Assembly (NCBI RefSeq): GCF_018977255.1 | Contig: NW_024704742.1 | Location: 17,362,001-17,426,000 of the forward strand | From: Callorhinchus milii | Lineage: Eukaryota | DNA: 64,000 nt | Reading direction: 5' to 3' | Shown here: positions 1-64,000 of the stretch, piece by piece | Position numbering within the stretch: the stretch's first letter is position 1 | Layout: each line of letters starts with the position of its first letter | The notes under the pieces: model-generated | What the model was told of the DNA's origin: nothing | The model's input: the letters and a program-made list of their open reading frames with translations, nothing else | Database searches by the model: none | Position numbers and translations under genes: made by a program

Positions 1-451
1 AGAGAGAAAAATAATGTCCAGAGTGGAAATCAGTGACAATCCTGTTGGTGTAGTGTAACAGAGAGATACGGTAGAAGCGTTGGAAGTGTATGACACAGTA
101 TGAAGCCATTTGACCTTTTTTTTTGCGTTGGCGTTTGCTCCACGCGAACAAAAAAACCCATCCGTCCCTTCAGCAAACCGTCCTCCTCAGGGGGTTAAGG
201 CATCGACACCAGACTTCGGACCATCGTTGCGCCATCTCTTTTTGGACTGCTGGTTGACCCTTTCTTTTTTTTGGGGGGTGGGGGGGGTCCTTCATTCGAT
301 CAGTCTGGACCCGGGCGGAAACCCGCCGCCGCCGCCCGCCGGGGATTATTCCGAACCCAGGCTGACTGAGGAAACGCGGAAATTTCCCAGACGGCAAAGT
401 ACTGGGAATCTGAAACAAAAGCACAGACGTCGCTGGGGGGAAACGCTCGGG

Positions 452-592
452 GAGGTCGGGCGGCATCTACGGAGAAAGGAAAGCGAGTCGACGTTTCGGG
501 TCCACGACAACCGAAACGTCGACTCGCTTTCCTTTCTCCGTAGATGCCGCCCGACCTCGTCGTGGACCCGAAACGTCGACTCGCTTTCCTTT
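452..592. repeat. Perfect 48-bp inverted repeat plus a second 34-bp inverted copy
   Basis: 452-499 is the exact reverse complement of 511-558 (11-nt spacer). 559-592 is the reverse complement of 475-508. Confidence 0.9.
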
Positions 593-688
593 AATAATAA
601 TAATAATCCTTGCATTTGATATAGCGCTTTTCACGTCGGGAGGACGTCCCAAAGCGCTTCACAGAATATACTGTAAAGTGAATCGACT
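593..688 (-). mobile_element. 5'-truncated Deu-SINE (3' tail only)
   Basis: Reverse complement of the family tail GTGAAGCGCTTTGGGACGTCCTCCCGACGTGAAAAGCGCTATATCAAATGCAAGGA(TTA)n. Confidence 0.9.
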
Positions 689-1232
689 CCCGGTCCCGCT
701 CCCGCTCCCGGAACGCCCGGTTTGGCTCCGACACCACAGCCGCGGGGTTTCCGCCCGCGTCAGACACACCGCTGACCCCCCAACCCCCCCCCACACCCCC
801 CCCAGAGGGACTGGCTCCATCCTGACCGCCCCAAGGTGGTCACCTCAGCTCCAGGGGTGACCCACCAGGACACAGTGCGTGATAACTTCAGCTCAAACAC
901 ACACACACACACACAGCGCGTTCCGTGACATTTCTACCACCGAAGACGGGTAAATATTATCAGCGAGAAATGCGCCGAAGCCGCTTTATTGTTAACATCC
1001 GACCCGAGAGGCCGTCCCCGAGACACGTTCGCGGCCGCCCGGACGACGAGCGACACGCACCCGGACCCGAAATAAAGGCCGGAACCCGAGACCGCCGCCG
1101 GCCGGGGAGACATTTTTTGAACGGAACAGACCCGGAAGCGCGGTGCTGACCAGCGCCGTGGGCGCCGCTGCCGCCGCCGCCGCGATTTGACTCAAAGAGT
1201 TTCTCGCCTTCGCTCTGACCCCCGGACACGGT

Positions 1233-1253
1233 ATGAACTCCACCCGCCAGCAG
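1233..1253 (+). CDS. TMEM192: TMEM192 coding exon 1 (MNSTRQQ)
   Basis: ATG at 1233 in the CpG island; CAG|GTCAGT donor; phase 0 joins in frame to exon 2. Short and not recognisable by homology, so less certain. Confidence 0.75.
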
Positions 1254-1302
1254 GTCAGTGACGTCACACAGCTGGTGTGCGTGACCTCACAAGCGAGGGA
1301 AC

Positions 1303-2176
1303 GGGGGTGAGCGTGACATCACACAGGGGGGGGTGAGCGTGACATCACACAGGGGGGGGTGAGCGTGACATCACACAGGGGGGGGTGAGCGTGACATCAC
1401 ACAGGGGGGGGTGAGCGTGACATCACACAGGGGGGGGTGAGCGTGACATCACACGGGGGGGGGTGAGCATGACATCACACGGGGGGGGTGAGCGTGACAT
1501 CACACGGGGGGGTGAGAGCGTGACATCACACGGGGGGGTGAGAGCGTGACATCACACGGGGGGGTGAGAGTCGCGTCAAGGGGAGGGGGTGAGCGCCACG
1601 TCATGGGGAGGGGGTGAGAGTCACGTCACGGGGAGGGGGTGAGCGCCACGTCATGGGGAGGGGGTGAGAGTCACGTCATGGGGAGGGGGTGAGAGTCACG
1701 TCATGGGGAGGGGGTGAGAGTCACGTCATGGGGAGGGGGTGAGAGTCACGGGGAGGGGGTGAGCGCCACGTCATGGGGAGGGGGTGAGAGTCACGTCATG
1801 GGGAGGGGGTGAGAGTCACGTCATGGGGAGGGGGTGAGAGTCACGTCATGGGGAGGGGGTGAGAGTCACGGGGAGGGGGTGAGAGTCACGGGGAGGGGGT
1901 GAGAGTCACGGGGAGGGGGTGAGAGTCACGGGGAGGGGGTGAGAGTCACGGGGAGGGGGTGAGAGTCACGGGGAGGGGGTGAGCGTCACGTCATGGGGAG
2001 GGGGTGAGAGTCACATCATGGGGAGGGGTTGAGAGTCACGTCACGGGGAGGGGGTGAGCGCCACGTCACGGGGAGGGGGTGAGCGCCACGTCATGGGGAG
2101 GGGGTGAGAGTCACGGGGAGGGGGTGAGCGTCACGTCATGGGGAGGGGGTGAGAGTCACGTCACGAGGAGGGGGTG
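1303..2176 (+). repeat. Compound G-rich minisatellite (units of ~26, 25 and 20 bp)
   Basis: GTGAGCGTGACATCACAC(A)G7-8 repeats, then GAGAGTCACGTCATGGGGAGGGGGT and GAGAGTCACGGGGAGGGGGT repeats. Confidence 0.95.
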
Positions 2177-2211
2177 AATGTAATATCACAGAGGTCGGTG
2201 AGTGTGACTGT

Positions 2212-2526
2212 GGAGTCCTGTAGCTCAGTGAGCACTCGCTTTGCAAGCGAGAGACCTGAGTTCAATTCCAGGCAGAGGGCGAAACTTGGGCAAGTTTCCT
2301 TACTCCACACAGAGCCTAATAATAATCCCTCCAAAACCAAAAACAATAATAAATTGGTCATTTTCAATCTACGACTGTTTGTGGGACATTGCTGTGTGCA
2401 ATTGGCTGCCGCGTTCGCCCACAAATATACAGTCAATTCACTTTACAGTGTGTTCTGTGAAGCGCTTTGGGACGTCCTCCCGACGTGAAAAGCGCTATAT
2501 CAAATGCAAGGATTATTATTATTATT
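2212..2526 (+). mobile_element. Near full-length Deu-domain tRNA-SINE, short form
   Basis: tRNA-Ala-like head (small deletion in A-box region), Deu core GTGGGACATTGCTGTGTGCAATTGGCTGCCGCGTT, L2-like tail, (TTA)n. Confidence 0.9.
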
Positions 2527-2802
2527 CATGGAGAGTGGATGAGCGTAACATCACCGGGGAGTGGGGGGAAGGGTGGTATTGTGACGGCGTGGAGGAGGTT
2601 AAACATGACACCGGGGAGGAGGGGAGGAGGGGTTGAATGAGTGTGATATGATGATAAGAGAGAAGAACACCTGAGTGTGAGATGTGCTCTCCTTTCTGGG
2701 TTATGGGTTCTGAATCCTTTGTAGTCACAGTTTGCAGTATTGGAAGTACCCAGGATAGTTACAATGCTCTCTTTCCCAATGAGACCCAAGATCAAGTATA
2801 AT

Positions 2803-3116
2803 AAAATAATATAATAACCTCTGCATTTGATATAGCTCTTTTCACATCTTCTCGACGTCTCAAAGCGCTTCACAGACTAGACTGTAAAGTGAATCGACTG
2901 TATATTTGTGGGCGAAACACGGCAGCCAATTGCGCACAGCAATGTCGCACAAACAGTCGTGAATTGAAAATGACCAATTTATTTTTTTGTTTTGGAGGGA
3001 TTATTATCAGGCGTGTGGAGTAAGGAAACTTGCCCAAGGTGTCGCTCTGCCTGGAATTGAACTCAGGTCTCTCGCTTGCAAAGCGAGTGCTCTAACCACT
3101 GAGGGACAGGACCTCC
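2803..3116 (-). mobile_element. Full-length Deu-SINE, inverted relative to 2212-2526
   Basis: Reverse complement of the same family from head to tail. Confidence 0.9.
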
Positions 3117-3429
3117 ACATCTGTCTGTTTGTTCAGGTGGATGTTTAAGGGTCATGTGGCACTATTACTCTTGGTGTTTTAGTCAACAAATCCTCAGATT
3201 AATTGATCAATCAATCCATAGCTGTTTATTGGGTTCCGGTGTTTTTCAACTAAAACAGTCACACTTTATTATTAGCCGTGAAGTGCTGTGACATGGTGAG
3301 GTGCTTCAAAATACAGTGTATACATTTTCATTCTGTGATATAAAAATATGACTTTCCTGTGACCAGAGCCCTGTAACCCTGGAAAATTATGTGTGTGTGT
3401 CTGTGTGTGTGTTGTGCAGAAAATACAAT

Positions 3430-4830
3430 CTTGGACAATTAAGGAAATTGGGATTAAATTAAAACAGAAAGAGGAGGTTTATGATAAATGTTGGGCCCAA
3501 AATACAGAAGATAATCAAATTGAATATAGAAAGTACAGAGGAGAACTGAAAAAAGGAAATAAGAGGGGCAATGAGATTATATGAAAAAAGATTAGCGTGT
3601 ATCATAAAAAGTAACCCTAAGGCATTTTATAAGCATATAAAGAATAAAAGGTTAGTCATATGTAGGGACCAATTAGGGATCAAAGAGGAAATCTTCTTGT
3701 GGAGGCAGAGGACATGGCTGACGTACTGAATGAGTACTTTGCATCTATCTTCACAAAAGAAGAGGATGCAGCCAATGCCGCAGTATCAGAGGAGAGGGTA
3801 GAGAAATTAGATAAGAATAAACCAAGAGTGGAGGTACTAAAAAGGTTGTTGGTGCTCAAGGTAGATAAATCACCTGGTCAGGACGTGATGCATCCTAGGT
3901 TACTGAGGGAAGTAAGGGTGGAAATAACGGAGGCTCTGGCCACAATCTTTCAATCCGGGTGGTGCCAGAGGACTGGAGGGTTGCAAATGTTACTCCCCTG
4001 GACAAAAAGTGGCAGAAGGAGAAACCTGGGAACTTCAGGCCAGTCAGCCTGATGTCAGCAGTGGGGAAACATCTGGAGACTATAGTCCAAGACAAAATAA
4101 ATATTCACTTAGAAAAATATGGGTTAATAAAGGACAACCAAAATGGATTTGTTAAAGGCAAATCATGTCTAACGGATGAAGTAACAGAGAGGATGGATGA
4201 AGCTAGTGCAGTTGATGTAGTTTATGTGGATTTTCAAAAGATAAAGTGACACATATATAATAATAATAATAATAATAATAATCCTTGCATTTGATATAGC
4301 GCTTTTCACGTCGGGAGGACGTCCCAAAGCGCTTCACAGAATATACTGTAAAGTGAATTGACTGTATATTTGTGGGCAAACGCGGCAGCCAATTGCGCAC
4401 AGCAATGTCCCACAAACAGTCGTAGATTGAAAATGACCAATTTATTATTGTTTTTGGTTTTAGACTTGTAAGCAAAATAGAAGCCCAAGGTATTAAAGGG
4501 ACAGTGGCAGCATGGATACAGACCTGGCTGGGAGACAGAAAGCAGAGAGTAGCAGTGAATAGTTGTTTTTCTGACAGGGGGGGGAGTGTGCAGTGGTATC
4601 CCCCAGGGATCAGTATTGGGACCACTGCTATTTTTGATCTGTATAAATTACCTGGACTTGGGTATAGGGAGTACAATATCCAAGTCCTGACCAGGTGATT
4701 TACCTACCTAGTTTGCTAAGCTAGGAAAAGTACCAAACAGTGAGGAGGATAGAAGCAGAATGCAAATGGACATAGGCAAACTGGTAAAATGGGCAGACAC
4801 ATGGCAGATGAAGTTTAATGTGGTGAAATG
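3430..4830 (+). mobile_element. Decayed CR1-clade LINE ORF2, interrupted by a SINE
   Basis: Peptides VLNEYFASIFTKE, VPEDWRVANVTPL, NFRPVSLMS, GFVKGKSCLT, VDVVYVDFQK, WLGDRKQRVAVN, spread over frameshifted ORFs. Confidence 0.9.
4258..4462 (-). mobile_element. 5'-truncated Deu-SINE nested in CR1
   Basis: (TAA)n, tail and Deu core between two contiguous parts of the CR1 RT. Confidence 0.9.
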
Positions 4831-4974
4831 CTACACTCTGAAAAGCAGGGTGTAAGTTTTTGCTATTTAATTTTGTGTTTGTGTAGTTGATGTTGAGGTG
4901 GCATCTTACTAGTGAGATAAAAAGAATTGAGGTCCCATCTGCCTGTTGAGTTCCCCGTTAAAGATGGTGCAATA

Positions 4975-5360
4975 TAGGAACATAAGAATTTGCTAGGCGA
5001 AATAAGACCAAGGTCCATCCAGTTCGCCTTCCACCATACTGGCAGTTGCATACACATGTCATGTCCCAAGCCTATATATTGTATCCTGAGATATTATTTC
5101 CTAAAGGAAATCTATCTAATTTGTTCTTGAAAGAATCAACACTTTCTGCTTCCATTGTTTCTCTAGGGAGTCTGTTCCATATGTTTACTATTCACTCACT
5201 GAAGTAGTGTTTGCAGATTTCTTTTGAATTTACCCCCTTCAATCACAGGCCTTGTCCTCTGGTTCTACTGTTCAGTACAAGATAAAACAGCTCATCATGG
5301 TCTACATTATCAAGTTCCTTTAGAATATTAAAGACCGTAATAATATTGCCCATCAACCTA
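4975..5360 (-). mobile_element. CR1-type LINE 3' end
   Basis: Starts with the ATAGGAACATAAGAA tail repeat, followed by typical CR1 3' sequence. Confidence 0.6.
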
Positions 5361-5650
5361 CTAGGCAAAAGGAGACCATTTTATTGGAAAAGAGAAGTCT
5401 GAAAAGGGCTCTAATTGCAAACCAATTGTGCATATTGCCTTAGACCCATTGCAGTATCAACTTGCAATATTATGTGCGTAGAATATTACAGAGTAGAAAA
5501 GCAAGGTATAAGTTTTTGCCGTTTAATGTTGTATATGTGTAGTTGATGTTCATTTCATATACTGTGAAGTGATTTGAGACGTCTCAAAGACGCGATAAGA
5601 TGCTATATCAAACGCAAAGATTATCATTATTATTATTCATACATGGAGCG

Positions 5651-6010
5651 TGGAGTGCTGTAGTTCAGTAGTTAGAGCACTTGCTTCGCAAGTGAGAGAC
5701 TTGGGTTCAATTCCCAGCAGGGCAAGTTTCCTTACTCCACATGCCTCTGTTTACCTAGCATTAAGTAGGAACCCGGTTGCTAGTCAGTTGGTGGATCACT
5801 TTTCCGGGAGTAATAATTCCTTCAAAAAAATAATAATAATTGGTCACTTCAATTCACGACTGTTCGTGGGACACTGTTGTGGGCAATTGGCTGCCACGTT
5901 TCGTTGACAAAATATACAGTCAATTCACTTTAAAGTATATTCTGTGAAGCACTTTGAGACGTCTTGAAGACATGATAAAGCTCTATATCAAATGCAAGGA
6001 TTATTATTAT
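5651..6010 (+). mobile_element. Full-length Deu-SINE, long form, abutting the TMEM192 exon 2 acceptor
   Basis: Head, extra segment CTGTTTACCTAGCATTAAGTAGGAACCCGG, Deu core and tail. Confidence 0.88.
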
Positions 6011-6028
6011 ATAACTTATCTTCTGCAG

Positions 6029-6178
6029 AACTCGTCCTTTGATGTCACCCAAAGTTTAGAAGAGGAGCCACTAATAGATCACCCACTTCTCCATGCCGAT
6101 GTTCTGGTTGGTGATCTGAGGCCCTATTTCCAAAGTTTGTCAACAGTATGGTGGAGTGTTCTCTTAACAATTCTGCAC
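6029..6178 (+). CDS. TMEM192: TMEM192 coding exon 2
   Basis: TTCTGCAG| ... |GTGAGT, 150 nt. NSSFDVTQSLEEEPLIDHPLLHADVLVGDLRPYFQSLSTVWWSVLLTILH resembles human DITQSIEDDPLLDAQLL...RPRFHPLPTV. Confidence 0.95.
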
Positions 6179-7753
6179 GTGAGTGTTTGCTTTCCTTCAA
6201 TGCAACTTTTCCCTTAAGAGATTCTTTGGGTTGTAAAATGTTGAATTTAAGTATAGCAGTGTACTCTGCGACTATTTAGCAATTTTAAAAATGAGCAAAT
6301 ATGTTCGCAGACTTTTAATGATGTCCTCATTAATATTTTCTGCTAACTAGCTGATGACTATTCTCTGTGGGTGGAGGTGAGGAGAGGAGATAAGCAGGGG
6401 CTGAGCTAGCTCCAAGGTGACAAAATTGGCAACAAAATATTGGAATCAAGTCAACCTTCTGTGGCTGTCTTGATAGTCCAATTTCACCTGAGTCAAGTGG
6501 GTTTGCAACCAAGATAACAGACCAGACCTTGTTCTCTTCCAGTCTGCCTTCGAAGCCTGCATTGACTCATATTTTCAATAACGATTTTGTCCACCTCTTC
6601 CCACCTCCAGCTCGGGCTACAAGTCAGCTGTGAGCAGTGCTTTGAGATGTTCTGCCCTATTCTATATAAATTATTGTTCATGCTGTTGGGTGGATGTGAC
6701 ACTGTTTCTATTTATTCACCAACTTACAGAAATTACAAGTTTAAAAATGCCCTTGAAAGCTGTATCTCTCTTTCCACCCCTCCCCCACACCACCAACATC
6801 TTGAGAATGGTCCTTTTTCAGAATTGAACAAGAGATCCAATTTTCTTTTCATTCACAACGTTAATATCTTATTAATCAATTAGGGTTACTAAAAAATATC
6901 TAGCTTTAAGCTTCTAAAAATTATTTTGTTTTTAGTATTTTGTCTGTATCTGGAGAATGAGTGTGAAACCTGGGCTTCCCGCTGTCTGATTTAAAGATTT
7001 GCTTATTGTGGCAGTCAGCTGTTGATTAGCCGGATGCAACAACAACAACTTAGATTGATATAGCGCCCTTCACGTGGGCTAGCATGCCGGAGGATACCAT
7101 CTTTTGAGTTGGTTTTAGTTTAAAAAGTCACTACCTTGCTAACTGGCTGGTAAATTGCAACTGCTGAAGTCCAATAGTGCATTCCAGCTTCACAAAAGTC
7201 GCCGTTAAGAAATGTGTTGGGGGTAAATGGAGTTTGCCTCCAGTCCCCTCAACTACATTCAAAGTGATGTATGTCAAATTTGACACCAAGTTGTCACCAG
7301 TGATTTCTAGGTATTTATTGTAAGCTGCAAAAGCTGTTATGGAATGTAAATATTACATAAGTAAGGTATTTCTTATTTACCAACTCCTGTTGTATGATAG
7401 GGCAGTGCAGTCAGGCATCAGGTATCCAAAGGCACTTTGAAGATTTTGGGTGCTTGGTATGAGAAGCAAAATACATTTATACATGAACTTCCCGTTTTTA
7501 ACAGGAATTGTAAGTGATGTGAAGCTGAAACATGAAGTGGTGTCATTTGAAAGGCCATTGTTTTTCTTTATTAGTGAGGTCTCTCACATTGGTGAAAATC
7601 ACTTGGATTGTGGGTGAGGCTTTGTTTTGTCATGTGTGATATCAAATGCAAGGATTATAATTATTATTATTATTCCTTGAACTATTGTTAGTTTACTATT
7701 TTTGGGACTGTATTGGGCATTCTTGAGTAATTTTGTTTGTTTTGTTTTTCTAG

Positions 7754-8003
7754 GTGGTGTTTGTTGCTTTGTCATTTACTCTAGCCTTTGTATGTAATCC
7801 ATCCACTGCCGCTTGTGAAAAAGTCATTCTGTTAGAAGTTCCAAAGATAATTATTATGGCAAAGACTTGCCTATGGGCTCTCCTTGCTCTCTTTGGGTGG
7901 TATGTTCATGCTCAGCACTCCAAGGTGAGGAATAGAGGATATCTTGCACTGTATCGCTCCACTCGGCATCTGAAGCATCTGCCCATCTTTATCCATTCTA
8001 CAG
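7754..8003 (+). CDS. TMEM192: TMEM192 coding exon 3
   Basis: TTTTCTAG| ... G|GTAAG, 250 nt. [20 protein letters not shown] matches human [20 protein letters not shown]. Confidence 0.96.
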
Positions 8004-11000
8004 GTAAGAAGTAAACTTATTCATTGAGGACAGAAGTATCTTTGTCTACCACAGCCTGTAGGGTTCACCTACAATTCTTGGGGTGTAGATGTTTTAGGTG
8101 CAATATTTTGTACAGTTCTGCAGTAATCTGGTTGTGATTTTGTGGCGTACTTCTGCTTTTCTTAGAGAGGAAATGCGGAACATGAGGTGAACTAGATTTT
8201 GCAGCTTGATTGCTAGGTGTAAACGTGTAATTTTTTAAAAAAAATTAAAAATGAAACATTCTGTAAAGAGCATGGGATCCTGTAGCAGTGAATGAAACCT
8301 CCATAAACCAGTTTGGAATCCGATTGTAAAGTAATGTTAAATAGCAGCTCCCAAGACCAGAGGAAACCTTTAGCAGCAATGTGGCAATTCCTGATTAAAG
8401 ACTGGTTTCCTGCAGCGTATTGTAGTCATTGGTAAAGCTTCAAACTGTTTATTTACCCACTTCAAAAAGGAAGTAACAATGAAAGCCAAACTAACCTCAA
8501 ATGTATGCAATGTTTAAGAACCTATTACTGATGGAGTTTTTTTCAAGAGGAAACTGAGCACGGAAACAAAAAGTGGCTGTTTTGCTGGTTGAGGTCCCAG
8601 ACTTAGAGAAATTCCTATCTGTTAAACAAAACCTGTGTCCTACAAAGGTGACCAGCATCACATCATTTCCTGGATTAAGCACGATAACCTTGGAGCCAAT
8701 TCAGGTCTATGAGACCCCACTTACTTTCCCTCTTCCCCCTCCCCTTCCCCGAAGGAGGATAGTCACTAGTTAGTCATTCGACATTCAATATCCACTAACA
8801 CTCAATCCAAAATAGAAATCTTGTAACAATTTAAAAACATGCTGCATTATACGATTTTTAAAGCTCTTCTGGACATTAATTTTTGGGAACTATTTATTCT
8901 GAGGGATGTTTCTTCTGTTGAATGGATTACCTCCTTTTGAGCAGCATCCATAATAACAATAATCTTTGCATTTGTTATAGCGCCTTATCATGCCGTTGAA
9001 ACGTCTCAAAGCACTTCACAGAATATAGAGAAGTTTTCATCTCATCAGTCCGACAGGGGACAGAAACACAAGGGTTCTTAAATAAATTACTGTTTGTGTT
9101 TTTTTAAAAAATCTGTAATTCAAAGCTTGGCATGATTGGGAGATAGCATCTCTAAAGAGCCAGATCATGACTTCAGAAGCAAGGGGATGAATCTGACTCC
9201 TCGATAAACCAAGTAAATAATAATGATCTTTGCATTTGATATAGTGTCTTTCACGTACGCAGGACGACTCAAAACGCTTCATAAGGATTTACTGTGAAAT
9301 GAAGTGACTGTATTTTGTAGTCCCATGCTGCAGCCAATTTGCACGGAACAATGTTCCACAAAATCCATGAAGTGAAATGATAACTTAACTCTAGCATCCT
9401 ATTAATTACTGCAAATAAACTTCCAGGAAGAACCAACCCTCCCTAAACCTACGCGTACTTGAGACCAAAGGCCTCCCGAAGTACATTTCCACCCCATGCT
9501 GTGCTCATCTCCATATACCCCACAGCAAGCATGGGACCTGGATTTGGGTCACAAGGTAACCAGGAATAGAGAAACAAAAGAATAGAGAAATGTCTGGAGT
9601 CAGACCCTTGAAACTCACATGGACAGTTAAATGCAGTAAGGTCAATTCCAGCTCTTTCACCAAACATACTGCACTCTGCACAGTTTTTCAGGTTGCACCC
9701 ATCTCTGACTGATGCAGGATAGGTTATGGATAGAAAACAAGGTTTGAAAATATTCTTGCACACCACCTAATCCTGCATAGAAATCTCGTTTTTCTGCTCA
9801 ACGGTCCAAAGCATCTTGATGGCTACAACTACCTTTGTGATTCATTCCTTTCAGACTTGTTCTATTAGAATAGTGTCCTATTCCTCCCACACACATGGGT
9901 AATACGCATAAATGTTTCATTACAAAGCACTTATATGACATTGCCTCCATCTAGTGGCAATCTGGAATTGAACAATCTTCAGAAGTACAGAAAATGTACC
10001 TCTTTTGTATACAAGTGACATCAGACTGGTAACCTAGTTGCCTGGGTAAACCAGATAGTACTGTTACACGTGGGATTTATTTAAGACATTTTTTTATAAT
10101 CCCTCAGCATTTAAACTAAATAGCTTCAGGGTTTAAATCCCTTTGCAAATGGTGAAAGATTGAGTTGTAGCTTATGAATAGTAGATATAGGGAAACCAGC
10201 AAGGAGTGCATTAGAAAAGTCAAAACAGGAAGTAATGAAGGCTTAAATAAGTGTTTTCCAGCATTTGCTGTGCAATATAGGCGGGCAATGTGGCACAGGC
10301 AGAGGAATACCGTAATAATACATGGGTCATAGCACATGGATACCTGTAAAATACCTAGAGACTGCAATAACTATTTGGTCACTGCTCTATTCCTTTCAAG
10401 TGACCTGAACTAGTGTGGAATTCTGTGGTCAGTCTTTTAGTCTGGATTTTTAGCTCTTATGTTGTGCATGTTTGGTTGTGCTGAGGATGTACTGCTGTCT
10501 GGGCTTCAGCGGCTGCACATTGATCCCAAACAGAATGTCAATAATACGCATCAATAAGAACTTCCAAACGCTAAACATTCCACATGGATCCGATTTACTC
10601 TATTTATGCAGCATTTATGTAGAATTTAACAATTTGGGGAATTGTTACATTTACTTTAATTTTAAGTTGTTTTTCTGTAAATCTTGAAAGAATTTGTAGA
10701 AAACAGACTTGAGAGTTAAATCTGTATTTGGAATTTGCCAAACTCTGGGTGCCCTGAAATTCTACATAAATAGAGGCGCACTAAAGAATTTATATTTTAT
10801 ACAGCAACCTTCATGCAGGATAATGTCATGGAGCACTTTACAACTATGGGGTTGGATGCTGAGACAGGAGGTCGGAGTGGGGGGGAGAGGGTACCATAGG
10901 CATGTTCAAAATATGGTAGGATTTGAGGTGGAAAGACAGTGGTAGAGGAAGGGAGTTCCAGAGCTCTCCAGACCCAGGTGAGTTTCTCCCCACTAGATTT

Positions 11001-11495
11001 TAATATCTTTGGATGAGATCTGTACAGTCTCACAATATTAACTGGATAGTGGGGTCTTATAAATGGCAATTCTTACAAGATTCCTTAAAACAGGAAGTAT
11101 ATTACACTGGCTGCTAGAACTCTGCTCTCCCATAAGAGGGCCACTTTCAAACTAGATGCTATCGGGAGTTGAGGTGGGTTCCTACTGCTCAATAACGAAT
11201 CCTTTTGGAAAAGGCAACATAATAATAATAATCCTTGCATTTGATATAGCATCTTATTACATCTTTGAGACGTCTCAAAGCGCTTCACAGAATATGCTGT
11301 AAAGTGAATTGACTGTATATGTTATGGATGAAACGCACAGATGCAGCTCTTTTGTGCCGTTTGGAAATATTTTGTTTGCAAATTTGCCAAATAGGATTTT
11401 CAAAAGCTGCTGTAGGCTGATAATGATTCAATGTGAGAAGTGTCCGTCTCATGCCAAAGGGTTACCAATTGTTAATCATTGTGCTTGCTTCCTAG

Positions 11496-11618
11496 GTAAT
11501 ACAGCTCTTCTGCTTGTCCAAGCTGCAGTTGACAATAAAAGTCTGAATTTAAACATCACTCTTGGGGTCCTGGCGGTTGAACTCTTCTTTTCTTCGGCAT
11601 GCCTCATCATTTACACAG
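11496..11618 (+). CDS. TMEM192: TMEM192 coding exon 4
   Basis: TTCCTAG| ... AG|GTGAG, 123 nt, phase 1-1. GNTALLLV...LAVELFFSSACLIIYT matches human GNTVLLL...LALELICSLICLLIYT. Confidence 0.95.
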
Positions 11619-12399
11619 GTGAGGCACAGGAAGGGTTCAGTTCTGACTGGTTCTCACAACAGGGTGATGCTGCTGTCTGTCACATTATTTTGCATTATGG
11701 ATGCATCCTGAAAAATCGCTCCAGTTCATTTTGTGTTTTTTTCTATTTTTAAACAAAATTGGAGATGTCTGCATTTGCTCCCGTGTACTGAATTTATACT
11801 GCATCCTGATTTGAAAACGATCGTGTAGTGTGGGTTGGTATACCACCCTGTTTACATTGTAAGAAATATTCATTTTGTTCTAATGTAGTACAATTTATAT
11901 TTATATAGCACCTGACATCGATAGATTTTTAAAAACTAAAGGGATTAAGGGATATGGGGAGAGGGTGGGTAAATGGAATTAGCTTAGAAGATCAGCCATG
12001 ATCTTATTGAATGGCGGAGCAGGCTCGAGGAGCCAAATGGCCTACTCCTCCTATTTCTTATGTTCTTTCACATCGGGAGGATATCTCAAAGTGAAAGAGT
12101 GGAGGGAGGGGGTTAATTGATGCACTTAACTCACGACTGGACCAAATACGTACAACACTGTTCACAGAATCATGGTTAAAAGTTAGTGATTTGGGGATTT
12201 ATTTTAGCTTTTTCTATTCTCACCATTGGATTAAAACAATAGTTTGTGTCGGTTGCTTTTAACAATTGATTTAGAAAAAACTGCCCAAATGTGAAGTGAT
12301 AAATGACCATATCATACTTTACCAAATATAGGTTACACTGATATTGGGGAAGTTAATGAGTTCTGGATGGTTGTGTGCTTGCCTTTTTGTCTGTTTGCA

Positions 12400-12472
12400 G
12401 CGCCTTGGGACGTCCTCCTGACGTGAAAGGCGCTTTATAAATGGAATCTTGTTGTTGTTGTTGTTGTTGTTG
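12400..12472 (+). mobile_element. Isolated L2 3' tail with (TTG)n
   Basis: GCGCCTTGGGACGTCCTCCTGACGTGAAAGGCGCTTTATAAATGGAATC(TTG)n. Similar tails at ~7035-7080, 23135-23190, 23572-23610 and 49985-50035. Confidence 0.75.
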
Positions 12473-15162
12473 CCTGGCCTAGATGGGGGAGTTTTGAATG
12501 ATCTTCCTGAAACACAATGACTGATCCTACCAGAAATCTTTGAACAATTCAGCTGAACAACCAACCCACCACCAACTATATTACTGAGTCATGCAGATCA
12601 ATAAGGTCGCAGCTAGAGTAGGAGTGATATGGCTGGTCTCGGTGTCCCTGGACTAGGGAGGTGGGAAAAATCAGGTTGGGTTGCTGTTCTGATAGCTGTT
12701 CAGTGTTGCTTGCTGGAATGTGTGAATGTTGGGTGAGTTCAGGATCAGTCACTTGTAATGTTCGCTGTTTGCTGTAGCTCCAACCTCCCAGCTTGGGAGG
12801 CTTTCACCTTTAATTTGTTTATGACCCAAATTCATTGCATCTTTTGTCTACCAGTGCGGCATAATTTGTTACCTTAATAATTTCTGAATATCATTACAGA
12901 AAGTACTTCCTTTTTTTCTCAGGGAGAGACTGTTCAACTTACAATGACGAGGACCACATTCTGTAATGGGGAACTATATTTTAATTGAGGGAGGGAAGAA
13001 AGATTTTTGCACTGCCTTTTATGAAACTTTCACAACTCTTTTAAAACTTGCATTTTTAAAAAAATGCAAAATGCCACACACACACTGTAGTAATGTCCAT
13101 GAGAAACTTGCAGCTAATGACATTGGAGATTATCTGTTAACTGAATTGTTTCAGAAACAAAAGACCTTTGGGCTGGTTTGAGCATTGACAGGTCTAATTA
13201 ATTGAAGACTGTGTTGATACTAGTGTTAAGGATTGGACCTGTCACCAAATGTCTCTGAAATTAATCACTTCAAAGTAGCTGATTTAAAAAAAACAGGGTG
13301 CAAGAAACATACAGTAATGGTTCACTAATTGGCCATGTTTCACTCGATGTGCCGTCAATTCTGTAAACCCTTTGACAACAGTCTAATACCACTTGTAAAC
13401 CAGAAAGGACTTTTCCAAACTTAATACCATGTTTTTACTAGTATATTGGCGTGCGTGTGAAAGTATGTTGTTTTTGTAGCCTTCAACTCCATTTTTAAAT
13501 GCGGTTTCTGCCTTGATTGGCTACAATACTGTTTCAATAATGCAGAATTTACATTTTCTGAAATCCACACTGTGCCATTCTTTTTGAATCTTATTTGGTG
13601 CAGCAGTACTCAAATATTCCTCACTTTATTTTGTACTGTAATGGGGGCCAAAACAAAAAGGTAATGACACTTGGAGACTGAAACCAATGAGGAATAAACA
13701 GCTGGTTTATAGGAGCAAGAGCACTACCTGGCTGAGGCTCTTTAGAATATACATCTGAGGACTGATGTATTTAAGTGTGTGTGTCTCTGAGATATCTATG
13801 GTTTTAAGAGATTCCATACAGACTCGGCAAGCCACAAATTAGTGATCATGGTGGTCTCTTTCTTGAAACTTGCCCTTTGATATTTGAGGTTCACCACAAC
13901 CCTTTTTACAACGCCCCTTATTTCATGCCATAATTGTTCTTTTTTTGAAGCTGGTGGTCTATGGCTAGATGAAGAACAGGAGCACTGCTTTCCACAGAGG
14001 AGTGAAAGTCTCGCTCAGAATTAAAATCCTGGTGGGAAAACAAGCCCACCTGCGGTGCATTAGTCCAGCCCGGACGCTAGTCAATAAAATGTCTCCGGCA
14101 GTGGTAGCACTGTGAAATGCTTTTGGACTTATAGTGAGCCTTTCACTTTCTCATTCAGTCCCTGTTAACCTGCATCAGGCTCTTTGAATATGTGATAATA
14201 CTGTTTGTTCCCCTGTAGTTAGGTTAGTATTATTATAAATTGGACAGTTAATTCTTGACAGTGTGAATCTACATGAAGGAGGTCAGTTTTGAAATGCTGC
14301 TCCAGTGCTTACTTTATTTTCTTCTCTCTCTTTCCCCCCCCTCCCACCCACCACCCAACTGTAGGTTAGTGGGTAAATATGCTGTTTGTTGTGCCACATA
14401 TTCATACAGATAAATCTGCCAGCTCTGGTGACCATCTGCCCAGAGTTAATTGATCTCGGGTAGGGAGGTAGGGTGGCAGCAGATATGCTACAAATGTGTC
14501 CCAGGGCTCAGATTCCTACAAGTCCTACTAGAAAGTGCAATCATTTGATGTAGTATGAAGAGACAATTGACTCCTTTTGTGCCCTCTTTTGATCTTTTAA
14601 CCTGTAGGCACAGACTGTCCCACGTAAAGAATGATCCCTGGCGGGAGGTACTGGAAGGCTGTCCGCACTAGTGGAACTATATCCTGGCAGGTTCAATGAT
14701 GACAGAAAGGGAATAAAATGGAAACAATGACAGAGTCCTGCCTATGTAGCTCCTTCAATGGATTGTTCAATTCGTAGTCTGGTCAGATTTTAATCCCAAA
14801 TATTTTCGCTGTATTTTACTTCCATGATCAAAGTTTCCTCGCAATCTTGTCCGGACACCTCTATGGTAGCACATTGCTTCCAAGTTACTTCCTCTTTACT
14901 CCCTCCTCTTCCCCCCCCCCCAATAAAGTTAATGTCCCATGACCATTGATGTGCTGGTATTTAGATTCTCATCTGGTGGCAAGACATCTAGCTCTGACTG
15001 CGCTAATATAACTACAAAATGGACTGAGCTGGCTCATAAAAGGAAGCACAGTGTGTTTCTGGAACAGCCTCAGTTGAATTCCACAAACAAAAACAGAAAC
15101 AGTGCTGCAGACCAGTACATCATTGAGATTCTGGGTCTGACTTTTTACGTTTTATTTGACAG

Positions 15163-15271
15163 ATAAGATCGTAAAATTTAATCGCACTAAGCCATATCCG
15201 GATATCCAGGAGGAAGAGCGACGTCATGGATACCCTAATGTCACTAACATCGTGTCTGAGACTGGATTCAG
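15163..15271 (+). CDS. TMEM192: TMEM192 coding exon 5
   Basis: TTTGACAG| ... AG|GTGAAT, 109 nt, phase 1-2. [18 protein letters not shown]...SETGFR matches human KIRRFNKAKPEPDILEEE...SETGFR. Confidence 0.96.
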
Positions 15272-15845
15272 GTGAATGCTTCTTTCAGTAAATAATTTAT
15301 AATGAAATAAAAGATCATATAGCGCTCAATCTGCCTTCTAAATCTAGGTTGGAGTGACCTGATCTTAAAAGCAATAAAGTGACTGCCTGCCTCCCAACCA
15401 GATGCTGCTTGGTGTTGTGTTGTAGCCTTAATGGCTGCAGCTCGCCTGCCCTTCTGTCTGAATACTGACTGCTCTTGGTTGGATCATTGTGAGCAAACAA
15501 GCGAGGATTAGATGGCTTGCTGGTTGATGCCTGGTGTGATATTACTCCTACAGTTGAGAGCTTTCCAAAAGGTTTTCTTGCCCTCTATCATGACAAAGAT
15601 TATGGAGTCTTTCATCCACAACTCCATAATTCGGGCTACTAATAATTTGCCTACAAAATAGTCACTACACTTCACAGTTTAGTGTAAAGCGTTTTGAGAT
15701 GTCTCGATATAAGGTGTTATATTATTTTTTAAAATTATTTATTGATTATACTCCAATGCAGTACTGGGAGAACATTGTTTTAAGTTACCATCTATTCAGA
15801 AAGAAGGGATTTTTCTCCCAGGATTCTGGCCAACAATTGGGTATG

Positions 15846-16222
15846 TGGAGTCCTGTAGCTTTTTGGTTAGAGGACTTGGCTCGCAAGTGAGAGGATTTGG
15901 GTTCAATTCCCGGGCAGGGTGAAATGTAAGGCAAATTTCCTTACTCCACATGCCTCTGTTTACCTAGCAGTAAGTAGGAACCAGTTATTAGTCGATTTGC
16001 GGATCACTTTTCTGGGGACAAAAATAATTTTAAAAATTGGTGGTCACTCAGTCCACGACTGTTTGTGGGACATTGCTGCGTGCAATTGGCTGCCATGATT
16101 CGTCCACAAAATATATAGTCAATTCAGTATATTTACAATATATTTGGTAAAGCGCTTTGAGATGTGTCGAAGACATGATAAGGCGCTATATCAAATGCAA
16201 GAATTATTATTAATTATTATAA
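15846..16222 (+). mobile_element. Full-length Deu-SINE, long form
   Basis: GGAGTCCTGTAGCT head, extra segment, Deu core, (TTA)n tail. Confidence 0.88.
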
Positions 16223-17199
16223 TCACCTCATAGATATTAGCGTGACCTTGTTGTTGCAAATAGTTGCTTCCTTTTGTTATCAGCAGTGCCCTGGAGTACC
16301 CTAGAGTCTGGGTTCCTAAGCCTGGCTCCCAAGACTGGCACAATGGGTTGTCTCAATTCTAACATTCTGTTGTCAAGCTCCAAGGAGAGCCCACCTCCCT
16401 CCCCATACCCCAGGAGGATAGTCATTAGTTGATCATTTGAAATCCATCAAGCACAGGTTTGAGGCCACGCTAGGTGGATTGAATACCAGGTATCAGGAAC
16501 TCCCTGCAAGCTGGAACAGCACAGCTCGACATGAGATATGTGAGAGCATTATTACCACCTCCTGACCACAGGTGGGACTTGCATTCCTACCTGTTGACCA
16601 AAGATTCCACAAATCAGAAGTGTAGAGGCTGGAAGTGTAGAGGTTGAACAGCAGTTGCTCACTTCTCTGCATACAAATTAAGGAGGATACTAATCCCTGG
16701 ATATGCGCGTGTGTGTTTACAATCCCAGTCTCCAGGTAACGGCTTCCAACAGCTGGCATCCCAAGCTGGAGTTTTGTCATCAGCAATTGAACAACCGACT
16801 GCCTTCTGCTGGTGGGGTGGGTGAGAGGAGTAGATTTTCAGGACAGCTTGTGACGCGCCAGGCACCTTGATGTTCTCATTCTAAATCCAAGCCGTGTACC
16901 AGGCTTACTTAACAACAACTGCTCGAATCTGTTACTGGCTGAGCTACTGAGAGGAACATGCGGAGAGAAATTCTATCTAGGTCTAGATTTACTCAGTTTA
17001 TGTAGCATTTCAATGTTGAATTTAGAAAATTCTTAAATAAGGCCTTATTTTTTAAGTTGGTTTTCTGTAACTTTTTTAAAGAAATGACCCAGGTGGAATT
17101 TTCTCCCTTTACGATTTAATGTGGAGTTGGAATATGATGCATGGAACAGCACACAGTTGTGTCCAATGTTCTTCAAAGCATTTGATTTTATCTTTACAG

Positions 17200-17323
17200 G
17201 GATGGATCAAGCATGGAAAACCTTGTGGAAAAGCAAGCCGACCTCATTGATTACTTAACAATGCACAACGTGCAGCTGAGTAAAAGACTGCTGAGCTTAA
17301 CCACACAACAGATAAGAGAGTAA
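17200..17323 (+). CDS. TMEM192: TMEM192 coding exon 6 (terminal)
   Basis: TCTTTACAG| acceptor. [40 protein letters not shown] matches human [29 protein letters not shown]. The six exons total 777 nt (258 aa plus stop). Confidence 0.96.
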
Positions 17324-18814
17324 CGCAGGAGGAGAAGTAGAAGATTGCGAGTTACCAAAGAATAAAGAGGCAGAGCTTGTGCTCCGGACTAGTTATCTGT
17401 CAGTCCTGCCATAAACTCTTCATGATAGGACAAAAATGCGGTGTAATGAAGCTTGTTTCGATTTATGGCTGAATGAAGATTGTATTGTGAAGTCAGACTT
17501 ATCACTGGAGCCTGCAGAAGCGTCCAAAAGCTTATGACAAACTTGAAAACACTAAGGAGGGGTTTTCACCTTCTGACAAGCTATTGCTTACTTGCATTAT
17601 CGTGATACAAAAGTTTTCACCTTGGCTGACCTGTGCCACCCCACCTTTTCCCTCCTTCCCTGATTTGTGTGAAATTGTATTAATCTGTACATGCTAGAAC
17701 TGTTGAAATCTTTCTTCCTCTTGTGATCTTAACATGTGCTACTATACTTTGAGATCATTGTTGAAATATTCTAAAAAATGTTGTGAACAAGTTTGAGGTA
17801 TAAAAAGATGTGTGTGTTTTTTTAAAAAAGGCATCATTTGCCAGTTAAGTTGTAAATGTCCCAGTTTTTTGTTTTGAATAATGATCCCATCAACACTTCA
17901 GTGTTGAGATCAATGGATAGCAAAATTCCACTGAGCACTGAAAACAGCTGTCTGAAATGAAGTGGGAAATGACAAACTTGTCTATCTTTTCTGATATAAT
18001 GATGTGAAAATTGTCAGCTATACATTGGAAATGTTGCTTGGTATTGATTGCTGGATAATAAATATTTTCCTAAGATCTCGTCCATTTTGATGGATTGTTC
18101 CTTTCTTCATTCATTCAGCCTCCACATAAATGGGATTAATTTGCCATCTCGTCGTGGGAGGAATGTTACCCTGGGAAACGGTCCATTTCAAAGTTTTGTA
18201 CCATGTGAGGCATCAATATCGAGTTTCATTAAGTTTATATATTATGTCAATAGTTGAGTTCATCATTTTTATTGCACTCAGATTTGGGAGAATTCCTGTT
18301 TTTTAAAAAAACTAAATACACATTCAAAAAACAAAACTTGATTCCCTTAAGCTAATGTGTGTTGTGCCAGACTGATGTGGGCTTGTGAAAGGTTTGAGTC
18401 CATTAACTTCAAATTTTTCTACAGGACTATAGTCACTCTGAGTAACAAATTTGCTCAATATTTATGGTTTTGGTGGTGGTTGGGGGGCTGTTCTGTTAAT
18501 TGTACCTGCACTCTCCTGAAAGAGTTTGGCTTCTTTTTCCCTATACTCTACTGTGCTATGCACCATGTTACCACATACAATTTTTTGGGTTAACAACTTT
18601 CAATGTAATAATAATACTTGCATTTGATATAGTGCCTTATCACGTCATTGAAACTTTTCAAAGCGCCTCACAGGATACATGTAAAGTGAATTGAGTGTAT
18701 TTTGTGGGCAAAACGCGGTAACCAATCGTGCACAGCAGTATTATACTATTACGCAGATATTTGTTTTGTAGGCTATTTTAACCATCGGGGAGAGGAGAGT
18801 TGGAGGCATTTCCT

Positions 18815-19220
18815 TTCATAGATTTTTCATAGATTCATAGAATGTTACGGCACAGAAGGAGGCCATTCGGCCCATCGAGTCTGTGCCGGCTCTTTGACAG
18901 AGCAAGTCACTTTCACTAACCCCAATCACCAGCTTTCTTCCCATAACCCTGCAAACCCGTCTTCCCCAGATACCTATCCAGTTCTCTCTAAAAAGCTGTT
19001 ATTGAATCGGACTTCACTACCCTTTCAGGCAGATCATTCCAAATTTGAACAACTCGCTGAGTGAAAACAAAATTTCTAACCTCCCCTCTGCTTCTTTTGG
19101 TAGATAGCTTAAGACTGTGACCACGGGTCACAGACACACCTACCAGCGGAAACAGCTTTTCCTTATCCAGCTGTCGAAACCTATCATGATCTTGAAGACC
19201 TCTATCAGGTCCCCTCTCTC
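18815..19220 (-). mobile_element. CR1-type LINE 3' end
   Basis: (TTCATAGA)n tail then GAAGGAGGCCATTCGGCCCATCGAGTCTG, typical of chondrichthyan CR1 ends. Shorter CR1 tails at ~11915-12066, 28560-28880, 33360-33485, 42090-42245 and 61010-61150. Confidence 0.75.
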
Positions 19221-19939
19221 AATATCCACACAACTGCACTTGCCTGAGACCCCTGCCTAATGCTTTCCCCCCATGCCTTGGTTTTCTCTCCCTTCTTCAC
19301 TAGTCTAAAGCCAATTATATCTCCCATTAGTGTCACGTTATCTGCGGTAAATGCAGACTAGGTACGGAACCTGGATGTTTGAGTGGAAATAAATTTGACA
19401 AAGAGTTTCCTTTGAATCCTAAATTTAATTAAAGGTTTTATTAAAGCACTTTGAGATACTTTAATAAAACATGGTCTTGCGAAAGTTTTGAATCCATTAG
19501 TTTATTTTTTTCTTTAGTACTATGGTCACTCTGATATTCAGTAATAATTTTGCCCAATGTTTATGGTATTGATGGGATGTTCTGTTAATCGGTGAAATGT
19601 GCTATATAAAGTGCAAGTTGTTATCACTGTATTGATCTACCTGTTTTTGCTCTTTCATGCTTCCTCTCTCCCCAAGCCCCTCAAACCAAACAATCTGCCA
19701 GGAACGCTGCTTTGTATCTATACATTTCCTGTTCTGTTGGCTTGGGCGTCCCCAAAATTTGGAGGGTGACAGAGATTTTAGCTTCGGTTTTATGTTCCTC
19801 ATCACAAGCTTGTGCCTTTTTCTATAAGTACATTATTACAAGTTAATGTCAGTACTCCTAAGACTTCTGTGACCTGTGCGCCCCCAAATTGAATCAGTTG
19901 AACCTACTAACATTTACCAACCTGTTTGGTCCCTCCGCT

Positions 19940-20240
19940 TGGCAGGCACTGGCCTGCTCCATGTCCCTGCCCGCTCCACCATCAGTGGATAGGCCTTCAG
20001 CCTTTCTGCCCTCAGCCTCTGGAACTCCATCTCGAGGCCCCTCTCTCTCATCTTCCTCCTTTAAGGCCCATCTCAAGAACTTCTTCAACCGTGCCTTCGG
20101 TCACCTTCCCACCCCCATCCCTCTTGCCATCCACCCCTCTTTATTCCAACCCTCAGCTCAGGTGCAAACCCTTCACTGTCCAGTGCCTTGGGATATTCTT
20201 CTGATGTGAAAGGTGCAGTATAAATGCAATTTGTTGTTGA
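19940..20240 (+). mobile_element. L2 LINE 3' fragment
   Basis: SLSSSSFKAHLKNFFNRAFG-type ORF2 end, then the tail GTGAAAGGTGCAGTATAAATGCAATTTGTTGTT. Confidence 0.75.
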
Positions 20241-23200
20241 ATCATTTGCTAACGCTGTCCATGCTCAGACAAGAAGAGTGGGCACTTGGGTCAGGTAACA
20301 ATGGCCCATACCCCAGTCTTCAGGAGAAGGTAAAAGGAATTTGAAAATATAAGGTTGGGATATTTTAATCTCACTGAAGTCGTGGGCTAGTTGCCCCTTT
20401 AATCCTGACCACATTATCAGCTGTTGGGGTAAATAGGACATTTCAACATGTTGATGTGCCAGTTGTGTTTTGTTTCCATTTCCAACTTGCTTATCAAATA
20501 AACTCTAGTACTATTAAACATGTAATATTCACAATGTATCATTGGTTAACCCTGGGGAATTAAATTTGTAATCAATGCTTTCAGAAACTCAGAATATCTG
20601 AAAAGAATTTCCCATCACATGGAACTAACCTGAACGATTTTCTGTTTTCTCATTTTCTGTGTCAGGGCAGCAACTTCATGATAGAATATAGTTCCATGCC
20701 ACTATCCAATTTGCCTACACACACACTTCACTAAAATCCCTGTAAAGTGCTTTGTGATTCTTCAATGCATACGGTCCTTTAAAAAAATGCATGTTTCTTC
20801 TTTCTAAATAGTTATCTGAGACCAGCCATTGATGCCTACAATCTACAGGGTGTCCACAAAGTTCTCTTACCTTCCTGTTGCAAAACAGTAATATGGGACT
20901 ATGGAGGAGCTGAAACAAACTATCAAAGATGCATTTTGTCTTCTCGCTCCATCCATGTTATGAAAGATATCACACCGAACATGGTGACGGATCATTATCT
21001 GGTATGAAAATGATAGCGCTCACACAGATCCTATGGACTTCTAAATACAGTTAAACATTTGCACTGAATACAATTAAGTACTTCTGAATACAATTATCTT
21101 CATGCTTCCACATGTTCCAGTTGTTGGTCAGTGCACGGGGGGAAAAAAAACATGGGGGTAACAGGACTTTGTGGAGACACTGTACATGGATGATATCGCA
21201 GCTGCTGGCAAGGATGTTCACCAGAACCCTCAGCACAACTTGTATATATCAGCTCAATCAACAATCCAATGTTGGTCAGTGCTCTTGGGATCCTCCTGTT
21301 CCCTGTGGTGAGATTCATATGGAGTTCTGGTTGAAGATTATCAATTTCTACTTTCTCTGTAGGATGAATCGCAACTTCATATGTTCTGCCAAATTTTCCA
21401 CTGAGCACGTCCACAATAAATTGCTACATTTGAACTTTTAGAACGCATTATTTAATAAAATTGGTACAGTATATGAATGATTCATTTTTTTCCCCACAAG
21501 TACAAGTATGGAAAGATGCTAAGAAATAAAAATGTGCTCATTCCTTTTTTTTGGCAAAATTGTCAGACAAACATAACAATAAAAATTAAACAACAAATTA
21601 GGCTTTTTGAAAATGTACACATTGGGAGTACCTTCAACTGAGTTCTACAATTAGAGTAAAAATAACTAGATTATGAGTTGTAATATAACATTGTATTTGG
21701 TCAGCCAGGGATCTGACATATGAGGAGACTCATTACCAGCCTTAAGCATAACCAACCAAGAGTCCTGCACATTCATGTTATCTATGCATGGAAATTTCCC
21801 TGTGCAAGGACTGGAATGTACACCCTCTCCCTGGAGGGTGTTAGCCCGTTTACCTAATTCTGGAGAGTAAGTATTAGGTCGGCGAGGCCAAGTGTTAGAG
21901 CTCCCAGGATGTGCATTGGGAGTCCTTGCCGGAGTTCATCCAGCTAAAATCACATAGCTTGCTGTTGTGACACTTTGACTTAGGGCTTTGGCTTTCAGGA
22001 TGAACAGGAGCTGAGCCCCAGTCTGCCCTTCCATATCCTGCTAATGAGACAGGCTAGCTGAGGAATCAGACTACTCAGACTGCCACCGAGAATGTAACCT
22101 ATAGTGTACATACTTATAGTGCCTCTAATAAATACTAAGTGGCGTACCCACAGTATTAAACATTAGCACATCTTGATCTCTGAATTAGTCTGTAGAGTGA
22201 ATGTATGCATCATGGGACAGCATTACTTCGACTAGATAGTAATTTCTATTAAAATAAGAGGAAAGGTAGAAACTTCTTAACAAACTTTCACAAGAGAGGT
22301 GCAGGTATGCTCTTTAGTGATCTAATGTCCTCTGACTTGTTATTATAAACAGCTTTGAAGCCCTAGATTTTTTTTCTTCCACATAGACAAAGCTTCGCAA
22401 TTTCCTCGTTGAAATGGCACATGCATATTTTACTCTGACTCTGCATTTGAATCCTTTTTTGTCCATTTGTGATGAGTCAATTACAATGCCATTCATTGTC
22501 CATCGGTAATGGCCTACTTACCTGGACAGAGTGCTTACTTTCTAATGAAAGGACGTTCCAGGAATGATATTCACAGATGTATGGGCCTCTTGTTGTGAAC
22601 CTTGGACAGATCTCAGTAACATCTCACTTCTATTCCTCCACCTTCACCACAACAACAAAAAGCACTTCAATGCTGTACTGTTGAGATGTTAATGCAGTTA
22701 GTAGTGGTAAATATAGTGACATTTTATTTCACAGTATTACAATGTAGGTATATTAAATGTGAGATTTAAGATTGTTGAACCATGTCCTTTTAGGGATTTA
22801 AACCGTTAAATATTGAACAGTGTACTTTGGATCAATTGGTGACAGGTGGCATGTACATTGGCTGGCCTTAGATCCTTTGAATTGTAAAGTTTATCTGGAA
22901 AGTATTTGGTGTAATTCTGGCAAACCACAATTAAAGTCAGTCTTCCAGATCCTCTGTATTTTCTCTTTGCATCTCTGATTTCTGAGTCCTGTGATATTTT
23001 AACTGTCGAGTGACGCAATTGGGCTGGCTTATTGAGTATTGATCATATTTCCGATCTGAGTGAGTCAATAGAAGTAAAAGGCCTCTGCGTATACAATTTC
23101 TCCTCCTCAAAGGATGGAAGTGGAGCTTCGGGAAGCTCTGGGATACTACCCTACGTGAAGGGTGCTATATAAAACTGCAAGTTGTTGTTTCTGTGGCAGA

Positions 23201-24484
23201 TATTCAGGATTGGCTTTGGATTGGCTCATCTGCTGTGGATCCCTTCAATTCTTACAGTAACTATATTATGGGGAGAGAAAAGCACAATTAGTATATAGAA
23301 ACAGCTCAATCTCTTAACTACTACTGTGGGTTTCTGACAGCTAACGATGTAAATTAATGTCACAGTACTTTGAAACTAAATTGCACTGACCCTCCACTGT
23401 ATAGTACAATAAACCATCCTTATGCAGTTCTACTGCAAGTCCTGAAGTTTCATCTTTAAGTGGACATGGGATTCAATAGAATTTACATACAAACCTGAAC
23501 AATAATCTTTCAGGATGTGCAGGGGCTGAATGAATAAGTCTGCTTTAAGCTAAGAAGGATAATGCACTCTATAAAGGCGCTCTATAAATGAAATCTTGTT
23601 GTTGTTGTTGCACTTTCTACATGGCGTGTTTTTGGTCCCCTCCCTACCCCCTTTGGCTCCCACCCCCAGTATGGGTGCCAAGTCAGTAGAGATAAGCATT
23701 TTGAGACATCCACCTGACATAAAAGGCCCTAAACTCTATACCCAGCATTGATGCTGCATCAGATGGTGCCACTACCCATTAGGCTATCAATGGACCTAAT
23801 TTAGAGCCATGGTGGAGTTTGCAATCTTTGTCTCCAAACAGATGTAAGATTTTGTGGAATTATCATGCAAATCAAACATTCTGCTGCATTCCACATGCCC
23901 TGTCTCCTCAGGACTGCTAATAGCCTTTGTTTGCTTTGTTCAGCAAACGTAATTAAGCTTCTATAGATTCCTCCGTTTGCTGGAGTCCCTTCAAGTGGCT
24001 GCATGAACTGTAAACACCTCCCTTTTCAACTCTTCTGAAGTTTCACTCAACTTCAGTTAATATCACAGTAAGCATCCACTGGTGGACCTAGAACCTGATA
24101 GTTATATACATTGAGAAAGTAAAACAATTATAGAGGATTCGTCATTCGATTGTAATGTATTGGAATAGTTTTGACAACTATTAGCAATGTTTGCAGTTGG
24201 TAAGGTCTTAAAGTCTCAAACAAGCTGATGCGAGATAGCATCCACTCGATACAATATTGTGTATCCCGGATACCCTAATACAATAGCTAGTTTTACACTG
24301 GCTAGTTTGCAACACATCTAAGAAGAACAATTTCTTGTTTACTAAATCAAATGTTAAATTTCTTGTAAGATTTTGGTTTTAAAAATATAATTGTCTGAAT
24401 TCTTTTGGCTAAATTTCATCATTAGTAAGCAGGACTTTGATTTCCACTTTCTAGTTAAGGCAGTTTATTAGGAGGATTATTAGG

Positions 24485-24803
24485 TGGAGTCCTGTCGCTC
24501 AGTGGTTAGAGCACTTGCCTTGCAAGCAAGACACCTGGGTTCAATTCCAGGCAGAGGGCGAAACCTTGGGCAAGTTTCCTTACTCCACACGCCTAATAAT
24601 AATCCCTCCAAAACAAAACAATAATAAATTGGTCATTTTCAATCCACGACTGTTTGTGGGACTCTGCTGTGCGCAATTGGCTGCCGCGTTTCGCCCACAA
24701 ATATGCGGTCAATTCACTTCACAGTCTATTCTGTGAAGTGCTTTGAGATGTCGAGAAGACATGAAAAGCGCTAAATCAAATGCAAGGATTATTATTATTA
24801 TTA
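24485..24803 (+). mobile_element. Full-length Deu-SINE, short form
   Basis: Head with A box (TCGCTCAGTGG) and B box (GGTTCAATTCC), Deu core and tail. Confidence 0.9.
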
Positions 24804-26247
24804 ACCAGTAAACTAGAAGAAACTCCCTCCTTTTGACTAACACCAGGATCTTTTACATTCACCTGAGATCAGGTAGATAGGACTTCAGTTTAGTAATTGG
24901 AAAATGGCACCACCAACAGTACAGCCCTACCCCTATCCCCACCCATCCCACCAGTACTGAACTGGACTCCAGGAGGCATCTTGTTCTACCCATTCTCCTC
25001 TATCTCTGCTTGCTCTATTTGCGATAGCTCTGCCTGTCCCGTAATTCCTCCCCAACCTCCTCGGCTGTGTTCTGCTTTCAAGTTTCTTGCAGCTCTGTGC
25101 TAGCATTTTATCCTGTGACCTTCTATCTCTCGTTAGAATCTGAGGAACATATTTCCATTCCAGAATTCCCCCCTGTTTCCTTTCAGATTGCTTGCTTATG
25201 TCAATTCAGCTCAAGCAGTAAAGTATTAACTTTGTTTAAAAAAAACATTCTCTGATTATCTACAGTGAGTCCCAGAGGAATTATCAAATGCACCACCTGT
25301 CGCACAAAGCCATATGGACCACATAATCTCAGGCTTGATATGCGCTGAGTTAACTGCTCTCAGCCCAGAGCACCATGTAAGGTGCTGCAATAATACTCAG
25401 CATCAATTGGTTAAGGGAAAATCATCAGGAATTCATACTCCACACAAGCCTGAAATTTCTGATGATCTCAACCTGAAGACCATTGTCTCAACATTTCAGG
25501 TCAGGCAGAACTTTGGAATATTTACAGTTCCTTTAAGAGCTGTTGGTTTCAAAATTAAGAGGGAATTGAAGAATTTGGCAAGTTACGCATGCTCACAAAT
25601 ACTGGGTAGAAAGGCAATGCATGTCTAGACTCAGGTGGAGTTTCTCTCCCCTAAGATATCAAGCTTGCTGCCTCTGAGCTGCGTTGTTTTCGGCCACACC
25701 AAAGCACTTGGCCTACCCATTGGCCATGGTAACCAAAGAGCGTCCTGAAAATGTATGTAGGGTAAACATGTGCGCACAAGGTTGTGTACACGTCCCAAAA
25801 AACGTGTGCACAACCTTGTACCATAAAGAACGGAATGTTTGTTTTTGTATCGGGAGGAAGGGAAAAATTGTAACAGAAGTTGTTGTGTTTGTTTTGGATT
25901 TCTGTTGTACTAAATATATTTATAAATAAATACATATTTTCAAAAAAACCAAAAAAAAATTGGCCATGGGAGGAGCTGCAATGGTGCATTTACACATTGT
26001 TCCAGCGTGTATTTTGTAAACAAAGAACAATTTGCTAAATTGTCTTCATGAGACAGACTCCCTTTAAGATAGTGGCACCAAAAAAACCTTGAACCCAAGG
26101 TGAATTTTAGGATTGTAAATAATCCACAGTAAAACTTCATCCTGAAAGTTTAGAGACCGTTATTTGAGTTTCTGAAGTCACTATGTTTCTGTTGAAGATT
26201 GTATTTGCAGTTGTAGTCATTTAAGTGGGTTTTACACATACCATGCC

Positions 26248-26336
26248 TTAAGGAAAGGGAACTCTCGAATGGAAAGGCAGGCATCGTCTGTGCCAACAAT
26301 TGCGTCGTTGCATTTTTTTCCGTCTCCAACTATTAC
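26248..26336 (-). CDS. APELA: APELA coding exon 2 (mature peptide)
   Basis: TTTTTTCAG| acceptor; encodes (G)NSWRRKKMQRRNCWHRRCLPFHSRVPFP*, ending in the conserved Elabela motif HSRVPFP with both cysteines. A donor (G|GTATGT) 6 nt after the stop implies a non-coding 3' exon. Confidence 0.97.
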
Positions 26337-27047
26337 CTGAAAAAAATTGGGACATTTGGGGAGGTTGCAAAATTAATCTGAACATTTCTAGAGATGGGAC
26401 TCAGGAATGCAGCCGGCACCCAGCACATTGTTAAAGCTGTTCCCTGAATATTGTCAGTCCTTTTTGTGTACGCTTGAAGGCTTGACTTGTGCTATTCAGT
26501 CAATTAACCTCTCGTTACATAGCACAGATTCTTTTTAAGACAGAATTGTTCTTTCCTTTTGAGCACTCTGAATACGCTCAAAGTTGTAACAAAACTCTAG
26601 AAAACCGAGTCATTTTTACTCTAAAAATTAACTGAATAAAATGAATACACAGTTCTACTACATCTCACTTACTTCTGGTGACAGGCACTCACTATTTTTG
26701 TTGGTGTGAGAGTAATATCTTTCTATCCATCTCACAGTGAAAAGCAACAAGTGTATTTTTCACTATAGTGCTTTCCTCAAAACATTTTGATTAGTCTGAT
26801 CTTATGAAATACTAATCCTCAAAAAATGTAGGACTTACACCATATAAAGCATTATCAAAAGATATTTTGACGTGATAAGGCAATATATTAAAATCATTGC
26901 TATTTTTAGTTATTTTGTAAGCACCGTTAAACTCTTCAACCAAATATGTTAAGCAGTACTATTAACCAATGTTTTTTGCACAAGTTGCTCCAAATAAGTA
27001 TCACATAATAGATTTATCTACTAAAAGTTCATGAACCATTCTCTTAC

Positions 27048-27123
27048 CTGACTTCTGTCCACTGATGAGCAGAAGACTTGTGCATAAAAGAAGAATGATG
27101 TGAAGGAGGTGCTGAAATCTCAT
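27048..27123 (-). CDS. APELA: APELA coding exon 1 (signal peptide)
   Basis: MRFQHLLHIILLLCTSLLLISGQKS, AG|GTAAG donor, phase 1; compare human MRFQQFLFAFFIFIMSLLLISGQRP. 76+89 = 165 nt (54 aa plus stop). Confidence 0.97.
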
Positions 27124-27499
27124 TTTGTTTCTTCCCGTTGAGATCTTGCTGAGGTGGATGGAGCACTGAACGTCCCAACACTGACAACAATCTTCAGATC
27201 CCCAACCCAATGACCGAGCAGCAAACACGTTATTATGGCAAGTGCCTAGCTCAACTCACTTGCTGCTTTTCCCAACAAAGTTAATGGTCGCATCGGGCAA
27301 GGTTATTGGTTATTAGCTGTAGTCAGGGCCTCTTTCTTTGTACGGGGTAAATTCACACCCCCTCTTTTCCATAGGCAAACAACTGAGAAGAAAGCCATGT
27401 AAACAGTAATTGTCGGTCTGTGGATGGGTAAGCAGAGCCCCAGAACAAAGAGACCTTCCCCTTCCAATTCAGCCTGTCGGAGGAATATGTATGGAGTGT

Positions 27500-27670
27500 G
27501 ATGCGCTTCTATTTACAAGTGTTTAACTTTGCATAGCACATATTGATCCCATATGTCAAAAACCCTGGAAGCAATAGGAAGTGCCCCCTCCCAACCCTTT
27601 GTCGCACTATGCAAGAATGGGGAGGCACGTACCTATTAATTTTGCACGTGGAGCATTGTCATGCATCGTC
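27500..27670 (-). promoter_or_regulatory. Candidate APELA promoter
   Basis: TAAATA TATA-like box on - strand (~27510-27515), octamer-like ATGCAAAG (27527-27534, -), Sox-Oct-like CATTGTCATGCAT (27654-27666). Motif reading only. Confidence 0.4.
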
Positions 27671-30600
27671 AGTATTGCTGTTGTGTTGCTGTCTGCTCCA
27701 AAACTTTAACCGTTAGCCTAGCAAGGTTTTTATGTGGGAATGAATCCTCTCTTGTATCTCTGCTCAGGATCATGTATTCTGGGCTGAACTGTTGATCAGT
27801 TTAGATTTCTTCATCAAATGCCTTCATTTTAGAATTCTGTGAGATTTAAGGCAAAGTGCTAAATGACCCTCTTATTCATAAGAACAGTACATGTTATTTA
27901 ATCTGTCAGAGACCAAAGAAACACTCAATTCATAGCCCTTCACCCTATCACCCTTCAGCAGTGCAGAGATATCATGGTACACATAGTTTTACCAATAGTT
28001 TTATTATGTTTGCTAACTGCAACTAACATTCCTCATAGAGATGCTTTACAGTTTAAAGATGTAAAATGGACAATTGTTAGTTAGCAATTGCTATTTTATA
28101 AATGCAATCATGTTGTTGTTGTTTTAGACAAAACTACATTGGTGTTTTGGTTTATGATTTATAAAATCTCCATTGTTTAATTCCAGTGTTTAATTCCAGT
28201 GTTTTACATGAAAAGCATGACCTCACTCCCAAATTCTTGATTTTCTGGTCTGTATAAAGTGCAATTTTTTTTAAACTCTTAAATTATTTCCTTTCATGTG
28301 GTTTGTGGCAGAGAGTAATTTGCCATCCTGAATATCATTAACCCCCGCTAGGCAGGTGCAACATTTAAAGTGTCCTTGAGGTGTTGTTCCATACATTTGA
28401 TATTGAAAGCAGGTTTGTTGTGGTGTGGGAGCACTATGTCTTGATTAGATCAAGATGCAGATATAATTGACTCCATATTCTAGTTAATCCTTCTAGTTAA
28501 TGCATCATCGTTGACTTATTGGATACCTAATACCTTTATTATACTAGCCTTTTTGGTGCCAGAATTGCTTTGAATGTAAAGGTTTATAATGCGATGGAGA
28601 AAATAAACCCAAAGCAATACTTTGGGATGAACTGAGACAACAGAACAAGAGGACCCAGGTTTAGAGTTACAAAGGATCATTTTAGGACAGACACCAGAAA
28701 GTAATTAATGACTGGTACCCGTTACCAGGGAAGGAGGGTTGAGGCCAAGACATTGGACTCATTTTTAAAAAAAACAGCCAGATGCTTTGATGGGAGAAAA
28801 ATAGGGTGGGTATTTTGGAAGGATGAGATCAAGCAGGCCGAAAGACCTTCTTCATCCAAACAGTTTGTTGATCTTGTAAATATTGGCTAGATGAAATATC
28901 GCACTTATCACACTGAAATGCCTCAAAAGTCTTCACAGAGTTCTCTGTAAAGTGAAGTGACTGCATCTGTAGGTGAATGCAGCAGCCAATTTGTGCACAA
29001 CCAGTAGCCCACAATTAACCATGAAGTGAATGACTAATTTTCAATCTAGGGAATTGTTGGCCTGAACACCTGGAAAAAAATTCATTAGCACAAAAATACC
29101 AATGTGACACTTTATCACAAAAGATGAGCTGGAATCCTAGGGATTTTATTGATGTGGGTATTAAATGAGCAGGTGTAACCAATGCAAGTCACACAGGAAA
29201 GGAATATCTGTGCATATGAAGAGCTGGTAAGAGAAGTCAGTGGACAACTAATTCTCTGACTGTAGTTTATCCTGCCCCTCCTGTTGTTTTATGATTAATG
29301 CTCACGTGGAGGTACTGATACACTTATGCAACCCCAGGACTTTAGTTTGAAAGTCCCATTGTCTTCTATGATGTCTCATTCTCATGGTTAATGTCATCTG
29401 ACCCCCTGAGTCAAGTTGCATGCTGGCTCAGGTTTTTGGTCTTCAGATTGACACCACTTCAGACTGGATAAGGTTTTGAAAAACAAGTGCCGTCTGAATG
29501 GGCTAATCGTCAGAAAGAAGCCCTCTCAGATCATCACAATTCCAAGCATATCTTGCATTGCATTGAGAACCTCCAGATAATTCAGACATTATTCTACCCT
29601 CTTGACCTCCCAAACACACACAGTTACTAATCCACCATGTAAATACCTTTGTCTCCACTATTTTTCTGCTATCCCTTCCATTTCTGAAGGTGAGACTGAC
29701 TTATTCTGGAATAGAGATCTGTAAGAGCCCATTCATACCCTCCTCCCCCCACCTCACTTATGTAGTCATTTTTTATGTGCGAGGCTTTAATGTTAGTTAC
29801 TATTCAACGCTGGGGAGAACATTGAAATAAACTGTTCTCTGATGCCCACAGACTTGTACATCCATCAGAGGAATCTATAGGGATCAGGAGTGCAAATTGT
29901 CTGATTTTTCCCCTTTCCTCTTCCTAAGTGGTAAAGAGATGGTATTGAGGCAAACTGTGGCTTTCCTACGCCCTCCCTGGCTGTGACTAGCCAACTCAGA
30001 ACAGAGCCTTCTCTGATATTCGCTGGATAAACTCACTGATCCATAGCTAAACCACACCGTGAAATTCATACACGAACACCCACTGGAGGCAAAGAGATTA
30101 AAACAGCTGTCTGTCTACAGCTGTCACGGAGCTGGAGAACAGTGCACTGGTTATCTCAGAGGCAACGGAAACTTAGGCATTGAGATACAAAGACTAGGAG
30201 AGTGAAAGAAGCCACAAAAGAAGAACCACAAGAAATACAGTTAGAAAAGACACGAGTATGTAATGAGAATCAACGTAACAGTAGATCACGAGTCATATAT
30301 ATAACCTCAGACAAAATTGTTTCCTGTGAGCATAGTTGGTGACACTTTTTCCTCTATGTTCAAGCCACACAGTTGGAACTTTATCTCATAGTCTACATTG
30401 AGACGGCAGTGCATTGCTAGGGGTGGGTATTAAATTGTTGGAGCTGCTGTCCTTTAGAAGAGATGTTAAACTGAGGTCCTGCCTGGTCAACTGTTCAGAT
30501 GGATGTCAAAGAGCTCACAACACTATTAAAAAAGAGAAGAAATTTAGCCCTCCAGTTAAATTGATTATTCACTTCATTATTCTTGCAGAACGCCTGCCGT

Positions 30601-31399
30601 GTTTCAAACACAAAATCATTGTACTTAACAGCATTTTTTTATGAAGTGCTTTTGACATTACAGTTTCTACAACAAATGCAAGGATTATTATTAACAGTAT
30701 AAGTGAAAATAAAGAGTATGATTATCATCAATGAAGAACACGTTTTTGGCATTGTTTATGACTTTGCTAGAATTTGGTCAAACTTCATATTTTTACAAAC
30801 GTCTAAACTGCTCCAGTTTCCAGTGACAAATTGCTTTGAAACTTATCCCTACCTACAGCCTTGTCACACATTCCAGTCTAGCTGTGCACACAATGATAAA
30901 TAACCCTGCAGTAAACCCAACCCTACTTTGTCAGTCAAATCATGGTGCAATCCTTCAGTGATAATATCCCCGATGGTTTTAATGACATCGTTTTCTATCT
31001 AAGGTGGAAACATGTTGATTTGTTTCCATACCGTGTAATTGTCAGTTCAGCAACATAAAATAAAACTCTATTTACCCATTTTTAATGACATTAAAATTAT
31101 ACTAAACCTAGAAAGAGGCATGTCCTATTTTCTATTCAAACATCTACTTTATTCTTTTAGCATTTCCTGCTCGTGTTATTACATGACAGTTTAAACAAAA
31201 GAAAGTTTTTGATGAAGGCTATTACAACTTATCTCCCTCCCTTTACCCTTCCATCTCACTCCCTCTCTATCTGTCTTTAAGTCTTGCCTTAAAAGCTTCC
31301 TCTTTGACAATGCCTACGGTTACCTCTCCCCTCTCCATCTTTGTAAAGTTCACAATATATTATCCTACGTGAAGAGTGCAAGTTTTGTTGTTGCCCCAT

Positions 31400-31610
31400 C
31401 ACAACAACAACAACAAAACTACATTTATAGAGCGCCTTTCACGTCAGGAGGACCTCCCAAGGCGCTAGACAGTCGGGGTCAGGACCCGAGCATCGGGGAG
31501 GGGAGGGATAGGGGTGAGGGAAGGCACGATCGAAGAAGAGGGTCTTGAGACCAGCCTTGAAGGAGGCAAGGGAGAAAGCGAGATGAAGGGACTGTGTGAT
31601 GAGTTTCAGA
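31400..31610 (-). mobile_element. L2 LINE 3' fragment
   Basis: (CAA)n, tail and SLASFKAGLKTLFFDRAF. A related fragment lies at 32905-33150. Confidence 0.8.
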
Positions 31611-34600
31611 CTCAACACAGTCTGTTGAGTCACCCAAGGGAGGAAATGAACCTCAGGTTCCTGCAATGAATTCCTGTAATGAACATCCCAATTGATAAAG
31701 CTAACTCATCCATAGTTCCTGCTCCTGTTTGCTATCCCTTGCTGGAGATACATATGATTGGACATTGAGTGAGAACAGAATCCAGAACAACAGTGATCAC
31801 CCTGCGCGGTCGATAGCCTGCAAACACTCACGGCTAAACTCATATATGTTGACTGGCTACGTGGGTGATATAACATGGGACAGCTAGGATTTACCTCACA
31901 GCCAGTTAATGCCTGCAGGAAAGAGGGGAGAGAAACAACCCAAAAATATGTTGTCCTTTGAATACTTGGAAAAAACAGTAAATTGTAATTTTGTGTCTAA
32001 GTTTCTGAGAAGGACTGCAAGACATCCTTTTGAAGGGAACTATATCAATGCCAACTGTTGTTATTCTAAGTGATTTTTTAAAAATCTTGTTACACAAGAT
32101 ATATTATTGTATAGAATCGAGTCCTGTACCATAATGGTTAACCCGCTCACCTCGCAAGCAAGAGGACCTGGGTTCGTTTCCCCATGTGTGGCGAAATCTT
32201 ACGCAAGTTTCCCTACTCCACACACTCCTGTTTATCTAGTAGTAAGTAGGAACCCAGTTGTTAGTCAGTTGGCAGATTGCTGTCCGGGGGTAATAATCCC
32301 TCCAAAAAAATATTGTCACTCAATCTATGACTGTTTGTGGGACACTGTTGTGTGCAATTTGCTGCCGCATTTCATCCCAAAAATATGGTAAAGGTTTTAC
32401 TGTCAATCAAGTTTAAATGTTGAAATTAATTTAACTTTTTTTATAGATACTTAGATATCAGTCCGTTGGAACAATGCCCTATTAAGATTCAGAACTCCAT
32501 GAGTAGGAGAAGAGAGAAATTTGAGAATGGTAAATCTATATGTATAATAATGTCTGTGAAATATCTAACTCCACTGATAATCAAGGGAAAACAATATTAT
32601 TAATACACCCACCTTTTAATAGCTCCAAGTGCTGTTAAAAAAGCATTAAATTACTTTCATTCTTTAAGATGAATTTTAAAAAGTGCAAGTGATTCAGCTA
32701 ACGTAATGATACAATTAATCACAATTGTACATTCACAGATCTGAACTGACTTTGTCTAATATATGTGCTAGGTTGTTAGCACTTCTGTGATAGAGCAGAG
32801 AACTGCTGGACCTCACTTGGGGAAGACAAAGTAGGTTCAGTTGAAAACCAGGTGCAGAATGCTAATATCTGATTGCTCGGGCTAATGAGGTAAAGGAAGG
32901 CAGCAGCAACAACAACAACAACAACAAGATTCCATTTATAGAGCGCCTTTCACGTCAGGAGGACGTCCCAAGGCGCTGCACAGTTGGGTCATGACCCGAG
33001 CAGGGGGGAAATGGTCAGGGTGAGGGGAGGGAAGGGAGGGAGGGAGAGAGGAGGGGGGAAATGGTCAGGGTGAGGGGAGGGAAGGGAGGGAGCGAGGAGG
33101 AGGAAGAGGGTCGAGAGGGGAGCTGAAGGCACGGTCGAGAGGGGAGCTGAAGGCAGACAGTTTAATAGAGCTTCCCCATCCACTCCCTCCCACATCCAGC
33201 ATTGAAGGCAAAGGCGCTGTGGGATTCTGCGGATTGTTTCCCTTTTATTCATTTGGTGATGGTTTGTTTTGATCTATACATTTCTTTTGAGTTTATAAAA
33301 ATAAACTTACTGTTTGATTCTGGGCCTAAGCATTGTCATCTCTCACAGTGGATAACTATTGGTTAGGTCAGGGTATTAAGGGATACAGGGCAAGGCCAAG
33401 TGATTGGACTTGAGGTACAGATCAGCTATGATCTTATAGAATAGCTTGAGGGGCTGAATGGCCTCCTCCTGCTTCTATGTCTTATCTGAATTGTACTTTA
33501 TAAATACAAGTTGTTGTTTTATTTTTTGACAGTTTTCTTCCATATTTCTAACCAATAGGCTTTTTGCTACTTTTGCTGTTTAGCAGTTCCAGAGATACAA
33601 TCAGTTTCCACCTGAGGGATTTTTATTCATATATGAGACATTAGAGTGCATTGTAGCAGGCTATTTAATTGTGAATTCAAATTTGAATCCTCAACTGAGT
33701 CCTCACTTGAGTCCTTGAGCCCTCAATATCCAAACTCACACACCTTCTAGCAAGTGCCTCTGGATCAGGAGCAGAACCTTGGCTGATTTTCTTTTCCTTA
33801 ACCCAGGGATGAAGTTACCAATTATGAGCATCCTAAACCATTGCATTGGGTGGCATAAGATAACAGCACAGACCAGGAGGTGAAATATAACTTTCAATAA
33901 TATAATTATTGTCATTATTAATTATTGCATCACTGAAAATATAAATTCAAAACTGTCTAACTATTGACAAATTTGAGTGAACACCTCACTCCCACAAATT
34001 CCATTCCAAGATGAAAGCTGCAATTTGCTCATTGAATGTCTGTTAATGCTACATTTTAACTCCTCAGTAAGCTTTGCATTTTTGCTTGTTGTATCGTCAG
34101 CAAGAGAAAAAATGATGCAAGGAGGCTAGCATGGTAGAAGTGGCAATATGCATCCTTTGTTTGGTGTGTTATGTTGATGACAGCACAGCCAGGCTGGCTC
34201 ATTGGCAGATCCTGGAAGAGCAGACCAGTCACTGGGCCAGGGAGTCATCCCACTCAGATCCTGTTACCCTGCAAGTCAAAGCCCTAATGGGTAGGGTGGT
34301 CCTATCTGGACAAGCAGCGGGAAAGCTTGCTGGACAGCAATATCAATGGCAAGCTACGTGGTTTAGCTGGTTAGACACCAGGTTTTAACCCAATGCACAC
34401 TCTGGGGTCCCTAAGCCTTGGCTCTTGCCAACCTACGCCTAATACTTTCTGGAATTAAGTAAACAGGATGTGTCCCTCCAGGGTGAAAGTGCGCATTTCA
34501 TTCCAACAATCTTTCTCTGGGATTTCCATGTGTAGATCGGATGCATGGAATTCTCATCTTAGTTTGGATAGTTTTGAGCATGGTGATGGGTTTCCACATG

Positions 34601-36556
34601 TTGTGGACACCTGACTGACCAAAAATAAAGTGTGTTGGTTCAGGAGTGAATCCTTGCACCTTTACAGCAGCCTGTGATTTCTAAACCAGAATCATTTTGG
34701 GAGCGAGACTCCTTCTGAATAACTCAGAATAAACTATAGAATAATACCATAAAATCCACCCGACATTTCAATGGCACTATTTGAAAAGTGAAGGGAATTT
34801 CTTCCAGTGTCCTGGCCAACAATCCATCAAATAAAATGGTCACTCACTGCATGGTAGTTTGTGGGAAATTGTTTATGCAAATTGGCTGCTGCATTCACCT
34901 ACAAATACTCAATAACATCCTGGCTTTGAGACATTTCGACAATATGATTAGATGCTTTTTCAAAGGCAAGGATTATTATTAATCTACAAGGTGGTGGAAA
35001 GTCATTTGATCCATTTTATTAAGCCTCAGTTGCTCCTCCAATTAAGATATCCATACTAATCGCAATTATCTGCTCTTTCATCATAGCCTCTAATACCCTT
35101 CCTCTGCATATGTCTATCCAATTCACTTTGTACTGTCCCAATCAACTCTGCTCCAATAGGTATCCTTGAGTATTATTCCACACCCCACCAATTCTCTGAG
35201 AGGAGTTGTTCCCCCAACATATCCTTTCCCACTCCTAGTTATCATCTTAACTTCATTCCCTCTTATCCTTGAATCACCTGGATGGTTTTCAAAAAGGGAT
35301 AATAGAATCAGCAAATTACCACATAAATCCTTAAAAGCCACCCTGATGTTCCTCAGGTTATAAAGTGACTTCTGTGGGCTGGGTTCCCCATTAAATTGAA
35401 TAGGCTTTTGGCAGGTGTTTTGCAACAAGCTTTTCACATGTCTATTCTACTCCCGTTGTGACATGTCTCATGTTACTGATCTTTGGTCTAACATTCCTGT
35501 GATGTCTTTCCACACCTCTAACGCCTTAGTCCAGAAGCATTACATAATGGGATAGTCTCACTTTATAAACTTCAAAGAATCTGAATCCCTTTCTTTGCCT
35601 CTAGCCCACATCTGTATTGCTGTTGTTCATTAAGTAAAACACGTGTCTGAATGTAATTCACGCCACACAATGTAGGAAGCTACAGGAGGCAAAGTGGCAT
35701 ATTTGGGATCAATGGGTGTAAGCAGTGAGGTTAAAAAAGCTGGAGGGAAAAACCCCATCTCCCTAGGGCCGACTGTTTTGCTCTCAGATTTTTTGGGGGA
35801 CAGTAGAAATTGCCAAGTCCAACTTGTCCCTCTCAGAGCAACAAAGGAAGGTTGAATGTGATATTTGCAAAATCACAAATTAGATAACATTTTTTGGAGT
35901 CAGCCAAGTATCTGACACACGTAGAAACCCATCACCATGCTTAAGAGTATCCAACCCAAACTGATAAGTTCCATGCATCTCACCTACACGTGGAATCTCA
36001 GAGATGTTTATTAGAATGGAAAGCGCACTTTCTTCCTGGAGGGATGTATCCTGCTTACCTAATTCAAGAGAGTACAAGGCCCAGGTTTGTAAGAGCCAAT
36101 GCTTAGGGACCCCAGAGTGTGCGTTGGGCTACTGCTGGAGTCTAACCAGCTAAAACCACATAGCTTGCCACATTTAGAGCACTGTCTGGCAAGCTTTCCC
36201 ATCGCTTGTCACAGCTAACACTACCCTAGCCATCAGGGCTTTGGCTTGGAGGGTTAACAGGAGCTGAGTGGGAAGTGACTGGTGTGCCCTTCCAAGTCCT
36301 GCTGATGAGCGAGGCCGGCTTTGCGGTTATCAGCAGGGCCCTGGAATACTGCATACCCGCCTGGCTCAGCAACTGGAATACCAAGACCACCACGATTCAA
36401 TCCCTTCAAATACACTGACTTTTAAATTTCAGCAAAGCAGAACACTAACCTTTTAAAAGCATCACATGTGAAAAGTCATCAAATAGTTTCTTTTTTAATT
36501 GTAAGGCCACAAATGCCAGTACCTTCGCTTTGCAGATGATAGAGGCACAAAAACAA

Positions 36557-36770
36557 AATAATAATCCCTCCAAAACCAAAAACAATAATAAAAAAAATTG
36601 GTCTTTTCAATCTACGACTGTTTGTGGGACATTGCTGTGCGCAATTGGCTGCCGCGTTCGCCCACAAATATACAGTCAATTCACTTTACAGTGTGTTCTG
36701 TGAAGCACTTTGGGACGTCCTCCCGACGTGAAAAGCGCTATATCTAATGCAAGGATTATTATTATTATTA
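36557..36770 (+). mobile_element. 5'-truncated Deu-SINE
   Basis: Body, Deu core and (TTA)n tail nearly identical to 39637-39953. Confidence 0.9.
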
Positions 36771-38281
36771 AACTGCCAGCTGCATATGGAATTCCGATTT
36801 GAGAAGAAAAATTGCAAACTGCAAATTGTGATTAAGGCAACAAAGGCAACAACTGGCTTTCCAAAAGGGCTCAGGATTGTCAGGTAAAATAGGGGTGTGA
36901 TTCATTGGGGCCCACATTTGTGGGGGGTCACCAAAAAGCACATAACATCCGCGAGTATAAACTTGTCGGGCTAAAATGAAACATCTGAACTAGGTCTCAC
37001 TAGCTGCACTGCATTGTCAAAGGTGGTAAACATCAGGGATTATTCACGGGAGCCCTCGAGACTATTCACCAGGGCACTTAGGAAATTTCATATGACCAGT
37101 CTGCCCCTGTCTACAAAAGACCTATCAACAGCCACTTTTATATTACAAGAAGCAGTCTCCTACAAGACATTTATGAATAGTGTGAGTAATATAGTAGCCA
37201 GAACATAGCCTTACAGAACTCTGATAGTTAATGCCCTCATCTCCCAGCCAGAGCTTTTCATTTCTGCCTTCTATTGCTAACATAGTTTTCAGTCTAATTG
37301 GCTAAATTTGCTGTTAATCCCATGAATGTTAACCTAAAGAGGCATATTAAGTGAAACATTATCAAATGCCTTGCGACAAACCAATCAAATAATAGTAATA
37401 ATCCTTGGATTTGATATAGTACTTTATCACGTCATTGAGACGTCTCAAAGCTCTTCACAGAATATATTGTAAAGTCAATTAACGGTGTATTTTGTGGGTT
37501 AAACAAGGAGGCCAATTGTGCACAGCAAATCTACTTGGAGTAGATATAGTATATATATATATACTTGAGTAGCTCTCACCCACTCTATTACTTCCTCAAA
37601 AAATTCCAGTCGATTTGTGAGGCATGACCCATTGCTTTGAAATCTGTTGGCCCTCCGAACAGTCTGTGCTCATTAGATGAACATTAGTAAGGGCCCATTT
37701 TTCTCACTACAGCTGTTACGCTAACTGGGTGCAACTTCAAGGGAGGGTGCGCGCAATGCATTTCAGACAAACAGAACTTCTTGACAGTTTGGAAACTCTT
37801 AAACATGGTGATGCATTTCCAATCTTGCTCAGGTGCAGCTCCAGTGTTTTGGAGCTGCTAAACATATCAACCTTTACTTCTTCTCACAGGTCATAATAAT
37901 AATAATCCTTAAATTTGATCAAGTGCCTTATCATGCAGAGAGGATATCTTAAAGCGCTTCACAGGATATACTGTAAAATGGAGTGATTGTCTGTTGTGTG
38001 CAAACACGGCCCACAAACACGTGGGCAAACACAGACCACAATTTCTTTACGAATTCTATAAGGTGTATTACATCTGGCTCATATGTTTTGTAAACATTCA
38101 GTTCTTTCGGTTACAATGCAACATGGCTGTCAGCCTGGCTCAGTTCTAATAGTTAATCTCTGCAGGGGAAATTAGCTCATATAATGACAGAAAATAAGGT
38201 TGATTTGATGCTCTCTTGGATATGTAACAAAAAGACGATTTTTAATTTTTGACTGCTAGCCACTGTAACTTAGTGTCATAG

Positions 38282-38660
38282 GCGTCAGCCTGGCTCAGTT
38301 AGTATACTCTCACTCTGAGTCAGGGGTTGTGGATTCAAGCCCCACGGCCTTACTTTAAACTCATATAGTCAAGGCTGGAGTGCACTGCATTGTCGAAGGT
38401 GACATCTTCCATATAAGACATTAAGCCAAGGTCCTATCAGGCTGTTCAGGTGGACATTAAAGATCCCATAACACTATTTGAAAAGAGAGGGAAATTTCTC
38501 CCGGTGCCCTAGCCAACAATTCAACAATTTGTTTTACACAAATTGGCTGCCACATTTGCCTACAAATACACAGTCACTAAATTTCACAGTAAAATCCTGT
38601 GAGGTGCTTTGAAACATCTCGATGGCATGATGAGGCATTGTATCAAATGGAAAGATTAAC
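38282..38660 (+). mobile_element. Older Deu-SINE with a different (SacSINE1-like) tRNA head
   Basis: Head GTCAGCCTGGCTCAGTTAGTATACTCTCACTCTGAGTCAG...GGATTCAAGCCCCAC, diverged Deu core AAATTGGCTGCC and tail. Family name from recall. Confidence 0.6.
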
Positions 38661-39636
38661 CCAATAAAAAGGTGCTTCTGACAAGATTCGCTACTTGCGG
38701 GACAGGCCGGGAAAAAATTGGGAACAAAATATTGTCAGAAACATTTAATTTTTAAATATCTTTACCCCAATGTTGAATATTTTCTCATCACACTGTATCG
38801 CAGTGCAGCGTTACAATAGTGAGTAGGAATGATTGTTTTTTAACTGAAAATTAGACAAATTTCACATCACTTTTGATGTGTGCATCTAACAATAAAACAG
38901 ATAGAACAGCTATCTGTCAGTATCTTCACTTGCAACAACAACTGGTAGCACGTTACTGTTATAAATAATGATGACTGTTATAGAGCAGCTATGAGTATCT
39001 TTTTTAATCATGTATATCTGGCAAATGCTGGTACAGTGCATTATTAGATAGAAATGGCACAGAATGCTCAACAGGGTCATGTGTGGGAAACCAGCCATTC
39101 AATTCTGAGAGTGCAGCACTGAGTTTTCCTCATGTCAAGTTATACAAGTCTAACTTGCAGTATTTTGTAGCATATGTGTAATTGTTGAATTTCCATTCAA
39201 ATATGTGAAGAGTGAATTCTTCAGCGCATTCAATGTTTTGGACATTTGATGAGGATTATTATTATAATGACATATTTCCTATTCCAAGAAATCTGTTACA
39301 AAATACTGCAAATAAGATCTCATTGACTGATGCATATATTTTCTCAAGTGGGATTAGAATTGCCATTGATGAGTGCTGTCTGATGCTTTTCTGCTCTGAA
39401 ATTGTTCTGTTCCCAGCCCCAGGCGTCAGTCTGATGGCAATCTGGTGGGTGGAGTCTTCCTTTATCACCATCTTATAAAACCCTCAGTTGTTGAAAGGCG
39501 TTATTGCATTTACGAGGTTTGAATTGCAGACCTTTCACTATGCTCAAAGAGATAAATGCCAATACTATATAATCTTTCACACATGTAAAATAAAACAGTC
39601 TGGTTGTTAATAATATCAGCAGTGGCATATATAAAT

Positions 39637-39953
39637 GGAGTCCTGTAGCTCAGTGGTTAGAGCACTCGCTTTGCAAGCGAGAGACCTGAGTTCAATTCCA
39701 GACAGGGCGAAACCTTGGGCAAGTTTCCTTACTCCACACGCCTAATAATAATCCCTCCAAAACCAAAAACAATAATAAATTGGTCATTTTCAATCTACGA
39801 CTGTTTGTGGGACATTGCTGTGCGCAATTGCTTGCCGCGTTCGCCCACAAATATACAGTCAATTCACTTTACAGTGTGTTCTGTGAAGCGCTTTGGGACG
39901 TCCTCCCAACGTGAAAAGCGCTATATCAAATGCAAGGATTATTATTATTATTA
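39637..39953 (+). mobile_element. Full-length Deu-SINE, best consensus-like copy
   Basis: Intact A box (TAGCTCAGTGG), TGC anticodon-like arm CTCGC-TTTGCAA-GCGAG, B box, Deu core and tail. Confidence 0.92.
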
Positions 39954-40534
39954 TAACTCCTAGCTCACTGTCAAACTAACTTTATGTTTAGTACCTTGAA
40001 GATCATAGCAGCATTGACATAAAAATACAATTGCAAATTTTAGCCCTGGTTTACCAAGAAGCATCACGCAAAGAAAGATTATTCCGCAGTTCTACATATT
40101 GAGACTGGAGGTAGTCCTATGCATATCAACAAATTGATTATATTTAGCAAATGGAGCAGAATAACCTGAAACCGTTTCCAAGGGTAAGTCTCCCTCCCGT
40201 GTTTCTCTCCTTTCCGTGGTTAAAGGAGATGCCACTCAGGTATGGATCTTATTGTCTTCTTTTTATCACTGAGAACTCTTTGTCCATAAATAAAATTAAG
40301 AGGCATTACAAGATTAAAGTAAATGTTAGACCCTTATCCAAGCTCATTAATGGTGGTGATTGTTCATTATCGCAGTGGTTACACTTGACTGAGCACCATT
40401 GCAAGGCTGGGTGGATGTGAAAGGGAAAGCTTAATAAACTATCTGAGTACAGTGAGGTCAGTGCATTGTCTTGGGGCGAGGCAACACACACTCACCTTTT
40501 TCGTTAAGAACAAAGATCAGAATGAAGAAACAGC

Positions 40535-40840
40535 ATCTCCTGGTGGCTCAGTGTTTTTATCCAGTGAATACTGAACAGTACAGAATGGGAAGGTCCCAAG
40601 TTTTATCCCTGGTCTGTCCTGGGTTGGCTGATCTCAGACAATTGAGTGGTAACGTTGACCTCAGTGAGCTGGGAAATTAGCCAGGATTGCTGATCACTGT
40701 TTAGTGATTCCCTCCCTCCCACCCACCCCCACTCCGAACGAAGGCACATAGGTGCTATTGGTTAATGACAGGATTTTAGTCTGACTGTAACATTCCCCCA
40801 ATTGAACAGTCTGCTAACACTCAATGACAAAGCTTCATTC
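40535..40840 (+). mobile_element. Ancient tRNA-SINE relic, MamSINE1-like
   Basis: CCTGGTGGCTCAG...GGAAGGTCCCAAGTT...CCCTGGTCTGTCCTGGGTTGGCTGATCTCAG, with diverged copies elsewhere in the window. Family assignment from memory. Confidence 0.5.
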
Positions 40841-40987
40841 ATTTGCCTACAAAACTTGGAGCCGTTACACATTAGAGTAAATCCTGTGAAGCGCTTTGAG
40901 ACATACTCTCTGTGAAAGGCACCATCTCAATTGTAAAGATTATTTTTATGTCAGAATGGTATGGATGCTGTAAAGGTAAGTGTTGAT

Positions 40988-41295
40988 AAGCACTCGCTTT
41001 GCAAGCGAGAGACCTGAGTTCAATCCCAGGCAGGGCGAAACCTTGGGCAAGTTTCCTTACTCCACACAGAGCCTGATAATAATCCCTCCAAAACCAAAAA
41101 CAATAATAAATTGGTCATTTTCAATCTACGACTGTTTGTGGGACATTGTTGTGCGCAATTGGCTGCCGCGTTCGCCCACAAATATACAGTCAATTCACTT
41201 TACAGTGTATTCTGTGAAGCGCTTTGGGACGTCCTCCTGACGTGAAAAGCGCTATATCAAATGCAAGGATTATTATTATTATTATTATTATTATT
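40988..41295 (+). mobile_element. Deu-SINE lacking the first ~23 nt
   Basis: Starts AGCACTCGCTTTGCAAG; long (TTA)n tail. Confidence 0.9.
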
Positions 41296-43933
41296 CTGGG
41301 AAGATGAGATCAAACTGAAAGCAGTTTTGTGGTGTACTGGGGTTCAAGGAGCAGTTCCCATTTGGCACAATGGAACCAACGGGTTATTATCATAATGGTG
41401 TCTGTGGGTTGCAAACCCTCAACTGTCCAGACATGTTCCCAATGTGAAAGGCACTGTATAAATGCAATTTGTTGCTGTTATTACTTCGTCGTCACCAATA
41501 ATACATGATATTTGGCAAAGCACGTATACATTTTATAATCTGAAGCAACATTAAAGAGGTGATCGAGTCGATTGTATGTTATTGTTGCGTTCACGTCCTG
41601 ATCCAAAATGCTGCCTCTGAAAACAACAGTTATATATTTCTTTATTAATCTAGTACCAAGCGAAATTCTGTGAACCTGATCTAAACAACTGCTGATATCT
41701 GCACAAACATCCTGCACATCTGTAAACCTTCTATCACTGACAGGCACAAGGATGTGTTTAGTCAACAGGGATACCCCTTGTTAAGAATGTTCAAATACCA
41801 AGACAGTGTAAGGAGCCAGACAGAATTATCAGAATTTCACTGGCAACAGGTCGTGGGGGTTGGGCAATGTCATTGTGCGCATTACAGAACAGCCATCAGC
41901 GAGGCATGTTGAAAGCGAGACAATGATAGAGAAAGCCCTGCCCAAAACAACACAAGAGGAGACACTGAGGGTGGGGTGAAATTCCACTGAGCATTAAAAC
42001 ATGTGTAAAGGCACACTTTGCACTCTGTGTAGGACTTTTCGGGCATTTCACGAGCACCCATAGCACATTACCATTGAGCAATGAAATGTTCTGCAATGTT
42101 TAAAAGAGAGTTAGACATATGTTTAAGAGGTACAGCGAAAGAGCAAGACATTGGGATTAAAAGATCTGCCAAGATCAAATAAACTGCTCAAACAGGTTCA
42201 ATGGGCTGAATTGCTTTTCCCTGTTTTCATTTGAGCATTCTTATGTGAATCATTACATTAATGCCTAAGCAGCAGTCAATAAAGAAGCACCATCAATGAA
42301 GCATTTCTAAAATTTCTCTCTCTTCCCACCATTTGTCTGACTTCTCCTCATCCTCATGAACTTGACTGACTCCTTCACTCCCTCTCTCTGGTTGTACAGT
42401 CCCACGGAACGCAGACCAGTGAAGTAGTGACCAGCATTCGTGGGTGAGCCTTGACATTGGGCACCAAAAGCCGGCAATCACACTTCAGATCACGTTGTCT
42501 CGTTTCACTAATCAACTTCTGAGACACTAAAAAATGTCCAGATCCCAAGTCATTGGGGCAGTCAGCTTTCTGAACACACATTCAGTGGATGTGGTCATGG
42601 CCAATTATAACGCTCTGGGATTTTATGATCAACATCTGTGTTATAACAGGGCTCCACTGAAGATGCTATAAACCAATTTATCTACTATTTGAGCGGTAAT
42701 TTAAAATCGTAAATCACATCTGCAATTCCTTACATTTTTATCATTCATGGTTCCACCTTGACTTCCCTGTCCTGCTGATCAGAAATCAGCAATATAATGA
42801 GTCTGTCCACGGTGGCCAACTACATGCTTCAAAATGAACTGTAGCAGATGCTTAGGATTTGCTGGATAATTTTGAAATGTTTGCTTGTTCGTCAAGGATT
42901 AAAGCATTGAAAATCTTTTGACAGAGCAATTCATTTTGTTTTATCTTATTTTCCAAAGCAGAATTTGACAAAAAATAATCAGCAAACATGAGAAAACGCT
43001 TTAAGACTATAACACATGTGAGAAAATATAATTTCTTTATATTATTCAGTTTGTGTTGCAGTGCAAAAATAGCATTAAAAAAACAGTAAAGTAACTTCAC
43101 ATTAAATACCCTGATGCTCCAATAATAGCAGCTTCTGCCTGTTGTTGTTTTTAAAAATCTGGATTCCAGATCTTAAAATATCATGGGTTGAACAATATGA
43201 AATATCACATGATAATTATCACCATAATTTCTGCACTTTGTTACTTTCATTTATTTGGAATAAAAATATATTTCCATTTGGAAGTCAGATCATGATTTTG
43301 TTTGACATCCATGCTGTCGGTTAAGAATAGGTAGTTTCTAAATGATTACACTGAGCCCAACCATTCTCTGACTGCTCAAGGCAGTGGGGATAGATTTTCA
43401 TGGTTCAAAGCCTTAAGACTATGACCATAACATTTAAGATCAAACAGATTCTTGGTCAAGTTCTGAGCAATCTTAAATTTTAAGCAAATGCTGTTAAGGC
43501 TAAGACACTGAGAAATCCCTGTTCTCTGGCAAGAAGACTGTGACGAAATTTATAGGTTTCATAAAGATTTAATCTTTGCTGCAAATTTAATTGAGTTAAA
43601 GAATGGTTCCTGCAATTTGGTTTAAACTGAGCAAATGCTTAGTTCATTTCTGGTTTGTTCCCCAGCTAAGTGAAGGCCACTCAACTCTTAGAATCACACC
43701 AGTGTGTGAAGATATAACATCCAGACTATCGTTCCACAGGAGAACTGCATCATTAAATGTTACAACCATTTCTGAATTCCAGCCAGACATCTCTCCACTC
43801 CACTCTATTCCACATGGTTAATCATTATTTCTTCGTGGAGTTCAGCTCTGTGTACACTATGGTACACCTCTTCACATGGTAGCAAGCTCTTTGTATGGGC
43901 TGCATTCCCAACACTGAATGTGACATTCTCGGT

Positions 43934-44040
43934 CTATATTATTTGGATTGTACTAGAGATTGACGGATTTTCCTTCATCTTTTTTCTGTGTTTTTTCCTC
44001 TTCATGTTCCATGAAAGTTCTTGTTTGATTTTTTCATCTT
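43934..44040 (-). CDS. SMIM31: SMIM31 coding exon 2
   Basis: TGTTTCTTTCAG| acceptor, phase 1; (E)DEKIKQELSWNMKRKKHRKKMKENPSISSTIQII*. Lys/Arg-rich tail as in human SMIM31; sequence identity low. Confidence 0.8.
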
Positions 44041-46018
44041 CTGAAAGAAACAACAGGTTTCAGTATGATGAGAAACATTTGCAATATCCTAAGAAAAACA
44101 CATTCATTCATTCCACATTGCAAAACCCATAATTTTTCCTCCTGGGTGATTTCTCTAAACATACATTCATGATATGGTATTGTTTCAGGTCAGCAGGTAT
44201 AAAGGGTAACGTTTCATTTTTGAATAAATGCAAAATTCACAGTCACTGCACTTTACAGTGTATACTGTGAAGAACTTTACAGTGTATCCTGTGACGTCAT
44301 CCCAATGTGAAAGCTGCTATATCTAATGCAAGGATTGTTATTATTAAATCACCTGCATGTCCCTCATAGGATTCTGGCAGGATACAAAGCACGATGTGTT
44401 TGTAAAGCCTGTAATACACTCTCCATGACAAGTTTGATTTTGCTCGCCTTTTTCCCCCTTGTCTGAAAGAACTTCTTAAAACAACTTTCAGTAAATTGGC
44501 TGAAAATATTAAGGTAGCATTCAAGAAATTGCCGAATTTTAGCTGCTCTAAAATGCTACATTGATAGACTAAATCGAGACCCAGGTTTTCTCTCGTAATT
44601 TGCTAATTGCAACTTTGGTGTTTGGGAATATCGAAAGCCATTACATATGTGTGCAATTGGCTGCTGCGTTTCGCCCACAAAATGTAGTCAATTCCCTTTA
44701 CAATATATTCTGTGAAGTGCTTTGAGATGTCTTTGGAAAGTTCTCTCGACGTGAAAGGGGCTCTATAAATGTAATTTTGTTGTTGTAGTTGTTGTCTCGA
44801 GGGGCGGAGGGTGCAAGGAACGAGCAGGATGCTTGTGCCAGTCGAGTGGAGGCTGTGGAACAGGGAGTGCGGAGGTCAGAGAAGTAGGGAAATGCCAAAG
44901 AATGAAGGAATTTGAACACGAGTGTGAGGATCTTGAAGTCAAAGACATGATAAGGTGCTATATCAAATGCAAGGATTATTATTAAATGCAAGGATTAAAT
45001 GTGTGATTTGCAAAATGTGAAACTTCGAATCCTGAAAGCCGTCAAAGTCAAGAAAAGTCAGTTGTTCACCCTCTCTGGCCACTTTTCCTTCTCCAGACAT
45101 TTTTCTTCTCTGGATGTTTTACCTTGCCGGAAGGATGTTTTTTTTCTCCAGCAATTTTTTTTAGACATTTGCACTTTTTCAGGATTCACACTGGTTTTGC
45201 AAATCTTACAATTTGAAATCACAAACCATACTGAATTAGGATTGTGAATGTGGCAAATGAGATGCCATTTGGGTATTATACCCCATGAGTTCAAGTTTAC
45301 AGGATAATAATGGCATGAACATTGAGATCTTCACAAAGTCCAGTAGCTGGAGACAATGTGGTAGATGTAGAAATAGCTGTGTGGAGTAATGGGCCATTGA
45401 CTGTGAAAGACCCTGGTGTAAGAAGACAGCTGGGCAAACCTAGGAATGAACAGTTTGTGTGACAGTTCAATGGGCTTTAGAAAAGTCTGCAAATATTTGT
45501 TGAAGTTACCCTTTATTGAACTAGCCCTCGATTAACAACATCCTTTTCAGTGAATACAAGAGGCCTACAACAAAACAATTGAGGTAAGGGTGATCACAGG
45601 ATGAAATAACTATGCACAACTATATTCCTACATTGGATGTTAACAGACCTAGACAAGAAGCTCTGAAATTAGAATTTGGAAGTTCAAACTGGAAGGGTTT
45701 AATCAATAAGAAAGTGACATTGCAGGAAAACAACAGTAGTCTTTATGGGCAATTGAATGAAAGGTATTCCTCTTATTTTAGTTTATGAACTATAGCAGAT
45801 CTAAGAGCCCCCATCAAATGCACTATAACTGGTGAAAACAGCACAGTTTGAAACAGACATTTTTAATAGAAAAACTGTTGAGAATGTTGGTTACATGCAT
45901 GATGCATGTCTTGCAAAAAGAAAACTTTGACTTGATGGGGAGAATATATCTTGGGTCAGTTTGCTAAGAAACTCTTTATCGCTCTGGTAGGTTTAAAGTA
46001 TCAGTATTAATTTGTAAG

Positions 46019-47146
46019 ATGGTTCAAGTCCTACCTCACAAACCGACAGCATTAAGTCTGCACAAACGGCTTCTCCTCCCGCTCTCACCCGGTTACCTGC
46101 GGGGTAACCCAAGGATCCATCCTTGGCCCCCTCCTCTTTCTGATCTACATGCTCCCTCTTGGGGATGTCATCCGCAGACATGGGGTACATTTCCACATGT
46201 ATGTGGACGACACCCAACTCTATTTTTCTACCTCTCTTTGCTACCCCCAGTCCCCTGATGTTCTGTCAGTCTGCTTGTCAGACATCAGGAGCTGGATGAG
46301 CGCAAATATCCTTCAGCTGAATGTTGACAAGACGGAAGCCATACTCTTTGGCTCTCGTCAACGTCTTAAATGTCACAGTTCTCACCTCCTCCACTTACCT
46401 GACCTCACCCTAAAACTTTCCGAACCCGTATGCAACCTAGGCATCAGGTTCGATCCCCAATTATCCTTCCTCCCACACATCCGGTCCCTCACCAGCACCA
46501 CTTTCTTCCACCTCTGATGCATCGCCCATCTCCACCAATACCTCTCTCCGAAAGCTGCTGAAACCCTGTCCATGCCTTTGTCACCTCTTGGCTGGATTAT
46601 TCGAATGCCCTCCTCGCCGGTCTCCCCTCCACTACCATCCATAAAATCCAGATTATTCAAAACTCTGACGCCTGCATTCTCACCCGCATCAAACTCCACT
46701 CCCTGATTACCCCAGTTCTTGCCAGACTGCACAGACTGCCTGTCCCAGAGAGGATCAACTTCAAGATCCTCACCCTTGTCTTCAAATCCCTCCACTCCTC
46801 CACAGTCCCTTGCCTGTCTGACCTCCTCTCTCCTCAAAACAGTGCCCGTTGCCTTCGTTCCTCCGTGTCTGGCCTCCGCCTTGTCCCCCGAGTCCTCCCC
46901 TTCACCCTCTGGGGCTGTACCTTCAGCCACTATGCCCCGAGGCTCTGGAACTCCCTTCCTCACTCCCTTCGCCTCGACCCCTCTCTTCCTATTTTCAGGT
47001 CTCTGCTGAAGACCTTTCTTTACGACCGCACCTTTGGCCACCTTCCTCTCCCTCCCCCTGGCTCGGCCCCGGGATATGTTACTGTGAAGCACTCTGAGAC
47101 GCCATCCGGCGTGGAGGGCACTATATAAATCCAAGTTGTTGTTGTT
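46019..47146 (+). mobile_element. 5'-truncated L2 LINE with intact 3' tail
   Basis: RT motifs ([34 protein letters not shown]) with stops and frameshifts; tail ending (GTT)n. Same subfamily as 58445-60520. Lies in the SMIM31 intron. Confidence 0.93.
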
Positions 47147-48032
47147 GATATTGGTGGTGGTGTTTTAAGAACTGTGAAAAACCATCTTCCAAAACAAGAC
47201 AGGATTTTAACAATGTTCCGCAATTGTTACAATTGTTATCCACACATAAATTTTTAAACCAAAGAGGTCTGACGGACTAAGACAGGTGATATGTTGGGCC
47301 CTTAGATGTTTTCAAATCAGAAATCAAGATGGAGAATTTACAATAATAATAATTCTTGCATTTGATTTGCAACAACAACAAAATTACATTTGTAAAGCAT
47401 CTTTCATGTCGGGAGGATGTCCCAAGGCGCAGCGTGATAAGGCACTGTAAGGGATATAGAATCTTATCATGCTGGTGAAATGTTTCAAAACTGTTCACAG
47501 GATTTGCTGTAAAGTGTAGTAACTGCGTATTTTGAAGGCAGTCAATTTGTGCACAGCAATGTTCCATTTTGAAGAAATTCCTTCTTGGTCTAGATTTACT
47601 CCATAAGTTTAGCCTTTGAGAGCATCCAGAATATGGCCAACTGTTTTCTGCAGTTCTTAAAAGAAACTCATAGAAATGACTTCAAAATTAAGACGGGTGG
47701 GGGTGGGGAGTGGGGGATAGGGGGTGGGGGGGGAAGGAGTTGGGGTTGGGCGATGGGGGAAGAGGGAGCCTGAGTAAAACAAACTTAAAGGGGCAGGCCC
47801 TGAGTAAAACTCAGTTAAAGGGTCAGTTCCTTTTATGACCAGCGAGCCGCGGGCTTCACTGACCATCGGAGGTGAGGATGCCCCAACGAGCAGAAGTGGG
47901 CAGGATCCATCCAGGAGTTGGGAGAGAGACAAGAGGAGCTGCTAGATGGAGAGGGGCTGCTTGAGTACTGGCTGTGGTCCTCCTCAGGGCTTTCCCCTCC
48001 CAGCTCACCTTAAAGAGCTGAGCTGTAGATAG

Positions 48033-48979
48033 ATTTGGGGGCTGAGCCCCCTCTAGCGCTAGCCTCCTGCTGCCTATTTCCAGACTTTGTCGTCTTGGAA
48101 TTTGCTGTTGAGCGAATCTCACCATCTGTCAAGTAGAAGTTGTAACTGGCGACTGGGCAAGTGTTACATTTTCAAACCCAATGACAATCCAATTTGCCGA
48201 ATACACAAAACATTTACAAAATTCACAGTAACTACACTTTACGGTAAAATCACGCAAGGTGCTTTAAACGTATTCCAGATGAGAAAGGTGCAATATCAAA
48301 TGCAAGAATTACTTTAATTATTATTCTTTAGGAACAGAGAATGTATTTTGAAATACTATTATTCTAACATTTCAAATGTTATCAGACTGAAGCTGTTTGT
48401 CATATAGAGTGATATATAATCATTGAGTTCCCCAATGACCCACTGGGTAAAGATGCTGTTGGTGCAACGTACCAGAAAGGTCACAGGGTCAATTCTTGAT
48501 CTCAGCTTGGGCAGCAAGTAACCAAGGAACTACAATAGACCTTAGTGTAACTGGGTTAGGGAAAGAAAAATGAACAATGAGTTGGATGTGTGAACAGGAT
48601 TAGCCAAAACTATATGTCCATCATGGTTAAAAAACCTTTGAAACTTCACTGGAGGCTGACACCCACTGAACGGTAACACAAACCATTGTTTTGTTGTTGT
48701 TTATAATGGGATTTTCCATTATCAACATGTAAAGAAACTTTCACTGATGTTGGGGAAATTTAGCGAGACAGTTGAAAAATGGAGCGGAGAAACTGTCAAG
48801 CAAACTGTCGAGCATGACCTCTATCTGGGAAAGTGTACGCCTGTCATCAGTTCTCGTGGAAACATAGGATTTTCTGACTCATAAAGTCTGATGGATATAT
48901 GAAGTTAGAATATTGATAGTTTAAGTTTAGTTTAATAGGCAGCAGGAGGCTAGCGCTAGAGGGGGCTCAGCCCCCAAAT
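48033..48979. repeat. Perfect 46-bp inverted repeat pair ~0.85 kb apart
   Basis: 48033-48078 (ATTTGGGGGCTGAGCCCCCTCTAGCGCTAGCCTCCTGCTGCCTATT) is the exact reverse complement of 48934-48979. Confidence 0.9.
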
Positions 48980-49782
48980 TCAGTCAAAATGAAAATGGTT
49001 GGCTGCCATTTGACATAACCTGCGAAACTTGTGCTGAGAGTGACACGATACATGACTTCATTAATGGGACTCAGAATCAGAGAAAGCTCCCATCATAAGC
49101 AACACCAGTGTGAGGAGATAAATAATAATAATCCTTGCATTTGATGCAGCGACTTATCAGGTTGTTGACATGGCTCAAAGCGCTTCACAGGATACACTGT
49201 AAAGTGAATTGACTGTGTGTATTTTGTAGGCAAATCATGTCAGACAGTTGTCACAGTAATGTCCCACAAATTGCTAGGGAGTGAGTGATCAATTTTATTT
49301 GGGAGATTGTTGGCCAGGATGATGGACTCTGACCAGGGGGAGGGCAACACAGCCAAGCCCTGATCCCACTCTATCATCCGCACTCTGTATAAATGCACCT
49401 GTACATCCAGTAAAGGTCTCAGGATAATGATCAGGAGCAGGAATCAGGATACTGATTTTTTTCTTCTCCTGAACTCAGGCACACTGAGACCGGTCGAAAC
49501 TCCCTGCTATTGTACTGGCTCAGATCAGCTCCAACAACATTCTGGTCTGTTTGGTCTAGTGCTGTATCTGGGGCAAGGGGGAAGGGTCTTTATCTACAAA
49601 GACACGAGGAGGGCAGACAGCTCTCAAATGCTTTGTTGTCTAAAATAAGTCCAGATTATGAGTATGAAGTAATAATAATAATCTTTGCATTTGATAAAGC
49701 TCCTTATGACATCATTGGGACTCTTCACAGAATATATTGTAAAGTGGATTGACTGTATTTTGTGGACAAAATGCGGCAGCTA

Positions 49783-49956
<174 letters not shown>

Positions 49957-50440
49957 CTATAGGTGTTATGAAAAAAGTAGATTGTTACAACAACAACTTG
50001 CATTTATATAGCGCCCTTCACATGGGTAGCATCTAGATTGTTAGAAGCTTTCTGATCATAGCAACAAGTTACACGCAGGCTATGTGCTGTGACACATAGA
50101 TACTACGTTCTTCCTATATTCAAGGTTTCAGGAAAAACACTCAGAAGATGATTGTTCCAAAACTAAACAAACTTGTTTGGCTGCTTGTAGCTCCTTGCCA
50201 ATGGCTCCACAGTTTGAATTGTGTTACACAGCTTCCCTGCTGACTCAGTGAGAGTGCAATGCTGCCCTGGTGATGTCTGGTTATGCTTAATTACTTTTCT
50301 CCTTCCCTCATCTCTCCTCCACATGCTCCAATGAGTCGCACTGCGTGTTGGACATTCTTGGTCAGATCATTTACCCGAGAGTTTAGTTTACATGATTTGG
50401 GTTTTATGCTCCCTCTCACATTTGTCATGCAGCATAATAC

Positions 50441-50760
50441 AATAATAATAATAATAATCCTTGCATTTGATATAGCGCTTTTCACGTTGGGAGGACGTCC
50501 CAAAGCACTTCACAGAACACACTGTAAAGTGAATTGACTGTATATTTGTGGGCGAATGCGGCAGCCAATTGCGCACAGCAATGTCCCACAAACAGTCGTA
50601 GATTGAAAATGACCAATTTCTTATTGTTTTTTGGTTTTGGAGGGATTATTATTAGGTGTGTGGAGTAAGGAAACTTGCCCAAGGTTTCGCCCTGCCTGGA
50701 ATTGAACCCAGGTCTCTCGCTTGCAAAGTGAGTGCTCTAACCCTTGAGCTACAGGACTCC
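50441..50760 (-). mobile_element. Full-length Deu-SINE, short form
   Basis: Reverse complement of the 39637-39953 type. Confidence 0.9.
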
Positions 50761-51095
50761 ACAAACAACTGAGGAAGCTAAATATATACTCTTATCACCC
50801 TGTGTAAACTTTTTGTTAGAAATGGGATTGACTTCGGTTCCGGGACACTGAAAAGCCTGTTGCTGTGAATGCTGATCAGGACACACACTTTTAATGCTGT
50901 TTGTATAACAGATAAAGGGTCTGTTTTGTTTTTGTTCATTGTTTCCATTTTGTGTTGTCTACCACAGTATATTTTCCTTACGTTTCTCTCCTCAAACAAA
51001 GTTTCAACCTTTTTAAGTATTATCAGCTTCACAGTTGAGTAAAAGACTATGGCGCACATTTCCACTGGTCAATAAAGTTTGGTCAGTAATACTAC

Positions 51096-51650
51096 TAATA
51101 ATTCTTGCATTTGATATAATATAATAATAATCCTTGCATTTGATATAGTGCCTTAACACACATTGTTGAGACGTCTCAAATTGCTTCACAGAATATACTG
51201 TAAAATGAATTGACTGTATATGGAGTGGGAAAAATGCGGCAGCCAATTGCGCACAGCAGTGTCCGACAAACAGGTGTGGGTTGAATTTTTTTAAAGGGAT
51301 TATTGCCCCTGGAAAGCGATCCGCCAATCGACTAACAACCGGGTTCCTACTTATTGCTAGGTAAACAGGTGTGTGGAGTAAAGAAATTTACCTCAGGTTT
51401 CGCCCTACCCTGGAATCGAATCCGAGTCTTCTTGCTTGCGAGGCAAGTGCTCTAACCAATAAAGAACTCAACATAGCGCCTTAACGTAGCACTGAAGATT
51501 CTCAAAAGTGCTTCACAAGATTTTACTGTAAAGTGTAATGACTGTGCATTTATAGGTGAGCATGGCAGCACATTTGCACACAGCAATATACCACAAACCA
51601 CCTTGATGTGAATGACCAATTTTATCTGAGGCCAGGACACCGGGAGTAAA
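51096..51650 (-). mobile_element. Long-form Deu-SINE (~51120-51460) nested in the tail of an older Deu-SINE
   Basis: Two consecutive CTTGCATTTGATATA tails; the outer element resumes at ~51472 (ATAGCGCCTT...). Confidence 0.8.
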
Positions 51651-52100
51651 TCCTTTCTTTTTTTGAATTGTTCCGTGACATATAAAGACGTCTTGCATAC
51701 TGGAAATCAACAGCATCAAAATCCTATTGTTCTAATGGGATGGTGGGACCTCCTCAAAATCAGCCCGCTTCCATGTATGGAACTGCTTTGGAAAATGACT
51801 AAATTTTGTGAAACACGTCCCCACAACATGGTGCAAATGTACAGCAGTTAGAGCTAAGAGTGCCCGGAAGAGATTTATGTTTCGTTTGTGACCCTCCATA
51901 GAAATGGTTCTGTCTCAAGACCGTCTGACTGGGAAATGCTTTTCTGTTGGCTGGAGGAAGGGAGAGTGTAGATTTCTCCTGTCAGATGAGAACGTATTTG
52001 CTTTACTTACTGATACATTTGCAGTGCCTCTGGTGTAATCTTCCCAGGAGTGAAGGGATGGGGGAGGAATAGGAGAGAAGATCAGTCAGTGCTGTAACAT

Positions 52101-52116
52101 TCACCAGGTGGCGCTG
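52101..52116 (+). promoter_or_regulatory. Candidate CTCF site
   Basis: TCACCAGGTGGCGCTG closely matches the CTCF core consensus CCASYAGRKGGCRS. Confidence 0.5.
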
Positions 52117-52269
52117 TTCACCACTATCCCTTCAGCTGGAGTTTTTTTCTCACCTCCAAAAGTGCAAAGTATTTGCATTTTCTGACAGGCCAGCAATTCA
52201 GCTTCTCCAGAGTCCAGGAAGGAACACTGGCAGACAACCATTATCTACAACAAGTCATGACTACATGTG

Positions 52270-54310
52270 TGTGAGTTCCTCCTTGACTTGGTGATCACTC
52301 GGGGCCTCATTTTCTTGGTCCTCACCATCATCGACAAAGCGATCTCGGACCATCACTTCATCTCCCTTAACTCCTCAATCCCTCTCCCCATCGCCACCCA
52401 ACTCACCTCCATCTCATACCGCCCCTGGAAAAAAATCTCTTCCCCCTCCCACCTCCCTCTCAGCTGCCTTGGAGATCTTGGAACTCCTTCCCCTCTGGGT
52501 ATCCTCCCGCAATGACCTATCCTCCTCGGTCACTCTTCTCCACAGCTCCCTCTCCTCCACTCTTGATTCACCTGCTCCCCTCTCTTCCCGAACATTCTCC
52601 TACTCAAGCAAATCACCTTGGTACACCAGCCACTTCTGCTCCCTTAAAGCCCAAGTGTGTTCCACTGAGTGCACCTGGCTTAAATCACCCCTTACTGTTC
52701 ATCGCAGATTTGGCTGGACCATGTCAAATCCTACCGCTCTGTCCTCGCCTCCACGAAATCATCGTTCTACTCCAAGACAATCTTGGAGGCTAAGGACAAC
52801 CCCAGGCTCCTCTTCTCCATCATGAGCCAGCTCCTCCGCCCACCCTCTCATGCCTCACCCATTCTCACCTCAAATGCAAACTGCGAGGCGATGCTGAACT
52901 GCTGAACCTCTCCCTGTCCTCTGGTACTGTTACCACCCCTTTAAAAACCGCTGTCCTATCCTTAAATCACTCCTATCCTTAAAAAAACGTCCCTGGACTC
53001 TTCTCTACTCCCTAACTACTGCCCCATCTCCAACCTCCTCTTCCTCTCCAAGGTCCTGGAACGAGTTGTTGCTTCTCAGCTTTGCTCCTTCCTCTCCTGC
53101 CACTCCCTTCACGAACCCCTCCAATCGGGCTTCCGTGCTGCCCACAGCACAGAAACAGCTCTGGTCAAAGTGACAAATGACATTCTGTCCATTTGCGACC
53201 AGGACTCCCTCTGCCTCCTTGTTCTCCTTAACCTCTCTTCCTTTGACACCGTTGACCACTCTATCCTCTTCCACCGATTCATCTCCTCTCACCTCAGCCT
53301 TCATTGCTCTGTCACTGACTGGTTCAGATCATATCTCTCTCACTGCCTCCACTTCAGCTCAACAAACGGTATCGCCTCTAGCCCCCGGACTGTCTTGTGC
53401 GGCGTTCCTCAGGGCTCTGTCCTTGTGTCCCTCCTCTTCCATATCTATATGCTTCCTCTTGGTGATAACATCCGCAGACAAGAGGTCAACTTCCATATGC
53501 GGATGACACACGACTGTACCTTTCTCCCTCTACCCTTGACTCAGGGCCACTGCTGTCCTGACAGAATATCTGTTAGACATCAAATCCTGGATGAGGGCTA
53601 ATTTTCTTCATTTGAACGTCAACAAGATCGAGGCTCTCCAGATTGGCTCCCATCAGAACCTCCTCACCTCAGGCGCTGACAGCATCACCATCCATGGTTG
53701 TACACTCCACCTTACCAAGCCAGTCCGGAACTTGGGGGGCTTGTTTGACCCTCAACTATCCTTTCTATCCCACATCCATGCCATGATCCCCTCTGCCTTA
53801 CCCCACCTCCGCCACATCGCCCGGATCTGCCACTGACTCACACCACAGGCTACCAAAACCCTCATACACGGATTCATTACATCAAGGCTTGACTATGCAA
53901 ACTCATTGCTTGTTGGCCTCCCCAACTACTCCCTGCATAGGTTGCAAATCATCCTGAACTCTGCAGCCCTTGTCCTGTCCCGCACCAGGCTCCGTGACCT
54001 TATCACCCCATCCTCACCTGACACCACTGGCTTCCCATCACATAGAGGATACAGTTCAAGACCCTGGTCCTCATCTTCAAAGCCCTCCAAGGTCTTGCTC
54101 CCCCCTACCTCTTCAATCTACGTAACGTCCTACCATCCTGCCCGCTCCCTCAACTCAGTGGGCTCTGGCCTGCTTTGCGTCCCCCATTGGATGGGCCTTC
54201 TGCCACTCTGCCGCACCCTCTGGAACTCCATCCCGCAGTCCCTCTGCCTCGCCTCTTCCCTTGCCTCTTCAAGACCCATCTCAAGACCCTCCTCTTTGTA
54301 CTTTTGATCT
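52270..54310 (+). mobile_element. Decayed L2 LINE ORF2
   Basis: LDLVITRG, ISDHHFIS, LLVLLNLSSFDTVDHSIL, CGVPQGSVL, LFDPQLSF; multiple frameshifts. Confidence 0.92.
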
Positions 54311-54327
54311 CCTTGCTTTCCCAACAG

Positions 54328-55206
54328 CCCTCTTGGTGACATCAACCACAGACAGGGGGTCAACTTCCACATGTATGCGGATGACACCCAACTCTACCTC
54401 TCTGCCTCCACCCTTGACTCCAGGACCTCTGCTGCGCTGACAGAATGTCTGTCAGACATCAAATCCTGGATGAGAACTAACTTTCTTCAGTTGAACATCA
54501 ACAAGACCGAGGCTCTCCTGATTGGCTCCCGTCAGCGCCTCCACAACTCAGGCGCTGATGGCATCACCATCCATGGTTACACACTCCACCTTACTAAGCC
54601 AGTCCACAACCTTGGGGTCTTGTTTGACCCTCAACTATCCTTTCTACCCCACATCTGCGCCCTGACCCGCCCTGCCTTCCTCCACCTCTGCAACGTCGCC
54701 CGGCTCCAACCCTGTCTCACACCGCAGGCCACCGAAACCCTCATACATGCTTTCATTACATCGAGGCTCGACTATGCAAACACACAGAGGATACAGTTCA
54801 AGATCCTGATCCTCACCTTCAAAGCCCTCCAGGGTCTTGCTCCCCCCTACCTCTCTGACCTCCTAAACCCTGCTCCCTCTGCTCAGCGGGCTCCGGCCTG
54901 CTTCTCGTCCCCCGCCTTGCTCACCCCACTATTGGCAGGCAGACCTTCCGCCATTCTGTACCCACCCTCTGGAACTCCATCCCATAGTCCCACCGTCTCA
55001 CCCCCTACTTCCCCCCCTGCCCTCCACCCTCCCCAAGCACTCTGACTATCTATCGCTTTGGTATGTCCTCGTGACGTGAAAGGCACTATACAAATGTAAT
55101 TTTGTTGTTGTTGTTGTAATGGAGTCAGGCTCCGCCACTGTTAAACAATCTGAGACGATACCCTGCGTGGAGGGCCCTATATAAGTGCAAGCTGTTGTTG
55201 TTGTTG
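54328..55206 (+). mobile_element. Second L2 fragment with internal deletion, followed by two tails
   Basis: MYADDTQLY, LQLNINKTEAL; SRLDYAN joined directly to QRIQFKIL; two (TTG)n tails at ~55060-55117 and ~55125-55206. Confidence 0.9.
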
Positions 55207-58200
55207 CAATGCAAGAAGTTCTAAAATATGAAAGAAAGTAAAATAAGTCCCTGAAAGAATTCCTACTGCTGTGTGTTATAGAAAATAAAGTGTCACCATA
55301 TTCCATAAAGCAAATAACAACGAGTGAGTGATAGGCAGTTACCTGAAGGCTCGGCGCTCAAGACATGTTGCAATAGAGAAGAGAGTTTCTCCAGGTGTCC
55401 TGGCCAACAATCCCCCAAATAAAATTGATTCTTCACTCCATATGTGGTTGTGGGACGTTGCTGTGCACAAACTGACTGCTGTATTTGCGCCCAAGATATA
55501 GAGTCACCACACTTTACTGTAAATCCTGTGAAGTACATTGAGGCACCTTCCTTATGCGAAAGGCATATGCCATATACTAACATATGTCAGAATTATTATT
55601 ATTGCAATCTGTCCAACTGCACTTTCATAGTTTCTTACATTTTCTGAAATAACTTCTTCATTGTAACTTCTTCTTAACTATTTACAATGAAAAGTGTCCA
55701 AATCTGTAAGTCAGTCTGATAGTTTTGGAAATTCTCTTGCCTATGTGTTCAGGAGGGTGTGTACAGCCTGAAGGATAGATTCAACAATAGTAAAATGTCA
55801 AAACAGGTGGCTGGGAGGAGTTACTGACTTTGACAGAGTATCAATGGTTGTTGGCCATTTTCTGGCAATGTTATGCAACAAACTAGTTTGAACAAGAGAA
55901 ACTTGCTTTATGGCTCTTTAACTGCAATTATAAGAAAAGGGGTCCAGGCCTATTTTAACCATTTATGGTCAGAATCAGGGGAATTTCAGGTACAGTGTTT
56001 GTAAAGATAAGACAAATTTCCGTTTGCTGATCTTATTACCACCTGATATAATAAAAGGCAGCTTTAATCTGCCTGGGGTTGTGAAACTTACTGAATTCAA
56101 TAGTCTATTACTAGACAGGTTTGCCTAGTTGCTTGAAAGTGGAAAAACAAGAAACAAAATACAAGATTGCTTGAGGCAGACACAAATTAATACCTTTGGC
56201 AAAATGTTAGATCGTCCTTCATTTTCTCTCCTCCTTTCCTTAAGGCACTGATTTGCACTGAGATATGGATGCACAGGTCCTGAACTCCAGTACATACTCA
56301 AGTCACCATTAAGGATCAGTTTCACCCCCACCAACACCAACACCTATTTTCCTCTAATGAAACCAAATTTTGTTATGTTAGCCTCTCCTAAAAGCTTATG
56401 GCTCACATTTATCCTTGTTGCTCTTCTCTGCAATGTTCCAATGTCCTTTTAAATGCATGGTATTTGGCTAAAACACACAACCACTCCACTTTACAGTTAG
56501 GTCACTTTACAGATCTCCTCCCGAACATGTGAAATTCAAGGATTAATATTATAAAATACAGTACGAAATATGATCATCATTACTTTACATGGCCATTTTT
56601 GTGTTTCCACTATAGGACTTTTTATTCCCGGTTAACTCGTCCTTTTTAAAGTGTGGCAACTCAGTTTAAAATATGATCCTGATTCAATACCTCACCATTG
56701 AGTAGATTTACACCGAGCCATTGATTAACACTGTAAAGGCAAAAACTTTCTTTTGTTTTCAGTTTCATTAATGATCTGTTTCTTAGAACTAGGTATGTGT
56801 GTTTGCTGTTGTCAGTTTTTATTTGATATAATGATGGATGTGATCAGATGTAGTTGTTCCTTTGCGTGTTACCAAGCAACAACTGCCTGCCTTGCTGCTG
56901 TGAGCTCTTTTACTGCATTTTTAAGTCAAAATACAGAGGAATAAACACCAGACTTCTCCAAAATGATGCTAAACAACCAATTACAGAGAATGGAAACCTT
57001 GAGAGAGTTGCATTTTGCGACAAAATTATGGCTATTCTTTCCAATATCCTTGGCAGTGCTCAACTATACAACAGGAAAATTCTCCAGACATAGTAACAAA
57101 CTAAGATCCATGGAACTTACTTGTCTCCACTACCTGCAACAGGTTCTTCAGTCAGAGCATGTTTTTTTAAAAGGTCTTGAGAGATGTTACACCTGAGTCT
57201 CAAGTGAGGCTTGTGGAATTAATGTCTGCTGCCACAACACATCCAGAACACGTTTCAGTATCTGCTGGCTGCTACAGTTCCTTGACACTTGCAAATTCGC
57301 CAACACGAAGCTACCTGTTATGCCCTTCTCATATGTTTTAGAGACGAGAGCAATCAGTAATCCAGCATTCTCACCACTGCCCCAGAAGCTTGCATGCAGG
57401 TCCCACAAAGCAGACTATTGTATGAGGGTTGCCGAGCTTCAACACAAGAGTCTCAAGTTCTGTAAGAGTGAACTGTATGAAAAGAAAACAGAGATAGCAA
57501 TAATCGTGGTAAAGCTCACTCTGCAGCACACAAAGTCCGACAGGTAGAACGATGACGTGTCAGGCTCCTGTTCAACAAGGAAACTTCATAATGATAAACC
57601 ACTCCTGGAGAACTGATACCATAAATAAGCCTTGTAATGACCTTTAACCTTTGGTAAAAGAAACATGAATGGAATTACTGCAGCAGTGTTTTATTTGGAG
57701 GTGTGATGATAGATAAAACTTATATCTAATGGGGCTCAGTTATTGCACAAAAGAAATAGAGAGATTCAGGACTGTAGCCCTTCCCCCAATGCATATTCAT
57801 TTACCCGCAACAGGCAAATACACTGAAGATATTTATATCCTATTCCTAATCAAGGGAATCCCTGACAAAGTACCAAGAGTTCTTCACCAACTCCGTGTTC
57901 AGCCAAGCATTCATTCATGATGAGAAACAACAATAACTTGCATTTCCTTATGTATCGCCTTTCACATACCATTAATATCTGAAAGCGTTTCACAATGACT
58001 GACTCAGTTGTCTGTTTCTTGAGCCGGGCAGGTCTGCAGTACATCAAGGCATTACTGATAGACCCTCCAGCTCCGCTCATGACAGGATTTGGAGGGGCAA
58101 ATACTTACTGGGGGCATGGATTCTTCCTGCTTGGCTCCTGTTATCCTTGCAGGCCAAAACCCTTGTAGTGACAGCTGGATAAGTAGCGGGAAACTTGACA

Positions 58201-58444
58201 GGGTTCACAATGGCAATTTCTTCATTTTGTAGCTGTTTAAATTCCAGCAGCACTCCAATACAAACCTCTGGTTTCCCAAAACTTGGCTCTTACCAACCTG
58301 AGCCTAATATCCTCCAGTATTAGCCAAACAACTTGTGTCCCTCCTGGAAGGGAGTCTACATTATATTCCAAATGCAAATACATTTTCAAATGTAAATGAC
58401 ATTCCATAAGTCGAACTCTCAGCCTGCTTTGGAGGTTCTTATGT

Positions 58445-60520
58445 ATGGCCCCCACATCCTCAAATATCCTATCGCTCTGGCCTTCCACCCGTAGAGATCC
58501 TGGAGCAGCCGTCCAGCTGCTCCATGATCACCTCTTCTCCACCTTCAACTCTCTCGTCCCCCTGAAATCCAGGACCATCTCCAAACCCACCCGATCCCCC
58601 TGGTATAATAATCATCTCCACTCCCTAAAAACCCAAACCCGGCTGCTCGAGTGCAGATGGCAGAAAACTGGCCTGACAGTTCATCACCAACTGTGGCTCG
58701 AGCATCTCCACAGCTACCGTTGTTTTTTGACGCGCGTGAAAATGGCTTCTGCTCCAACATCATCTTGAAGGCAAAAAGCAATCCCAAAGTCCTTTTTTCC
58801 AGCACCCACTACCTCCTCTGTGCATCCCCTCAGGCCTCCTCAATCTTTACATCCAATGCCAAGTGCGAGGAGATCATGGACTTCTTTTCATCCAAAATAA
58901 CATCCGCCAGGTAGCCTTATCCACCTGCCTCTTGTCACCCACCACCACCCCTTCTCCATCCCCCTCACCCTCCCCATCATCAGCTCCTACCACGGCCCCC
59001 ATCCTACATTCCTTCCTCCCCATCTCTCCCTCCTCCCTCTCATCCACCATCACCTCAATGAAACCCACCACCTGCTGCCTCAAACCCCTCCCCACCAACT
59101 TGCTGGTCACCCAGCTCCAACCTCCTCTGCCCACTACTGGCGTTGTTGCCAAATAACTCTGCGCACACCTCTCCTCCCAGTCGCTCTTCGAACCCCTCCA
59201 GTCCAGTTTCCGCTCTGCGCACAGTACAGAGACTGCGCTTGTGAAAGTCTCAAATGACATCGTCTCTATATGTGACCGGGGTCCCCTCTGCCTCCTTGTC
59301 CTCCTGGACCTCTCCGCCGCGTTCGACACAGTCAATCACACCATCCTCCTCCAACGCCTTTCCTCCACTTCAGTGGGACCGCACTTGCCTGGTTCCAGTC
59401 CTACCTCACAAACCGCCAGCAGTACATCTGGATAAATGGCTTCTCCTCTCGCCATCACCCGGTTACTTGCGGGGTACCCCAAGGATCCATCCTTGGCCCC
59501 CTCCTCTTCCTAATCTATATGCTCCCTCTTGGGGATGTTATCCGCAGACATGGGGTACACTTCCATATGTATGCGGATGACACCCAACTCTATTTTTCTA
59601 CCTCACTACGCGACACCCAGTCCCCTGATGTTCTGTCAGCCTGCCTGTCAGACATTAGGGGCTGGATGAGCATGAATTTCCTTCAACTAAATGTTGACAA
59701 GACGGAAGCCATACTCTTTCGCTCTCGTCAACATCTAAAATCACATGGTTCTCACCTCCTCCACTTACCCGACCTCCCCTTAAAACTCTCCGAACCCGTA
59801 TGCAACCTAGGCATCAAGTTCGACCCCCAATTATCCTTCCTCCCCCACATCCGGTCCCTCACCAGCACCACTTTCATCCACCTCCGACTCATCTCCCATC
59901 TCCACCAATACCTCACTCCAAAAGCCGCTCAAACCCTGATCCATACCTTTGTCACCTCTCGGCTGGACTATGCTAATACCCTCCCCGCCGGTTTCCCCTC
60001 CACTACCATTCATAAAATCCAGCTCATCCAAAGCTCTGCCGCCCGCATTCTCACCCGCACCAAACTCCACTCCCCGATCACCCCAGTCCTTGCCAGACTG
60101 CACTGGCTGCTTGTCCCAGAGAGGATCGACTTCAAGATCCTCACTCTTGTCTTCAAATCCCTCCACTCCTCTGCACCCCCTTACCTGTCTGACCTCCACT
60201 CTCCTCAAAACAGTGCCCATTGCCTATGTTCCTCCATGTCTGGCCTCCTCCTTGTTCCCCCAAATCCTCCGCTCCACCATCAGCGGCCGTGCTGTCAGCC
60301 ACTACACCCCGAGGCTCTGGAACTCCCTTCCTCAATCCCTTCACCTCACCCCCTCTCTTCCTATTTTCAGGTCTCAGCTGAAGACCTTTCTTTTCGACCG
60401 CGCCTTTGGTCACCTTCCTCCCCCTCCCTCTGGCTCGGCCCCGGGATATGTTACTGTGAAGCGCTCTGAGACTCCGTCCAGCGTGGAGGGCGCTATATAA
60501 ATCCAAGTTGTTGTTGTTGT
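58445..60520 (+). mobile_element. L2 LINE, 5'-truncated, RT domain and 3' tail
   Basis: [49 protein letters not shown]; tail GAGGGCGCTATATAAATCCAA(GTT)n. Confidence 0.94.
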
Positions 60521-61349
60521 ATTTTCCTGCAGGGGAATGCGTGACAATCTGAGCAATATAAGCCTCAGGTAAATAAGCAGAAAATTCCTAAGCAAAAGCT
60601 TTATTGTGGTGAAGTTTGTAAGAGGTTTTGGAAACAAAAAAAGACCACGCCAACATGCAATGTGAGCAGTGAATTAACTTAAACATGCAAAAAGGTTATG
60701 TTTACTCATTGAACAGAAATATTTATTTCACTCTATTGTCTATTATTCACTCTGAGTGAGTGTTGCTGTAATATCAATGATTGCTAAATTCCTCTTTCTA
60801 GCCAGTTTCAATGAAGGCATTGCTCCCCAATCACAGGAAACTCTGTGTTATCTGAGTGCAGAAACTGCAACTGACAGCAGCTGTATTTATCGAGACAATG
60901 TAAATTGTGGCTGTTGTGGGTTTAGGCTCTGCTTTGGGACTTGAGTTCATCGTCTATGTTAACATTCCACTGTAATGTTGGGGAGCTCTGTGTTGTTGAA
61001 GGTGCACTTCTGTTTTTAACATCTTTAACATCTAAAGGAATGTGGCAAAAGTGCAGATGACTGGGTTTAAAAGATCTGCCAAAATCTAATAAACGGCTGG
61101 AACGGGCTAGAGGTGCCTTCTCCTGTTGCTGTTTCCTGTGTTCCTATGTTATAAGTGCTATATCAAATGCCGGGGATAGTATATTAAAAGAGGAGAGAAA
61201 TAATAGATTAAAAGGCTACTATGTCATTAACCATCAATTTTTCATTTATTCTGACAAAATTTTTAAAGAACATTGCTAGGATGACATCTAGTTCATGTTT
61301 ACATTTCACAATTCTACAGCAATCTTACAGAATGAACTTTTGAAAAATA

Positions 61350-61520
61350 AAACAACAACGTGCATTTATATAGTGCCCTTCACGCTGTGCTGTGTCTCAG
61401 AGCGCTTAACAGTGCGGAGCCTGACGCCGAGTCGGGGAGACAGGGGAGGTGACCATAGGCACAGTCAAAAAGGAAGGTCTTAAGATGTGATGGGAAGATG
61501 GGCACGGAGAGGGTAAAGCG
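61350..61520 (-). mobile_element. L2 LINE 3' fragment
   Basis: (AAC)n tail and PIFPSHLKTFLFDCAYGHLP. Confidence 0.75.
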
Positions 61521-62002
61521 GAGTGATTCTTCCCTCCCACCCTCGGCTCTCACTCCTAGCTTGTTGGCCCAGCCAGTACGATTCAGCACTTTGGGAAGTC
61601 CTCCGAACAATAACATGCGCTGCACAAATATAACTTTTTATTGTATTGTAACTTTCAAGAATCGTTACTCGGGCCTTAAAGTTCTCAGAGGCTAAAATGT
61701 TTTGCATATTGCCTCCGAACGATCTTTTTTCTCGTGTAAGTGCGTTTGTTATATCTTATTATTATGCAACACTCAATAATTTAGTGTTGGGTTATTGTTG
61801 GTGGTGGGGGGGGAGGGGTTAGTATTGGTTAGACCTTGTGTTATAAATTGTATTGTAATTTCAGACAAACTCCTGAGTGACTCCCTCCCTCCCACTCTGT
61901 GTCTGTCTGTCTGTCAGCTGTGCAGCGCCTAATATTGGGCTGGTGTTTGGTGGTCTTTGGGGGTTTAAACTGCATTGTAATTGCAGACAATCCCCCTGAG
62001 TG

Positions 62003-62610
62003 ACCCTCTCCCCACCCTCTCTCTGCCCCCCTCCCTCTCTACCCCCTCCCTCTGCCCCCTCCCTCTGCCCCCCCTCCCTCTGTCCCCCCTCCCTCTGCCC
62101 CCCTCCCTCTCTACACCCCTCCCTCTCTACCCCCCTCCCTCTGCCCCCCTCCCTCTGTTCCCCTCCCTCTGCCCCCCTCCCTCTCTGCCCCCCCTCCCTC
62201 TGCCCCCTCCCTCTCTGCCCCCTCCCTCTCTACCCCCCTCCCTCTGCCCCCCCTCCCTCTGCCCCCTCCCTCTCTACCCCCCTCTGCCCCCCTCCCTCTA
62301 ACCCCCCCTCCCTCTCTACACCCCTCCCTCTCTACCCCCCTCCCTCTGCCCCCCTCCCTCTGTTCCCCCTCCCTCTGCCCCCCTCCCTCTCTGCCCCCCC
62401 TCCCTCTGCCCCTCCCTCTCTGCCCCCTCCCTCTCTACCCCCTCCCTCTGCCCCCCCTCCCTCTGCCCCCTCCCTCTCTACCCCCCCTCTGCCCCCTTCC
62501 CTCTAACCCCCCCCTCCCTCTCTACCCCCCTCCCTCTCTACCCCCCCTCTAACCCCCCCCCTCTAACCCCCCCCTCCCTCTCTACCCCCTCTGCCCCCCC
62601 CTCCCTCTCC
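62003..62610 (+). repeat. Polypyrimidine minisatellite with CCCCCTCCCTCT(G/CTA) units
   Basis: About 600 bp of almost pure C/T, ending ~65 bp before the TADA2B ATG. Confidence 0.95.
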
Positions 62611-62675
62611 GCCGTGCAGTGCGCAGGCTCAGGCTGAGGGCCGGGGAGGGAGGGCCGCTCCCTCGCTCGGCAGCC

Positions 62676-63938
62676 ATGGCGGAGCTGGGCAAGAAGTACT
62701 GCGTGTACTGCCTGGCGGACGTGAGCGGTCTGCGGCTCCGCTGCACCGAGTGCCAGGACGTGGAGCTGTGCCCCGAGTGCTTCTCGGCGGGCGCCGAGAT
62801 CGGCGGGCACCGGCGCTGGCACGGCTACCAGCTGGTGGACGGCGGGCGGTTCGCCCTGTGGGGGCCGGAGGCGGAGGGCGGGTGGACGGGCCGCGACGAG
62901 CAGCTGCTGCTGGACGCCATCGAGCAGTTCGGCTTCGGCAACTGGGAGGACATGGCGGCCCATGTGGGCGCCCGCGGGCCGCAGGAGGTCATGGAGCACT
63001 ACGTGGCCATGTACATCCACGGCAACCTGGGCCGCGCCTGCATCCCCGAGCTCATCCCCAACCGGGTGACCGACCACACCTGCCCGGCCGGCGGCCCGCT
63101 CTCGCCCAGCCTCACCACCCCGCTCCCCCCGCTCGACATGGCGGCCGCCGAGCAGCAGCAGTTGGGCTACATGCCGCTCCGCGACGACTACGAGGTGGAG
63201 TATCTGCAGGACGCCGAGGCGCTGATCAGCGGCCTGGCCGTCAACTACGACGACGAGGATGTGGACATCGAGCTGAAGCGGGCCCACGTGGACATGTACG
63301 TGAGGAAGCTGCGGGAGAGGCAGCGGCGCAAGAACATGGCCCGGGACTACGGGCTGGTGCCGGCCTTCCTGGGCAAGGAGAGGAAGGAGAAGGCGCTGAA
63401 GAGGAAGGTGACCAAGGAGGAGAAGGAGCTGCGGGTCAAGCTGCGGCCGCTCTGCCAGTTCATGTCCTGCAAGGAGTTCGAGGACTGCTTCGACAACCTG
63501 CACAAGGAGCGGGCGCTGCGGGCCAAGATCCGGGAGCTGCAGCGCTACCGGCGCAACGGCATCGCCAAGACCGAGGAGTCGGCGGAGTACGAGGCGGCCA
63601 AGCACAAGCGAGAGAAGCGCAAGGAGATGAAGAACAGCGCCGGGGCCAAGCGGGGCAAGGACGACGGCGGCAAGGAAGCGGGAGCGGAGTTCAACTCCAT
63701 GGAGAACCTGCCCGGCTTTGACCTGCTGTCGGATCGGGAAAAAGTACTGTGCAATTCGCTCAACCTCAGCCCGACCCGTTACCTGACCGTCAAGACCATC
63801 ATCATCAAAGACTATCTGCAAAAAAGGCAGGGCATCCCTTCGAAGAGCCGTCTGCCCAGCTACCTCGACAAGGTTTTAAAGAAGAGGATACTGAATTTCT
63901 TAACAGAAAGTGGCTGGATATCCAGGGATGCCTCTTGA
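62676..63938 (+). CDS. TADA2B: Transcriptional adapter 2-beta (SAGA HAT module), single-exon CDS, 420 aa
   Basis: GCCATGG Kozak; MAELGKKYCVYCLAD start; ZZ zinc finger, SANT domain (WTGRDEQLLLDAIEQFGFGNWEDMAAHV), GYMPLRDDY motif, SWIRM-like C-terminus ending LTESGWISRDAS*. No disablements. Confidence 0.97.
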   Translation: MAELGKKYCVYCLADVSGLRLRCTECQDVELCPECFSAGAEIGGHRRWHGYQLVDGGRFALWGPEAEGGWTGRDEQLLLDAIEQFGFGNWEDMAAHVGARGPQEVMEHYVAMYIHGNLGRACIPELIPNRVTDHTCPAGGPLSPSLTTPLPPLDMAAAEQQQLGYMPLRDDYEVEYLQDAEALISGLAVNYDDEDVDIELKRAHVDMYVRKLRERQRRKNMARDYGLVPAFLGKERKEKALKRKVTKEEKELRVKLRPLCQFMSCKEFEDCFDNLHKERALRAKIRELQRYRRNGIAKTEESAEYEAAKHKREKRKEMKNSAGAKRGKDDGGKEAGAEFNSMENLPGFDLLSDREKVLCNSLNLSPTRYLTVKTIIIKDYLQKRQGIPSKSRLPSYLDKVLKKRILNFLTESGWISRDAS

Positions 63939-64000
63939 TGTTTAACTTCCCTGAAACAAACTGCTTATTTCTAGTCACGCCATCTCCCAAGAGCTTTTTT

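Follow-up and report, generated by a model that had tools for sequence, protein, structure and literature searches.

How did the elephant shark (Callorhinchus milii) come to have a TADA2B gene whose coding sequence is a single uninterrupted frame, when the coding sequence of human TADA2B is split by one intron near the residues GNW|EDM? TADA2B (ADA2b) is the SAGA-specific adaptor and contacts GCN5/PCAF through its ZZ-SANT region. The gene lies at the 3' end of a 64,000-nucleotide stretch of contig NW_024704742.1 (positions 17,362,001 to 17,426,000, forward strand), which we call the window, and a first-pass annotation had read it as a retrogene that moved to a new place and stayed functional. 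Our analysis suggests, with moderate confidence, that it is the native ortholog, that its intron was lost in place via cDNA and that a rearrangement break lies on its 5' side. The word intronless refers here to the coding sequence only, and the window stops 62 bases past the TGA.

The TADA2B frame and its protein

The TADA2B coding sequence runs from ATG to TGA in a single frame of 420 codons (62676-63938, +), free of stops and of N, as the whole window is free of N. Codons 86-95 read GFGNWEDMAA without a break, and GGC AAC TGG GAG GAC ATG runs continuously across positions 62945/62946 (+), i.e. the codon 90/91 boundary GNW|EDM, where our reading of the sequence and the comparison of protein fragments place the phase-0 intron site of bony vertebrates and where there is no intron here. 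The Pfam search found the ZZ_ADA2, SANT/Myb, TADA2A-like third and C-terminal Ada2b (SWIRM-like) domains in the expected order. Among the best 120 of 454 matches the closest homologs are the TADA2B proteins of sharks (89-90% identity) and of a whale (85%), and the best matches are named TADA2B. NCBI and UniRef already list this exact protein, on a contig of 139,202,109 bases; the protein itself is ordinary, known and annotated, and the variation lies in the structure of its gene.

The eight ZZ ligand positions, cysteines included, are the same as in a mammalian ortholog, and the SANT core residues W70, W90 and Y109 are kept. In human TADA2B, W70, W90 and Y110 are required for the binding of GCN5/PCAF and for SAGA assembly, according to the accessible part of PMC10996596. 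From this conservation the elephant shark protein would be expected to bind GCN5/PCAF within SAGA. In a tree of 35 proteins, which agrees with the species relationships, the window protein falls between elasmobranchs and bony vertebrates, and a branch with 100/100 support sets the 17 chondrichthyan rows apart from the rest. Its end branch is 0.068 long and is not flagged as a long branch. Signs of a processed pseudogene (stops, frameshifts, relaxed change) are absent, the frame being intact and the branch short. The frame, its domains and the shark identity bear out the first-pass annotation in its claim of an intact 420-codon TADA2B frame through GNW|EDM, and the intact frame, the kept ZZ and SANT residues and the short branch make the gene look as if it had stayed functional, as was also proposed.

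One SANT-loop residue (99/100; window 62970-62980) is missing in all 17 chondrichthyan rows relative to most bony vertebrates, and one teleost row has the same shortened loop length. Skate and ray TADA2B proteins carry low-complexity insertions at sites where teleosts also expand, e.g. the Rhinoraja protein reaches up to 564 aa and has a longer branch (0.24). The search of solved structures returned distant ADA2 relatives only, and the metagenome scan gave 190 pattern matches with none confirmed. The long frog and marsupial models were considered as fusions with neighbouring genes; this was rejected, and they are 5' extensions.

The intron at codon 90/91 in other animals

The presence of the intron was judged from the protein data of relatives, i.e. 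gene models and translated fragments. We compared 139 TADA2B rows, and in 135 of them GNW|EDM is uninterrupted. Inserts exactly at this place occur in a rat isoform (58 residues) and a camel model (18 residues); of the last two rows, a teleost model is wrongly joined there and a fragment begins just past the junction. When cluster representatives were searched with the part of the protein that ends at GNW, 954 matched; the best 150 were examined, 20 of them at E<=1e-30. After GNW, 16 of these 20 representatives continue with Val and then unrelated letters, two have other inserts and two have EDM. Val in this position requires a GTN codon and hence points to read-through into a phase-0 GT donor. 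Diagnostic residues and the closest named homolog assign the 16 read-through fragments to the mammal type (4), the sauropsid type (2) and the teleost type (10), and none to the shark type, and their occurrence in mammals, sauropsids and teleosts indicates that the phase-0 intron is common to bony vertebrates. The motif is present in 106 of the remaining 130 rows and is followed by Val in 8; seven of the eight continue as ADA2 protein, and one is a mammal-like fragment. No read-through at GNW|EDM was found in any of the 105 non-vertebrate rows. The intron was not seen outside bony vertebrates, in a data set where sharks are thinly sampled and hidden by clustering at 50%.

A coding intron of mammals, reptiles and bony fishes is thus missing from the elephant shark TADA2B. 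The first-pass annotation had placed an intron at about this point in human TADA2B, and for bony vertebrates an intron there is supported by the read-through fragments together with the rat and camel inserts.

Among the non-vertebrate fragments, the sequence breaks ~13 codons past GNW in three rows and at GNW without Val in one, which hints at other nearby intron positions in invertebrate ADA2b. A ray-type Logan protein, from a library of unrecorded type, is continuous across the junction. An unnamed, divergent TADA2B-like protein of 445 aa may come from a jawless fish, and three identical Mustelus TADA2B accessions hint at UTR variants.

Copy number

The 90% cluster of the window protein has three members, the other two being one protein each from two sharks, and no second elephant shark TADA2B was found among the best 120 of 454 matches. 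Three of 24 sequencing runs hold all 148 sampled words of the gene (to two decimals); they have 886-963 million letters against a genome of 0.937 Gb and are probably DNA. Full matches in runs of this size argue against an assembly artefact. Among the other runs, seven guessed to be RNA (two studies, which may be DNA) hold 41-98% of the words, three rows from one sample of another organism hold 28%, six runs hold 5% and four hold none.

In ruminants there is a further TADA2B-like frame of full length, which was called in one piece on assembled contigs of up to 16 kb. In the tree of 35 proteins it is nested among amniote TADA2B and changes faster. This copy is probably an intact retrocopy and makes a stronger candidate for a retrogene than the gene in the window does.

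Neighbouring genes and base composition

Two upstream genes were identified firmly. TMEM192 has six coding exons at 1233..17323 (+), one of which is 99% identical to the TMEM192 of Callorhinchus milii, and a stretch with the C-terminal exon of APELA (Toddler) lies at 26251..26400 (-), with a match to PF22050 (E 5e-14). The identity and the Pfam match confirm these two genes. A small membrane-protein exon in a stop-to-stop stretch at 49783..49956 (-), near 49.9 kb, had no match in the Pfam search; we take it to be SMIM31, and it stands head-to-head with TADA2B. Broken LINE reverse-transcriptase fragments with RVT_1 matches lie at 52966..55042 (+) and, upstream of TADA2B, at 59157..60466 (+). 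Of the 121 frames of at least 50 codons between the SMIM31-like exon and TADA2B, four encode LINE reverse transcriptase, and no CCDC96-like or other non-LINE family was found among them. The start of TMEM192 has a CpG island (window 1-1260), where a head-to-head gene on the minus strand may begin; the human gene in that arrangement is KLHL2.

The TADA2B coding sequence lies largely inside a CpG island whose 3' edge falls within the coding sequence. GC3 is 0.99 in codons 1-90, 0.98 in codons 91-330 and 0.71 overall beyond (range 0.6-0.8), and the observed/expected CpG ratios are 1.01, 0.89 and 0.71, respectively; a TMEM192 exon taken for comparison has 0.40 and 0.26 for the two measures. The leader at 62610..62675 (+) has 79% GC, 7 CpG and a good start context, and is probably a promoter edge or 5' UTR; its CpG island extends ~1 kb into the coding sequence. 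The leader is adjoined by a C/T-rich tandem array of ~600 bases with units of 15-44 bases (62004..62609), found by repeat analysis, which ends 66 bases 5' of the start codon. Another array, rich in G, is found just within the first intron of TMEM192 (about 1300-2170); from both arrays, G-quadruplexes or triplexes might arise close to promoters.

Behind the stop codon the window holds the start of the 3' UTR (63939..64000, +), where the longest A run is 3 and AATAAA and ATTAAA are absent. The first-pass annotation had pointed to a possible poly(A) remnant. None was found in these 62 bases, nor was a poly(A) signal or a target-site repeat, and they share no word of at least 8 letters with the upstream 1.3 kb; the true 3' end lies beyond the window, and the stretch is too short to weigh for or against retro-insertion.

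Gene order in cartilaginous fishes and other vertebrates

The neighbourhood was assessed indirectly, by comparing the database records of TADA2B and TMEM192 for contigs of equal size and for the distance between RefSeq numbers, a proxy for adjacency. Both genes are on the same contig in all 13 tabulated elasmobranchs (sharks and rays), and also in Mustelus and Narcine. The accession distance is 1-2 in 5/13, no more than 20 in 9/13 and no more than 60 in 10/13 elasmobranchs, while in Carcharodon, Stegostoma and Rhincodon (3/13) the numbers lie far from each other or belong to a scattered series. As a control for accession distance we used pairs of Hmx genes: seven of eight tandem pairs are within 221 numbers and one is 20,057 apart, and all four cross-cluster pairs are at least 2,397 apart. 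The Hmx accessions are those of the supplement of PMC10696661. Close numbers hence suggest neighbours, and distant numbers prove little. The catshark accessions run in the order TADA2B, TMEM192 and then Hmx1, the last 26 numbers on, all within 29 numbers. Gar (593) and frog (1,838), each with both genes on one contig, have distances between the two control classes, and in reedfish and hedgehog the two genes are on different contigs.

Since the linkage of TADA2B and TMEM192 is common to sharks and rays, the neighbourhood is probably older than the split of chimaeras and elasmobranchs, dated to ~420 Myr in the available text of PMC3964593. The human order, as far as the consulted part of PMC4804413 gives it, is PPP2R2C ... 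KIAA0232, TBC1D14, CCDC96, TADA2B, GRPEL1, SORCS2, AFAP1, ABLIM2 ... CPZ, HMX1. The 5' neighbours of the window gene differ from it, with an SMIM31-like gene in place of CCDC96; PMC6315173 contains no APELA synteny. The position that had been called non-syntenic is thus unlike the human one on the 5' side, but the neighbourhood appears to be common to sharks and rays. With that neighbourhood and no long branch, the claim of a relocated retrogene is not supported, and the case for relocation is weak.

Origin of the intron-free gene

In the reading that we favour, the elephant shark would have one ordinary TADA2B at its inherited locus. A rearrangement older than the chimaera/shark split would have parted it from the upstream neighbours of the human gene (CCDC96, TBC1D14 and KIAA0232) and brought it beside SMIM31-APELA-TMEM192. 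Recombination with a cDNA of the spliced mRNA would most likely have taken out the single coding intron, precisely and without moving the gene, and LINE enzymes would be an available source of reverse transcriptase. With such a loss in place the gene would keep its own CpG-island promoter, and we infer that it is expressed. The RNA-mediated origin proposed at first thus survives in part: loss of the intron through reverse transcriptase stays the likeliest event, whereas the relocation of a copy is not supported.

Several observations count against this reading. The intron lies near the 5' end, and cDNA-mediated intron loss is biased to 3' ends. The accession proxy fails or is uninformative in 3/13 species, and one tandem control pair is far apart. 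None of the 105 non-vertebrate rows has the read-through. Callorhinchus milii has undergone fewer intron changes than any bony vertebrate, as stated in the available text of PMC3964593, which makes it the slowest vertebrate in this respect.

This slowness and the fact that the intron was not seen outside bony vertebrates speak for another explanation, which we regard as a tentative possibility: the locus is native, its intron-free state is ancestral and the codon 90/91 intron was a gain in the ancestor of bony vertebrates. Vertebrate TADA2B would already have been without coding introns, perhaps as an ancient processed copy, and cartilaginous fishes would have kept that state. All 16 read-through fragments are indeed of bony-vertebrate type, the sole read-through in the 106 lower-ranked rows with the motif is the mammal-like fragment, and three invertebrate-like fragments break ~13 codons further on instead. 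GC3 of 0.98-0.99 and CpG ratios of 0.9-1.0 even across the junction are also as for a long-standing single exon. However, the missing shark-type fragment is weak evidence with sharks thinly sampled and hidden by the 50% clustering, the stem of bony vertebrates is short compared with 450 Myr of the chimaera lineage, and, teleosts apart, introns are gained less often than they are lost. Both gain and loss are rare in vertebrates, according to the consulted part of PMC12357937. The fuller form of this explanation, in which all vertebrate TADA2B descends from an ancient processed copy and the intron was gained on the bony-vertebrate stem, we consider unlikely. If the gain is true, a gene central to chromatin would offer a rare case of an intron birth that is dated, and the intron would cleanly mark the split between cartilaginous and bony vertebrates.

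A lesser variant shifts the retrogene of the first-pass annotation to an earlier time: in the common ancestor of the cartilaginous fishes, a processed copy would have inserted beside SMIM31, captured a promoter, replaced its parent and become fixed. The neighbourhood common to elasmobranchs and not evident in reedfish or hedgehog, and the 121 frames without a CCDC96-like or other host-gene family, would fit such an insertion. TADA2B mRNA does retropose, as the second full-length copy of ruminants indicates, and the accessible text of bioRxiv 10.64898/2026.06.26.734816 counts 14,081 retrocopies in cartilaginous fishes. The window protein, on the other side, has no increase in rate, and we find this origin improbable.

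Loss of the intron from the native locus by exact genomic deletion, through double-strand-break repair and with no RNA step, is very improbable in our judgement. A single intron provides no run of adjacent losses that would point to cDNA, but the junction is exact, with no codon added or lost at 90/91, and such precision is more usual when introns are lost through cDNA. The part of PMC12357937 available to us recognises intron loss through cDNA as well as by genomic deletion. That the gene is a recent processed copy whose spliced parent lies elsewhere in the genome, or an artefact of assembly, is hardly credible, given that no second elephant shark gene appeared among the best 120 of 454 matches, that the three probable DNA runs contain every sampled word (to two decimals) and that the neighbourhood is probably old.

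We found no report on the gene structure, intron state or synteny of TADA2B in fishes, in a search that left most subscription papers outside. The supplement of PMC3964593 gave no matches for TADA2B, GRPEL1, intron loss or retrogene; its Supplementary Notes with the intron analysis, which may list the event, were excluded from this count. The intron difference in TADA2B, a matter of modest importance, would belong to a small number of intron changes in the vertebrate genome that changes most slowly, and the order TADA2B-TMEM192-Hmx1 would be a local gene-order character of cartilaginous fishes. More generally, an intron-free gene at the edge of a rearrangement can mimic a retrogene when human is the sole comparison.

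Comparison with known systems

Compared with vertebrate TADA2B/ADA2b (Pfam PF25299, PF00249, PF22941 and PF24533), the window protein has the same length of 420 aa, domain order, ZZ ligands and SANT core, and is 85% identical to a mammalian ortholog. It differs in having one SANT-loop residue fewer, and its gene differs in lacking the codon 90/91 intron and in having the SMIM31-like upstream neighbour and not CCDC96.

The locus resembles in-place intron losses in vertebrates, as described in the available parts of PMC12357937 and PMC3964593, in that one intron is exactly absent from a conserved ortholog. Unlike the usual case, the whole coding sequence is left as one exon, and this in a lineage whose introns have changed less than those of any other vertebrates. 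The relocated intron-less retrogenes for hatching enzymes in teleosts (PMC6385490, accessible part) are similar to the window gene in being intron-free and intact, and the window gene is apparently the only copy. In contrast to orphan or replacement retrogenes, it has no sign of a move and no increase in rate, and it is not nested in another gene. The TADA2B-like copy of ruminants (Bos, Bubalus, Ovis, Capra and Budorcas) likewise has a full-length frame, apparently without the intron. That copy is an extra one, nested among amniotes and changing faster, as a true retrocopy should be, and the window gene is not.
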